A DNA stretch of 53,521 bases, from NCBI GenBank assembly GCA_016935415.1, contig JAFGRA010000307.1, forward strand, positions 1 to 53,521, written 5' to 3'. The position numbers and the translations under genes were made by a program. The DNA comes from Anaerolineales bacterium (GTDB lineage: Bacteria > Chloroflexota > Anaerolineae > Anaerolineales > UBA11579). Below, piece after piece: positions 1-53,521 of this stretch (the stretch's first letter is position 1; each line of letters opens with the position of its first letter). Below the pieces are notes generated by a model. It was not told the DNA's origin. It searched no databases and saw only the letters and a list, made by a program, of their open reading frames with translations.

Positions 1-93
1 TTATCACCAATTGCATTCTGATGCACCCAATCATCAGTTGAGTATTGCTGAGTTTTCTCTATGAGCAACTAGCACCATTAGTTACTAGTATCT

Positions 94-131
94 CGCCCAG
101 CAGGTTGTGTGATAACCGGGGCGGTTTTTTT
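94..131 (+). terminator. Terminator-like hairpin in the leader of the KimA-like gene
   Basis: CGCCC...GGTTGT-gtg-ATAACC...GGGCG stem followed by T7 (125-131), just upstream of RBS GAGGAG (138-143). Confidence 0.55.
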
Positions 132-150
132 ATGTATGAGGAGTGATTAG

Positions 151-2011
151 ATGGTAGATAGACCAATGAATTTGCGTAAATTGATCCTGGGTGATCCGTT
201 GGCAACGTTTGAAGCACAGCACCAACGCATTACCAAGGTGAAGGCATTAGCGGTATTTTCGTCAGATGCGCTTTCTTCTGTAGCTTACGCTACGGAAGAA
301 ATTTTGTTTATCCTGATCCTGGCCGGAACGGCAGGCACGCGGCTGACGCTGCCGATTGCGGGAGCGATTGTGGTATTGCTGTTCATCGTTGGCGCGTCTT
401 ATTTCCAGACCATCCACGCATACCCCAATGGGGGTGGGGCGTATATCGTGTCCAAGGATAACCTGGGAATCTTGCCTGGGCTGGTAGCTGGTGGGGCGTT
501 GATGATTGCTTATATCTTGACCGTGACGGTTTCGGTGGCTGCCGGGTTAGGGGCGATGTATTCAACGTTTCCGGCCTTGTTCCCATACCGGGTGATCATT
601 GGGTGTTTTTGATCGCGATGATCACGATCATCAATCTGCGGGGTGTACGTGAGTCGGCAACCATCTTTGCGGTGCCGACTTATTTATTTATTGCTGGAAT
701 TGTTGTGCTCTTGATTGCTGGGATTTATAAAATGGCAACCGGTACATTGCTGCCTGTAGAAATTGCCGAGGGAGAACTCATTCAACCCGCGCATGCACTT
801 ACTTTGTTCCTGGTGCTGCGAGCCTTTTCGGCTGGGTGTACGGCTTTGACCGGTGTTGAAGCAATCAGCAATGGTATTCCGGCTTTCAAACCCCCGGATC
901 AGATAATGCCGGTAAGACGCTGATCGCCATGGTTGGGATTTTGTCTGCCATGTTCCTGGGAATATCCTTGCTGGCGAGTGCTATCGGCGCTGTACCTGTA
1001 CATAGCGAGACCGTGCTGTCGCAAATTGGACGGGCAGTATTTGGTGAAGGCGCGGCTTATTTTGCCGTGCAGCTTGCCACTGCCTTGATCCTGGTTCTGG
1101 CGGCGAATACCTCTTTCGCGGACTTCCCGCGGCTGGCTTCGCTGATCGCCAAGGACGGCTACCTGCCCCGGCAGTTGTCGAGCCTGGGAGATCGGCTGGT
1201 ATTCTCGAACGGTATTGTTGCCCTTGGCGTATTATCCGGGCTGCTGTTGATCGGCTTTGGCGGTGATACCCACCGTTTGCTGCCTTTGTACGCGGTGGGT
1301 GTCTTCATTTGTTTTACACTTTCACAGAGCGGGATGGTGATCCATTGGTGGCGCTTGCGCACCGAGGGATGGAAACAATCCATGGTATTCAACGGCATTG
1401 GGGCGTTGGCGACGCTGGTGGTCTCGTCAGTGGTGATCGTCACGCGCTTCACGCAGGGGGCCTGGGTGGTGATCGTGCTGATCCCGCTGACGGTGTGGGC
1501 GTTCATGGCAATTCACAAGCATTATCAGAGTGTGGCCGGACAGCTGTCTTTAGATGAATACGGCGCGCCTCCGGCCATTCGCCGCCACCGCGTGATCGTG
1601 CCGGTGGGCGGCATCCACCGCGGCGTGTTGTACGCGCTGCATTACGCGAAAAATTTATCGGTGGATGTTACCGCAGTATTGGTGGACATTAATCCCGATG
1701 AAACTGAAACGATCCAAGCGAAATGGGAACGCTGGGGTGATGGCATCCGCCTGGAAATCTTGCCTTCACCCTATCGCTCGATCATCAGCCCGTTGTTGGC
1801 GTACCTGGATCGCATCGACGCAGAACGTGGGCCGCATGACATCACTACCGTGGTAATGCCGCAGTTCATTGCGGCGCATTGGTGGGAGAACGTGTTACAT
1901 AATCAAACCGCTATATTGTTGCGTTTGGCATTGATCTTTCGGCGCGGTACGGTGGTTACGGATGTACCGTTCCAATTGCATAGTGTGCAGGATATGGAGA
2001 TTACGAAATGA
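151..2011 (+). CDS. APC-family permease, KimA/YdaO-like K+/H+ symporter; split into 3 ORFs by two -1 frameshifts (probably sequencing errors)
   Basis: Motifs SSDALSSVAYATEE, AYPNGGGAY, TALTGVEAISNG, NTSFADFPRL and a C-terminal cytoplasmic domain (SPYRS, LHNQTA). One base added at T5 606-610 and one at ~898 gives a continuous ~620-aa protein. Confidence 0.85.
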
Positions 2012-2661
2012 AATTAATCGTTGTTGGGTCAGGACGCTTTGGCGCCGAGTTGACCATGGGAACTTTTGCTCAGGGGCATGAAGTTACCCTGATCGATGAA
2101 ACCGGAGAATCTTTTGTGCGCCTGGGGGATGAATTCCACGGCTTAACGATCCGTGGGAATCCGTTGGACCGCTCTGTGCTGGAGCGCGCTGGAATCAATG
2201 ATGCTGAAGGTGTGGCTGCGGTGACTTCGGATGATGCGACCAATTTCGTGGTTGCCCGGCTGGCAAGCCATATTTACAAAATCCCCAATGTGGTTGCGCG
2301 CGTATATGATCCGCTGCGTCTGTCTGTATTCGAAGAGTTGGGCATCCAGGCGGTGGCGTCGGCATCCTGGGGCGCGCGCCGGATCGAGCAATTGCTAACC
2401 CATCCTGGGGTGATCCCGCTGACGACGATTGGACACGGGGAAGCAGCTTTGTTGGAGGTGCTTGTACCCGATCGTGCCAGTGGGATAAAGGTTGCGGAGC
2501 TCGAAGTATCGCTCCCGGTCAAGGTCGCGGCGGTGATTCGCGGCGGTAGCGCCAACCTTTTCCAAGCGGATGGACAGCTAGAAAAAGGCGACCTGATTGT
2601 AGTCAGTGTGTTATCGCGCGATATTCACCATGTCGATGCCTGGGTGAAAGGACGGAAATAA
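2008..2661 (+). CDS. trkA: TrkA-family potassium uptake RCK protein
   Basis: GSGRFG Rossmann motif, TrkA-N and TrkA-C layout, overlaps the upstream stop (ATGA). Confidence 0.88.
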   Translation: MKLIVVGSGRFGAELTMGTFAQGHEVTLIDETGESFVRLGDEFHGLTIRGNPLDRSVLERAGINDAEGVAAVTSDDATNFVVARLASHIYKIPNVVARVYDPLRLSVFEELGIQAVASASWGARRIEQLLTHPGVIPLTTIGHGEAALLEVLVPDRASGIKVAELEVSLPVKVAAVIRGGSANLFQADGQLEKGDLIVVSVLSRDIHHVDAWVKGRK

Positions 2662-3348
2662 ATGACTAGAGAGATGTTTGTACTGATCATTGGGGGTGGG
2701 CGGTTGGGCAGCCAGCTTGCCCTGGATATGTTGGAGCAAGGTTATAAAATCCGTATCCTAGATCACCGTCCGGCGGTTTTGGAGCGCTTACACGGCATGT
2801 TACCGACGGAAGTAATCGTGGTCGGCGATCCGACCCAACCGCAGGCGTTGGCGGAAGCTGGGATTAATACGGCTAATGTCGTTGCAGTAGTGATGCCTAA
2901 AGACTCGCAGAACCTGGCAATTGCCAGCTTTGCGCGTTTCCAATTCAAAGCTCCCAGGGTGATCGCTCGGGTGAATGAGCCGCGTAATGCCTGGCTATTC
3001 ACACCCGAAATGGGTGTAGATGTGGCTGTCAATCAGGCTGATATCCTCGGTAACCTGATCCAGGAAGAGATGTCGATGGGCGACATGATGACCTTGTTGA
3101 AGCTGCATCGCGGCGACTATTCGGTGGTCGAGGAGAAAATCCCAGAAGGCGCCTGGGCAATCGGAATGGAGATTCGGGAGTTAGATCTGCCCGAAAACTG
3201 TGTGATCGCCGCCATTATCCGTAAGGGGAAGATCGTTGTCCCGCATGGTTTCTCTGTCCTGGAGGCTGGTGATGAGGTGTTAGCGGTGACCGATCATAAG
3301 GGCGCACAGCAACTAGAATTGTTGTTTGCGCCGCTGAAACAAGACTGA
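2662..3348 (+). CDS. trkA: TrkA-family potassium uptake RCK protein (second paralog)
   Basis: GGGRLG motif; TrkA-C motif IAAIIRKGKIVVP...LEAGD. Confidence 0.88.
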   Translation: MTREMFVLIIGGGRLGSQLALDMLEQGYKIRILDHRPAVLERLHGMLPTEVIVVGDPTQPQALAEAGINTANVVAVVMPKDSQNLAIASFARFQFKAPRVIARVNEPRNAWLFTPEMGVDVAVNQADILGNLIQEEMSMGDMMTLLKLHRGDYSVVEEKIPEGAWAIGMEIRELDLPENCVIAAIIRKGKIVVPHGFSVLEAGDEVLAVTDHKGAQQLELLFAPLKQD

Positions 3349-3352
3349 TTTG

Positions 3353-3384
3353 AAGAAGATCGGAGCGACTGCTCCGATCTTCTT
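3353..3384. terminator. Bidirectional intrinsic terminator
   Basis: AAGAAGATCGGAGC-gact-GCTCCGATCTTCTT perfect 14-bp stem between convergent genes. Confidence 0.8.
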
Positions 3385-3401
3385 ATGTCTTGCGATTGAA
3401 A

Positions 3402-4760
3402 TTATTCTCCGTATTCCTTTAGGATGCGGACGATGTGTTGTGCGCCTTTGACATAGAGGTCGAGGCGCATATTTTCATTTGGGGCATGCGCACCTGCGCC
3501 CGGATAACCAACACCGGCGCTGACGATGGGCAGTTTCAGGTATTGCAGGAAAGCGGCGTTGGGGCCGGAACCACCCACCATGGGGTCGATCTGCATGGGC
3601 ATGCCGTAGACTTCGGTGGCGGCATCGACGACCAACTGTACGAAGGGATCGTCGGGATCAGTGCGCCCGGCCGGGCCGCCGCCCATGAACTCGATTTGGA
3701 TATCTTCAAAGCCTTCAGCGTCGAGGTGAGCGCGCAGCTTGGTGAGCACTTCTTCGATGGTCTGATTGGGCACCAGGCGAAAGTCGACTTTGGCGGAGGC
3801 TTTGGCGGGGAGCACGGTCTTGGAGCCAGGGCCTTGGTAGCCGGAGGTCAGGCCGCAAATTGTACAGGTTGGTTCGAAGACTTGCTGGATTTGTAGTTCT
3901 GTGCCGCCTGTAGTGCCCTTGAGGAAATGGTCAACCCCGTAGCGCTGCTTGTATTCGTCTGCCACTTCCGGTAAGGCGGCAATCAATTCGATATCGCGTT
4001 CGGTGGGCGGGGCCACGTTATCGTAATATCCGGGGATGCGAATGCGCTCGTCTTCTCCCTTGAGCGTGTTCAGCGCCCAAACCAGCCGCCAGGCGGCGTT
4101 GGGGAAGATCGAACCACCCAGACCGGAATGTACATCTGTGCTGGCTGTTTCAACGCTGAGTTCGACATAGCAGATGCCGCGTAGGCCGAGATGCTGCATG
4201 GGCGCTTCGCGGTGGTCGACGCCGCCAAATTCCCACACGCACACATCAGCAGCCAGTTTTTCGGTGTTAGCAGCGATGAATTCGGGCAGATGCACGCTGC
4301 CAATTTCTTCTTCGCCTTCGACCAGGAATTTGACGTTGCAGGGCAGCTCGCCGTCTGCTTCCAGGATGGCGTCGATGGCGAATAGGCGGCTGGTGAGGTG
4401 GCCCTTGTCATCGCTTACGCCCCGGGCATAGAGCTTGCCATCTCGCAGTGTAGCTTCCCAGGGCGGGCTGTCCCACAGTTCGAGCGGCTCGGCGGGCTGT
4501 ACATCATAATGGTTATAGAAAAGCAAGGTCTTGTCGCTCTTGCCCTTGCGCTCGGCGTAGACGACGGGGGAGCCGCCGGTGGGTAATATCTCTACCTCGA
4601 ACCCACGCGCCGCCAGCATTTCGCCGACAAGGGCTGCGCCTTCGTCCAGGCCAGTGTTCTGGGCGGCGACGCTGGGAATGGCGCATAGTGCGGAGAGTTC
4701 GGCAATGCTGGCATCGAGGTGCTCTGTCAGGTAATTATCATAATCTTTGTAGACAGTCAT
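3402..4760 (-). CDS. M20/M25/M40 family metallo-hydrolase (dipeptidase-like)
   Basis: HYDVQP, ARGVSDDKG, EGEEEIGS, HAPNE motifs; start moved to ATG 4760 (RBS GAGGA). Confidence 0.9.
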   Translation of the reverse strand: MTVYKDYDNYLTEHLDASIAELSALCAIPSVAAQNTGLDEGAALVGEMLAARGFEVEILPTGGSPVVYAERKGKSDKTLLFYNHYDVQPAEPLELWDSPPWEATLRDGKLYARGVSDDKGHLTSRLFAIDAILEADGELPCNVKFLVEGEEEIGSVHLPEFIAANTEKLAADVCVWEFGGVDHREAPMQHLGLRGICYVELSVETASTDVHSGLGGSIFPNAAWRLVWALNTLKGEDERIRIPGYYDNVAPPTERDIELIAALPEVADEYKQRYGVDHFLKGTTGGTELQIQQVFEPTCTICGLTSGYQGPGSKTVLPAKASAKVDFRLVPNQTIEEVLTKLRAHLDAEGFEDIQIEFMGGGPAGRTDPDDPFVQLVVDAATEVYGMPMQIDPMVGGSGPNAAFLQYLKLPIVSAGVGYPGAGAHAPNENMRLDLYVKGAQHIVRILKEYGE

Positions 4761-4770
4761 CTTGTGATCC

Positions 4771-5331
4771 TCATTCATTAAACAATTGGGTCAGCCAGGG
4801 CAGAGAAAAGGCACCTGCACCGGCGTAGGCGATATAGGTCATTTTTGTGGTCACACCGATCCAAACCCAGATCAGGAATTTCCAGAGCGGCATTTTCAGC
4901 GCTCCGGCAGCGATGCCGGTAATATCAAATACTGGATTGGGAATGATGGAAAGACCAAGGATGGTGATGCCGCCGTGTTTCTTCATCCAACCTACACTAC
5001 GCTGGTAGATCTTGTAATCTTCGATGATGGCCTGGCCACTGAAACCGGCCAGATATCCTGAAATTTCCCCCAATGCGCCACCCAGGCCTCCGGCCAAACC
5101 GACGAAGAGTGGATTGAAACGCGCCCCCATAGCGAATACCACAAATAAGCCCGGTGCCGGGATCAACACTGTAGCATTCGAAAGAAATGCCAGCAGCGCG
5201 ATCCCGAAATAACCGAGGCCTTCTATTTTTTTTATTTCTGCATCCGAGAGCGTAAATACATACACCGACAGGCCAATAACGACCAGCAGGGCGATGATGC
5301 GGGCAATGATGAGGCGGCGCTCTTTGGACAT
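4771..5331 (-). CDS. DedA/VTT (SNARE-associated) membrane protein
   Basis: Hydrophobic; LIPAPG, GGALGEISGYLAG and IPNPVFDITGIAAG motifs. Confidence 0.82.
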   Translation of the reverse strand: MSKERRLIIARIIALLVVIGLSVYVFTLSDAEIKKIEGLGYFGIALLAFLSNATVLIPAPGLFVVFAMGARFNPLFVGLAGGLGGALGEISGYLAGFSGQAIIEDYKIYQRSVGWMKKHGGITILGLSIIPNPVFDITGIAAGALKMPLWKFLIWVWIGVTTKMTYIAYAGAGAFSLPWLTQLFNE

Positions 5332-5343
5332 TTTTAGGGCATG

Positions 5344-5856
5344 CTATGCTTCGATAATCTCAACCGATTGCAGGGTGACGGCAGGGCTGTTCACTTGGCT
5401 GGGATCGCGGGCTGGAATCTGGCGAAAAACTTCTTCACCTTCAACCAATTGGCCGAATACGCTGTGCTTTCCGTCCAGCCAGGGGGTGGCAATGTGGGTG
5501 ATGAAGAATTGGGACCCGTTGGTGCCAGGGCCGGCATTGGCCATGGAAAGTACGCCGCGCTTATCGTGTTTCAAGCTGGGATCGAATTCATCTCCAAAGC
5601 GATAGCCAGGGCCGCCCCTGCCGGTGCCGGTCGGGTCGCCACCCTGCACCATGAAATCATCGATCACGCGGTGGAAGATGGTACCATCATAAAAGCCTTC
5701 ACGCGCCAGAAAGACGAAATTGTTTACAGTCGTAGGGGTCTTATCGGCGAAGAGTTCGAGGGTGAATTCTCCCAGGTTAGTTTTCATAATGGCTTTGTAG
5801 CTTTTCTGGGGGTCGATGACCATATCAGGGGGGCTATTCCATTGTTTTTGTGACAT
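5344..5856 (-). CDS. Cyclophilin-type peptidyl-prolyl cis-trans isomerase
   Basis: [42 protein letters not shown]. Confidence 0.95.
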
Positions 5857-5903
5857 ACGGTTTCCTTTCCATGCTTGAGTAAGAGATAAAGTAAATTGAA
5901 CTA

Positions 5904-6572
5904 CTAACTTGCATCCTTCTGTTTATTCTTTTTCTGTTTCTTGTGAGCGCGCAGTAATGATTCGATGCGCGCAATGACCATATCCATAGCGACTTCATTG
6001 AAACCGCCCTCTGGGATGATGACATCTGCATAGCGCCGGGAAGGTTCGACGAAGCGTAAGTGCATGGGACGTACGGTGGTCTGGTATTGGTGGATGACCG
6101 ATTCGGTCGTGCGGCCGCGTTCAGTAATGTCGCGCTGCAAACGCCGGATGAAGCGGATGTCGGGGTCGGTATCGACGAAGAGCTTTACGTCGAAGAGGTC
6201 GCGCAGTTCGGCTTCCAGGAAGATCAAGATGCCTTCGACCAGGATGACCGGCCGGGATTCTACCAGGATAGTTTTGTCCGTGCGTGAATGCGTGGTGAAA
6301 TCATAGGTAGGCACCTGAACCGCTCTTCCTGCCTTGAGTTCGCGGACATGCTCAATCATCAAATCGGTGTCCAGCGAATTGGGATGGTCGAAGTTGATAG
6401 TGGAGCGTTGGTTGAGGGGAAGGTCGCTCAGGTCTTTGTAGTACGAGTCGTGCATAATGTAAGCTACTTGATCGATGCCAACTCTTTCCAGAATAACCTT
6501 GGAGACTGTGGTCTTGCCAGAGCCGGTGCCACCGGCGATGCCGATCACAAGTGGGATTATCTGCTGAATCAT
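5904..6572 (-). CDS. udk: Uridine kinase
   Basis: [13 protein letters not shown]-loop, [27 protein letters not shown]; start moved to ATG 6572. Confidence 0.93.
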
Positions 6573-6684
6573 GCCCTGATTATACTGGACTTCGGGGATT
6601 TGGTAAAAAATTGCGGATCGGAAACCATATTGCGATGATGATCTGATAGTAAAATTGTAGAAATTCATTTGAGGAGATTGTTCG

Positions 6685-8007
6685 ATGAAGGTCGATCCGC
6701 AGATTTATGAGCGCCCGCTAGAGCTGCTTCAATACTTGATCCGTTTCGATACTACCAATCCGCCTGGCAGAACGGTAGAATGTATCGATTATATTGATTT
6801 GCTTTTAAAAGCAGCGGACTATCAAACCACAATTCTGGGGATGGACACTGAACACTTGAATTTGATCACGCGCCTAGAAGGGCGCGGCGAAGCACCCCCG
6901 CTGCTGCTCTATGGGCATGTGGATGTGGTCATCACCGAGGGACAAGACTGGACTTATCCACCGTTCGCCGGGGAGATCGCGGACGGGTATTTGTGGGGAC
7001 GGGGTGCATTGGATATGAAATCTGGGGTGGCGATGTTCTTGAGCACCATGCTGCGCGCCAGGGCGGAAGGGCTGCGCCCGGCGGGAGATGTGATCTTCGC
7101 CGCGTTGGCCGATGAGGAAGTGGGTGGCAAGTATGGCGCAGAATATCTGGTCAATGAGCATCCTGAATTGTTTGCAGACGTCGAATATGCGCTAGGAGAG
7201 TCGGGCGGATATACGATTGATATTGGCGGACAGCGCTTTTACCCGATTCAGGTGGCTGAAAAGCAGGGCCTGGGTGTGATGGCGACCGTGCGTGGCACAG
7301 CCGGGCATGGCTCGAAAGTCGTGCGGGATGGTGCAGCAGCGAAACTAGGGCGTATGTTGGTTAGTCTGGATGAGCATTTACTGCCAATCCATATAACTTC
7401 AGGGCTGCGCGCGATGGTCGAATCGATGGCAGCAGCGATGCCGGAGCCAATTCGCAGTGATCTGTACAAACTGCTCGATCCTGATACAGCCGAAGAAGCG
7501 CTGCAAACACTGGGAGAGTTGGAAGCGATTTTTGCGCCTTTGCTGCGCAATACATTCAATCCAACCATCATCCAGGGTGGGAACGCTGTCAATGTAATTC
7601 CCAGCTCGGCTACAGTGAATTGTGATATGCGTTTGCTGCCCGGTTTCACCCAAGAGGATGGGCTGGCCGAGGTGCGCCAGGTGATTGGTGATGATGTTGA
7701 ACTGCGTGTGGTATATTACTCGCCGAATCCGGCCGTGCCAAATTTTGGCATGTTCGATGCATTAGCGGAAATTTTGCGTGTGGTGGACTCGGAAAGTGTG
7801 CCGATACCGTACCTGCTCAGTGGGGTGACGGATGCGCGCTTCTTTGCTCGCCTGGGTATCCAAACTTATGGCTTCACGCCGATGCAACTCCCTACGGATG
7901 TCGACTTGTTGGGGACGGTGCACAATGCCGACGAGCGTATTCCGGTGGAGGCGATGGATTTCGGTGCTGATTTGGTCTATCGGGCCGTGCAGCGCTATCA
8001 GGGTTAG
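6685..8007 (+). CDS. M20 family metallopeptidase (ArgE/DapE-like)
   Basis: YGHVDVV, GRGALDMK, DEEVGG, VHNADE motifs. Confidence 0.88.
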   Translation: MKVDPQIYERPLELLQYLIRFDTTNPPGRTVECIDYIDLLLKAADYQTTILGMDTEHLNLITRLEGRGEAPPLLLYGHVDVVITEGQDWTYPPFAGEIADGYLWGRGALDMKSGVAMFLSTMLRARAEGLRPAGDVIFAALADEEVGGKYGAEYLVNEHPELFADVEYALGESGGYTIDIGGQRFYPIQVAEKQGLGVMATVRGTAGHGSKVVRDGAAAKLGRMLVSLDEHLLPIHITSGLRAMVESMAAAMPEPIRSDLYKLLDPDTAEEALQTLGELEAIFAPLLRNTFNPTIIQGGNAVNVIPSSATVNCDMRLLPGFTQEDGLAEVRQVIGDDVELRVVYYSPNPAVPNFGMFDALAEILRVVDSESVPIPYLLSGVTDARFFARLGIQTYGFTPMQLPTDVDLLGTVHNADERIPVEAMDFGADLVYRAVQRYQG

Positions 8008-8114
8008 ACGGCATAGTTCAATAGTCCTATTGCAACTGGTTCTGGCGTAGCGAAAAGCTAAAAAATAAGCAAAAATTGAACCCCTGTTCTGTGAGTGAAG
8101 TAATTCAATAGGAT

Positions 8115-8142
8115 GACGCTCCGGCTGCCGTCGGAGCGTTTT
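8115..8142 (+). terminator. Probable intrinsic terminator
   Basis: GACGCTCCGGC-tgcc-GTCGGAGCGTT followed by TTCT. Confidence 0.45.
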
Positions 8143-8261
8143 CTCTGACCGTGAAATTAGGTCAGGCATTGACCCGAGTGAAGTGCTTCTGAGCGCGGAT
8201 AAATTACTTTTACTGCTTGCACGATAAATTGAAGCTTGCTAGATTTGATGGTTGAGAAGGA

Positions 8262-8525
8262 ATGCAGATAAATAATTATTCAGATGTAAATAACGGCGCT
8301 CGTTTTGAGCGAAACTTGCGTGAGAAATTTGCGCGTTGTACGGATAGCGTTGCGCCTCCGGCAGATACCTGGCAGAGAATTCTTGAAAAAGTTAAGCAGG
8401 CTATGGAAGCGGGCGAATGGCCGGATGACCTCGATGAAGAGGAATATCATCCGCGTGGGGAGAGGGGCATACTGTTAAAATCCACCAAGGTCATCTGGAG
8501 CAGAAACGGAAACACCCAGAATTAG
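8262..8525 (+). CDS. Small hypothetical protein with an anti-sigma-like N-terminal helical motif
   Basis: Purine-rich RBS (GAGAAGGA); FERNLREKF...APPADTWQRILEKV. Confidence 0.55.
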   Translation: MQINNYSDVNNGARFERNLREKFARCTDSVAPPADTWQRILEKVKQAMEAGEWPDDLDEEEYHPRGERGILLKSTKVIWSRNGNTQN

Positions 8526-8549
8526 CGGGGGAATTCCTGCAGGCGACGC

Positions 8550-9839
8550 TTACATGCCGATTTCATGGGTGTAGATCTTACCGCCTTTTTTGGGGCAAAG
8601 CACGCGCTTGTATGCCTCAATGATCTGGTTGGCGATATTGCTCCAACTATAATCACGGGCATACATGGCAGCCTTCAGGCTCATATCCCGGCGTAAATCC
8701 GGGTCGCTGAGCAGCAGCATGAGCTTCTCGCTCAGCGCCTGGGGATCCTGGTTGGGGATGTGGTAGCCGGTCTCGCCGTCTTGAATGAGGTATGCCAAGC
8801 CGCCAACTTGTGAAGCAATTACGGGGGTGCCGCAGGCCATCGCTTCCAAGGCGACCATGCCAAAGGACTCGTAGTGCGAAGGCACGACTACAACGTTGGC
8901 TGCCGAGTAGAAGTAAGGCAATTTTTCCTGGCTGCGCTTACCCATGAAGTTGACATATTCATCGATTCCCAGTTCGGAGCATAAATTCATCAACCGTGTC
9001 ATTTCGGCGCTCATCAGTTCTTCGGAGACATCGGCGTCGCCGCCAATGATCGAAAGGCAAACTTCGTACGTGTTGAGAAAACCCTGGTCGTGCATTAGCG
9101 CGACAGCGCGGATGAGCGTGTCAATGCCTTTGAGCGGTTCGATGCGCCCGACGAAGAGAATCATACAGTTTTGTTCTTTTGCGCCAATATAGTTCTTGGC
9201 CTCGTCCTTGGGGATGGGGTAGAAATGGCAGGTATCTACACCTGGGGGGACGACGGTAAGATGATCGGCATTGATTTCGTATAGCCACTGAAGCTGCGCC
9301 AATTCTGCGGGAGTAGCCGCAACCACCAGATCGGCGATGTCCAGTACTTCGCGCTCGCCGTCGATGCGGTAATCACCTTCGTATTCGCCTTCCCCGGCAA
9401 TGCGGTTTTTCATCAGACCGAGAGTGTGAAACATGTGCACTACCGGCACATCCCAGGCTGCCTTCAGGTCGCGGGCGGCAATGCCGGACATCCAGTAATG
9501 ACTGTGGATCAGGTCGTAACTGATCTCTTTCTTTGCGGTAAATTTTAGGATGCCATCGACAAAGTCGGGGATATACTCGGCAAGCTGTGCTTTAGGTAGG
9601 GGAACTTCTGGCCCGGCAGGGATGTGTACCACGCGGTTACCGTAACCCAGATCGTGCACGACCTGGGGGATATGTTCGTCTTGTGAACGCGTGTAAACGT
9701 CGGCGTGTACGTTCATGCGGCCTAACCGGCAGGTGAGTTCCTTGACATATACGTTCATGCCGCCGGTATCTTTGCCACCCAGGGTTGCCAGTGGGCAGGT
9801 GTGGTAGGAAAGCATTGCTACGTGTAATTTATCTGTCAT
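8550..9839 (-). CDS. GT4 glycosyltransferase, MshA-like
   Basis: HTCPL...GGMNVYV, IHSHYWMSG, FVGRIEPLKG, ESFGMVALEAMACG. Confidence 0.88.
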   Translation of the reverse strand: MTDKLHVAMLSYHTCPLATLGGKDTGGMNVYVKELTCRLGRMNVHADVYTRSQDEHIPQVVHDLGYGNRVVHIPAGPEVPLPKAQLAEYIPDFVDGILKFTAKKEISYDLIHSHYWMSGIAARDLKAAWDVPVVHMFHTLGLMKNRIAGEGEYEGDYRIDGEREVLDIADLVVAATPAELAQLQWLYEINADHLTVVPPGVDTCHFYPIPKDEAKNYIGAKEQNCMILFVGRIEPLKGIDTLIRAVALMHDQGFLNTYEVCLSIIGGDADVSEELMSAEMTRLMNLCSELGIDEYVNFMGKRSQEKLPYFYSAANVVVVPSHYESFGMVALEAMACGTPVIASQVGGLAYLIQDGETGYHIPNQDPQALSEKLMLLLSDPDLRRDMSLKAAMYARDYSWSNIANQIIEAYKRVLCPKKGGKIYTHEIGM

Positions 9840-9997
9840 GTGAAAGCCTATTGTGGATTGAGTTGATTAATCTTCAATCGGGAAGTCGGATTGGCCAGAT
9901 CCGCCTGGAGCGATTTTTAGCAAACCAATACTGCTACGATCATATCAATATATACCGTTATCAAGCTTGCTTGGTTGTCGTGTTTTTAGCCGTTATC

Positions 9998-10027
9998 TTG
10001 TCATTCTCAGGGCTACTCTGGTATAAT
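9998..10027 (+). promoter_or_regulatory. Sigma70-type promoter of tRNA-Thr
   Basis: TTGTCA-18bp-TATAAT with extended -10 TG, 26 nt before the tRNA. Confidence 0.7.
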
Positions 10028-10053
10028 CCGCCGTGCTTAATTGGATGTACCAC

Positions 10054-10126
10054 GCCACCGTAGCTCAGTTGGTAGAGCAAACGATTCGTAATCGTTAGGT
10101 CGAGGGTTCGAATCCCTCCGGTGGCT
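10054..10126 (+). tRNA. tRNA-Thr(CGT)
   Basis: Acceptor stem GCCACCG/CGGTGGC, D-arm TAGCTCAGTTGGTAGAGC, anticodon stem AACGA-TTCGTAA-TCGTT, T-loop GGTTCGAATCC; CCA not encoded. Confidence 0.97.
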
Positions 10127-10174
10127 TGATGATTTTACTACGGATGCCCCTGTCAGGCAGATAAATCCATGAAG

Positions 10175-10202
10175 AAAACTGTCATTTGTTGGGCAGTTTT
10201 TT
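10175..10202. terminator. Probable terminator between the tRNA and degV
   Basis: AAAACTGTC...GGCAGTTTT followed by further T's. Confidence 0.5.
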
Positions 10203-10214
10203 ATTTTAAGTGAC

Positions 10215-11081
10215 TTAATCCTTTACAGGAAAATAGCTGAATCCTGCTGTTCCGTTGCCGGTGTGCACGCCTAAAGCGGGAGATAGTTCGGTGAAGAGTT
10301 CCTCGACAACGGTGAAGCGCTCATCGACCAACAGCTTGATTTTTTCGGCTTCTTCACGCGCCGCGGCGTGCATGTAGGCGATCTTGATCTTGCCCATCTG
10401 CCCAACCGCGGATTCGAGCAGGTCGACCATCGTCTGGTAGGCTTTGCTGCGACTGCGTGCTTTGCCAATTGGGACGATTATCCCGTCTTCCATACTGACA
10501 ATGGGCTTGATACTCAACATCGAACCGAGTAAACTGGTGGCTTTTCCAATCCGGCCGCCCATATAGAGATACTTCAAGGTATCGGCCATTTGCATGAAGC
10601 GCGTTACGGGAATCATGCCTTTAACCTGGTCGACAATGTTGTCCAGGGATTTACCTGCCAACGCTGAGCGCGCGGCTTCGATTGCCATCCAGCCCTGACA
10701 CATGGCTGCATTGACGGTATCAATAACTTCAATGCGTAGATCGGGTAGCCGTCCGATGAATTCTTCTTTTGCCACCAAGGCGGCCTGGTAAGCGCCGCTC
10801 GCTTTCGAGCTGATGTGGATGCTGACGATATTGCGGATATCTTCCAGAGCAAGCTTTTCGTACAACTCGAGGTAGTCGTTGGGGCTGGGGTTGGCGGTTT
10901 TGGGGAATTCGCTTGCTGTGGGCAGCCAGTCGTAAAATTCCTGGCGTTTTATGGTAATTAAATCGCGTAATGCCTCCTGGCCGCGATGTACATAGAAGGC
11001 AACAGTGTGGATGTTGAGCGATTGAATTAAACTCTCTGGGATACAGGCTACGCTTTCGGTGACTACCGCGACTTTGGACAT
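10215..11081 (-). CDS. DegV family fatty-acid binding protein
   Basis: PKTANPSP, SSKASGAY, LKYLYMGGRI, LSIKPI, LGVHTG. Confidence 0.9.
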   Translation of the reverse strand: MSKVAVVTESVACIPESLIQSLNIHTVAFYVHRGQEALRDLITIKRQEFYDWLPTASEFPKTANPSPNDYLELYEKLALEDIRNIVSIHISSKASGAYQAALVAKEEFIGRLPDLRIEVIDTVNAAMCQGWMAIEAARSALAGKSLDNIVDQVKGMIPVTRFMQMADTLKYLYMGGRIGKATSLLGSMLSIKPIVSMEDGIIVPIGKARSRSKAYQTMVDLLESAVGQMGKIKIAYMHAAAREEAEKIKLLVDERFTVVEELFTELSPALGVHTGNGTAGFSYFPVKD

Positions 11082-11180
11082 GCTTTCCTCCTCAAGGATG
11101 CATTGGCAAATGCCAAAATAATTTCGTGTTTTCAGTGTACCATTTTTGGAAGTTGAAAGCTGTTAATATTTGCTAAGAGT

Positions 11181-11966
11181 TTAGGGCTTTTCGGGTATGG
11201 TTTCGCCGATGCGTTCTGGATGGGTGTACAGGTTGAACTGTGCCCGGCGAGCGTAGCCGATCAGGGTAATCCCCCAGGCATCGGCGTACTCGATGGAAAG
11301 TGAGGTGGGAGCAGTGCGTGAGACCACAATACTTGCACCAATGCGAACTGTCTTTTGTAGCATTTCAGAACTGATTCGTCCGGTGGTGAGGATAATGCGC
11401 TTATCTGGGGTGATACTCTTTTGGATTATGGTTCCAGCAATTTTGTCGAGCGTATTGTGGCGGCCGATGTCCTCGACGGAAAACAGGATTTCTCTTCCAT
11501 CGCTGATTGCTGAAGAATGCACCCCGCCGGATTTTTTGTAGAGCGGTTGGCTGTCGGATAACGTTGCCATCAGGTTGATGATCGTCTGGGCGGGAATCTT
11601 AGCGCTGTTACTAAATTCGGGATTTTGCGCTTGCATGTTGGATGCAGTAAAACCGCCGGTGCAGCCCGATGTGCGCCGCCATTGACGTGGTTCTTCGACC
11701 GATTTATTCAGCCAAACATCGACATTATCTTCGCGTTTGCAGACGTGCACATCGGCGACTTCTTCTATCGAATCGATGATGCTTTCGTTGTATAGAAAAC
11801 CAAGTGCTAAAGCTTCCAGGTTGAGGGGGGTGCACATGAATGTCAGCCAGACTTTGCCGTTTACGGTAAGCGAGACTGCTTTTTCGATAATCACTTCACT
11901 TTGGATGGGGTCTTGATTGCTGATGTTAACCTTTTTAAAGTGAATCGACTTGGATGCTTGAGTCAT
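11181..11966 (-). CDS. fdhD: Formate dehydrogenase accessory sulfurtransferase FdhD
   Basis: MCTP, SGC, GGVHS, EDIGRHNTLDK, TGRISSEM, LIGYAR; start moved to ATG 11966 (RBS GGAGA). Confidence 0.92.
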   Translation of the reverse strand: MTQASKSIHFKKVNISNQDPIQSEVIIEKAVSLTVNGKVWLTFMCTPLNLEALALGFLYNESIIDSIEEVADVHVCKREDNVDVWLNKSVEEPRQWRRTSGCTGGFTASNMQAQNPEFSNSAKIPAQTIINLMATLSDSQPLYKKSGGVHSSAISDGREILFSVEDIGRHNTLDKIAGTIIQKSITPDKRIILTTGRISSEMLQKTVRIGASIVVSRTAPTSLSIEYADAWGITLIGYARRAQFNLYTHPERIGETIPEKP

Positions 11967-12153
11967 GGAATCTCCAAAATATAGAGTAATAGGGTGAAGC
12001 ATCTGCGCTTTCGAGTATATAGCAGGCACCTTGAGTAGTCAAGTGAGGAGTAGATGAATGTAAGGTTATGAGTAAAGACATTGTGACGTTTGGGGTGTTT
12101 GATTTGTTGCTGCCGCAGATTATAATGAATGATAACAGATTGGAGAATGATCG

Positions 12154-13251
12154 ATGAGTGAATTTGTTTGCAAAGAATCGGGAAAACCTTACCCGCAGGA
12201 AGGTATGCCATATCGCTGCCTGGAATCGGGAGGGTATTATGATCTGACGCGTCCACCTTTCTTTCACCCTAACAGCATCGAACGAGATTTGCCGGGGATG
12301 TGGCGCTATCGCCACGCGTTCGCATTATTCGATGGTGCCCCGGTGGTCAGTCTGGGAGAGGGCGATACGCCCTTGGTTTGGGATGAATATAACGGCGCGG
12401 AAATCGGATTGAAGCTGGAGTCTTTGAATCCCACCGGCTCTTATAAGGATCGGGGAACTGCTGTGTTGGTTAGCCAACTGTTGGCGCGCGGTGTTTCGGA
12501 GGCGGTGGAAGATTCATCTGGGAATGCGGGAGCATCTTTTGCGGCATATGCTGCGCGGGCCGGGATCAAGGCCAGGGTATTCGTGCCGGAGTATGCCTCT
12601 GGACCGAAACAAGCGCAGATCGAAGCCTACGGGGCAGAATTGATTGGTGTACCGGGTGAGCGTGCGTCCGCTACCCAGGCTGCTTTGAAGGAAGTGGAAA
12701 ATGGGGCGGTGTATGCCAGCCATGCCTATTTGCCGTTTGGGCTGCCGGGAATTGCTACAATTGCTTATGAACTCTGGGAGGCGTTGGGCGATAACCCGGT
12801 CACGATCGTGGCCCCGGTGGGACATGGCGGATTGTTGCGCGGGGTCATGTCGGGGTTTGCGGCTTTGCACCAGCAGCATTTGATCCCATATCAACCCTAT
12901 TATGTTGGTGTACAAGCGCGTGCCTGCGCTCCATTATGGGCTGGATTCTGGCAAGGGCCGGAGGTGATGGATATGGTGGAACAAGGTGAATCCCTGGCGG
13001 AGGGTATCTTGATCCGCGAGCCTTCACAGGGGAAAAAATTGTTGGAAAATGTGCGCGATGAGAAAGGGGAATTTGTAGCTGTGGAAGAAGTGGAAATCGC
13101 GGAAGCGCATGTTGCCCTGGCGCATAGGGGCGTTTATGTCGAGCCTACTTCGGCAGTGGTGTGGGCTGCCCTGGAGCAGATCGTTGGTAAGGTGCCGGAA
13201 CCGATCATCGTGATTATGACCGGGGCTGGATTGAAGCAGTCATTGGGATAG
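12154..13251 (+). CDS. PLP-dependent fold-type II enzyme, threonine synthase-like
   Basis: SLGEGDTP, NPTGSYKDRG, SSGNAG, EPTSA, TGAGLK. Confidence 0.85.
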   Translation: MSEFVCKESGKPYPQEGMPYRCLESGGYYDLTRPPFFHPNSIERDLPGMWRYRHAFALFDGAPVVSLGEGDTPLVWDEYNGAEIGLKLESLNPTGSYKDRGTAVLVSQLLARGVSEAVEDSSGNAGASFAAYAARAGIKARVFVPEYASGPKQAQIEAYGAELIGVPGERASATQAALKEVENGAVYASHAYLPFGLPGIATIAYELWEALGDNPVTIVAPVGHGGLLRGVMSGFAALHQQHLIPYQPYYVGVQARACAPLWAGFWQGPEVMDMVEQGESLAEGILIREPSQGKKLLENVRDEKGEFVAVEEVEIAEAHVALAHRGVYVEPTSAVVWAALEQIVGKVPEPIIVIMTGAGLKQSLG

Positions 13252-13269
13252 CTTGCCAACAGAATAATG

Positions 13270-13308
13270 ATTAAAACGAGGCTCCTGGGCAGGAAGCCTC
13301 GTTTTAAT
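13270..13308. terminator. Intrinsic terminator
   Basis: ATTAAAACGAGGCT...AGCCTCGTTTTAAT inverted repeat after the stop. Confidence 0.75.
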
Positions 13309-13409
13309 GTGAGGTTTTGTGATGCTCATAATGAGGGCGCCCTATTTGACCGGGTTTAAGGTAGAATCGGAAAGTTGCTTCTATTGGCGAGAAATTCCTG
13401 ATTTGAGAG

Positions 13410-14081
13410 GTGTTTAAAGTGTACGCAAGTGAATATCAGTTAAGACAAGAACTCATCCGCGTGACGCGTATTGTTACTGAACAGGGATTGGTGTGCTCAA
13501 GCGATGGCAATATTTCGATGCGGCTGGATGATAATCATTTCCTGATGACGCCTACGGGGCTTTACAAGATGGGGATGGCGACGGAAGATCCGATTGTGGT
13601 GAACTGGGAAGGTGGAGTTGTCAAGGGTAAGCCGGGTTACCAGCCAACCTCGGAATTTAAAATGCACCTGGAGGTATATCGCCAACGCCCAGATCTGAAC
13701 GCGGTACTGCACGCCCATCCGCCGTACTGCATCGCGTTAACGGTTGCTAATATTCCATTTCCAACTATGCTGGTTCCAGAGGTGCTGATGGCAATTGGCG
13801 AGGTGCCTACTGCGCCGTACGCTCGACCGGGTACGGCGGATTTGGTATCGAGTGTGAGCGATCTGATCGTCGATCACGATTCAATCCTGTTGAGTCATCA
13901 CGGTAGCGTAAACGCCAGCGAAACCCTGGAAGGCGCGCTGATCGCGTTGGAACGTATGGAACATACCGCCAAGATTTATTACCTGGCAAGCTCAATGGGT
14001 GAGTTGGTGCCGCTCCCGGCAGACGAAATCCAGGCGTTGAAAACTATGGGCGAAACGCGGCGCGATAAGGCTGCTATCTGA
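13410..14081 (+). CDS. Class II aldolase/adducin family (fuculose/rhamnulose-1-phosphate aldolase-like)
   Basis: DGNIS, PTSEFKMH, HAHP, LLSHHG zinc-ligand motifs. Confidence 0.88.
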   Translation: MFKVYASEYQLRQELIRVTRIVTEQGLVCSSDGNISMRLDDNHFLMTPTGLYKMGMATEDPIVVNWEGGVVKGKPGYQPTSEFKMHLEVYRQRPDLNAVLHAHPPYCIALTVANIPFPTMLVPEVLMAIGEVPTAPYARPGTADLVSSVSDLIVDHDSILLSHHGSVNASETLEGALIALERMEHTAKIYYLASSMGELVPLPADEIQALKTMGETRRDKAAI

Positions 14082-14096
14082 CTTCTGCACTTGCCG

Positions 14097-14891
14097 CTAG
14101 GCGACAACTTTTAGCCAGCCGCCATCCACGTAATAGGTTGCACCCACGCAGTAGCTGGCGCGCGGCGAACACAAAAAGACGAAGAAGTCGGCCAATTCTT
14201 CGGGAGTACCGAAGCGCCCGATGGGGGTGTTCTCTTTGGCGATGTTATCCAGGTAATCCTGGTAGGTCTGACCGGTGCCTTCGGTTAATTGGGTGGCAGT
14301 TTTGATCCAATCGGGAGTCAGGATCAGGCCGGGGTTGATGCAGTTGACGCGGATGCCATCGGGTATGAATTCTTCTGACATGCATTTGGACAGCATCATC
14401 AGGGCGGATTTGGTGACATTGTAGATCGGTTCGTAATCCAAGGGCTGCTTGGCGCAGATCGAGGCGTTGTTGAGGATCACGCCGCCACCGCGTTTGTGCA
14501 TTGCCGGCACCAGGGCGCGTGCCAGCCGGACGGCAGCCATCACGTGTAAATCCCAATAGTATTGCCATTTATCATCGGGCGCATCCATGATCTTCTCATT
14601 GCTGCCGGTTCCAGCATTGTTGATCAGGATGTCCGCGCCGCCGAAGTTTTCCGCTACCTGTTGGACAAACGCGGCAACTTCGTGTACGTTAGTGACGTCG
14701 ACGCTTGCGCCAAGTGCCTGCACGCCGTTGGTGGATGCGATTTCCGCGGCGACAGCTTTCACCCGGTCCGCATCGCGGGCGCATAAGGCTAAATGTACGC
14801 CTTCCGCGGCCAGCCCTTTTGCGACGGCTAATCCGATGCCTACACTGCCACCCGTGATCACGGCGACTTTATCTTTTAATTCCAATTCCAT
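14097..14891 (-). CDS. SDR family oxidoreductase
   Basis: TGGSVGIG, NNAG, YNVTK, VDGG. Confidence 0.9.
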   Translation of the reverse strand: MELELKDKVAVITGGSVGIGLAVAKGLAAEGVHLALCARDADRVKAVAAEIASTNGVQALGASVDVTNVHEVAAFVQQVAENFGGADILINNAGTGSNEKIMDAPDDKWQYYWDLHVMAAVRLARALVPAMHKRGGGVILNNASICAKQPLDYEPIYNVTKSALMMLSKCMSEEFIPDGIRVNCINPGLILTPDWIKTATQLTEGTGQTYQDYLDNIAKENTPIGRFGTPEELADFFVFLCSPRASYCVGATYYVDGGWLKVVA

Positions 14892-15044
14892 TTCGCTTCC
14901 TCCAGGTCGATAGCGTTTGAGAGTATAAGGCTATTATAGTTGTGGTTGGGAAAATGCGAATCAATCGAAGCCATAGATAATTTTTACCGGCTAAAAACAA
15001 GATTGATAGTTTTTGATACCAAAGTTTAGCTATGATATAATTAA

Positions 15045-15062
15045 TTGTGAAAAAAGTTACAA
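15045..15062. promoter_or_regulatory. Rex-like operator just downstream of a TGnTATAAT promoter
   Basis: TTGTGAAAAAAGTTACAA versus consensus TTGTGAAnnnnTTCACAA (2 mismatches). Confidence 0.45.
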
Positions 15063-15087
15063 ATGATCCCAGCATTGGAGCCTCGGA

Positions 15088-15621
15088 ATGTTGAAGTTTT
15101 CATGGCAAGAGGAATTGTGTCAAACATTGCAGTATCTGGAACGTGAAATCGGGCGTGCGCCACGCGTATGTGTGATTGGTACGGGCAGTGAAATGCGCGG
15201 CGATGATATCGCCGGATTGGATGTGGCCCGAGGGTTGTTGCATTGTCTTTGTGAGCATCCCGATACACCTTTTATGGTCATTGATGCCGGCGCGCAACCG
15301 GAAGATCATCTGAATAAGATTCGTGAATTCGATCCCGATTTTATTTTAATGGTCGATGCAGCTGACTTCCATGCCGAGCCTGGCAAGGTCAGTTGGGTTT
15401 CCTGGGAGACAGGACGCGGGTTTGATGCTACGCCACATACGCCGCGCACGGTCACCTTTGCACGTTACTTACATGAAGAAGTTAGCTGCCCGGTGGCATT
15501 GATCGCTATTCAACCTGAGCGTGTCAACTATAATCCCCCCTTGTCAAAACCGGTCTGGTTGGCGGTTGACCAGGTTGTGCACGGCATTGAGAAAGCCGTC
15601 CGGCCGATTGTCACTGCTTAG
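15088..15621 (+). CDS. Hydrogenase maturation protease (HycI-like)
   Basis: GTGSEMRGDDIAG, PE, MVDAA, PHT, IAIQP. Confidence 0.8.
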   Translation: MLKFSWQEELCQTLQYLEREIGRAPRVCVIGTGSEMRGDDIAGLDVARGLLHCLCEHPDTPFMVIDAGAQPEDHLNKIREFDPDFILMVDAADFHAEPGKVSWVSWETGRGFDATPHTPRTVTFARYLHEEVSCPVALIAIQPERVNYNPPLSKPVWLAVDQVVHGIEKAVRPIVTA

Positions 15622-17600
15622 TCGATAAAAGCCGACGCTTTCCGATTATCTCTTTCCCAATCAAGGCGCGACCAGTTTGCGTCTTTTTTTATTTCAACAA
15701 CCTGCGCCGGGAAATCGACCTGAGTATAGAGGTTATCGTAACGAGGAAATTCGTGCGTGCGGATTTCCTCTTTGTTTAACAGGTATGGCCCTTTCCAGCC
15801 AAATTCGAGGCGACCCTGAGCAGGGGATTGATAGCTGACGCGTAGCCCGTTGAATGATAAGGGGGCAGCGCAAATCGTTTTAACGAATGTCGAGAAATTT
15901 CCGTTTTCCTGTTGGGAACCGAGTTCGCAAATCCAGATATTTTGCTGCCCTTCGGCAATGATTTCCCGGTTATTATCCTCGCCCGCGGCTTGCTGCCAGG
16001 TATAAGGCCGCCGTGAATGCAAGGCCAGATAGCTGGTATCTTTGTGCGCGAAAATCCATCCTTTACGCTCGATAACTTCATCGAACTGATCTCTGGGCAG
16101 CCAGGCGTGTGTAAAGAATAATTGGTTGGTGACGTATAGACCGGGCGCGCGACTGAGATTGTAGATTGCAATGAGGACATTCTTGTGTTGGACGACACGG
16201 GGCAGTGTACCTGAACCCGTCCAGTAGTTGGGGGTTGGGCCATCCCGGCGCGGCGGATGGGTGGTAAAGCAGACCGCGTCTGGACCGAGGGTGGCCTGCC
16301 AGATATGCTGCTGGTCGCCGCCATAGCCGGGGCGATAATGCAGGGCGCTGCTTAGCATGTAGTCCGAGGTGCGGTAGGTGTAGATGTTGACTTCCTCGCG
16401 CGTATTGCGGCAAACGTCGCGTTCGAGCAGGCGCGCCAGCCAGGGTAAGAGGTCGAAGCGGCGAATTGTGTCGATCAGACGTTTATGATTGGCAAAATCT
16501 TTGAAGAATGCGTTTTCCCACCAGTTAAATTCGTCGAACATGCGCATGGTCAGGTTGGCGGTGTGTGGGTGCAGGTAGGCTTCCAGACTGAGCAAGACCA
16601 TGCCGTCTTCGAGGTTGTCGAATTTCAGTCCCCAACGTTTCGCTTCAGACACTTTGATGCCCATGCGCTGGCGGTTTTCGAAGGTGGCGGGTGTATTGGC
16701 GATGTCGAAGATCACCTGTGGCAGGCGGTAGTTTTCGCTCATCGCAAACAGCACCACGCTCATGTTGTCGTAGCCGGAAAATACACCAGTTCCAAATAAC
16801 AGCTTGGCGATGTCCGTGGTGCCTTCCAAGCGCGCCCATTTCTTATATTCTTCGTAACTGCGGCCATGTGTGCTGCCGAATACGCCTTTGAAACTGTTGA
16901 GCGCCATGTCGAAAAGTAGCAGGTCGACGATCATTTTCGCGCGTTGGCGGAGTTCTTCGTCGGCGGCGAAGTCCAGCAAGTTGAGCAGGGCAGCGAGGTC
17001 TTTGTCGTAATACACGTTGGAAAGCCATTCGCTGAAACCGGTTTTGAAGCGCAAATCCAGCCAGCGCAGGATGCGCGGACGACTGAGTTCTATTTTTTGC
17101 CTGCCGGTGTGGCCGGTGTTCGAAAAGACTTCATCTGGGTACATCTGGCCAACCAGGTAGGCGGCGGTAGCGAATAGAATCTGGTGGTTTTCTGTCCAGG
17201 TACACATGTCATCGCGTCCTGGCTCATCAGGCCAGTATTTGAAGCCTAAGATAGCTGTTTTGGCGTGCTCGCGTAATTCCTGGCTGAAATGTTCCGGAAT
17301 CTGGTAAAGCATGCGGATGATGGCGTGTAGGGCGAAATCGGCGCAGTCGGCACGGGCTTCGATGAACTCGGTCAGCGTTTCGTGGATGATACCTTCGTGG
17401 GGCGTGCCACCGGCGGCAGCACGGGCGACTTCGTAGTAGGCGCGCTTGCTGTTGTGTTCTGGAGCGGGATTATGCAGGATGTGTTGCCAGAAGGCCTCTC
17501 GGCGTTGCTCGAAGCTGGGCGCGAAAACGGTTGTCGAATACGTGTCGGGAGTTTCTTGTTTGGGATAATTGGCGGGTGGGTAGGTCGGATGATCGCTCAA
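15618..17600 (-). CDS. Hypothetical 660-aa soluble protein, possibly heparinase II/III- or polysaccharide-lyase-like
   Basis: Long ORF with helical N-half (WTENHQI, GFSEWLSNVYY, STHGRSY) and aromatic beta-rich C-half; no signal peptide. Confidence 0.7.
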   Translation of the reverse strand: MSDHPTYPPANYPKQETPDTYSTTVFAPSFEQRREAFWQHILHNPAPEHNSKRAYYEVARAAAGGTPHEGIIHETLTEFIEARADCADFALHAIIRMLYQIPEHFSQELREHAKTAILGFKYWPDEPGRDDMCTWTENHQILFATAAYLVGQMYPDEVFSNTGHTGRQKIELSRPRILRWLDLRFKTGFSEWLSNVYYDKDLAALLNLLDFAADEELRQRAKMIVDLLLFDMALNSFKGVFGSTHGRSYEEYKKWARLEGTTDIAKLLFGTGVFSGYDNMSVVLFAMSENYRLPQVIFDIANTPATFENRQRMGIKVSEAKRWGLKFDNLEDGMVLLSLEAYLHPHTANLTMRMFDEFNWWENAFFKDFANHKRLIDTIRRFDLLPWLARLLERDVCRNTREEVNIYTYRTSDYMLSSALHYRPGYGGDQQHIWQATLGPDAVCFTTHPPRRDGPTPNYWTGSGTLPRVVQHKNVLIAIYNLSRAPGLYVTNQLFFTHAWLPRDQFDEVIERKGWIFAHKDTSYLALHSRRPYTWQQAAGEDNNREIIAEGQQNIWICELGSQQENGNFSTFVKTICAAPLSFNGLRVSYQSPAQGRLEFGWKGPYLLNKEEIRTHEFPRYDNLYTQVDFPAQVVEIKKDANWSRLDWERDNRKASAFID

Positions 17601-17841
17601 GGTGCGGCTCCATTTGATGACAAAAAGAGGCTGTGTGGGCTACATAAAAATCATACTCGATTTTTGCTGGTTGGCAAGCACCAGGGAATAAACGCCCTGT
17701 ATTTTCAAGCACTCAGGTGCTTTTCCGGGCGTTCTTGGATGTGAACTGGATAGGCTGAAATCGTATATAATGGTTATTGGGTCGGTATGGTTTCGAAAAT
17801 TTGTTTTGCGTAATCCAACACGATCATGACCCAGAGGGTGT

Positions 17842-20800
17842 ATGCCTTGTCCGAAATGCAACCATTTAGAATATCAAGCGAATAAGCCCTGTCCTAACTG
17901 CAACTTCAGTGGGGATACAGATCAAATCGTCGAATTGACCCACATAAAGTGGATGCTGCGTGAAATCTATTCCTGGGAGCCAAATGAACTGCAAGCAGCA
18001 GAGCGGAGCGCGTTGGTATCCCGGTATACGACGCGCCTGCGAGAGCTTGAAATCCAATTGGGGTTGCGTGCCCGGCCTTTTGCGGCCGAAGAGGCGCCAC
18101 AGCGTTGGCAGGAATTGATCCGGCTGGAAGCATTTTTTAATTTGCTGACTACCTGGCAAAACGCCCACGCCCTGGATGCCAAATCCTCGCAAGCTTTACG
18201 GGGCGATATCTGGGCGCAGATCAAGGATTTGCGGAAGCGGTTGGAAGACTTCGAACGCCCGAAGTACCCAGAAACACAACAGGAGCAGCTTGAAGTCAAC
18301 ATTTTCCTGTTGGAGCAAATCCAACTGTACCAGGATGAGGGGAAACTCCATTTCCTGGATAGTAAAGTGTTGTCCGACCTGCATCAACAAAAGAAGGAAT
18401 TAGAGATCGCGCTGGGCTTGCAGTCTACGCCGGAAGAGAGCGGGGATAGTGTAGAAGAAATTGAAGTAGAGGCGCAGCCGGAACAAGTATATGAAGTCCC
18501 GGAAATAGCCGATATCATTCCGCCTCCGCCCAAGCTGCCGCTGCGCGAGCGCATTATGCGCTCGATGTTGTCCGAGCGAACGCTTCAAGCTGTGCTTTTC
18601 CTGGGTATCTTTTTGCTGTTCTCTGCGGCGCTTTCCTTTGTGATTTGGGGCTGGCAAAATTTTTCGGCAGCCGTACGGGTAGCAATCCCTATTGCCTTTA
18701 CGCTGGTATTCTTCCTGATTGGTTGGTACGTGCGCGAGAAAACACCGCTCAGTCGATCGGGGGTAGCGATCGAGGCGATTGCGGCGTTGTTGATCCCGAT
18801 TGACTTTTATACGGTTTATGCCAATTACGGTAACCCGCCGGATTATTGGTCTGAATTCTGGCTGTTGACTTCTGTTTTATGCTTGGGAGCCTATATACTT
18901 TTGACGTTGAACATCCAGAGTGAGTTCTTTGGGTATCTGGTGGTCACTGCGGCAGGCAGTGTGGTGCTTTCCACGATTGAAATCTTCGATCTGTCGCGCG
19001 ATTGGTATCCAGCCGGACTTTCGGTGTTGGCGGTGGTAGCATTGGTTATTGCCACGCTGCTCTCGCGGCGCCCAGAGCCGGGAGAGATGGATATATTTGC
19101 TGCCCCCTTCCGCTATATGGCGTTGCTGATCCCTGGTATCTTGATGCCGCTGACGCTGGGATGGCGTATGATCGACCGCAGTACATACGATTCATTGCAT
19201 TATGCAATGACGGCCAGTTGGCTGTTGGGTAGCTTGATCTTTGGTTGGGGGGCAATTTACCATCGCAGCCGCAGCCTGGGCTTGCTGGCCCCTACCGCAT
19301 TACCGATCTCGATCTATATGCTGCAGGGGGCGATCTTCGACGCCATCGGGACAAATCTGGCCTGGCAGGCTTTCGGAATCGCGCTGATCGTGCCGTATTA
19401 CTTCTATTCTGGGTGGTACCTATCCCAAAAAGATGATGCTGTGTTCCAAGGACATGGGCGGGTATTGAACGTGTGGGGGACGGTTTTGCTGATCGTGATG
19501 CCGTTTTGGGCGCTCACCGATCTGCGCAGCGGGGCAGCGGCGGCGAGCACACATGCAGTGCTGGCGGGGGCAGCAATCTTGGCCGCGGGGTTGTGGCAAC
19601 GCCCGCGGTATCTTTACGTGGCTTCGGTATTGGCTGCCAGTGCAACCAGCTTTTTTGTCAGCGAAATTGGGTTTACAACCAGTGAGGTGAGCGTTGGTTG
19701 GGCGTCCCTGGCGATACTACACGTTGTGACTGCTTTTTGGCTCGGCCGGACACATTTTAATGCAGGGAAACGCTTTATCACGCCGCTCGTGCGCGCCGGT
19801 TATGCGATCTCACTGCTGGCAATCCTGCTGGCGCTTGTGCAATATGATGGACAATTGCTATCGTATTCACTGGGGAACTGGATTCTGTTGACGATCTGGG
19901 GAGCTAGACTGGCCTATCTAAACGCTCCTGGATTTGCGACTGAGAAAGAGCGCTACCGCACGCGCTTCCACTGGCTTGCGGCGTTGGCTATGCCTTTCTG
20001 GTTGTGGGTAATTATCAACAACCAGCAGCCTGCTGATGAAGTCCTGCCGCTGGCATTGACCGGTTTAGCCTGGGGAATGGCGTTGGTCAGTTATCGTCTC
20101 AAAAAATTCGATCGGGCTTTCCATTTGCCCTGGTACTTGACTGGCTTGGTGGTTAATCATATTGCTGTGTTGGTAGCGATCGGAACACTCGGTTTCAGCT
20201 ATACGCTATCCTTCGTGGTGCTGGCGCTGGGCGGGTTGTTTTTGACGGATGCTTTTGCCGTTCACGTTTCGCGAGAACTTTTTCCGGGCGGATTGGTTGG
20301 CGTCGTCGGGCTAATCCTTTTGATGCATGAATTCGAATTGACGCGGGAAGAAATTGCCTTTGGTATCGGTGTGTTGGTAACGGTGTACTTCCTGTCCGGG
20401 TTGTTGATCGAACGCCTTAAGTCGCAAGTCTTCACGGGAGAGTTCTTAGTTCCTCTGTATGCCAGCGCGCATCTCTTGACTTTGGTCATATTGTTGATCC
20501 TTTATAGCCGTCCTCTCGATCAGTTTGTTTTCCGTGGCGAGTGGACGGATGCGATGCGTTTGTGGGGAGCGGGGACGCAGTTGGTATTGGGGATTATGTA
20601 TGGCTTTTTTGCCTGGGGTAAATATAAAGAAGTTTGGGGGCACGTTGCAGCCTGGTTGGGGGCAGCCGGAGGCGGATTCATCGCCATTATTCTGAGCAGC
20701 GGTAGCGGGCGTTCGGCGGTGATAGCTGCCGTTGTGGCAATCGTTTATGTGTTGGCGGAACGAGGACTGCATCATGGACGCCGCTTGCTGCGATTATCTG

Positions 20801-23625
20801 TTCGCTTGCGGGCGTACGACCGTCTGGCGTGGCACTTGTACAGGCGTCCATTATTGTTTGCAGGATGGGTGGTCTCGGCCGGGGCAATTGGCCTAGCGTT
20901 GGTACGCAACTTGTGGATATTAGGTGGGCAGCGTATCCAACAAACCTGGGCAGTGGTCTGCCTACTGCTGGTGGTGGCGCTTTATGCGCTCTCAGCACGC
21001 TTGTTCCGGCGAGCGCGCTTCGTGTGGTTGGCAGCGTTGGTGCTGTTTGTGCCCTGGACGATCCTGACTCGGATGGGCTGGTTTTTCAAGTGGCGTTTCT
21101 CTATTCCCGAATTCGCGATCAGTTGGGTCATGCTGGCCTGGTTGCTTTACGTCATCGGCCTGTATTTAAAGCCCAGGATTCAACCGAAATATGTGTTGCC
21201 GCTGAATGTTGTGACACAAGTGTTGCTTGTATTCGCGTTGTTCTGGGGTATCGCTGATGTGGATACCGGCAAATATAGTTTCGGATTGGCAATAGGTCTG
21301 TATGTGTTGGCTGCCTGGCTGGATTATAGAATGTTGGCGGGAGCGAATGAAAGTATGTCGGTTATAAAAGCGAGCCGGTATCTGTATCTGGCGTTGCTTT
21401 TGGTGCCGGTGTGGTGCGTGTATTTGCTGGCCTGGAGTCTCCCACAGGCACAGCACGAACTTTATGGGGTGATGTTTTTGGCGTTTGGCATAATAGGGGT
21501 GCTGGTCGGACGTTGGTTCCGGCGACGGAGAGCAGTATCTGAGCAATGCGAACGATACGCCCTACCAGCCTACCTGACCGGCTATTTGGCTTTGATCGTG
21601 GGTACGATGTTGGTCGCCCACATCCCTACCTTGCTGGCGTTTGGGCTGGTCTACGCTGCTCTGGTGATGCTTTTGTCGGCGCGCCTATTTCGCAACCCCG
21701 GCTGGGTATATCCCGCCGCGATTTTTCTTGCGCTGGCGCTGCTACTGGCGATGCATGAAGCCGAAATCGACGTCAATCGACAAGGTTGGGGATTGATCGC
21801 GCTGGCAGCCGTTTATCTGATGTTGGCCTGGCTGCTGCGCCGGGTGAAGCTACCTGCTTACGGCACGGCTTTGCTGGCGACCGGATTTGCATTGATCGCC
21901 TTTGGCCTGCCGCCATCCAGCCAAGATCAGGACGGCGCCTTGTGGGGATACGGCGCAGCAGCATTTTTATATGTGGTGAGTGCCTTTTGGCTGAGACAGC
22001 CGCTGCTGTTGACCCCGGCATGTGCGCTAGTGATAGTTCCTTATGCAATTGGTATCCAGAAATTAGAAATCTCCTCGGACTGGGTTGGCTTGAGCCTATA
22101 TCCGGGAGCGGTTGCAGCGCTGGTGGTGGCCTGGATGCTGGATAAGCACCAAGGGATGCCCAAGCAATTCCCGTGGAACGCTCCGGAAAAATGGCCGGTT
22201 GCGGTAGGGAATCGTTTCTTCGGTTGGTGGGGTTTGCCGCTATATATACTGGGGTTTGGCCTGGCAACCTTTAGCCCAATCTTCACCGCCGGACGAGATG
22301 ACCTGGTAGCCCTGAATTGTTTGCTGCTCATGCTGGTGTTTGCCTGGGCCGTTTACCGTTTCCGGTTGCGCGGCTGGCTGTTCGCCAGTGTTGCGGCGGG
22401 GCACCTGGCATACGCCTTCTTGCTGCGCTCGTGGGGCTGGTGGCGCTACCCAGTACATGCCTGGATGCATTTCCTGCCGGTGAGCGTATTGACAGCGTTG
22501 GCAGCTATCTGGGTGATGCGTAGGTTAGGCGAGAAATCGCCGCTGACGAAAGAGTATTGGCACGTGGGCTGGTCACGTCCATTGTTCTTGATCGCAGCTT
22601 TCGATATTTTGATCTCACAACTCGGCAGCCTGGCTCTCGCCGATGCGGCTGCGCTGATCACCTTGGTCAATGCTTTACTGATTGCTTTCTGGTCTTCGGC
22701 CCTGTACGCGCCCAATTTGCTTTACGCCAGCAGCATTCTAGGCCTGGTTTCGCTTGGGCAGTGGCTGATGTTCAAGTTGGAATCTTTGGAGCGGATCCTG
22801 CCGGCGTATGCCTTATTGACACTGGCGTACGCTGTGATTGGTTATGGCCTGACGTTGTTGAAGCGGGGGCGTGAGCATTCTGTACCGGGCTGGTTGGCGG
22901 CCTGGGAGAAACCATTCCAGTTAAGCAGCCGGGTGCTGTCATTCTTGTTACTTTTCTGTACGGCCGTTTTTGGTTTCCCCTTGGCGTATTGGAGTTTGCG
23001 AGCTGTCTTTGGATTCGCATTCCGCCACCTGGTCATCTTGGAAAAGGTGCGGATGGTGATCGAGGTTTTCTCCTTCATTGGGTTAGCCTACTTAGCTAGA
23101 GCGTTTGCTTACCGCCGTACGCGCCTGTCCTACTCTGCCAGCGGCTTGCTGCTGGTGAGCTGGTTGCTGTATGCCTTTTATATACAACAATGGGATAACC
23201 TTGCCAGGGTGCAGTGGTACGTGATCCCAACCGGGTTGTACATCCTGGGAGTGGCTTTCCTGGAATGGCGACAGGGAAACAAGACGCTGGCGCGCTGGCT
23301 GGACTATACTGCTATGCTGCTTATGCTGGGGTCGTTATTCCGGCAGACATTGGCGTTTGGATGGAGCTATGCCTTAATGCTTGGCCTTGAAGGTTTCCTC
23401 ACAATCTGGTGGGGCAGCGCCCGGCGGCTGCGGCGTTTTCTGTACGCCGGGATGGTCGGCGTGATTCTGGCGACCGTGGGACAACTTATCAACTCTTTGC
23501 AATCCATCAACCAGTGGATCACCTTTGGCATTATTGGTATTCTATTAGTGGTAGCAGCGATCTTCATCGAACGCCGTCTGGAGCAACTGAAAGCCTGGCA
23601 AGAATTATTGGAATCCTGGGAATAG
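17842..23625 (+). CDS. Giant polytopic membrane protein (zinc ribbon, DUF2157-like start, repeated TM hairpins, SCO7613-like C-terminus)
   Basis: 1927-aa uninterrupted ORF; N-terminal CPKC...CPNC; dozens of hydrophobic segments; C-terminal W-x-x-FGIIGILL...IERR. Confidence 0.85.
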   Translation: MPCPKCNHLEYQANKPCPNCNFSGDTDQIVELTHIKWMLREIYSWEPNELQAAERSALVSRYTTRLRELEIQLGLRARPFAAEEAPQRWQELIRLEAFFNLLTTWQNAHALDAKSSQALRGDIWAQIKDLRKRLEDFERPKYPETQQEQLEVNIFLLEQIQLYQDEGKLHFLDSKVLSDLHQQKKELEIALGLQSTPEESGDSVEEIEVEAQPEQVYEVPEIADIIPPPPKLPLRERIMRSMLSERTLQAVLFLGIFLLFSAALSFVIWGWQNFSAAVRVAIPIAFTLVFFLIGWYVREKTPLSRSGVAIEAIAALLIPIDFYTVYANYGNPPDYWSEFWLLTSVLCLGAYILLTLNIQSEFFGYLVVTAAGSVVLSTIEIFDLSRDWYPAGLSVLAVVALVIATLLSRRPEPGEMDIFAAPFRYMALLIPGILMPLTLGWRMIDRSTYDSLHYAMTASWLLGSLIFGWGAIYHRSRSLGLLAPTALPISIYMLQGAIFDAIGTNLAWQAFGIALIVPYYFYSGWYLSQKDDAVFQGHGRVLNVWGTVLLIVMPFWALTDLRSGAAAASTHAVLAGAAILAAGLWQRPRYLYVASVLAASATSFFVSEIGFTTSEVSVGWASLAILHVVTAFWLGRTHFNAGKRFITPLVRAGYAISLLAILLALVQYDGQLLSYSLGNWILLTIWGARLAYLNAPGFATEKERYRTRFHWLAALAMPFWLWVIINNQQPADEVLPLALTGLAWGMALVSYRLKKFDRAFHLPWYLTGLVVNHIAVLVAIGTLGFSYTLSFVVLALGGLFLTDAFAVHVSRELFPGGLVGVVGLILLMHEFELTREEIAFGIGVLVTVYFLSGLLIERLKSQVFTGEFLVPLYASAHLLTLVILLILYSRPLDQFVFRGEWTDAMRLWGAGTQLVLGIMYGFFAWGKYKEVWGHVAAWLGAAGGGFIAIILSSGSGRSAVIAAVVAIVYVLAERGLHHGRRLLRLSVRLRAYDRLAWHLYRRPLLFAGWVVSAGAIGLALVRNLWILGGQRIQQTWAVVCLLLVVALYALSARLFRRARFVWLAALVLFVPWTILTRMGWFFKWRFSIPEFAISWVMLAWLLYVIGLYLKPRIQPKYVLPLNVVTQVLLVFALFWGIADVDTGKYSFGLAIGLYVLAAWLDYRMLAGANESMSVIKASRYLYLALLLVPVWCVYLLAWSLPQAQHELYGVMFLAFGIIGVLVGRWFRRRRAVSEQCERYALPAYLTGYLALIVGTMLVAHIPTLLAFGLVYAALVMLLSARLFRNPGWVYPAAIFLALALLLAMHEAEIDVNRQGWGLIALAAVYLMLAWLLRRVKLPAYGTALLATGFALIAFGLPPSSQDQDGALWGYGAAAFLYVVSAFWLRQPLLLTPACALVIVPYAIGIQKLEISSDWVGLSLYPGAVAALVVAWMLDKHQGMPKQFPWNAPEKWPVAVGNRFFGWWGLPLYILGFGLATFSPIFTAGRDDLVALNCLLLMLVFAWAVYRFRLRGWLFASVAAGHLAYAFLLRSWGWWRYPVHAWMHFLPVSVLTALAAIWVMRRLGEKSPLTKEYWHVGWSRPLFLIAAFDILISQLGSLALADAAALITLVNALLIAFWSSALYAPNLLYASSILGLVSLGQWLMFKLESLERILPAYALLTLAYAVIGYGLTLLKRGREHSVPGWLAAWEKPFQLSSRVLSFLLLFCTAVFGFPLAYWSLRAVFGFAFRHLVILEKVRMVIEVFSFIGLAYLARAFAYRRTRLSYSASGLLLVSWLLYAFYIQQWDNLARVQWYVIPTGLYILGVAFLEWRQGNKTLARWLDYTAMLLMLGSLFRQTLAFGWSYALMLGLEGFLTIWWGSARRLRRFLYAGMVGVILATVGQLINSLQSINQWITFGIIGILLVVAAIFIERRLEQLKAWQELLESWE

Positions 23626-23628
23626 ACC

Positions 23629-24939
23629 ATGAGTGTTGAAACTGTGAAAGAAAAATCCATAAAGAACATGCCAGGTCAAATGCCTTTATGGCAAAAGCGC
23701 ACGATCAAGGTAATTGGCATACTGATGGCCATTGTGGGTCTTCCGGTGGGGGTTGCTTCTTTGTGCGTCGGTTTACTTTCGATTATCGATGGATCTACTG
23801 GTCAAGGTCTTGCCGTGCTTCTATTTGGATTGCTCGCGTTCGGTGGTGGATTATTAACCGCCTACCATGCAAATGCGTCAATTGACAAAAGGCCTTCCAA
23901 ACCGCTGAAGCTCCCCAAAGAATGGGTATTGGTGGGTGCGTTCGTTCTATTAGTCTATCTGGGGGTATTGATCTCTCCGGTTGGAGACGATGGTGTTGTG
24001 TTCGCGCCAGTCTTGATCGTGCTGGCGTTGCTGCCACCTACCTGGGCGATGGCGTGGTTCCGGCGCAATCAGCCGGATACGTTGACCGCACGGCGTGGGA
24101 TTGTAGCTTTGATCGGTGGGGCAACGGTTAGTGTGTTATTTGCCCTGCTGTTGGAAGTCCTCTTCCCAACGATCATCCTTTCATTGGTTTACGAGCTTTA
24201 CGGTTCGGTTTTGGTAAGTGTGCGGACGTTACTAAGAGAGTTAGCCTGGCGGGAGATCGCCAGGGCGCTCACCAGTCCCGGCTTTATCTTCGCATTCGTT
24301 CACCTGGCGATCGTGGCACCGCTGGCAGAGGAGCTTGCCAAGCCACTGGTTACCTTGCCGGTGATTGGATATCTATCCAAACGGGAAGCATTCCTGGTTG
24401 GGGCGATGGCCGGGATTGGCTTTGCGGCAGTGGAGAATGTGCTCTACGCTGGGTTTGGTTTTTCCTTCTGGGCGGGTATCCTGGTAGTGCGCGCTTTGGG
24501 TGGCGCGATCCACCCGTTGGGTTCGGGGTTGGTAGCCGCGGGGTGGCAGGGAGTTCTCCGTCGTGAAAAGGATGCGCTGCGCAAGTGGTTGAGTTATTTT
24601 GGACTGGCAGTCGGAATCCACGCGCTATGGAACGGTGGTTCGCTTTTGGTGATCACGTTGGCAGGTGCGCAATTCTTTGGAGATTTACCGCCCGAGATCG
24701 ATGTGCTGGGACTGTCGGCGGGTGGCACGACTCTGGCATTTTTGATTGTCTTGGGGTTAGCGGCATTGTGGTTGGGTGAAGCGATATTCAAAACCGAGGG
24801 CTCAGATTCTGAGCGAGATGCCGACGTGATGGAAGAATTGTTCATGGTGTCGGACCGGGCGATGGCGATCTGGGCGTTTGCTTGCCTGGTTGCCTTTGTA
24901 CCAGCCGGGATCGCTGGGTTACAACTAATTTTGCGGTGA
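23629..24939 (+). CDS. PrsW-family intramembrane metalloprotease
   Basis: All four family motifs: EELAK, FAAVEN, AIH, HALWN. Confidence 0.88.
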   Translation: MSVETVKEKSIKNMPGQMPLWQKRTIKVIGILMAIVGLPVGVASLCVGLLSIIDGSTGQGLAVLLFGLLAFGGGLLTAYHANASIDKRPSKPLKLPKEWVLVGAFVLLVYLGVLISPVGDDGVVFAPVLIVLALLPPTWAMAWFRRNQPDTLTARRGIVALIGGATVSVLFALLLEVLFPTIILSLVYELYGSVLVSVRTLLRELAWREIARALTSPGFIFAFVHLAIVAPLAEELAKPLVTLPVIGYLSKREAFLVGAMAGIGFAAVENVLYAGFGFSFWAGILVVRALGGAIHPLGSGLVAAGWQGVLRREKDALRKWLSYFGLAVGIHALWNGGSLLVITLAGAQFFGDLPPEIDVLGLSAGGTTLAFLIVLGLAALWLGEAIFKTEGSDSERDADVMEELFMVSDRAMAIWAFACLVAFVPAGIAGLQLILR

Positions 24940-24954
24940 TGGTGAAAAGCGGTT

Positions 24955-25512
24955 ATGAAGGCACCTAAGTTTTTACGTAAGCTGAATATCAACACGCTGT
25001 TCGTGGTGATCCTAATCGTCGCTAACCTTTTTACCTGGCTGCGGTTGCTGCTGGCCATGCCGGAACCATACCTAGTCGACCCGGTGCGCGATCCCGAAGT
25101 GGTCGCTTTGCTCGAGTATATCCGTTCTGGAGAGCATTCAGGCGAGGAGTGGGTGGTGCACTTGACTGAGGAAGAGGCCGAGCAGACGATTGCCTGGTAC
25201 TTGAATCGCTACCCGCAAATCCCGTTTGCGCATCCACACGTGGAAATCACGTCCGATTATGTATTTGGCGAAGGCGACGCGACAATCACCGGATTGCGTG
25301 TGCATGTAAGTGGCAAGGCCAGTGTAACCTTGGAAAACGGCTTACCCAAGGTCGAAATTTTAGAATTAAGCCTGCCGCTGCCGCGACCAATCCGACAGGC
25401 ATTAGAACAGGAAATTGACAGGCAACTCCAACGCGCCGATTTGCTGCCGGTGCGTTTTACGTCAGCGGAATGGCATGATGGCGAAGTGATCGTTGAGGGG
25501 ATTATTCGATAA
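24955..25512 (+). CDS. Hypothetical membrane-anchored protein (DUF2140/LmeA-like lipid-binding fold possible)
   Basis: Single N-terminal TM, then a helix/beta-strand domain (LTEEE...VSGKASVTLENG.P.V...LPLP). Confidence 0.7.
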   Translation: MKAPKFLRKLNINTLFVVILIVANLFTWLRLLLAMPEPYLVDPVRDPEVVALLEYIRSGEHSGEEWVVHLTEEEAEQTIAWYLNRYPQIPFAHPHVEITSDYVFGEGDATITGLRVHVSGKASVTLENGLPKVEILELSLPLPRPIRQALEQEIDRQLQRADLLPVRFTSAEWHDGEVIVEGIIR

Positions 25513-25663
25513 TTGCAGCAGTTATCTTGATGAACTGGCAGAAGTGAGATAAATTAATAGGGACGATATAGGCCAGCAGGTTGCTGGTGGTTTTTAGTTT
25601 TGGCTGGCAATTGCTTGCTGGTGTTCAATTTATTCAACATTGGTAGTACAAAAGGAGAAGATC

Positions 25664-26661
25664 ATGCAGTATCGTAGACTGGGGAAATCTGGTTTAAAGG
25701 TGAGTGTTCTGTCGTATGGCGCCTGGGTAACGTTTGGTAATCAGGTAGATGTTGACCTGGCGGCTGATATGCTGAAAACAGCATACGACGCCGGGGTAAA
25801 TTTTTTCGATAATGCCGAAGTGTACGCACATGGAATGGCTGAAACTGTGATGGGCAAAGCTTTGAAGAAGCTTGGTTGGCGGAGGGATAGCTATACCGTG
25901 TCCAGCAAGGTGCGCTGGGGCTGTTTGGAGAATCCCAAGCCAACTCAATTGGGATTGAGCCGCAAGCATATCTATGAAGCCTGCGATCAGGCCATCGAGC
26001 GCCTGGGTACAGATTACCTCGACCTGTATTTTTGCCACCGGCCGGACCCCGAAGTGCCGATGGAAGAGGTCGTGCGGGCGATGACGGAATTGATCCAACA
26101 GGGCAAGGTGTTCTATTGGGGCACCTCGGAATGGTCTGCCCAGCAGTTGATGGAAGCGCACAGTGTCGCACGCCAGTATAACCTGATCCCGCCGACTATG
26201 GAGCAGCCACAGTACAATATGCTCCACCGTTATCGCTTCGAAATCGAATACGGCCGCCTGTACGATGAGATTGGCCTGGGGACAACGATCTGGTCGCCGC
26301 TGGCTTCAGGTTTGTTGACCGGAAAATACAACGACAGTGTGCCCGATGACGCGCGCATTAACCTGCCCGGCTACGAGTGGTTGAAGCAGATGTTCGAAAG
26401 CGAGGAAGGGCAGGCGCGTTTGCAGACCGTACGTGACCTGACCGAATTGGCAGGCGATTTGGGCACGACAATGCCGCGCCTGGCGATTGCCTGGTGCCTC
26501 AAGAATCCGAACGTAAGTACGGTGATTATGGGCGCTTCGAAAAAGAGTCAGCTCGAAGACAATCTGAAATCTCTGGAAGTGCTCGATAAGCTGACGCCGG
26601 ATGTGATGGAGCAAATCGAAGGTGTGCTGGGTAATAAACCCGAGCCAATGGATTTCCAATA
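25664..26661 (+). CDS. Aldo/keto reductase, Kv-beta-like
   Basis: [40 protein letters not shown]; ATG 25664 with RBS AGGAG. Confidence 0.93.
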
Positions 26662-26688
26662 AGTTTGATTTTGGATTGAAGTAGAGAT

Positions 26689-26729
26689 TTCCCCTGGACT
26701 GCAAGTGAAAGTCCAGGGGAATTTTATTT
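26689..26729 (+). terminator. Intrinsic terminator
   Basis: TTCCCCTGGACT...AGTCCAGGGGAA followed by TTTTATTT. Confidence 0.8.
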
Positions 26730-26867
26730 AAGCGACAAGTGGATTTTTGTTGTATGTCAGGCCCACTTGCGAGAGAAAAACAGGGTACACTTAGTACCAT
26801 TTTGCACAAATTATCAAAACGGCTCTTTTGAAGCGTAGTTCCTTTCGAGGAAATATTAGGAGAGAAA

Positions 26868-27860
26868 ATGAGAAGCAGAACCAAACTGGAGCTTGATAAT
26901 GATACGATCGTTACACTGTTTGAAAAGGCTGGGATTGACGGCGCCGAAAACATCGCTCCGCTTGGGGCGGGGGAATTCAATAGCGTGTATGCGGTGGATG
27001 CAGCCGGAAAAGCCTATGCTATAAAAATCGCCCCACTAGGTTCGGCGGGGACATTGACTTATGAGCAGCAAATGATGGCGCAAGAGGTTTATTATTATTC
27101 GATAATGTCGGATCGGGCAAAGATCCGCGTACCAGAGATCTATTTTACGGATTTTTCCAGGACGGAAATACCTGTGGAATATTTCATTATGGAAAGACTT
27201 CAGGGGAAACAGATCGATCAGGCTGAGTTATCCGATGCGCAAATGAAAGCAGCCGATGAAAAGTTGGCCGCGATGGTCGCAAAGATGCATGCCGTAAAAG
27301 GGGATAAGTTTGGCTATCGCCAAAATCAATTGTTTGAGAACTGGTACCTGGCACTTCAGGCTATGGTCAGCAATCTGATTGCGGATTGCAAGAAACTGGG
27401 AAAGAAAACCAGGCGGGGTGAGAAACTGCTGGACTATATCCACAAAAATAAGCTGGTGCTTGAAAAGGTGGAATGTTCACTGATCAATTTTGATATCTGG
27501 CCGCCGAATATCTTCTGCGATTGGGAAAATGGAGAATTGAATTTGGCGTGGATCGATCCAGAAAGATGCCTTTGGGGGGACCGAATTGCCGATTTTGTAT
27601 GCTTGGATTTTATGAATATGTCCCTGGAGAGCAAGACGGCAATGTTGCAGGCGTATAACCGGGCCACGGATGAACCAATCAAGGTGGGGGGCGAAGAGAA
27701 AATCCGTTTTGCGATTATGTTGGGTTATCTGGGACTAATCATGGAAGTGGAAAAGTATGCCCGTTACTCGTTTTTTCATTATGGATATTGGCGGAATGTG
27801 CTGGTTACGAGAAAAATATTCCCCAATTGTTTTGCGCAACTTGAAGAATTGATTAAGTGA
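26868..27860 (+). CDS. Aminoglycoside phosphotransferase/choline kinase-like protein
   Basis: GAGEFNSVY, IKIAP, FIMERL, NFDIWPPN, IDPE. Confidence 0.82.
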   Translation: MRSRTKLELDNDTIVTLFEKAGIDGAENIAPLGAGEFNSVYAVDAAGKAYAIKIAPLGSAGTLTYEQQMMAQEVYYYSIMSDRAKIRVPEIYFTDFSRTEIPVEYFIMERLQGKQIDQAELSDAQMKAADEKLAAMVAKMHAVKGDKFGYRQNQLFENWYLALQAMVSNLIADCKKLGKKTRRGEKLLDYIHKNKLVLEKVECSLINFDIWPPNIFCDWENGELNLAWIDPERCLWGDRIADFVCLDFMNMSLESKTAMLQAYNRATDEPIKVGGEEKIRFAIMLGYLGLIMEVEKYARYSFFHYGYWRNVLVTRKIFPNCFAQLEELIK

Positions 27861-27914
27861 TGATTTGTGGTTCGTGCTTTAATGTTTAATCGAGATATTG
27901 AGTTCCATAACAAG

Positions 27915-27953
27915 AAAAAGAGCTGAGGTATAGCTTGCACTTCAGCTCTTTTT
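27915..27953. terminator. Bidirectional terminator
   Basis: AAAAAGAGCTGAG...TTCAGCTCTTTTT between convergent genes. Confidence 0.8.
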
Positions 27954-27967
27954 ATGTCCAGCGAATT

Positions 27968-29020
27968 TTATACTTGCTGTATATCCAGGACGACTTTGAT
28001 GGTTTCCGGATCTTCCTGGCTGACCTGATCGAAAGCGGCGGTGATCTCTGCCAGGGGCACCTGGTCGGTGACTAGTAGTTCAGGGTGCAGCAGGCCGTTT
28101 GCTAACATGCGGATGGCGCGCGGAAATTCGCCACGCGTCACGCGTGAGGCGATGATCTGGGCTTCTTTGAGCACCAAGGTTTTGAAATGCAGTGCGGAAA
28201 GTTGCTCGCCCAGCCCAGCGGTTACGATGCGGCCGCCGCTGCGGATCATTTTGACGGCCTGTGCCAGGGGGGCTTCCTGTCCGGGTGGTAGGTGGTAGTG
28301 GCCGACCGCCTCGATCACGCAATCTGCACCGATGCCATCGGTCAATGCTAATACTTGTTCAACGGGATCGATTTCGCGAATGTTGAATGCATAGTTGGCA
28401 CCCAGCTTTTTTGCGGTTTCCAGCCGGAAGGGCTGCAGATCGGTGATGATGGTCAGGCCGGGGGTGACGCTGTGGCAAAGTACATCCAGGATCGACAGCC
28501 CCAATTTGCCTGCACCGAGGATGACGACGGTCTCACCCGGCTGCACCTGCCCACGTTGCAGAATATGGTGGCCCAACCCGAACATCTCAACCATAGGGGC
28601 GTATTGCATGGGGATGCTTTCTGGTAGTTGGAAGAGGTGACTGGCCGGGGCGGCTACGTATTGCCCTAACCCGCCATCCATGTCGATGCCGAGCAACTTA
28701 AGCGTGCTGCAAGCGTTGATGTGACTGGTGAGGCAGGCTGGGCAACTGTGGCAGGAAATGATCGGGTCAACGACCACGCGGTCGCCAGCCTTGAAGCCCT
28801 GCACATCTGCACCAACATCCACGATTGTGCCGCCGAACTCGTGCCCCAGAATGGCCGGGTAGCGGACCCGGTTATGGAATTCACCCAGGAAGACGTGCAG
28901 GTCGGTGCCGCAAATGCCGGTGAATGCCGGTTGGATCAGGACTTCATCGGGTTCGATTTTTGGCTCGGACGCTTCGCCGACGCGGATGTCTTTATCGTTG
29001 TAGAGTATGCCAGCTTTCAT
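27968..29020 (-). CDS. Zinc-dependent (MDR) sugar-acid dehydrogenase
   Basis: ICGTD, GHE, CHSCPAC...C, GAGKLG. Confidence 0.9.
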   Translation of the reverse strand: MKAGILYNDKDIRVGEASEPKIEPDEVLIQPAFTGICGTDLHVFLGEFHNRVRYPAILGHEFGGTIVDVGADVQGFKAGDRVVVDPIISCHSCPACLTSHINACSTLKLLGIDMDGGLGQYVAAPASHLFQLPESIPMQYAPMVEMFGLGHHILQRGQVQPGETVVILGAGKLGLSILDVLCHSVTPGLTIITDLQPFRLETAKKLGANYAFNIREIDPVEQVLALTDGIGADCVIEAVGHYHLPPGQEAPLAQAVKMIRSGGRIVTAGLGEQLSALHFKTLVLKEAQIIASRVTRGEFPRAIRMLANGLLHPELLVTDQVPLAEITAAFDQVSQEDPETIKVVLDIQQV

Positions 29021-29043
29021 CGTTTCACCTCAACAATCGGGCT

Positions 29044-29721
29044 TTAGTTTGAATTGCGAATGGCGTTGATGCGCTGCAAAACTAGGGCAACTTTTTCGGT
29101 CAGGGCGGCGTAATCTCCGGCTGCTACCAGGGATTTCTCGATTAATTTTGAACCCATGCCGACACAAGTTGCCCCGGCTTCGAACCAGGCGCGCAGGTTT
29201 TCTTCGCTGGCATCGACGCCACCGGTCGGCATGATGCGTGTCCAAGGGCACGGCCCCATCACAGCTTTGACGAAGCCTGGTCCGCCGACGGAAGTGCCGG
29301 GGAAAATCTTGACGATTTCCACGCCGAGTTCTTCAGCCTGCGAGATTTCGGAGAGTGTACCGCAGCCTGGCATATAAGCGACCTTGTGGCGGTTGCAAAC
29401 GCGGGCAACTTCAGGGTTGAGCACTGGCCCGACCACGAAGTTGGCCCCAGCCGCCATGTACATTGCGGCAGTTGGAGCATCGACCACGGAGCCGATACCG
29501 AGGATCAATTGTGAGTTTTGTTCGGCGAGGTGCTTGGAAAGTTGAGTGAAAACATCGATAGCGAAATCACCACGATTGGTGAACTCGAGCACACGCGCGC
29601 CACCGGCTTCGCAGGCGGCAGCAACCTGCTTGCTGACTTCAAAATCAGCGTTGTAGAAAAGCGGTACCAGCCCGCTTTCGATAACGGCGTTCAATACTTG
29701 CATTCTGCTAAATCGTGCCAT
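29044..29721 (-). CDS. eda: KDPG/KHG aldolase
   Basis: LEFTNRG, GIGSV, MPGCGT, KIFP, MPTGGV. Confidence 0.9.
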   Translation of the reverse strand: MARFSRMQVLNAVIESGLVPLFYNADFEVSKQVAAACEAGGARVLEFTNRGDFAIDVFTQLSKHLAEQNSQLILGIGSVVDAPTAAMYMAAGANFVVGPVLNPEVARVCNRHKVAYMPGCGTLSEISQAEELGVEIVKIFPGTSVGGPGFVKAVMGPCPWTRIMPTGGVDASEENLRAWFEAGATCVGMGSKLIEKSLVAAGDYAALTEKVALVLQRINAIRNSN

Positions 29722-29742
29722 GATGGTTATCCTTCTGGTTAA

Positions 29743-30786
29743 TTAGCGCGAGACACGCCCGGAGGCGTCCCCACCCATTAATTTCTCGACTTCGGCCACC
29801 GTGGTGAGATTGAAATCGCCAAAGAAGAGGTGCTTCAAGCAGGAGGCGGCCACGGCAAAATCCAGGGCGCGCTGGCGGTCGACGGCATACGTACGCAGCC
29901 CGTAGATCAGCCCGCCCATAAACGAATCGCCGCCGCCGACGCGGTCTACGATGTGGGTGATGTCATATTGGGGCGATTGGTAGAAATTACCCTCATCCCA
30001 CAGCACGGCGGCCCAGGTGTTGTGGCTGGCCGAGATGGAGCCGCGCAGTGTGACGGCTATCGTCTTGAGGTTGGGGAAGCGCGCGTTGAGTTGTTCGCAG
30101 ACGTATAGGTACTTTTCGGCTTCAACCTTTCCGGCAACCACATCGGCTTCGGGGGCCTTGATGCCGAAAACTTTGTCGGCGTCTTCCTCATTGCCGATGG
30201 CGACATCGCAGTACCCTACCAGTTTGGGCATGACTTCAGCGGGCGTCTTGCCCCATTTCCAGAGTTTCTTACGGTAGTTGAGGTCGCAGGAAACGGTCAA
30301 TCCCATTTCTTTGGCGGCTTGAACGGCTTCCAGGCAGACGTTAGCAGTACCGGCCGAGATGGCCGGAGTAATGCCGGTCCAGTGGAACCAATTGGCGTCA
30401 GCAAACACCTCTTTCCAGTCGATCATGCCGCGCTCAATGGTTGAAATAGAGGAATGGGCGCGGTCGTAAACGACCTTGCTGCCGCGCTGTACGGCTCCCA
30501 TTTCCAGGAAGTAGATGCCCAGGCGTTCGCCGCCGCGGACGATCTTGCCAGTGCCGACGCCATATTGGCGCAGGAAATTGATACAGGCGTCGCCAAGATC
30601 GTTTTCGGGCAAGCGGGTGACGAAGTCGGTGGGGACGCCATAGTTGCTGAGCGAGACAGCTACGTTGGATTCGCCGCCACCGTAGATGGCATCGAAGGCG
30701 CGTGCCTGCGCGAAGCGCAGGTAACCAGGCGGGGAGAGCCGCAGCATAATTTCGCCAAAAGTAACGACTTTCTTTTCCATGTTCAA
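29743..30786 (-). CDS. kdgK: 2-dehydro-3-deoxygluconokinase (PfkB)
   Basis: FGEIMLRLSP, GGGESNVA, DLNYRKKLW, DRVGGGDSF. Confidence 0.92.
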   Translation of the reverse strand: MNMEKKVVTFGEIMLRLSPPGYLRFAQARAFDAIYGGGESNVAVSLSNYGVPTDFVTRLPENDLGDACINFLRQYGVGTGKIVRGGERLGIYFLEMGAVQRGSKVVYDRAHSSISTIERGMIDWKEVFADANWFHWTGITPAISAGTANVCLEAVQAAKEMGLTVSCDLNYRKKLWKWGKTPAEVMPKLVGYCDVAIGNEEDADKVFGIKAPEADVVAGKVEAEKYLYVCEQLNARFPNLKTIAVTLRGSISASHNTWAAVLWDEGNFYQSPQYDITHIVDRVGGGDSFMGGLIYGLRTYAVDRQRALDFAVAASCLKHLFFGDFNLTTVAEVEKLMGGDASGRVSR

Positions 30787-30790
30787 GTCC

Positions 30791-31558
30791 TTAGCGTGCT
30801 AACCAGCCGCCGTCAACGGGGACGATGGCGGCGTTCATGTAATCGGATGCGGCCGAAGCCAGGAAGACGACGATGCCTTTGAGGTCTTCCGGTTCGCCCC
30901 AACGCTGTGCGGGGATGCGTTCTAAAATCGCCTGGCTGCGCGTTTCATCCGCTCGCAATGGTGCGGTGTTGTCGGTAGCCATATAGCCGGGGGCGATGGC
31001 ATTGACGTTGATGTTCTTGTTGGCCCATTCGTTTGCCAGGGCGCGCGTGATCCCGGCCACGGCGCTTTTTGCAGCGGTGTAGGAGGGCACCAGGATGCCG
31101 CCCTGGAAGGACAACATCGAAGCCACGTTGATGATCTTGCCGCCACTGCCGGCGGCCATAACGCGACCGGCAGCCTGGGAGAGGAAAAAGACCGCCCGCA
31201 GGTTGATCTGGATTACATCGTCCCAATCCGTTTCGGTGTATTCCAGGGCAGGGGCGCGCCGGATAATTCCGGCGTTGTTGACCAGAATGTCCAGGCTCCC
31301 GAATTCGGCGAGGATCGATTTGACGTGCGCGTTCAATTCGTCCACGGTGGCTTCCTTGAGGTTCACTTGCAGGTGCATGGCGCGTTGGCCCAATGCTGCG
31401 ATCTGGGCACAGGTTTCATTGCAGGGGATGATATCGAGGGCGACCACGTCTGCACCAGCTTCGGCCAAGCCGACGGCCATGGCTTGTCCCAAACCGCGCC
31501 CGGCACCGGTAACCAGGGCGACTTTGCTGTGTAAGCTGAATTTTTCTAATATACTCAT
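30791..31558 (-). CDS. kduD: 2-dehydro-3-deoxy-D-gluconate 5-dehydrogenase
   Basis: NNAGIIRR, ASMLSFQGGILVPSYTAAK, VDGGWLAR. Confidence 0.9.
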   Translation of the reverse strand: MSILEKFSLHSKVALVTGAGRGLGQAMAVGLAEAGADVVALDIIPCNETCAQIAALGQRAMHLQVNLKEATVDELNAHVKSILAEFGSLDILVNNAGIIRRAPALEYTETDWDDVIQINLRAVFFLSQAAGRVMAAGSGGKIINVASMLSFQGGILVPSYTAAKSAVAGITRALANEWANKNINVNAIAPGYMATDNTAPLRADETRSQAILERIPAQRWGEPEDLKGIVVFLASAASDYMNAAIVPVDGGWLAR

Positions 31559-31643
31559 TGCTGTCTCCTAAAAATTACGTGTTTAAATATTCAAAAAGAG
31601 TAGGCTGGTAGTGGTACTAGATTAGATTTGCCTGTTTGGCATT

Positions 31644-32648
31644 CTAAGCGCTTGCACGCACGATCAGTTCTGGTTCGAGGATGACGTTATCGCAATTTTC
31701 CGAGCATTCGAGCAGCAGGTTGATCAATAGCTGAGTGGCAAGTCGGCCCATTTCTTCGAAAGGAATGCGCATGGTAGTCAGGGGAGGATTTACCCAGCTT
31801 GCCATCGGGATATCGTCATAACCGACAATTGCCAGATCGGCGGGAACTTTTTTGCCCAAGGCGATACAAGCCTGTAAAGCGCCAATTGCAACCATGTCAT
31901 TGAAGCAAAGCAAGGCGGTCAGGCCGGGGTTGGCTTCGAGTAGTTGCAGCACCGATTGGTGTCCGCCTTCTACAGTGGGGGAGCAGGTGGTCAGGAGGTT
32001 GGGATTGACCTCCATGCCGGCTTCGGTGTGGGCTTGCCTAAAGCCTTCCAGGCGTTTTTTCGAGCCGTAGGAACCTTTAGGGCCGGTAAGGAAACCGATG
32101 GCTGAATGACCGGCAGTGATTAGATGGCGGGTCGCCAGATACCCACCTTTGCGGTCGTCGTTGAGTACAAAACCTATTTCGGCAGTTTTGGCATCGAACA
32201 GGCGGTTGATGAGAACGGCGTTGGGGTATCGTTTGAGCAATGGCAGCAGCACTTTGGTGGATTGGCGCGGTGAACCCACCAGGACACCATCGACGCGTTT
32301 TTCCTCCAAAACTTCCAGCAAATCAAGTTCGCGTTCAGGGTCTTCCTCGGTGTCGCACAAGAGCACGCTGAAGCCTTCTGCGTGGGCGATTTCAGCAACA
32401 CCATGGGCGATGCCTGAAAAATAGGGATTGGCGATGTCAGGAACGACTAATCCGATCGTACCGGTGCGTTGGGTGACCAGGCTACGGGCGATGCTGCTGG
32501 GGCGGTAGCCGAGTTTTGTGATGATTTCCTGGATTTGCTGGCGCGTTTCCTGGCTGACGCCGTCCTTATTGTTTACGACGCGTGAGACGGTCATCATGGA
32601 AACCCCGGCCGTGCGGGCGACATCTGCAATCGTAATTCGCTTGGTCAT
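31644..32648 (-). CDS. LacI-family transcriptional regulator
   Basis: TIADVARTAGVSMMTVSRV HTH; NDMVAIG, VGYDD, PPLTT. Confidence 0.95.
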   Translation of the reverse strand: MTKRITIADVARTAGVSMMTVSRVVNNKDGVSQETRQQIQEIITKLGYRPSSIARSLVTQRTGTIGLVVPDIANPYFSGIAHGVAEIAHAEGFSVLLCDTEEDPERELDLLEVLEEKRVDGVLVGSPRQSTKVLLPLLKRYPNAVLINRLFDAKTAEIGFVLNDDRKGGYLATRHLITAGHSAIGFLTGPKGSYGSKKRLEGFRQAHTEAGMEVNPNLLTTCSPTVEGGHQSVLQLLEANPGLTALLCFNDMVAIGALQACIALGKKVPADLAIVGYDDIPMASWVNPPLTTMRIPFEEMGRLATQLLINLLLECSENCDNVILEPELIVRASA

Positions 32649-32676
32649 CTGGGAAAATCGCTCCTTGAGATAGCAT

Positions 32677-32696
32677 TTACGTTAGCGTTAACGTAA
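32677..32696. promoter_or_regulatory. LacI-type operator (autoregulatory)
   Basis: TTACGTTAGCGTTAACGTAA, near-perfect palindrome with central CG, directly downstream of the -10. Confidence 0.75.
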
Positions 32697-32724
32697 CTAT
32701 ACATGATGTCCTCAGAGATGTCAA
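32696..32724 (-). promoter_or_regulatory. Sigma70 promoter of the LacI-kduD-kdgK-eda operon
   Basis: Minus strand TTGACA-17bp-TATAGT. Confidence 0.8.
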
Positions 32725-32891
32725 GTTTAGAAAACGGAGAGACTAAAAACAATCATGGGCAGGATAAAATCTCTACATTCGAATTGTTGCCCTGGGCAGA
32801 AAAGGGGTTATTTTCCTCTGAATTCTTGGCGATGATATGTTAGTATAGGGGAAAGCAGAGAGAGCAAATTTGAATTGATAATGAATACCTA

Positions 32892-32942
32892 TTGTGAAAA
32901 ATATCACTATGTGATAAAATAAGATAGTGAAATTTTTCACAA
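32892..32942. promoter_or_regulatory. Two Rex-like boxes flanking an extended -10 (TGATAAAAT)
   Basis: TTGTGAAAAATATCACTA (32892-32909) and TAGTGAAATTTTTCACAA (32925-32942). Confidence 0.6.
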
Positions 32943-32988
32943 GCGGATAACCAATTAGCGTCAAGCTTATAGAAAAGAGGATTTGATC

Positions 32989-33741
32989 ATGAGCGACAAA
33001 AATAAAGTTGCGATCGTAACAGGGGCCGCTTCCGGGATCGGGAGGGAATGCGCGATCCTGTTTGCCGAGAATGGATGCAAGGTTGTAGTTTCCGACGTAG
33101 TGGTTGCTGGTGGTGAGGAAACCGTAGAACTTATTGAGCAGACCGGTGGCGATGCGATCTTTGTGAAAACGGATGTTTCTGACCCGGAAGAATGTAAGAC
33201 GCTTGTTGAAAAGACAGTTGAGACGTACGGGCGGCTGGACTACGCCTGCAATAACGCCGGTATCGGTGGTGAGAGTAATTCAGTCGCGGATATGAGCGTT
33301 GCCGGTTGGCAAAAGACGATTGGTATCAATCTGTCTGGGGTGTTTTACTGTATGAAGTACCAGATTCCAGCCATGCTGAAGTCCGGCGGCGGGGCCATCG
33401 TCAATATGGCCTCGATCTTGGGGCAGGTTGGCTTTGCCGGTGCACCTGCTTATGTAGCAGCTAAGCATGGTGTTGTAGGTTTGACTAAAGATGCGGCCCT
33501 TGAATACAGCCAACAAGGCGTTCGTGTAAACTCAGTGGGACCGGGTTTTATTCACACCCCAATGATTGCCGAATTGGAAGAGAATACCGCTGTCAATGAT
33601 ATGCTGATTTCAATGCATCCGATTGGCCGGTTGGGAAAACCGGAGGAAGTAGCCGAACTGGTGGTTTGGCTGTGCTCTGAGAAAGCTTCCTTCGTAACCG
33701 GCGCATACTACCCGGTGGACGGCGGCTACCTGGCGCATTAA
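32989..33741 (+). CDS. SDR family oxidoreductase (glucose 1-dehydrogenase-like)
   Basis: TGAASGIG, NNAG, YVAAK, VDGGY. Confidence 0.92.
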   Translation: MSDKNKVAIVTGAASGIGRECAILFAENGCKVVVSDVVVAGGEETVELIEQTGGDAIFVKTDVSDPEECKTLVEKTVETYGRLDYACNNAGIGGESNSVADMSVAGWQKTIGINLSGVFYCMKYQIPAMLKSGGGAIVNMASILGQVGFAGAPAYVAAKHGVVGLTKDAALEYSQQGVRVNSVGPGFIHTPMIAELEENTAVNDMLISMHPIGRLGKPEEVAELVVWLCSEKASFVTGAYYPVDGGYLAH

Positions 33742-33763
33742 TATAAAGGTCCCCTTTATCCTC

Positions 33764-33796
33764 CTGGCGCGCTATTTTACATAGCGCGCCAGTTTT
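33764..33796 (+). terminator. Intrinsic terminator
   Basis: CTGGCGCGCTAT...ATAGCGCGCCAG followed by TTTT. Confidence 0.75.
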
Positions 33797-33831
33797 CATT
33801 TCACCGTTTATGCCAATAAGACCTATCAAGA

Positions 33832-34743
33832 TCAGACAAAAAAGATAGGAGCAGTGAATACGTAGTTTTCGAACTTTCCAGTGGGTTGATCGGTCATGTA
33901 GATGGTTGCGAAATTGCCCGGTTCGAAACCGCGTTCCAGTAGATGCGCCATTACAATGTTGTTGATGGTGGGAATTTCGAGACCAAAGTGTTCGCGCCCG
34001 GCCAGGGCAGCTTGTGTTTCGGCATGCGCCATTACCGCCGGAAAATCGGCTGCATCCAGCAAGGCAAAGGGGCCATTGAGTTCTCCAATGTAGCCATAGC
34101 CAACCAGGTTTTGGCTGCGGTAATAGAGGAAACCCTGGCGGTCTACGGCCAGCCATTCGTGTTCCTGATCGCGGCAGTGGCCGATGATGGCTTTGTCGAT
34201 CTCTCCGAGAGCGGCATATGTTTCAGGATCGGCCGGAATTGCGACGATTTCCAGGTCGGTTTCGTAAGCCACTTGCTGCGGCTCACGCCCAAAATAGTAA
34301 ATGGCAAAACGCGGATAAACGCCGTTTTTTAGGTAGAGCTTCTGGGCGCGCCAATCTGGGGTAGCGATGATCGAGCGGTGATTGGCCTCGATATTGGAAA
34401 AGGCGCGCTCAATCAGTTCGCGTCCAAAGCCCAAGGATTGGGCTTCGGGCAAGATCATTAATTCGGTCAGTTCAAGCGTGTTTTCACGTAAAATGGAGCG
34501 CGAATAGCCCAGGACGCGCTCGTCGCGCGCGGCCACCCAGAACTCAGTGGCGTGGGCGGCAAGGTGTTCAAAAAGTGACTTGCGCTGCTGCCACATCTTT
34601 TCTGCATGTTCCGGATCGGCGATTCTGGGCTGTTCGGAAGAGCCCATACGCTTCATCAGGTCAGCAATTGCGGATTCAAAGATTAAGAAAGTTTGGTAGG
34701 AATCGGCAGCAGTGCCGCGGCGAATAATGATCTCATCTGCCAT
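33832..34743 (-). CDS. GNAT family N-acetyltransferase
   Basis: ILPEAQSLGFGRELI acetyl-CoA motif, LYLKNG. Confidence 0.78.
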   Translation of the reverse strand: MADEIIIRRGTAADSYQTFLIFESAIADLMKRMGSSEQPRIADPEHAEKMWQQRKSLFEHLAAHATEFWVAARDERVLGYSRSILRENTLELTELMILPEAQSLGFGRELIERAFSNIEANHRSIIATPDWRAQKLYLKNGVYPRFAIYYFGREPQQVAYETDLEIVAIPADPETYAALGEIDKAIIGHCRDQEHEWLAVDRQGFLYYRSQNLVGYGYIGELNGPFALLDAADFPAVMAHAETQAALAGREHFGLEIPTINNIVMAHLLERGFEPGNFATIYMTDQPTGKFENYVFTAPIFFV

Positions 34744-34789
34744 ATAAATCTCCTCAAAGTTGTATATACCTATTTTACTCGATAGGCGG

Positions 34790-35710
34790 TCAATAGGTGG
34801 TTTGAAAGCGATTCAGCCACACGCTGCAAGCGCCATACAGACCGGTATGGGCTCCCAGTGAGGCTGGGACGATTATTACTTTCTCTGCTGGGACTAAACC
34901 GCAGGCGTTGGCAATGGTTTTCTGAATGGTATCCCAGAAGAGGTGGCGGCTGCGCATCAGCCCGCCGCCCAAGGCGATCACTTCCGGGGTAAAGATGGTG
35001 ATCATGTTTGCCAGACCAATCCCAAGATAGTGGCCTTCGCGTTCGATGGCTTTTTGCGCATAGACATCATGGCGCTCGCAGATGCTTTGAGCGGTAACGG
35101 GTTCTGGCCCATGATGATCTGAGGGGGTGTTTTCGACGAACCACTGTGCCATGGCAGGTCCACTCGCCAGACTTTCCCAGCAGCCGTGTGCGCCGCATGA
35201 ACAAAGCGGCCCCGATGGATCAATGATGTGATGGCCGATTTCGGGGTGGAAACCATCCAGGCCGCGGTAAATTTTTCCGTCGACGATCAGCCCTGCTCCG
35301 ATGCCGGTGCTGACGGTTACAAACAAAAAGGTACGCCTGCCCTGGCCTGCGCCCCAGGTGTATTCTCCCAGCGCAGCCGCGTCGGCATCGTTTTCCAGCG
35401 CGACCGGCACGCCAAAGTGCCCGGCAAGATCGCTGACGATCTCCGCACCTTCCCAGCGTGGCAGGAAATCTACGTGCAGCAATTTACCAGCGAAAGGATC
35501 GACCGGGCCGGTGCAACCGATACCAATGCCCTCAAGCTCGGTTCCGGTTTGCTTTTGGAGCTGTACTAACAAAGTGCGGATTTCTTTGAGCGCCTCATCC
35601 CAGGCGCGTTCTGGTTGGGTTGGAAATGCGTTCTGGGCAACAAGCTTGCCGTTTTGCTCGAAGAGGCCGATTGCGATTTTTGTGCCGCCGATGTCAATTG
35701 CGCCGATCAT
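34790..35710 (-). CDS. ROK family sugar kinase
   Basis: IDIGGTK, ENDADAAALGE, STGIGAG, EIGH, CSCGAHGCWE; no HTH; start probably ATG 35710. Confidence 0.9.
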   Translation of the reverse strand: MIGAIDIGGTKIAIGLFEQNGKLVAQNAFPTQPERAWDEALKEIRTLLVQLQKQTGTELEGIGIGCTGPVDPFAGKLLHVDFLPRWEGAEIVSDLAGHFGVPVALENDADAAALGEYTWGAGQGRRTFLFVTVSTGIGAGLIVDGKIYRGLDGFHPEIGHHIIDPSGPLCSCGAHGCWESLASGPAMAQWFVENTPSDHHGPEPVTAQSICERHDVYAQKAIEREGHYLGIGLANMITIFTPEVIALGGGLMRSRHLFWDTIQKTIANACGLVPAEKVIIVPASLGAHTGLYGACSVWLNRFQTTY

Positions 35711-35862
35711 GATTTGCATCCTTGATGTGTTATGTGTTCCCATTATAAATGAAGGTGAAACCAGCCGTGATTTTTTGTTGGAGTTTCGTGTTTTTGCGGA
35801 TATCGAGTAAAATGGACGCGCATATTACAGAATTGTTTGCATGGAACCTAAGGAGGTTTTTG

Positions 35863-37596
35863 GTGAACGAATCGGTTGTCTTGTTACCTTATCCACAGGA
35901 ATTAACCTGGACGGATGGTTGGTATGAACTGAAGGGTGGGCACGATTTGGGAGACTTGGCGGTGAGGCGCAGTTTAGATGCTGCGGTTGTCCATGAGCAA
36001 GGTTACGAGTTAACGATCACGCCAGATGAGATCAGTGTCAGGGCCAAAAAAGAGGCTGGATTGTTCTACGCCGACCAGACTCTCAAGCAGTTGCTGACGC
36101 AATTTTCTGAGCGGCTGCCAACGCTAACGTGCAAAGATTGGCCGGACTTTGAGGCGCGCGGTGTGATGCTGGATATCAGCCGGGACAAAGTTCCGACCAT
36201 GGATACGTTGTATGCGTTGATCGATATGCTGGCAAGCTGGAAAGTGAATCAGTTCCAGTTATATACCGAGCATACTTTCGCTTATAAAAACCATAAGGTC
36301 GTTTGGGAAAAGGCATCGCCGGTTACGGCGGAAGAGATCCAGGCGCTGGATGCATTCTGCCGGGAACGCCAGGTTGAATTAGTGCCTAACCAGAATTCGT
36401 TTGGGCATATGCGGCGCTGGTTGATCCACGAGCCGTATCGGCACCTCTCGGAATGCCCAGATGGCTGCGACACGGTGTGGGGTTATTTCGACGAACCGTT
36501 CAGCCTGTGCCCCACTGAACCCGGAAGCTTGGAATTACTGCAAGAGCTGTTCGATGAACTGCTTTCAAATTTCACCAGCGATCAGTTCAATATCGGCTGT
36601 GATGAAACCGTTGATCTGGGCAATGGGCGCAGTAAAGACCTGGTTGCAGAAAAAGGCGTTGGCAAGGTTTACCTCGATTTCTTGCTGAAAATCTACGAGG
36701 AGGTCAAGGCGCGCGGCAAGGTGATGCAGTTCTGGGGTGATATCATCATGCACCATCCCGAACTGGTGGCAGATTTGCCCAAAGACGCGGTTGCCCTGGA
36801 ATGGGGTTATGAAGCCGACCATCCCTTTGACGATCATGGTGCGAAGTTCGCAAGTTCTGGCATCCCCTTCTATGTTTGTCCAGGCACGTCGAGTTGGAAT
36901 ACAGTTGCTGGCCGCACAGATAACGCGATTGGCAATTTAGTGAATGCGGCCGAAAATGGCCTTAAGCATGGTGCAATTGGCTATTTGAATACCGATTGGG
37001 GCGATAACGGACACTGGCAGCCGCTGCCGGTCAGCTATCTGGGGTTTGCGTTTGGTGCGGCGATGTCCTGGGCTAATACCACCAATCGTGAGTTAGATGT
37101 ACGCAAGACGCTCGATCTGTTCGTTTTCGATGATGACACTGAGGTGATGGGAAAGCTGGTATATGAGCTTGGGAACGTTTACCAGACACCCGGCGTGTTG
37201 ATCCCCAATAATTCGGTTTTATTCTGGATATTGCAGACTACACCGGAAGAGATCAGGGCTGAAGCGGAAAAATGGGAAGGCGATAAGACCGGAGGCTTGC
37301 GCGAAACCATTACTGAGGTTGAAGCAATCACGGCAAAGCTGTCTTCAGCACGCATGCAACGCAGTGATGCTGAACTGATTCGGCGCGAATTCCAATGGAT
37401 TGCGGATATGCTTACGCATGCTTGCCACCGGGCTTTGTGGGCTTTGGGCGCAGAAGATGAACATGTCGCTGAATTAGCTGTAGCGGCACAAAGCTTACTG
37501 GACGAACATGAGTATATCTGGCAGGCTCGTAATCGTCCCGGTGGCTTTGCCGATTCACAGGTACGTCTAGAGAAGGCTGCTCAAGGCTATGCATAG
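35863..37596 (+). CDS. GH20 beta-N-acetylhexosaminidase (cytoplasmic)
   Basis: RGVMLDISR, NSFGH, NIGCDE, FWGD, TDWGDNGH; GTG 35863 after AGGAGG. Confidence 0.88.
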   Translation: MNESVVLLPYPQELTWTDGWYELKGGHDLGDLAVRRSLDAAVVHEQGYELTITPDEISVRAKKEAGLFYADQTLKQLLTQFSERLPTLTCKDWPDFEARGVMLDISRDKVPTMDTLYALIDMLASWKVNQFQLYTEHTFAYKNHKVVWEKASPVTAEEIQALDAFCRERQVELVPNQNSFGHMRRWLIHEPYRHLSECPDGCDTVWGYFDEPFSLCPTEPGSLELLQELFDELLSNFTSDQFNIGCDETVDLGNGRSKDLVAEKGVGKVYLDFLLKIYEEVKARGKVMQFWGDIIMHHPELVADLPKDAVALEWGYEADHPFDDHGAKFASSGIPFYVCPGTSSWNTVAGRTDNAIGNLVNAAENGLKHGAIGYLNTDWGDNGHWQPLPVSYLGFAFGAAMSWANTTNRELDVRKTLDLFVFDDDTEVMGKLVYELGNVYQTPGVLIPNNSVLFWILQTTPEEIRAEAEKWEGDKTGGLRETITEVEAITAKLSSARMQRSDAELIRREFQWIADMLTHACHRALWALGAEDEHVAELAVAAQSLLDEHEYIWQARNRPGGFADSQVRLEKAAQGYA

Positions 37597-37643
37597 CAAG
37601 CATCGTTGATCTTCTGAGTAAATTTGAGGGTTAGTTTGGAAAT

Positions 37644-37973
37644 TTAATCGTCGTAGTCGTCGTCCAGATTGCGTGTTCTTTTTGGGCGACGACGCTTTCC
37701 AAATGATTCGACATCGTCGTCGGTGTCTTCGAAGTCTTCGGTATCGTCGCGTTCGTAGCGCTTTTTGTGTTTCTTCGACTTGCGTCGGCGGTCGTGGTCT
37801 GCTGGGTTTTCCTCTACATGATCATCCAATGCCACCCAGTTTAGGGTGAGTGGGGAAATGGTGGCGACCACTAACGCGGTTTCACAGCTAGAACAGGTGA
37901 TGAGTTGCCCAACTTTTGGGTCTTTCTCTAAGCGAATTGTTTGCGCACAAGATGGGCATTCAACCTTATGCAT
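37644..37973 (-). CDS. LysW-like zinc-ribbon protein with a long charged tail
   Basis: CPSC...VGQLITCSSC...SPLTL; RBS AGGAG; lacks the terminal EDWGE. Confidence 0.7.
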   Translation of the reverse strand: MHKVECPSCAQTIRLEKDPKVGQLITCSSCETALVVATISPLTLNWVALDDHVEENPADHDRRRKSKKHKKRYERDDTEDFEDTDDDVESFGKRRRPKRTRNLDDDYDD

Positions 37974-38260
37974 GGATATAGCTCCTACAAAATAATAATG
38001 GCTCATTATAACGTAGGAATGTGAACTTTGGGTGTATTCATGTGCTGGATGCAACTTATTTTAGAAATGCTATTGTATAATACTGTGGTTCTCCGGTAGC
38101 TGACCTTGTGGTGAAATGATTACCTTTTTGCTTTGGAATTTTATTGTGGCAATGAACGGTCAGTTTCTCTTATAAATGCTATTGCGAGTTGTTTTCTTGT
38201 GCAAAATGACTTATGCATTTACTTTAGTACGACGACATTATTGCTAATAAGGAGTGAAAG

Positions 38261-40705
38261 ATGCGTTTCGGTTATTTCGATGATGAATTGCGGGAATACG
38301 TAATTAATCAACCGGATACACCACTGCCCTGGATCAATTATCTGGGGTGTGAAAATTATTTTGGAATCATCTCAAATACGGCTGGTGGCTATTCATTTTA
38401 CCGTGATGCCCGCCTGCGCCGCTTGACACGCTATCGCTATAATAACGTGCCTTTTGATGCTGGCGGTCGTTATCTTTATTTGCGGGATGATGACAATGGT
38501 TCCTTTTGGTCACCTACCTGGGCGCCGGTGAAAGCTAGTCTGGATGAATATAGTTGCCGCCACGGGATGGGTTACACGACCATCCATTCGGTCCAAAATC
38601 AGATCGAGGCAACCGCGCGTTATTTTGTGCCGTTGGGTGAAAATCTTGAAATCTGGGAACTAACCCTGACCAATCAGCGAGAAACCGCGGCAACAGTTTC
38701 AGTCTACTCTTGTGTTGAGTTTGCCTTATGGGATGCGTACGACGATATGACCAATTTTCAGCGCAACTTCAACACCGGAGAAGTGGAAGTCGAAGGCAAT
38801 GTGATTTACCACAAAACCGAATATCGAGAAAGGCGCGATCATTTCGCGTATTTTGCCTGTTCGGATGATATGATCGGGTTCGATACGCAGCGTGAAGATT
38901 TCCTGGGCGCGTACCGCGGTTGGGATAATCCCAAAGTGGTAGAGCAGGGATATTCGGAGGATTCGATTGCGCATGGCTGGTCGCCAATTGGCTCCCATCA
39001 TGTTGCCGTCTCGCTGGCGGCTGGAGAATCGCGTAAGGTCATCTTTGTGCTGGGCTATCAGGAAAACCCGAAAGATGAAAAATTCCAGGATGCAGCCCAC
39101 GAGGTTGTGAATAAGAAATCGGTTTACCCCGTGTTGGAGCGTTATCTTGACGCGGTGGAAGTCGAACAGGCATTTACGGCGCTGCGCAATTATTGGGATG
39201 ATCTCTTGCAAATCTTCCAGGTGGCTACTCCAGATGAACACACCAACCGCATGGTGAACGTCTGGACGGCTTATCAGACTATGGTGACCTTTAATCTGTC
39301 GCGCTCGGCTTCATTCTATGAATCCGGTGTGGGGCGGGGGATGGGCTTCCGTGACTCGAACCAGGACTTGCTGGGCGTTGTCCAGTTGATCCCGGAGCGC
39401 GCTCGCGAGCGTATCCTTGATCTTGCCGCGACCCAATTCGAGGATGGTGGTGCTTTCCATCAATACCAGCCGCTAACCAAGCGCGGCAACGACAACGTTG
39501 GCAGCAATTTTAACGACGACCCGTTGTGGATGGTGCTGAGCGTGAACGCCTATGTGAAAGAGACCGGCGATTATGGCATCCTGGATGAGATGGTGCCATT
39601 CCAGAATCAACCGGGCACCGAAGAGACTTTGTTTGAGCATCTGCGGCGCAGCTTACAATATACCCTCGACCGCATTGGGAAACATGGTTTGCCGTTGATC
39701 GGGCGCGCAGACTGGAACGACTGCCTTAACCTGAATACGTTCTCCGAAGAGCCGGGTGAATCTTTCCAGACGACTACTAATAAAGATGGCAAAAATGCCG
39801 AATCGGTGTTTATTGCCGGGTTGTTCGTTGCCGCCGCTAAAGAGATGGCTGGACTCCTTGATTATCTTGGAAAGAGCACCGACGCTGATTTCTATCGCGA
39901 AAAAGCAGAGAGCATGACCCAGGTTACCTTGAAGAATGGTTGGGATGGAAACTGGTTCCTGCGTGCTTACGACGACCTGGGTGACAAAGTTGGTTCGCAA
40001 ACTTGCGAAGAGGGCCAGATCTTTATTGAGCCGCAAGGTTACTGTGTGATGGCCGGGATTGGCCTGGACAATGGCTATGCTCAAAAAGCGCTAGATTCGG
40101 TGGCGGAACGCTTGGCAACCAAGCACGGCATCGTACTGAACCAGCCAGCTTATACACGATACTATCTGAATCTGGGCGAAATCTCTTCTTATCCGCCGGG
40201 TTATAAAGAGAATGCTGGTATTTTCTGCCATTCAAACCCATGGATCGTGATCGCTGAAACGCTGGTAGGAAACGGTGATCGGGCTTTTGAGTATTACAGT
40301 AATAACAACCCTTCCAAGCGCGAGGCCATTAGTGAAATCCACCGCTGCGAGCCATACGTGTATGCCCAGATGATCGCCGGAAAAGATGCTCCGACTCATG
40401 GTGAGGCCAAGAATTCCTGGCTGACCGGAACGGCGGCCTGGAATTATGTGGCAATCACGCAATGGATATTGGGTGTCCGGTCTACACATCAGGGGTTACA
40501 GGTAGCGCCTGTGCTGCCAAGCGATTGGCAAAGTTTTGAAGCTGTCCGCAAACACCGCGGCGTGATCTACGAGATCAAGGTGGATCGCCAAGGGGATGGT
40601 AATCAAGTCAGCCTGGAAGTAGATGGGAAAGCAATTGAAGGCAGCGTGGTCCCATTGCCGGAAGCGGGCGTAACTAAGGTTCAGGTGCGGGTGAACTTGA
40701 AGTAA
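38261..40705 (+). CDS. GH94 cellobiose phosphorylase
   Basis: MRFGYFDD, PWINYLG, GRGMGFRDSNQD, DWNDCLNLN, ESFQTT, KENAGIFCH, KNSWLTGTAAW. Confidence 0.9.
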   Translation: MRFGYFDDELREYVINQPDTPLPWINYLGCENYFGIISNTAGGYSFYRDARLRRLTRYRYNNVPFDAGGRYLYLRDDDNGSFWSPTWAPVKASLDEYSCRHGMGYTTIHSVQNQIEATARYFVPLGENLEIWELTLTNQRETAATVSVYSCVEFALWDAYDDMTNFQRNFNTGEVEVEGNVIYHKTEYRERRDHFAYFACSDDMIGFDTQREDFLGAYRGWDNPKVVEQGYSEDSIAHGWSPIGSHHVAVSLAAGESRKVIFVLGYQENPKDEKFQDAAHEVVNKKSVYPVLERYLDAVEVEQAFTALRNYWDDLLQIFQVATPDEHTNRMVNVWTAYQTMVTFNLSRSASFYESGVGRGMGFRDSNQDLLGVVQLIPERARERILDLAATQFEDGGAFHQYQPLTKRGNDNVGSNFNDDPLWMVLSVNAYVKETGDYGILDEMVPFQNQPGTEETLFEHLRRSLQYTLDRIGKHGLPLIGRADWNDCLNLNTFSEEPGESFQTTTNKDGKNAESVFIAGLFVAAAKEMAGLLDYLGKSTDADFYREKAESMTQVTLKNGWDGNWFLRAYDDLGDKVGSQTCEEGQIFIEPQGYCVMAGIGLDNGYAQKALDSVAERLATKHGIVLNQPAYTRYYLNLGEISSYPPGYKENAGIFCHSNPWIVIAETLVGNGDRAFEYYSNNNPSKREAISEIHRCEPYVYAQMIAGKDAPTHGEAKNSWLTGTAAWNYVAITQWILGVRSTHQGLQVAPVLPSDWQSFEAVRKHRGVIYEIKVDRQGDGNQVSLEVDGKAIEGSVVPLPEAGVTKVQVRVNLK

Positions 40706-41052
40706 ACTCTCGATACTGGAACTTGAAACGAAATAACCACACAGTATAATTGGATAGAGTGACCGGGCGGCATTGGCCGCTCGATCATTTTAAATGACAA
40801 AACACCACTAGAGGAGGGGGCATAACCCAACCGGGGACGGATGTCTGGATAGCCGGAATTTTCTATACTGGAACTGGCCTAAGATTGAGTTCAGGGTTCT
40901 TGTAACCCATCTAAACATCTTTACGATGACAACTGAAAATTGATCCGCCTAACCGGTGTCGATTTGTCGTTCACATGAAGGAGGTGCCGCGCCGAAAATA
41001 CACCTTATCTATTTTGATTCCTAATTAACAAAATTCACTTAAGGAGAAGAAT

Positions 41053-42873
41053 GTGAACAAGAAAATTAGTCTAGTCTTTGCGTTAATTATGATTTTAAGC
41101 CTGGTGCTCTCGGCCTGTGCAGCGCCGGAACCCGAGACCATCATTGAGACGGTAGTGGTTGAGCGGGGAAGTGAGACCGTGATTGAAACCGTTGTTGTCG
41201 AAGTTCCTCAGGAAGAAGATATGGGGGAAATGGATCAGCCGGTGACTTACGACGGCTATTCGACTACGGATATCCCCACGCTCGACCCGCAGGTTGGAGA
41301 GGATAAGGTCTCGATCGACTATATTGAGAACCTGTTCGTGCAATTGACCAATTACGATTTGGTTACCAATGAAATTGTGCCGGAAGCTGCTACCAATTGG
41401 TCGGTAAGCGAAGATGGCCTGGTTTGGACGTTTAATTTGCGTACCGACATTCCCTGGGTTTACCATGTGCCTGGCGGAGGGACAACCCAAGACGTAGACG
41501 TTGATGGTAATCTGCTTTTCGTTAACGCAGGCGATTTTGAATATGGTATCAAGCGCGCTTGTGATCCGAATATTGGCTCTGCCTATTCTGCGATCATTGC
41601 GCCGCTCATCAAGGGCTGTAATGATGTGTTGAATTATGAAGATCCGGCGAATGTTCCCCCAGAGATGTATGATGCGATTGGGGTCAGCGCGCAAGCGGAT
41701 GATACCCTGGTCGTGGAACTTGAATTCCCGGCCGGATATTTCCTGTCCATGACCCCGATGTGGACGCTGGCGGCAGTGCCGCAGTGGGTAATTGAAGAGC
41801 ATGGCGAGCAATGGGTCGAGGCTGGTTTTGTGGTGACCAGCGGGCGATATGTGCTTGACGAATGGGTGCATGGTGTTCGCCGCCGTATTGTTCGTAATCC
41901 TTTGATGCCTGCCGATATGATTGGCAGCGGCAATATCGAAGCATACGATGTTAATGTTGTTCCAGATACGAGCACCGGTTATGCATTGTGGTTGAATAAT
42001 GAAGTTGATGTGGCCGGGATCCCGGATGCCGAATTGCAAGCCCATCTCGAGCAATTCCCGGATGAGACCGTTCAAATTGCTAATCTGACGGTGTATTACA
42101 TCGGTTTTCGCATGACCAAGCCGCCGTTCGATGACGCGCGCGTGCGCCGGGCGTTCAGCGCTGCTTTCGACCGCGAAACCTATGTCGATGTCATCAACCA
42201 GGGACAAGGTTTGCCGATGAAGCACTTTGCCCCTCCAGGGATTTTTGGCGCACCGCCGATTGATGAAGTGGGGGTAGGCTTCGACCCTGAATTTGCTGCT
42301 GCGCAGTTGGCCGAAGCGGGATATCCAAACTGTGAAGGTTTCCCCACGGTTACGCTCTTGGGATATTCCGGGCAGAATACATTGAATGAGATCGAATATG
42401 CGCAGGGGCAGTGGTCTGAAAACCTGGGTTGTGATCCGGAGAAGATCATCATCGAGCAGCAATCATTCGCCGAACTGCTGGATTCGACCTCTGTGGATAC
42501 CCCGGATGAAGATGCCCCACATATGTGGACACTGGGTTGGGGACCGGACTATGCCGATGAAAATAACTGGGTCGGTGATGTGTTGTGGTGTGAGGGCGAT
42601 GTGCGCTTCAAGCGCACCTGCAACGACATCGACGATCTGATCGAGCAAGCCCGCATCGAATCTGATCCGGCAGTACGGGCTGACCTATATTACCAGATCG
42701 AAGAGATGTTCTTCGGCGCAGAAGGCGAGTTCCCCTTCATGCCCACCGATTTGAATATCAACTATGCTGCTGAACATACCTGGGTCGAACGCATTGTGGC
42801 CTTGTTTGGTGGGGAACAATGGTACAACTGGTCGATAGATTGGGAGGCTAAACTGGCCGCTCTTGGTGAGTGA
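41053..42873 (+). CDS. OppA-like ABC substrate-binding lipoprotein (family 5), copy 1
   Basis: Lipobox LSAC, TLDPQ, SEDGLVWTFNLR, PFDDARVRRAFS, GWGPDY. Confidence 0.9.
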   Translation: MNKKISLVFALIMILSLVLSACAAPEPETIIETVVVERGSETVIETVVVEVPQEEDMGEMDQPVTYDGYSTTDIPTLDPQVGEDKVSIDYIENLFVQLTNYDLVTNEIVPEAATNWSVSEDGLVWTFNLRTDIPWVYHVPGGGTTQDVDVDGNLLFVNAGDFEYGIKRACDPNIGSAYSAIIAPLIKGCNDVLNYEDPANVPPEMYDAIGVSAQADDTLVVELEFPAGYFLSMTPMWTLAAVPQWVIEEHGEQWVEAGFVVTSGRYVLDEWVHGVRRRIVRNPLMPADMIGSGNIEAYDVNVVPDTSTGYALWLNNEVDVAGIPDAELQAHLEQFPDETVQIANLTVYYIGFRMTKPPFDDARVRRAFSAAFDRETYVDVINQGQGLPMKHFAPPGIFGAPPIDEVGVGFDPEFAAAQLAEAGYPNCEGFPTVTLLGYSGQNTLNEIEYAQGQWSENLGCDPEKIIIEQQSFAELLDSTSVDTPDEDAPHMWTLGWGPDYADENNWVGDVLWCEGDVRFKRTCNDIDDLIEQARIESDPAVRADLYYQIEEMFFGAEGEFPFMPTDLNINYAAEHTWVERIVALFGGEQWYNWSIDWEAKLAALGE

Positions 42874-42887
42874 ACCAGACATGCCAA

Positions 42888-42918
42888 GATTGGGGGCAGC
42901 CCCTGACTGCCCCCAATC
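42888..42918 (+). terminator. Hairpin/terminator after copy 1
   Basis: GATTGGGGGCAG...CTGCCCCCAATC 12-bp stem; a second hairpin at 42943-42966 is followed by a T-rich run. Confidence 0.65.
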
Positions 42919-43323
42919 GCTTTGGTCCGTAATCTTTTAGCATTGCCGGAAGCGAATCTCCGGCAGTGTTTTGTTTAATGTGAAAAAATACTCCGTTTAT
43001 TGTCCTATGACAGGCTGGCGTGTGGATAGAAAACAATACTGTGGTAGGGGGTATGTCTATTCTGTGGGGTGGTGTTTTATCTGAGTTGATTATTTATACT
43101 CAAATTGTAATCAGGGAAATTGGGTCTTATATCTATTAAGTGAAGATGTAGACCCAAATGATTTCATTAGATCCGAGTGAATATAAACGGCCTTTTGGGC
43201 CAATTAGGTATTTGCTTGGATGTGATCACGCTCAGAATGGAGGTGTACCAATCGAAAAAACAGAAAATTTAATAGACTCATGCGTCGAAATTTTAAAAAC
43301 TTTACAAACGTAAGGAGAAGAAC

Positions 43324-45144
43324 GTGAAGAGAAAAGGTATTCCGCTTTTAATTGTCCTGGTAATGATTGGTAGTGTCATTCTTTCTGCATGCCAGGCAGA
43401 ACCAGAAACTGTTGTTGTTACCCAAGTTGTCGAGGTTGAAGGTGAACCCGTTGTTATCACTCAGGTTGTCGAAGTTCCTCAGGAGGAAGATATGGAGGAA
43501 ATGGAACAGCCGGTGACGATGGATGCGTTTTCTACGACGGACATCCCGACCCTTGACCCACAGGTTGGTGAGGACGCGGTTTCGATCAACTATATCGAGA
43601 ACCTCTTCGTGCATTTAACCAATTACGATCTGGTGACCAGCGAGGTTGTTCCTGAAGCTGCCACGGAATGGTCGGTAAGTGAGAATGGCTTGACCTGGAC
43701 CTTTACCCTGCGCACGGATATCCCCTGGGTGTATCATGTGCCCGGTGGTGAGACCACGCAGGTTGTTGACGAAGAAGGTAACCCCCGCTTCGTAACTGCG
43801 CATGATTTCGAGTACGGTATCAAGCGCGCTTGTGATCCTAACATTGGTTCATACTACAGCACGGTTGTTGCTCCGGTTATCAAAGGCTGCAGCGATGTTT
43901 TGGGCTACGAAGATCCCGCCAATATCCCCGCCGAGTTGGTGGATGCGATCGGTGTGTCGGCAACAGCTGATGACACGCTGGTAATCGAGCTTGAATTCCC
44001 TGCCGGTTACTTCCTCTCCATGACTCCGATGTGGACGTTGGCTGCCAGCCCGCAATGGGCTATCGAAGAAATTGGCGAGCAGTGGATTGAAGCTGGCTAC
44101 ATTGTGACCAATGGCCGTTACGTGTTGGATGAGTGGGTACATGGCGTGCGTCGTAAGATCATGCGCAACCCGCTTATGCCTGCCGATATGGCCGGCGATG
44201 GTAATATCGAGGTCATGGTTGCCAATGTCGTCCCGGATGCAAGCACTGGTTACGCGCTGTGGCTGAACGGCGAGGTGGACTTCATCGACTTGATCCCGGA
44301 TGCAGAAGTTGAAGCGCATTTGGCACAATTCCCTGATGAAACCATCCAGATTGCCGACCTGGCTGTTTTCTATATCGCTTTCCGTATGACCAAGCCGCCG
44401 TTCGACGACGTGCACGTACGTCGGGCGTTTGGGGCTGCTTTCGATCGTGAGACCTATGTCAACGAAGTGATCCTTGGGCAAGGTGTTCCGATGAAACACT
44501 TTGCGCCTCCTGGAATCTTCGGCGCTCCGCCGATCGACGAAGTTGGTGTTGGCTATGATCCTGAATTCGCAGCGGCTGAACTGGCGGAAGCCGGTTACCC
44601 GAATTGCGAAGGTTTCCCGCAGGTTACTATCCTGGGTTACAGCGGCCAGCGCACGTTAAGCTGGATCGAATACGCTCAGGGCCAGTGGGAACAAAATCTG
44701 GGTTGCTCGGCTGATACGATCGTGATCGAGCAGCAGACCTTTGCCGAACTTTTGGCCTCGACCGCACAAGACCAGCCAGACGAAACCGTGCCGCATATGT
44801 GGACGCTCGCCTGGGGCCCGGACTACGCTGACGAGAACAACTGGGTCGGTGACGTGTTATGGTGCGAGAGTGAAAACCGCTCCAAGCGCTCCTGCAATGA
44901 GATCGATGATCTGATCCTGCAAGCTCGCGAGGAGCCAGATCAGGCTGTCCGTGCAGAACTGTACCGCCAGGTCGAGGAAGACTTCTTCGGTCCAGAAGGT
45001 GAATATCCGTTCTTCCCGGTCTATCTGCGCATTCAGTATGCGGCGAACCAAACCTGGTTGTCACGCATTCCTGCCTTGTTTGGTGGTCAACAATGGTACA
45101 ACTGGGATATCGATTGGGAAGCCAAGCAAGCCGGCTTGCAGTAG
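43324..45144 (+). CDS. OppA-like ABC substrate-binding lipoprotein, copy 2
   Basis: Lipobox LSAC; collinear paralog of copy 1, also 606 aa. Confidence 0.9.
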   Translation: MKRKGIPLLIVLVMIGSVILSACQAEPETVVVTQVVEVEGEPVVITQVVEVPQEEDMEEMEQPVTMDAFSTTDIPTLDPQVGEDAVSINYIENLFVHLTNYDLVTSEVVPEAATEWSVSENGLTWTFTLRTDIPWVYHVPGGETTQVVDEEGNPRFVTAHDFEYGIKRACDPNIGSYYSTVVAPVIKGCSDVLGYEDPANIPAELVDAIGVSATADDTLVIELEFPAGYFLSMTPMWTLAASPQWAIEEIGEQWIEAGYIVTNGRYVLDEWVHGVRRKIMRNPLMPADMAGDGNIEVMVANVVPDASTGYALWLNGEVDFIDLIPDAEVEAHLAQFPDETIQIADLAVFYIAFRMTKPPFDDVHVRRAFGAAFDRETYVNEVILGQGVPMKHFAPPGIFGAPPIDEVGVGYDPEFAAAELAEAGYPNCEGFPQVTILGYSGQRTLSWIEYAQGQWEQNLGCSADTIVIEQQTFAELLASTAQDQPDETVPHMWTLAWGPDYADENNWVGDVLWCESENRSKRSCNEIDDLILQAREEPDQAVRAELYRQVEEDFFGPEGEYPFFPVYLRIQYAANQTWLSRIPALFGGQQWYNWDIDWEAKQAGLQ

Positions 45145-45168
45145 AAATCCACAGGTAATTAGTTTTAT

Positions 45169-45202
45169 ATTAGGGTGCGGCAGATGCTGCACCCTAATTT
45201 TT
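45169..45202 (+). terminator. Intrinsic terminator
   Basis: ATTAGGGTGCGGC...GCTGCACCCTAAT followed by TTTT. Confidence 0.8.
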
Positions 45203-45278
45203 CTTATCACATATTATCAATCCTGTCAGGAGAATTTGGCGATTTCGGACGAGTTATTAATCCAAATTACCCTGTCAG

Positions 45279-46841
45279 GTGTATATAAAATATGAAGGTG
45301 TCTTACTGATCAAAGAAAAACGAGTTGAAAATAATGTTATGGCCTGGTTAGCTGACCGAAAAATCATTCCCGTACACCAACTGCGCTGGAAGCTCACCCT
45401 GAGTTATACCGCAGTCACGGTGGGTGTGTTGCTGGTGATAGAACTGATCGTGATCGCTGGTGTGTTTGCCTACTTTATTTCCAACGCCAGGTTGTCGCCG
45501 GAAGGCGTGCTCCAGGAATTGAACAGCGGCTGGGTGCCGCTTGCCCAGCCTTACCTTTCCGAAGACCCGCCGGATATTGAAGGGTTGCAAAATTTCCTGC
45601 AGCAGTTCTTAGGCTCCCAGGTGGATACCGACCCGCTGGTGATCACCGGAAGTTTAGAACTGGAATTGAAAAGTTATAACTTCTTGAGTGTGATTTTCGT
45701 CGATGCTGAAGGGAATCCAGTTGGCGCAATCCCGCATGATATTCTTGAGGGTTCTGACGAAACATCATTGTTTGGGCTGGAAGCTGTGGCGGGATTGGAA
45801 GGTCATTTGCAATTGGCCCTGGAAGGTGAACGCGATAGCTCTCAGTTGTATTCCGTCCAGGAACCGGATAATCGCGTGGTTGGTGCGATCCCAATTTATC
45901 ACGAAAACGATGCCTCAAAAGTGGTGGGTGCGCTGGTGTTTACGACCAAGTCGATTCCCTGGGGGCTGCTGCCGATCAAGGAGATCATTCGCCAATTCGG
46001 GTATAGCTTTTTGATCATTACGCTGGCCGTTGGTTTGTTGGGTACGGCTTTTGGTTCGCTCACGGCCAGGAGTCTGGTGAAACGCTTGCATAATTTGTCC
46101 GATTCTGCGCGCGCCTGGAGCCAGGGCGATTTCTCGATTTCGGTAGATGATGCAGCGGAGGATGAATTGGGCCTTTTGGCCCAGGATTTGAACAGTATGG
46201 CTGGCCAGTTGGAAGACTTGCTCAATAAGCGCGAGGAAATGTCCATAATCGAGGAGCGCAGCCGCCTGGCGCGTGACCTGCATGACAGCGTCAAGCAGCA
46301 AGCTTTCGCAGCGTCGGCTCAACTTGGGGCTGCAATTGCGCGCCTGAAAAATGATCCGACCTCCGCAGAGACGCATGTGGTCGAAGCCGAACGTTTGGTG
46401 TATGAAGTGCGCCAGGAACTGACTGATTTGATCCGTGAACTGCATCCGGTGGCCTTGAAGGACAGTAGCTTAGCCCCGGCGATTCGGGAATATGCCGGCG
46501 ACTGGGCGGCACAAAAAGATATTGAAATCGATGTGCAGGTGAAAGGGGAACGGCCGTTGTCGGTCGAGATCGAACAAGCCTTGTTCAGGATTGCCCAGGA
46601 AGCACTCGCTAATATTGCCCGGCACAGCGAGGCGAAGCGGGTAGGTATTTGCTTGTACTATCAAAAAAGTGAAGTATTGCTGAAAATAGAGGATGATGGC
46701 ATTGGCTTCGAACCGCTTTCAGCCAACGGCGGCTTGGGCCTGCGTTCGATGCGAGAGCGCTGTGAATTGTTAGGCGGCAACATAACTATCGAAAGTGCAC
46801 CTGGGAACGGTACCTGTATCCAGGCGCGTTGTGTAATCTAG
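45279..46841 (+). CDS. Membrane sensor histidine kinase (HAMP, HisKA_3)
   Basis: Two TMs, DELG, ERSRLARDLHDSVKQ, QEALANIARHS, DDGIGF, GLGL; start uncertain (possibly 45339). Confidence 0.92.
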   Translation: MYIKYEGVLLIKEKRVENNVMAWLADRKIIPVHQLRWKLTLSYTAVTVGVLLVIELIVIAGVFAYFISNARLSPEGVLQELNSGWVPLAQPYLSEDPPDIEGLQNFLQQFLGSQVDTDPLVITGSLELELKSYNFLSVIFVDAEGNPVGAIPHDILEGSDETSLFGLEAVAGLEGHLQLALEGERDSSQLYSVQEPDNRVVGAIPIYHENDASKVVGALVFTTKSIPWGLLPIKEIIRQFGYSFLIITLAVGLLGTAFGSLTARSLVKRLHNLSDSARAWSQGDFSISVDDAAEDELGLLAQDLNSMAGQLEDLLNKREEMSIIEERSRLARDLHDSVKQQAFAASAQLGAAIARLKNDPTSAETHVVEAERLVYEVRQELTDLIRELHPVALKDSSLAPAIREYAGDWAAQKDIEIDVQVKGERPLSVEIEQALFRIAQEALANIARHSEAKRVGICLYYQKSEVLLKIEDDGIGFEPLSANGGLGLRSMRERCELLGGNITIESAPGNGTCIQARCVI

Positions 46842-46850
46842 GATATAAAA

Positions 46851-47504
46851 ATGAATGACCCAATTAGTGTATTGATCGTTGATGACCATGAAGTTGTGCG
46901 CCAGGGGGTGCGTGCTTATCTGGATGCGCAGGCTGATTTCGACGTGATCGCCGAAGCTTCAACCGGGAGGAAGGCTGTAGAGATCAGCGCTGAGCATGTC
47001 CCGGACGTGGTGCTCATGGATTTAGTGATGAGTGAGATGGACGGTGTCGAAGCAACGCGGCAGGTAAAAAGTGTCAGCCCGCGTTCACAGATCGTTGTAT
47101 TAACTTCTTATCATCAGGATGAGTATATTTTCCCGGCGTTACAAGCCGGGGCAATTTCTTACATTATCAAAGATGTGAAGATGGATGAGTTGGCGGCTGC
47201 TATCCGGCGGGCGGCGAGTGGAGAAGCCACGCTGCACCCGCGCATTGCCAGCCGAGTGATTCAGGAACTGCAAAACACCAACCACGAGAGCCGCAATCCC
47301 TACACCACGCTCACTGAGCGGGAGTTGGATGTCTTGAAATTGATCGCACAGGGCATGCCGAACAGCCAGATCGCCAGCGAATTGGTAATCAGCGAAAATA
47401 CCGTGAAGGGGCATGTGAGCAATATCCTCAGTAAGTTGCAATTGGCAGACCGCACCCAGGCGGCGGTATACGCCTGGCAGAGCGGGATCGTGAGAAGAGA
47501 GTAA
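46851..47504 (+). CDS. NarL/LiaR-family response regulator
   Basis: VDDH, DVVLMD, LTERELDVL...TVKGHVSNIL LuxR HTH. Confidence 0.95.
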   Translation: MNDPISVLIVDDHEVVRQGVRAYLDAQADFDVIAEASTGRKAVEISAEHVPDVVLMDLVMSEMDGVEATRQVKSVSPRSQIVVLTSYHQDEYIFPALQAGAISYIIKDVKMDELAAAIRRAASGEATLHPRIASRVIQELQNTNHESRNPYTTLTERELDVLKLIAQGMPNSQIASELVISENTVKGHVSNILSKLQLADRTQAAVYAWQSGIVRRE

Positions 47505-47547
47505 GTTGAAAGCGTACTGCGTATAGTCACATATTCGAGTTGTAGAC

Positions 47548-47603
47548 TGCAAGATGCAGGATGCAAGAAGGTAAATTATAAGTTAGAAATTACAAATAAC
47601 GAA
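47548..47603. repeat. Degenerate 7-nt periodic tandem repeat
   Basis: TGCAAGA TGCAGGA TGCAAGA AGGTAAA TTATAAG TTAGAAA TTACAAA TAACGAA. Confidence 0.5.
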
Positions 47604-47717
47604 GAGTGTACATCTCTTGCTTATGCTGAGAGTTGATTATTGAAAGTTACATTCTTTTTATAGTCGAAATTCGTAATGGGGAGAAATATGTGGTAGGGTG
47701 ACGGTTCGATGTGGACC

Positions 47718-47737
47718 GTATATCATATATGATATAC
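47718..47737. promoter_or_regulatory. Perfect 20-bp palindrome, probable GntR operator overlapping an extended -10
   Basis: GTATATCATATATGATATAC; TGaTATACT ends 6 nt before GTG 47745. Confidence 0.75.
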
Positions 47738-47744
47738 TTCGCTT

Positions 47745-48431
47745 GTGAAGACTCCTGATAATCTCCAAAACGTTTACTTGACCAAAGAAGAATACGCCTT
47801 TGAGCTTTTGCGCACCGCGATCTTAGACGGTGAATTGAAACCGGGCGAAAAATTGGTGATCGACCGACTGAGCGACGACTTGGGAATCAGCACAATCCCG
47901 ATTCGCTCGGCCTTGCAGCGTCTGGATATGGAAGGGTTGGTGGAGATCACACCGCATTCTCCAGCGCGTGTAGCACCAATCTCGCTCGATATGGTTGCTG
48001 AGACCTTTGCGCTTTTGGCGGCGTTGGAAGAGGTTGCCTTTGTGAACGCGGCCTTGAAGCTTACCGATGAGGGCTTACAGCCTATCCGCGATCTGGTTGA
48101 AGAAATGGGGAGGGTGGCTGTGTCGGGGGAGACGGGGAATTGGATGGATTTGAATATTGCCTTTCACCGTAAAATTGCCGAACAGACCGGGATGCAATTG
48201 TTGATCGAATTTACCAACCGGGCGCTCGACCAGTGGCGGCGTTTGAGCCATTGCTACTTCGAAGAAGTGGCGGCTGAGCGTATTCGGCAGGCACAGCGCG
48301 AGCATGTGGAAATCCTGCACTTAGTAGAAACAAAGCAGGTGAATGCGCTATCGGCTTTGGCTAGGCAGCATAATCAGGGGGCGTTCCAAGCTTACCAGCA
48401 ATTGATGCAGAACATGGAGGAAGAAGTATAA
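47745..48431 (+). CDS. GntR (FadR/FCD) transcriptional regulator
   Basis: GELKPGEKL, LGISTIPIRSAL, NIAFH, EH...H FCD motif. Confidence 0.92.
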   Translation: MKTPDNLQNVYLTKEEYAFELLRTAILDGELKPGEKLVIDRLSDDLGISTIPIRSALQRLDMEGLVEITPHSPARVAPISLDMVAETFALLAALEEVAFVNAALKLTDEGLQPIRDLVEEMGRVAVSGETGNWMDLNIAFHRKIAEQTGMQLLIEFTNRALDQWRRLSHCYFEEVAAERIRQAQREHVEILHLVETKQVNALSALARQHNQGAFQAYQQLMQNMEEEV

Positions 48432-48432
48432 T

Positions 48433-49539
48433 ATGGTTACGCGGGAAACTTTGCTCCCCAAGTGTGAGCGCGCTTTTGATTTTGCCGGTAAGCAACTTAA
48501 AGCATTGATCGAAGAACACCCCGACCAATTCCCGGAATTCACCGTGGATGGCAAGTGGTCGCTGAATAAGAATCCCTGGACGAATTGGTGTGAAGGCTTT
48601 CTGGGTGGGCAGTTGTGGTTGCTTTACAAGCACGCCGGTGACGATTATTGGCGGGAGAAAGCCGAGCACTACTCTAAATTGATCGAACATCGCAAGACCG
48701 ACCGCCAGGTGCATGACCTGGGATTTTTGTTTTGGTCAACGTATAAGCAGTGGTACGACCTGACCAGTGAGGAAGCGCTCAATGCTGTGTTGATCGAAGC
48801 CGGGCAGACGATGGCTTTACGCTTCAAGGAAAAGGGACAATACTTACGTTCCTTCCTGGCAGAAGACAGCTTGTTCATCGATATTATGATGAATGTGGGG
48901 ATTGTGTTCTATGCGGCCCAAGAGACCGATGATGCCGATCTGTTCCGTATCGCTAACCAGCATTGCCTGACGACGCGCAAGTATTTGATCCGCGGTGATG
49001 GCAGCGGTTCCCACGAAGGTATCTTTGATTTGGAGAGCGGCGAGTTCTTGCGGCAGAGTACGCAGCAGGGCTGGCGGAACGATTCGAGTTGGGCGCGCGG
49101 CCTGGCCTGGGCGCTGTATGGCTTTGGCACGGTCTATGAATTTACGCAAGATGCGCGTTATCTGAATACGGCTTGCGCGCTGGCGGACTATTACATCGAA
49201 CATACCCCGGCGCATGGCGTACCGCCTAATGATTGGGATGATCCCGAGCCGAAGTATCCCTATGAAAGCTCGGCGGCGGCGATTGCCGCCTCGGGGATGC
49301 TGAATCTCGCAAAACTGGCCCAAAATCCGGCCGCGGCGCGCATGTACCAGCAGTACGCTTACACGATTCTGGATACGCTGACTTCGCCGGAATTCCTGGC
49401 CGATCAGACGCCGGGTTACGAGGGTATTCTCAAGCGCGGCATCTACCATTTGAATAAGGGACTGGGCGTAGATCAAAGCGTGATGTGGGGCGAGTTTTTC
49501 TTCCTGGAAGCTGTAAGTAAGGTAATCAATGATGATTGA
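48433..49539 (+). CDS. GH88 unsaturated glucuronyl hydrolase-like protein
   Basis: WCEGF, HDLGF, IDIMMN, WARGLAW, ESSAAAI, WGEFFFLEA; no signal peptide. Confidence 0.88.
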   Translation: MVTRETLLPKCERAFDFAGKQLKALIEEHPDQFPEFTVDGKWSLNKNPWTNWCEGFLGGQLWLLYKHAGDDYWREKAEHYSKLIEHRKTDRQVHDLGFLFWSTYKQWYDLTSEEALNAVLIEAGQTMALRFKEKGQYLRSFLAEDSLFIDIMMNVGIVFYAAQETDDADLFRIANQHCLTTRKYLIRGDGSGSHEGIFDLESGEFLRQSTQQGWRNDSSWARGLAWALYGFGTVYEFTQDARYLNTACALADYYIEHTPAHGVPPNDWDDPEPKYPYESSAAAIAASGMLNLAKLAQNPAAARMYQQYAYTILDTLTSPEFLADQTPGYEGILKRGIYHLNKGLGVDQSVMWGEFFFLEAVSKVINDD

Positions 49540-50314
49540 AAACGAGAAAAAAGTCGCAATTGTGACCGGCGGCAGTCGTGGGATTGGCAAGGCAATCGCT
49601 TTGGCGTTGGGAGAGCGCGGCTGGCGAGTGATCGTTAATTACAATCGCAACCGAGATGCTGCTGAGGAGACGCTGAATACCTTACAGGAAGCTGGTGGGG
49701 TGGGCGCGATCGTGCAGGCCGATGTCGCCAATGAAGATGACCGGATGTGCTTAGTTGAAAGCACGCTTGAAGCTTATGGACGGATTGATTTGCTGGTCAA
49801 TAACGCTGGAATGGCGCCGCGCCAGCGCCGCGATCTGCTGGAAATGACTGCCGAAAGTTACGATGAGGTCATGGCAGTTAATCTGAAAGGGCCATTTTTC
49901 CTGACACAATTGGTTGTCCGGAAGATGATCGCTCTGGTGCAGGCCGGAAAAATTTCCGCGCCTAAAATTGTAAATGTGAACTCAATCAGCGCGTATACGA
50001 GCAGCACGGCACGCGGCGAATACTGTATCTCGAAAGCCGGGATGGGGATGATGACGGCGCTGTATGCCGACCGGCTGGCGGAATATGGGATTGGGGTGTA
50101 TGAGGTGCGCCCCGGCATCATCGCCACAGACATGACCAGCGCGGTCAAGGGGAAATATGATCTACTTTTTGCGCAAGGACTGACGCCGATTGCGCGTTGG
50201 GGCGTGCCGGAAGACGTGGCCAAGGCCGTGCTTGCGATTGCTGAGGATTATCTGCCGTATTCAACCGGCGAAATAATCAATGTGGATGGTGGGTTCCACT
50301 TACGGCGTTTATGA
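49529..50314 (+). CDS. SDR oxidoreductase ('3-ketoacyl-ACP reductase'-like subfamily)
   Basis: TGGSRGIG, RGEYCISK, VYEVRPG, YSTGE, DGGFHLRRL. Confidence 0.9.
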   Translation: MMIENEKKVAIVTGGSRGIGKAIALALGERGWRVIVNYNRNRDAAEETLNTLQEAGGVGAIVQADVANEDDRMCLVESTLEAYGRIDLLVNNAGMAPRQRRDLLEMTAESYDEVMAVNLKGPFFLTQLVVRKMIALVQAGKISAPKIVNVNSISAYTSSTARGEYCISKAGMGMMTALYADRLAEYGIGVYEVRPGIIATDMTSAVKGKYDLLFAQGLTPIARWGVPEDVAKAVLAIAEDYLPYSTGEIINVDGGFHLRRL

Positions 50315-50336
50315 GAATTAAGACGAGAGGAATGCA

Positions 50337-51788
50337 GTGATGAGATACCCACGGATGGCACAGTTGCGCACACCGCAAGACTTTCAAACCAGACTGGACG
50401 AGCTGGACTTGGAGCTTGGATTCGATGCAGAAATGCAGCGTGGACCGGATGCTCCGTTGGCGCAATCTTATACATTGCGGGACGGTTTCCGAATCGGCAA
50501 CCGTTTTTGCGTACAGCCGATGGAAGGCTGGGATGGTTCTATGGATGGTAAACCCAGTGAAAATACCTTCCGGCGTTGGGAACGTTTTGGGATCAGTGGG
50601 GCCAAATTGGTATGGGGTGGCGAAGCGACCGCAGTGCGGCATGACGGGCGCGCCAATCCCCATCAACTGATTATCAGTGAATATACACTGTCTGAACTGG
50701 AAGCTTTGCGCCAAACCCTGGTGGATGCCCACATTTCCCACTTTGGAACCGCTGATGATTTGCTAATCGGTTTGCAGCTTACGCACTCCGGCCGGTTCTC
50801 GCGGCCGACGGCGGGCGGTGCATTGGAGCCGACCATTTTATACCATCATCCCTACCTGGATGAGAAATATGGTTTGCCTCCGAATTATTCGGTGATAAGC
50901 GATGGTGAGATCGAGATGCTTGTGGCGGATTTTGTGCGTGCCGCCAAACAAGCTTATGAGATTGGTTTTCAATTCGTGGATCTCAAGCACTGTCATGGCT
51001 ACCTGGGGCACGAATTCCTGACTGCTTACTCCAGGTCGGGCAAATACGGCGGCTCATTTGAGAACCGCACGCGTTTCCTGCGTGAGATCGTGACGGGGAT
51101 TCGGACGGAAGCGCCCAATTTGCGAATTGGCGTGCGGCTGAGTGCCTTCGATATGCCGCCATTCAGACCAGGCGCGGATATGGCGGGCGAGCCGGTGGAG
51201 TTGCTTGACGAACGGCGATACTGGTTCGGCGCGGAGCAGGCCAACCCGTTTAGTTTCGATTTAGAAGAGACCGTCCGTTTTTTGGAATTGCTCGATGCAT
51301 TGCATATCGAGTTAGTGAACGTGACCGCGGGCAGCCCATATTATTGCCATCATATCCAGCGTCCAGCGCTTTTTCCGCCTTCGGACGGCTACCAGCCGCC
51401 AGAAGACCCGCTGGTGGGTGTGGCGCGCCAGATCGAGGCGACCGCGCGGCTCAAGGCGCACGTTCCCAATTTGCTGATGGTCGGGACGGCTTACAGCTAT
51501 TTGCAGGAGTGGCTGCCGAATGTGGCGCAATACGTGGTGCGCACCGGGCAGGCGGACTTCATTGGCCTGGGGCGGATGATGCTTTCATACCCAGAAATGC
51601 CTGTGGATATTTTGACCGGGAAAACCTTACAGCGCAAGTCGATCTGCCGCACGTTCAGCGATTGCACGACCGCCCCACGCAATGGGCTGGTATCGGGCTG
51701 TTTCCCGCTTGATGCATATTACAAGGAATCTCCAGTGGCGGAGACGTTGAAAACTGCCAAGGCGCAGATGAAGGAGAAATTCGAATGA
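50337..51788 (+). CDS. NADH:flavin oxidoreductase (Old Yellow Enzyme family), atypical
   Basis: [39 protein letters not shown]. Confidence 0.88.
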
Positions 51789-52417
51789 GCAAAGATATCT
51801 TGCTGGTGTCTGCCGGGACGGTGCACCCCAGTCTGGCGGCGCGGCGTGTATTTAAGCGAACGTTGACGGCGCTGCCGGAATTCAAGTTTACGCAGATCAA
51901 GCATTTGAATATGCTCCCTACGCTTGACCTGGATACATATGCCGGGATGGTGCTGTATTATCACGCCGAAGAGCTGCGCCAAGACGCGCTGCAAGCCTTT
52001 CGGGATTATGTGGTAGGGGGTGGCGGTGTACTGGCAGTGCACAGTGCATCGGCTTCGTTCAAGGGGATGGATAAATATTATGAGGTACTGGGCGGTGAGT
52101 TTGTCAGTCATGGGCCGGTGGAGGAGTTTGAATTGATTCCGGGCAGCGCCATGGATGACATTTTTGGGCGGGGAGAAAGGTTTACGATTTACGATGAGCT
52201 TTACCGGCATGAATACGACCCGGATAACATGATCCACTATCACGTCGAGGTCAAGACTGAAGCGGGAGAGATCGAAAAAGAACCCTTTGTGTGGACGCGG
52301 GCTTTTGGTCAGGGGCGGATTTGTTATTGTGCCTTTGGGCACACGGTAAAGGCTCTGCAGCAGCCGGGGGCACAGGCGATCTTGCGGCGCGGTTTACGTT
52401 GGGTGAGTGGGAGTTGA
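51785..52417 (+). CDS. ThuA-domain protein
   Basis: [33 protein letters not shown]. Confidence 0.85.
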
Positions 52418-52421
52418 TGGG

Positions 52422-53435
52422 ATGAGTGACGCATTGCGGCTGGGGATTGTCGGCTGTGGCTCGATTGCCGATCCGATTGCTAAACTAACGCGCCTGACGC
52501 GCGGTATGCGTGTGACGGCATACTGCGATGTGAATTTGGAATGTGCCAACCGGTTGGCGACAAAATATGGGGGTGGGGCAGTTTTCGGCAATTTCATCGA
52601 GATGCTGGAGAAGGAGGCGCTCGATGCGATCTATTTGGCGGTGCCCCATCATCTGCATTACACGATGATCTGTGAGGCGTTAGAAAAAGGATTGCCGACC
52701 CTAACCGAAAAACCGATCACGCGCACGCTGGCAGAAGGCATCGCGGTTGCGAACATATCGGAAGAAAAGGGGATTCCGGTGGGTGTGAATTACCAGTATC
52801 GCTATGACCGTGGCTGCTATGCGCTGGCGCAGCATGTTTGGAATGGTACATTAGGGCGGATATTCTATGCGCGCATCAATCTGGCCTGGCACCGGGAAGA
52901 TGCCTATTTCAAACATTCTGCCTGGCATAAGTCGATTGCTCAGGCTGGGGGCGGCACACTGATCACGCAGGCCAGCCACCTGATTGATGTCGTCTTGTGG
53001 GCGTTGGGTGCTACGCCCAAGTTTGTGTATGGACAAACCGCCAAGAATCGCTTCAAGGATGTGGAAGTAGAGGATACCGCGTTAGGCACGATCACGCTGG
53101 AGGATGGCTGCATGGTGCAGATTGCCAGTTCGATGGCGGCGACACCGGAGCAGGCGGTGACGATCGAGTTATACGGCGAGAAAGGCACAGCGATCTATAG
53201 CGACAAACCACGCCCGTATTTGCGGTTGATTGGTGTCAATGCCCAACGTGTCGCTCCTCCGCTGGTTGGCGTTCACGCGTTGCACCGCAGTATCAAAGGA
53301 TTCCGCAATTGGCTGCTAAAGGATGAACCCTACTTGACCCCGGCGCGCGCTTCACTGCCTGCCCTGGCAGTGGTGGAGGCATTCTATCGTTCGGCCGAGT
53401 CTGGGATGCGTGAGTGGGTGGAAACGGATTATTAA
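52422..53435 (+). CDS. Gfo/Idh/MocA oxidoreductase
   Basis: GIVGCGSIA, PHHLH, EKP, GGGTLITQASHLID. Confidence 0.92.
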   Translation: MSDALRLGIVGCGSIADPIAKLTRLTRGMRVTAYCDVNLECANRLATKYGGGAVFGNFIEMLEKEALDAIYLAVPHHLHYTMICEALEKGLPTLTEKPITRTLAEGIAVANISEEKGIPVGVNYQYRYDRGCYALAQHVWNGTLGRIFYARINLAWHREDAYFKHSAWHKSIAQAGGGTLITQASHLIDVVLWALGATPKFVYGQTAKNRFKDVEVEDTALGTITLEDGCMVQIASSMAATPEQAVTIELYGEKGTAIYSDKPRPYLRLIGVNAQRVAPPLVGVHALHRSIKGFRNWLLKDEPYLTPARASLPALAVVEAFYRSAESGMREWVETDY

Positions 53436-53521
53436 AAAATCCTTACAGGGCGGCAAGATAGACATTTTTCTATGGAGTTTTGTGAAACATTTCGCTATAA
53501 TGAAAAGTGTTTGACATCCAA

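What the first reader, a model, noticed from the sequence alone, without database searches (positions are those of the whole stretch)
17842..25512. Three-gene envelope module: giant repeat membrane protein, PrsW protease and anchored protein
Seen: three co-oriented genes with 3-nt and 15-nt gaps, a TATAAT at 17766-17771 upstream, and intact PrsW motifs (EELAK, FAAVEN, H, HALWN). The protease has an unusually long multi-TM N-terminal extension. Known: B. subtilis PrsW performs site-1 cleavage of the anti-sigma RsiW. No ECF sigma/anti-sigma pair lies next to this operon. Inference: this may be an undescribed intramembrane-proteolysis or lipid-handling system. The 1927-aa protein, with a cytoplasmic Zn ribbon and helical head, would be the sensor/scaffold or substrate, and the third protein a partner outside the membrane.
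Basis: partly seen in the sequence, partly recalled or inferred. Interest (0 to 1): 0.75.

Follow-up and report, generated by a model that had tools for sequence, protein, structure and literature searches.

The report
Giant membrane protein, PrsW, LmeA-like operon
A conserved three-gene operon of some Chloroflexota encodes a 1927-residue membrane protein built from repeated four-helix units, a membrane protease and a small lipid-binding-type protein; the three clearly belong together, but what they do is still unknown.

Summary
Three co-oriented ORFs (17842-23625, 23629-24939, 24955-25512) lie 3 and 15 nt apart, the PrsW motifs are intact, and no sigma factor was found among the 40 window ORFs scanned. 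The TATAAT is no more frequent than chance.

Gene 3 is a distant LmeA-like/TULIP protein, a lipid-binding fold, behind one N-terminal membrane helix. The giant has a Zn-ribbon head, a DUF2157 (LiaI-LiaF-TM) unit, about 11 tandem repeats of roughly 105 residues (four helices each) and an SCO7613-type C-terminus. AlphaFold models its last 928 residues confidently as a helical-hairpin array. No convincing solved relative was found.

Synteny is strong. Of 62 informative metagenome loci anchored on gene 3, 52 have PrsW directly upstream, 8 have the giant directly upstream with no PrsW, and 2 have neither. Two genomes carry the order small-giant-PrsW. Five genomes have giant plus PrsW but no LmeA-like gene. 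Both small genes therefore track the giant, which looks like the hub.

No binding or cleavage is shown. My best guess, from the mycobacterial LmeA-MptA precedent, is an envelope lipid or stress module with a dedicated protease. The scan had already flagged this operon on another genome.

The parts
17842..23625 (+). Giant polytopic membrane protein (1927 aa), the hub of the module
   Evidence: Open frame. At least 44 TM helices by hydropathy. At least 136 homologue clusters of about 1900-2000 aa.
17842..18561 (+). Cytoplasmic head, residues 1-240: Zn ribbon (CxxC-x10-CxxC, residues 3-20) plus a helical region with two '...ELExxLGL...' units
   Evidence: Sequence. Cysteines conserved in at least 90% of homologues. 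No Pfam family.
18574..18966 (+). DUF2157 / LiaI-LiaF-TM-type multi-TM unit (residues 245-375), the most conserved block
   Evidence: PF09925 at E 2.4e-8, 34.3 bits against a cut-off of 32.4, when residues 1-353 are scanned alone. Conservation profile. DUF2157 is unified with LiaI-LiaF-TM in PMC11237479 (passages).
19219..22851 (+). Array of about 11 tandem repeats of roughly 105 residues, four helices each (residues about 460-1670)
   Evidence: hhalign self-matches up to 96.5% probability and E 7e-10, at offsets of about 101-108, 222-228, 329-340, 470-476 and 698-701 residues. AF2 gives closely packed helical hairpins.
23068..23613 (+). SCO7613-type C-terminal domain (residues 1743-1924)
   Evidence: NCBIfam NF047321 at E 8.6e-17, 61.4 bits against a cut-off of 45. 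Same place in the genome search.
23629..24939 (+). PrsW-family intramembrane metalloprotease (436 aa). The core is residues 169-340 (24133-24648), with extra TM helices on both sides.
24955..25512 (+). LmeA-like/TULIP-fold protein (185 aa). N-terminal TM helix at residues 15-33 (24997-25053); ectodomain at about residues 46-185.
   Evidence: PF11209 matches 5 of 31 family members, best E 2.5e-6, though not this protein itself. AF2 pLDDT 86. Top fold matches are CETP, YceB, BPI and other TULIP members.
25572..25598 (+). Terminator-like hairpin with a T-rich tail, 60 nt after the last stop codon; a possible operon end
   Evidence: Consensus scan only. Such sites were found 21 times against 11.4 expected in the region, so this is weak evidence.
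17766..17771 (+). TATAAT hexamer, not shown to be a promoter
   Evidence: Present. Not above chance. No -35 partner called.

Best explanation
SHOWN: this is a self-contained, conserved three-gene membrane module of a subset of Chloroflexota. Its hub is a roughly 1900-residue protein with a cytoplasmic Zn-ribbon head, a DUF2157/LiaI-LiaF-TM unit, a variable-length array of four-helix transmembrane repeats and an SCO7613-type C-terminus. Two accessory genes travel with the hub: a PrsW-family protease with intact catalytic motifs, and a small protein with one N-terminal membrane helix and an LmeA-like/TULIP ectodomain.

INFERRED mechanism: the module handles envelope lipid or envelope stress. The TULIP protein binds a membrane lipid or lipoglycan at the outer face and docks on the hub, keeping it stable or loaded. 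This follows the mycobacterial precedent in which LmeA maintains the polytopic enzyme MptA under stress. PrsW acts as the hub's dedicated protease, for turnover or regulated cleavage when that state is disturbed, rather than as a switch for a sigma factor.
For: Synteny in genomes: the order giant-PrsW-small is found in 2 of 3 loci from the genome-collection scan and in six loci from my phylum sample of genomes (4 of one genus, 2 of another family). Giant identity there is 38-53%.

Synteny in metagenomes: 80 contigs were anchored on the small gene, and 62 had at least 300 bp upstream. Of these, 52 have PrsW directly upstream: 26 also show the giant next to PrsW (one, L060, is a degenerate remnant), 2 have an extra ORF in between, 23 contigs end too early to tell, and 1 has another protein upstream. 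A further 8 have the giant directly upstream without PrsW, and 2 have neither.

Gene order: it is shuffled to small-giant-PrsW in two genomes, with all three genes kept. Flanking genes are not conserved between loci. A congener keeps the giant at the same locus.

Hub logic: giant plus PrsW without an LmeA-like gene occurs in G251, G325, G007, G015 and G045. Giant plus small gene without PrsW occurs in 9 loci. PrsW plus small gene without the giant occurs only once (L047).

Gene 3 is TULIP-like. The PrsW motifs are invariant.

Precedent: LmeA carries a TULIP domain, binds phospholipid and keeps MptA from declining under stress. The authors suggest MptA is degraded without it (PMC7643837, abstract and passages).

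DUF2157 is linked to the envelope-stress LiaI/LiaF proteins (PMC11237479, passages).
Against: No physical interaction, cleavage site, lipid ligand or expression data support any step of the mechanism.

P0003 itself does not reach any Pfam threshold. The LmeA link rests on 5 of 31 relatives plus fold matches of middling Z (7.3 or lower).

The wider SCO7613_CTERM family mostly stands alone. Of 54 phylum-sample genomes with the domain, only 11 have this PrsW type next door and only 9 have the LmeA-like gene. The hub therefore has a function that needs neither partner.

The module is patchy: the small gene was found in 14 of 401 sampled Chloroflexota genomes and in 1 of 61 close relatives, some of them incomplete.

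The giant has no enzyme or transporter signature, so 'lipid handling' is carried by gene 3 alone.
Confidence: 0.4

Rival explanations
1. Regulated-proteolysis signalling without a sigma factor. The repeat array senses a membrane or envelope disturbance, PrsW makes a site-1-type cut in the giant, and the cytoplasmic Zn-ribbon head is eventually released as the signal. This would parallel RsiW cleavage in Bacillus subtilis.
For: PrsW's one characterised role is site-1 cleavage of an anti-sigma factor (PMC3482391, passage). The giant has a conserved 240-residue cytoplasmic head with a Zn ribbon. It also has a DUF2157/LiaI-LiaF-TM unit that others call sensory. The same paper notes PrsW fused to Zn-ribbon and other signalling domains.
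Against: No sigma factor or DNA-binding protein lies in the module or among the 40 window ORFs scanned. None appears next to the homologous loci examined. The head matches no anti-sigma or DNA-binding family. PrsW is absent from 8 of 62 informative loci. Releasing a head that sits in front of at least 44 TM helices would need a cut close to the first helix, and nothing points to one.
Confidence: 0.15
2. Lipid export with protease maturation. The giant is a lipid conduit or scramblase. PrsW cuts the membrane helix off the LmeA-like protein, releasing a soluble lipid carrier into the wall space.
For: PrsW and the small gene abut, with gaps of 3-15 nt in many loci. The small protein has RsiW-like topology, with one helix and the bulk outside. 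Mycobacterial LmeA is periplasmic (PMC7643837 abstract).
Against: Five genomes keep giant plus PrsW with no LmeA-like gene nearby. Nine loci keep the small gene without PrsW. Processing the small protein therefore cannot be PrsW's only job, nor a requirement for the small protein. No transporter or scramblase family matched the giant.
Confidence: 0.15
3. The genes are neighbours with loosely related or independent membrane functions, for example general membrane-protein quality control by PrsW, and form no specific complex.
For: Each pair can occur without the third gene. PrsW genes are common, found in 239 of 401 sampled genomes and often in several copies. The own genome has a second PrsW in another context.
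Against: The same PrsW subfamily, with its extension, follows giants that are only 23-26% identical to this one. The trio also survives a gene-order change.
Confidence: 0.1
4. A PrsW-dependent toxin-export, bacteriocin-immunity or anti-phage module.
For: PrsW domains process and export polymorphic toxins in some bacteria (PMC3482391, passages).
Against: No toxin or immunity domain is present and PrsW is not fused to anything. No PADLOC model matched any of the three proteins. There are no variable C-terminal cassettes. Composition matches the flanks, and a congener has the giant at the same chromosomal place.
Confidence: 0.03

Closest known systems
Bacillus subtilis PrsW - RsiW - sigma-W regulated intramembrane proteolysis
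   Same: Same protease family (PF13367) with all four catalytic motifs intact. It is membrane-embedded and associated with envelope stress.
   Different: No ECF sigma or anti-sigma factor in the window. The protease carries four extra N-terminal and two extra C-terminal predicted helices. Its conserved partner is a giant polytopic protein, not a single-pass anti-sigma factor. The substrate is unknown.
Mycobacterial LmeA (PF11209), which maintains the polytopic mannosyltransferase MptA
   Same: A small envelope protein with a TULIP-type lipid-binding fold, genetically tied to a large polytopic membrane protein. The precedent involves client stability under stress.
   Different: Only a distant relative: P0003 itself scores below Pfam thresholds. 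It has about 140 residues of ectodomain. The client is not a GT-C glycosyltransferase by any test run here. A dedicated protease gene is part of the operon.
SCO7613 C-terminal domain membrane proteins (NCBIfam NF047321) and DUF2157 / LiaI-LiaF-TM proteins
   Same: The giant carries both signatures above or at their cut-offs. NCBI already names some homologues this way.
   Different: Most family members in the phylum sample are 840-1700 aa and stand alone, without PrsW or an LmeA-like gene. The Streptomyces prototype is reported at 81.9 kDa. It has only a disputed, indirect link to PHA accumulation (PMC8313934: abstract, sections 3.1 and 3.4). No Toastrack or PspA partner was seen in this window.
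Piezo-type blades of tandem four-helix transmembrane units (recalled from the literature; not retrieved here)
   Same: A very large membrane protein made of many tandem four-helix TM repeats, which predicts an extended intramembrane array.
   Different: No sequence or fold match to Piezo was obtained; it was not among the top 50 fold matches. There is no pore module and the organism is bacterial. The resemblance is architectural only.
PrsW-dependent polymorphic toxin processing (Zhang et al. 2012, PMC3482391)
   Same: A PrsW peptidase proposed to process a partner protein at the membrane.
   Different: In those systems PrsW is fused N-terminally to toxin domains or RHS repeats. Here it is a separate gene and no toxin domain is present.

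Membership tests
PrsW family intramembrane metalloprotease (PF13367) | Match to the family profile above the curated cut-off | tested here: met
   52.2 bits against 23.5, residues 169-340.
PrsW family intramembrane metalloprotease (PF13367) | Four conserved motifs (EExxK, FxxxEN, H, HxxxN) inside membrane helices. The motif spelling is recalled. 'Four conserved motifs' is stated in PMC3482391. | tested here: met
   EELAK 234-238, FAAVEN 265-270, H295 and HALWN 331-335. All are invariant or at least 90% conserved in 15 homologues.
PrsW family intramembrane metalloprotease (PF13367) | Proteolytic activity on a membrane substrate | not testable with these tools
   Needs a biochemical or genetic assay.
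PrsW/RsiW/sigma-W type regulated proteolysis system | An ECF sigma factor and a single-pass anti-sigma substrate associated with the protease | tested here: not met
   No Sigma70 domain in the 40 window ORFs scanned. The homologous loci examined share no flanking genes. By my recollection, prsW is not adjacent to sigW-rsiW in B. subtilis either, so absence from the neighbourhood is not decisive.
LmeA-like phospholipid-binding family (PF11209) | Match to the family profile | tested here: inconclusive
   P0003 itself has no match at E up to 1. Of 31 aligned family members, 5 match, best E 2.5e-6. A protein-atlas lead points the same way.
LmeA-like phospholipid-binding family (PF11209) | TULIP-type fold: a long helix wrapped by a curved sheet | tested here: met
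   AF2 pLDDT 86. VIA-align: CETP Z 7.3 (rmsd 4.3, 130 aligned), YceB 6.7, BPI 6.2, then Takeout, P47, Mmm1, JHBP, OrfX and E-Syt2; TULIP-type lipid binders fill 11 of the top 14 rows. Foldseek top hits are BPI, CETP, LBP and YceB. The Z values are middling.
LmeA-like phospholipid-binding family (PF11209) | Extracytoplasmic location and lipid binding | not testable with these tools
   Topology is only predicted: a K/R-rich N-terminus followed by one helix. Lipid binding needs an assay.
SCO7613 C-terminal domain membrane proteins (NF047321) | Match to the domain profile above the curated cut-off, at the C-terminus of a large polytopic protein | tested here: met
   61.4 bits against 45, residues 1743-1924. 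67.9 bits in the genome search.
DUF2157 / LiaI-LiaF-TM | Match to PF09925 | tested here: inconclusive
   No hit with the whole protein. 34.3 bits against a cut-off of 32.4 when residues 1-353 are scanned alone.
DUF2157 / LiaI-LiaF-TM | Association with Toastrack, PspA/LiaH or a LiaRS-type two-component system | tested here: not met
   None of these was found within 8 kb of the module. A HisKA_3 kinase and a REC-GerE regulator lie 20 kb away at 45279-47504, with no evidence of linkage.
Piezo-like four-helix-repeat blade (architecture, not homology) | Tandem four-helix transmembrane repeats | tested here: met
   Self-matches at offsets of about 105 residues and its multiples, up to 96.5% probability. 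The helix pattern of the AF2 model agrees.
Piezo-like four-helix-repeat blade (architecture, not homology) | Structural similarity to solved Piezo blades | tested here: inconclusive
   Not among the 50 rows shown. The top rows are designed helical repeats and TPR solenoids, Z 13.9 or lower. The model has 928 residues, and the tool warns that matches of single domains can be missed at that size.

The most novel reading that the evidence does not exclude
The giant is a transmembrane alpha-solenoid: a long blade or fence of about 11 or more four-helix repeats lying in the plane of the membrane. Its length varies between lineages by whole repeats. It would sense or organise membrane curvature, tension or a lipid domain, as a bacterial analogue of Piezo-type blades. 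The TULIP protein would read or feed lipid at its outer face, and PrsW would reset it by cleavage. That would be a new kind of envelope-surveillance device and a new membrane-protein architecture.
Probability: 0.12. Interest if true: 0.85.

Novelty: new variant of a known kind. Interest (0 to 1): 0.6.

Why it matters
PrsW proteases are widespread, found in 239 of 401 sampled Chloroflexota genomes, yet only one substrate is understood: an anti-sigma factor in Bacillus. This operon offers a PrsW with a conserved, genetically defined partner set and no sigma factor. It is therefore a clean system for asking what else these proteases do.

The operon also ties an LmeA-type lipid-binding protein to a polytopic client outside the mycobacteria. 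In addition, it supplies a confidently modelled giant membrane protein made of four-helix repeats with no convincing solved relative.

If the parts do act together, this would be a new route by which monoderm-like filamentous bacteria watch or maintain their envelope.

Tried and rejected
- Complex prediction, PrsW with the small protein: no verdict (score 0.01 against a mark of 0.32). This counts neither for nor against binding. The giant is too long to include.
- Fused forms of the small protein, search of longer proteins: none found among 1654 candidates; weak evidence. Giants of about 2320 aa looked like possible PrsW fusions but are internal duplications of roughly residues 793-1249.
- BLAST of the giant against itself: nothing. 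Three first hhalign probes were weak. Only the sliding-window run showed the repeats.
- Distant loci L006 and L007: the roughly 240-aa ORFs between giant and PrsW are not LmeA-like by my HMM and have no significant Pfam family. In L005 the ORF in that position is a 627-aa Reg_prop propeller protein.
- Neighbours of stand-alone SCO7613-type genes: only housekeeping genes, with no functional hint.
- PDB sequence searches with the LmeA-like and PrsW profiles: only spurious hits, mostly antibody light chains.
- Fold searches of the giant's C-terminal model: only soluble TPR or designed helical repeats, plus one ESX-3 chain at Z 10.4. No convincing relative.
- PADLOC: no match.
- PF13367 phylum search: 263 matches were left unlisted, so adjacency could not be computed from it. 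I fetched the SCO7613 loci instead.
- First metagenome scan with the broad alignment failed because the alignment was too diverse. It was repeated with a closer alignment.
- Expression: no RNA holder was listed. Laid contigs from two metatranscriptome libraries touch only small parts of the stretch and cannot show transcription.
- SCO7613 as a PHA synthase (PMC8313934; abstract and sections 3.1 and 3.4 read): the authors themselves call the effect probably indirect. I did not use it.
- Literature searches for prior description: 'SCO7613' (2 papers), 'DUF2157' (2), 'PrsW'+'Chloroflexi' (4) and 'LmeA'+'phospholipid' (30; one listed). None describes this trio. The supplementary tables of PMC11237479 and PMC3482391 were not opened and might list such architectures.
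Full report
**1. What is in the window**

Three ORFs on the + strand occupy 17842-23625 (1927 aa), 23629-24939 (436 aa) and 24955-25512 (185 aa), with gaps of 3 and 15 nt. G+C content (0.53-0.54) matches the flanks. The flanking genes are unrelated metabolic genes: a HycI-type protease, short-chain dehydrogenase, aldo-keto reductase, APH-type kinase and sugar-acid enzymes. A 660-aa ORF with no Pfam family lies divergently upstream. No Sigma70 domain occurs in the 40 window ORFs scanned.

The TATAAT at 17766-17771 is real. The hexamer occurs 19 times in the window against 17.2 expected, and no -35 partner was called. A terminator-like hairpin with a T-rich tail lies 60 nt after the third stop codon. 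That is weak evidence, because such sites are common in the region.

**2. The protease**

Gene 2 matches Pfam PrsW (PF13367) at 52.2 bits against a cut-off of 23.5, over residues 169-340. The motifs EELAK, FAAVEN, H295 and HALWN are present. Across 15 homologues down to 26% identity, E234, E235, K238, A266, E269, H295, H331, W334 and N335 are invariant. Hydropathy predicts four helices before the core and two after it. These regions align across the subfamily, with L135, P136 and G164 invariant.

The own genome holds a second, distant PrsW on another contig. It lies between a DsbA-cyclophilin fusion gene and a VTT/DedA gene, which is a different context.

**3. The small protein is LmeA-like**

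P0003 has no Pfam or NCBIfam hit of its own. It does have 487 homologues at E<=0.001, the top 120 being 65-91% identical. All are unnamed or 'hypothetical', and those with a label come from Anaerolineae, Caldilineae or Chloroflexota MAGs.

A protein-atlas lead pointed to LmeA. When I scanned each of the 31 members of an alignment that includes distant relatives, PF11209 (LmeA-like phospholipid-binding) matched 5, best E 2.5e-6.

AlphaFold gave a confident model (pLDDT 86). It has an N-terminal helix (residues 12-33) followed by an alpha/beta domain.
- Foldseek against the PDB ranked BPI, CETP, fibrillin, LBP and YceB on top.
- The Foldseek-independent aligner ranked CETP (Z 7.3), YceB (6.7), BPI (6.2), a carotenoid-binding protein, Takeout, P47, Mmm1, JHBP, OrfX proteins and E-Syt2. 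TULIP-type lipid binders fill 11 of the first 14 rows.

The Z values are middling, but the agreement with the sequence lead is good. The K/R-rich N-terminus followed by one helix predicts that the domain faces outward. I could not tell whether the helix is a permanent anchor or a cleaved signal peptide.

**4. The giant**

- Residues 3-20 form a CxxC-x10-CxxC Zn ribbon, with each Cys conserved in at least 90% of homologues.
- Residues up to about 240 are a charged helical head with two '...ELExxLGL...' units and no known family.
- From residue 245 the protein is almost entirely membrane helices with very short loops. A crude hydropathy scan finds 44.
- AlphaFold finds 31 helices of 17 residues or more in the last 928 residues alone, where hydropathy found 24. 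The true number is therefore probably above 50.
- Scanned in pieces, residues 245-375 match DUF2157 (34.3 bits against 32.4). A published analysis unifies DUF2157 with the four-helix LiaI-LiaF-TM 'sensory' domain of the Lia/Psp envelope-stress systems (PMC11237479, passages).
- Residues 1743-1924 match NCBIfam NF047321, 'SCO7613 C-terminal domain' (61.4 bits against 45).

BLAST self-comparison is blank. A sliding profile-profile comparison, however, shows many internal matches between residues about 460 and 1670. They reach 96.5% probability (E 7e-10), and offsets cluster at about 101-108, 222-228, 329-340, 470-476 and 698-701 residues. This is a tandem repeat of roughly 105 residues, or four helices.

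Some homologues of about 2320 aa carry an internal duplication of roughly 450 residues. Linked relatives of 1450-1520 aa have fewer repeats. The array length therefore varies by whole units.

AlphaFold modelled residues 1000-1927 with mean pLDDT 84.6 and pTM 0.67. Foldseek found no PDB match at E<=0.001, and its best rows were soluble TPR solenoids at TM-score 0.1-0.15. The wide aligner returned designed helical repeats, toroids and TPR proteins (Z 13.9 or lower) and one membrane chain, from ESX-3, at Z 10.4. The model therefore looks like an array of helical hairpins with no convincing solved relative. I could not inspect the coordinates, so its overall shape is unknown to me.

**5. Synteny**

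Two Anaerolineales MAGs have giant-PrsW-small. One Caldilineaceae MAG has the giant followed directly by the small gene, with no PrsW within the 4 kb upstream or 6 kb downstream that were held.

*Phylum sample.* In 401 Chloroflexota genomes the small gene was found in 14. Four genomes of one genus and two of another family carry the trio in the same order, with giant identity of 47% and 38-39%. Two more genomes carry small-giant(about 1490 aa)-PrsW. The remaining matches are weaker LmeA-like genes in other contexts.

*Close relatives.* Among 61 close relatives the small gene was found only in the window's own genome. A 67%-complete congener nevertheless has the giant (79% identity over residues 1-1293, where the contig ends) beside the same 660-aa neighbour. 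That blank is therefore partly an assembly effect. Three other relatives (G007, G015, G045) have a PrsW of this subfamily (30-32% identity by BLASTP) behind a large SCO7613-type protein, with no LmeA-like gene.

*Metagenome contigs.* Of 80 contigs anchored on the small gene, 18 had under 300 bp upstream. The other 62 divide as follows:

| Arrangement upstream of the small gene | Loci |
|---|---|
| Giant-PrsW-small, contiguous (one, L060, is a degenerate remnant) | 26 |
| Giant, an extra ORF of about 1.2 kb, then PrsW (L099, L110) | 2 |
| PrsW, with the contig ending before a giant could be seen (includes L043, rescued by HMM) | 23 |
| PrsW behind a different 841-aa membrane protein (L047) | 1 |
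| Giant directly upstream, no PrsW | 8 |
| Neither (L088, L093) | 2 |

The window's flanking genes were essentially never found at these loci. The one exception is an aldo-keto reductase hit.

**6. The hub argument**

The SCO7613 C-terminal domain occurs in 54 of the 401 sampled genomes, always in large frames of 840-2285 aa, apart from one 388-aa frame in G307. I examined all 54 loci: nine earlier, and 45 fetched and scanned with my own HMMs. Some contigs ended early, and seven distant loci did not match my giant HMM.

This PrsW subfamily lies next to the giant in 11 of the 54, and the LmeA-like gene in 9. A 1200-aa form common in one family (21 of 25 genomes) stands alone.

Three combinations therefore exist: all three genes, giant plus PrsW, and giant plus small gene. 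PrsW plus small gene without a giant was seen once. Both accessory genes track the giant. That is what one expects if each acts on or with the giant, and not if PrsW existed only to process the small protein.

**7. Mechanism**

The shown facts stop at the points above. For mechanism I lean on the one studied LmeA. In Mycobacterium smegmatis this periplasmic TULIP-domain, phospholipid-binding protein is induced by stress. It keeps the polytopic mannosyltransferase MptA from declining post-transcriptionally, and the authors suggest that MptA is degraded without it (PMC7643837; abstract and discussion passages).

Here a polytopic client, an LmeA-like partner and a membrane protease are encoded together. 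The simplest reading is a client-stability or turnover circuit at the outer face of the membrane, tied to lipid or envelope state. I give this 0.4.

The rivals are signalling by release of the Zn-ribbon head (0.15), maturation of the small protein plus lipid export (0.15), no specific cooperation (0.1) and a toxin or defence role (0.03). The reasons are set out in the Rival explanations section.

**8. Novelty**

All three families are already named in Pfam or NCBIfam, and some homologues are annotated accordingly. My four literature searches found no paper describing the trio. The supplementary tables of two comparative-genomics papers were not opened.

This scan had already reported the giant-PrsW operon on another genome, with function unknown. 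This report adds:
- the identity of the third gene;
- the hub pattern of gene presence and absence;
- the DUF2157 / LiaI-LiaF-TM link;
- a confident model of the repeat array.

I rate it a new variant of a known kind, namely a PrsW-centred envelope module without a sigma factor. Interest is 0.6.

Noticed in passing
window 15618-17600 (-): A 660-aa ORF with no Pfam family and no predicted TM helix lies divergently upstream of the giant. It is 85-89% identical in a congener, where it again sits next to the giant. It is absent from all other homologous loci, so it is probably not part of the module.
   Followed up: partly
G000:C379 (L008 6434-9849) and window 4771-5856: The genome's second PrsW gene sits between a DsbA-cyclophilin fusion gene and a VTT/DedA gene. 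The window itself has a VTT/DedA gene next to a cyclophilin gene. This may be a recurring envelope-folding or lipid neighbourhood.
   Followed up: no
proteins P0149, P0169, P0185, P0197, P0204 (giant homologues of about 2320 aa): These carry an internal duplication of roughly 450 residues, aligning to about residues 793-1249 of the window's protein. That is about four extra four-helix repeats.
   Followed up: partly
L099 4356-4949 and L110 6649-7677: Two metagenome loci have an extra ORF (197 aa and 342 aa) inserted between the giant and PrsW. Neither matches my three HMMs.
   Followed up: partly
L060 9359-10534; L047 6074-10537: L060 keeps only a 104-aa N-terminal piece of the giant and a C-terminal piece of PrsW in front of an intact small gene, so it is a decayed locus. 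L047 has PrsW and the small gene behind an unrelated 841-aa membrane protein.
   Followed up: partly
window 17749-17930: A 181-nt contig from a metatranscriptome library of the study that may be the source of this DNA covers the stretch from just upstream of the TATAAT into the start of the giant gene. DNA carry-over cannot be excluded, so transcription is not shown.
   Followed up: no
window 41053-42873 and 43324-45144: Two adjacent 606-aa family-5 solute-binding protein genes of identical length look like a tandem duplication. They lie next to a GH94 phosphorylase gene and a HisKA_3/REC-GerE two-component pair.
   Followed up: no
L005 3831-5714: In one relative (G015) a 627-aa protein with Reg_prop beta-propeller repeats sits between the large SCO7613-type protein and the PrsW homologue, in the place where the window has nothing.
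   Followed up: no
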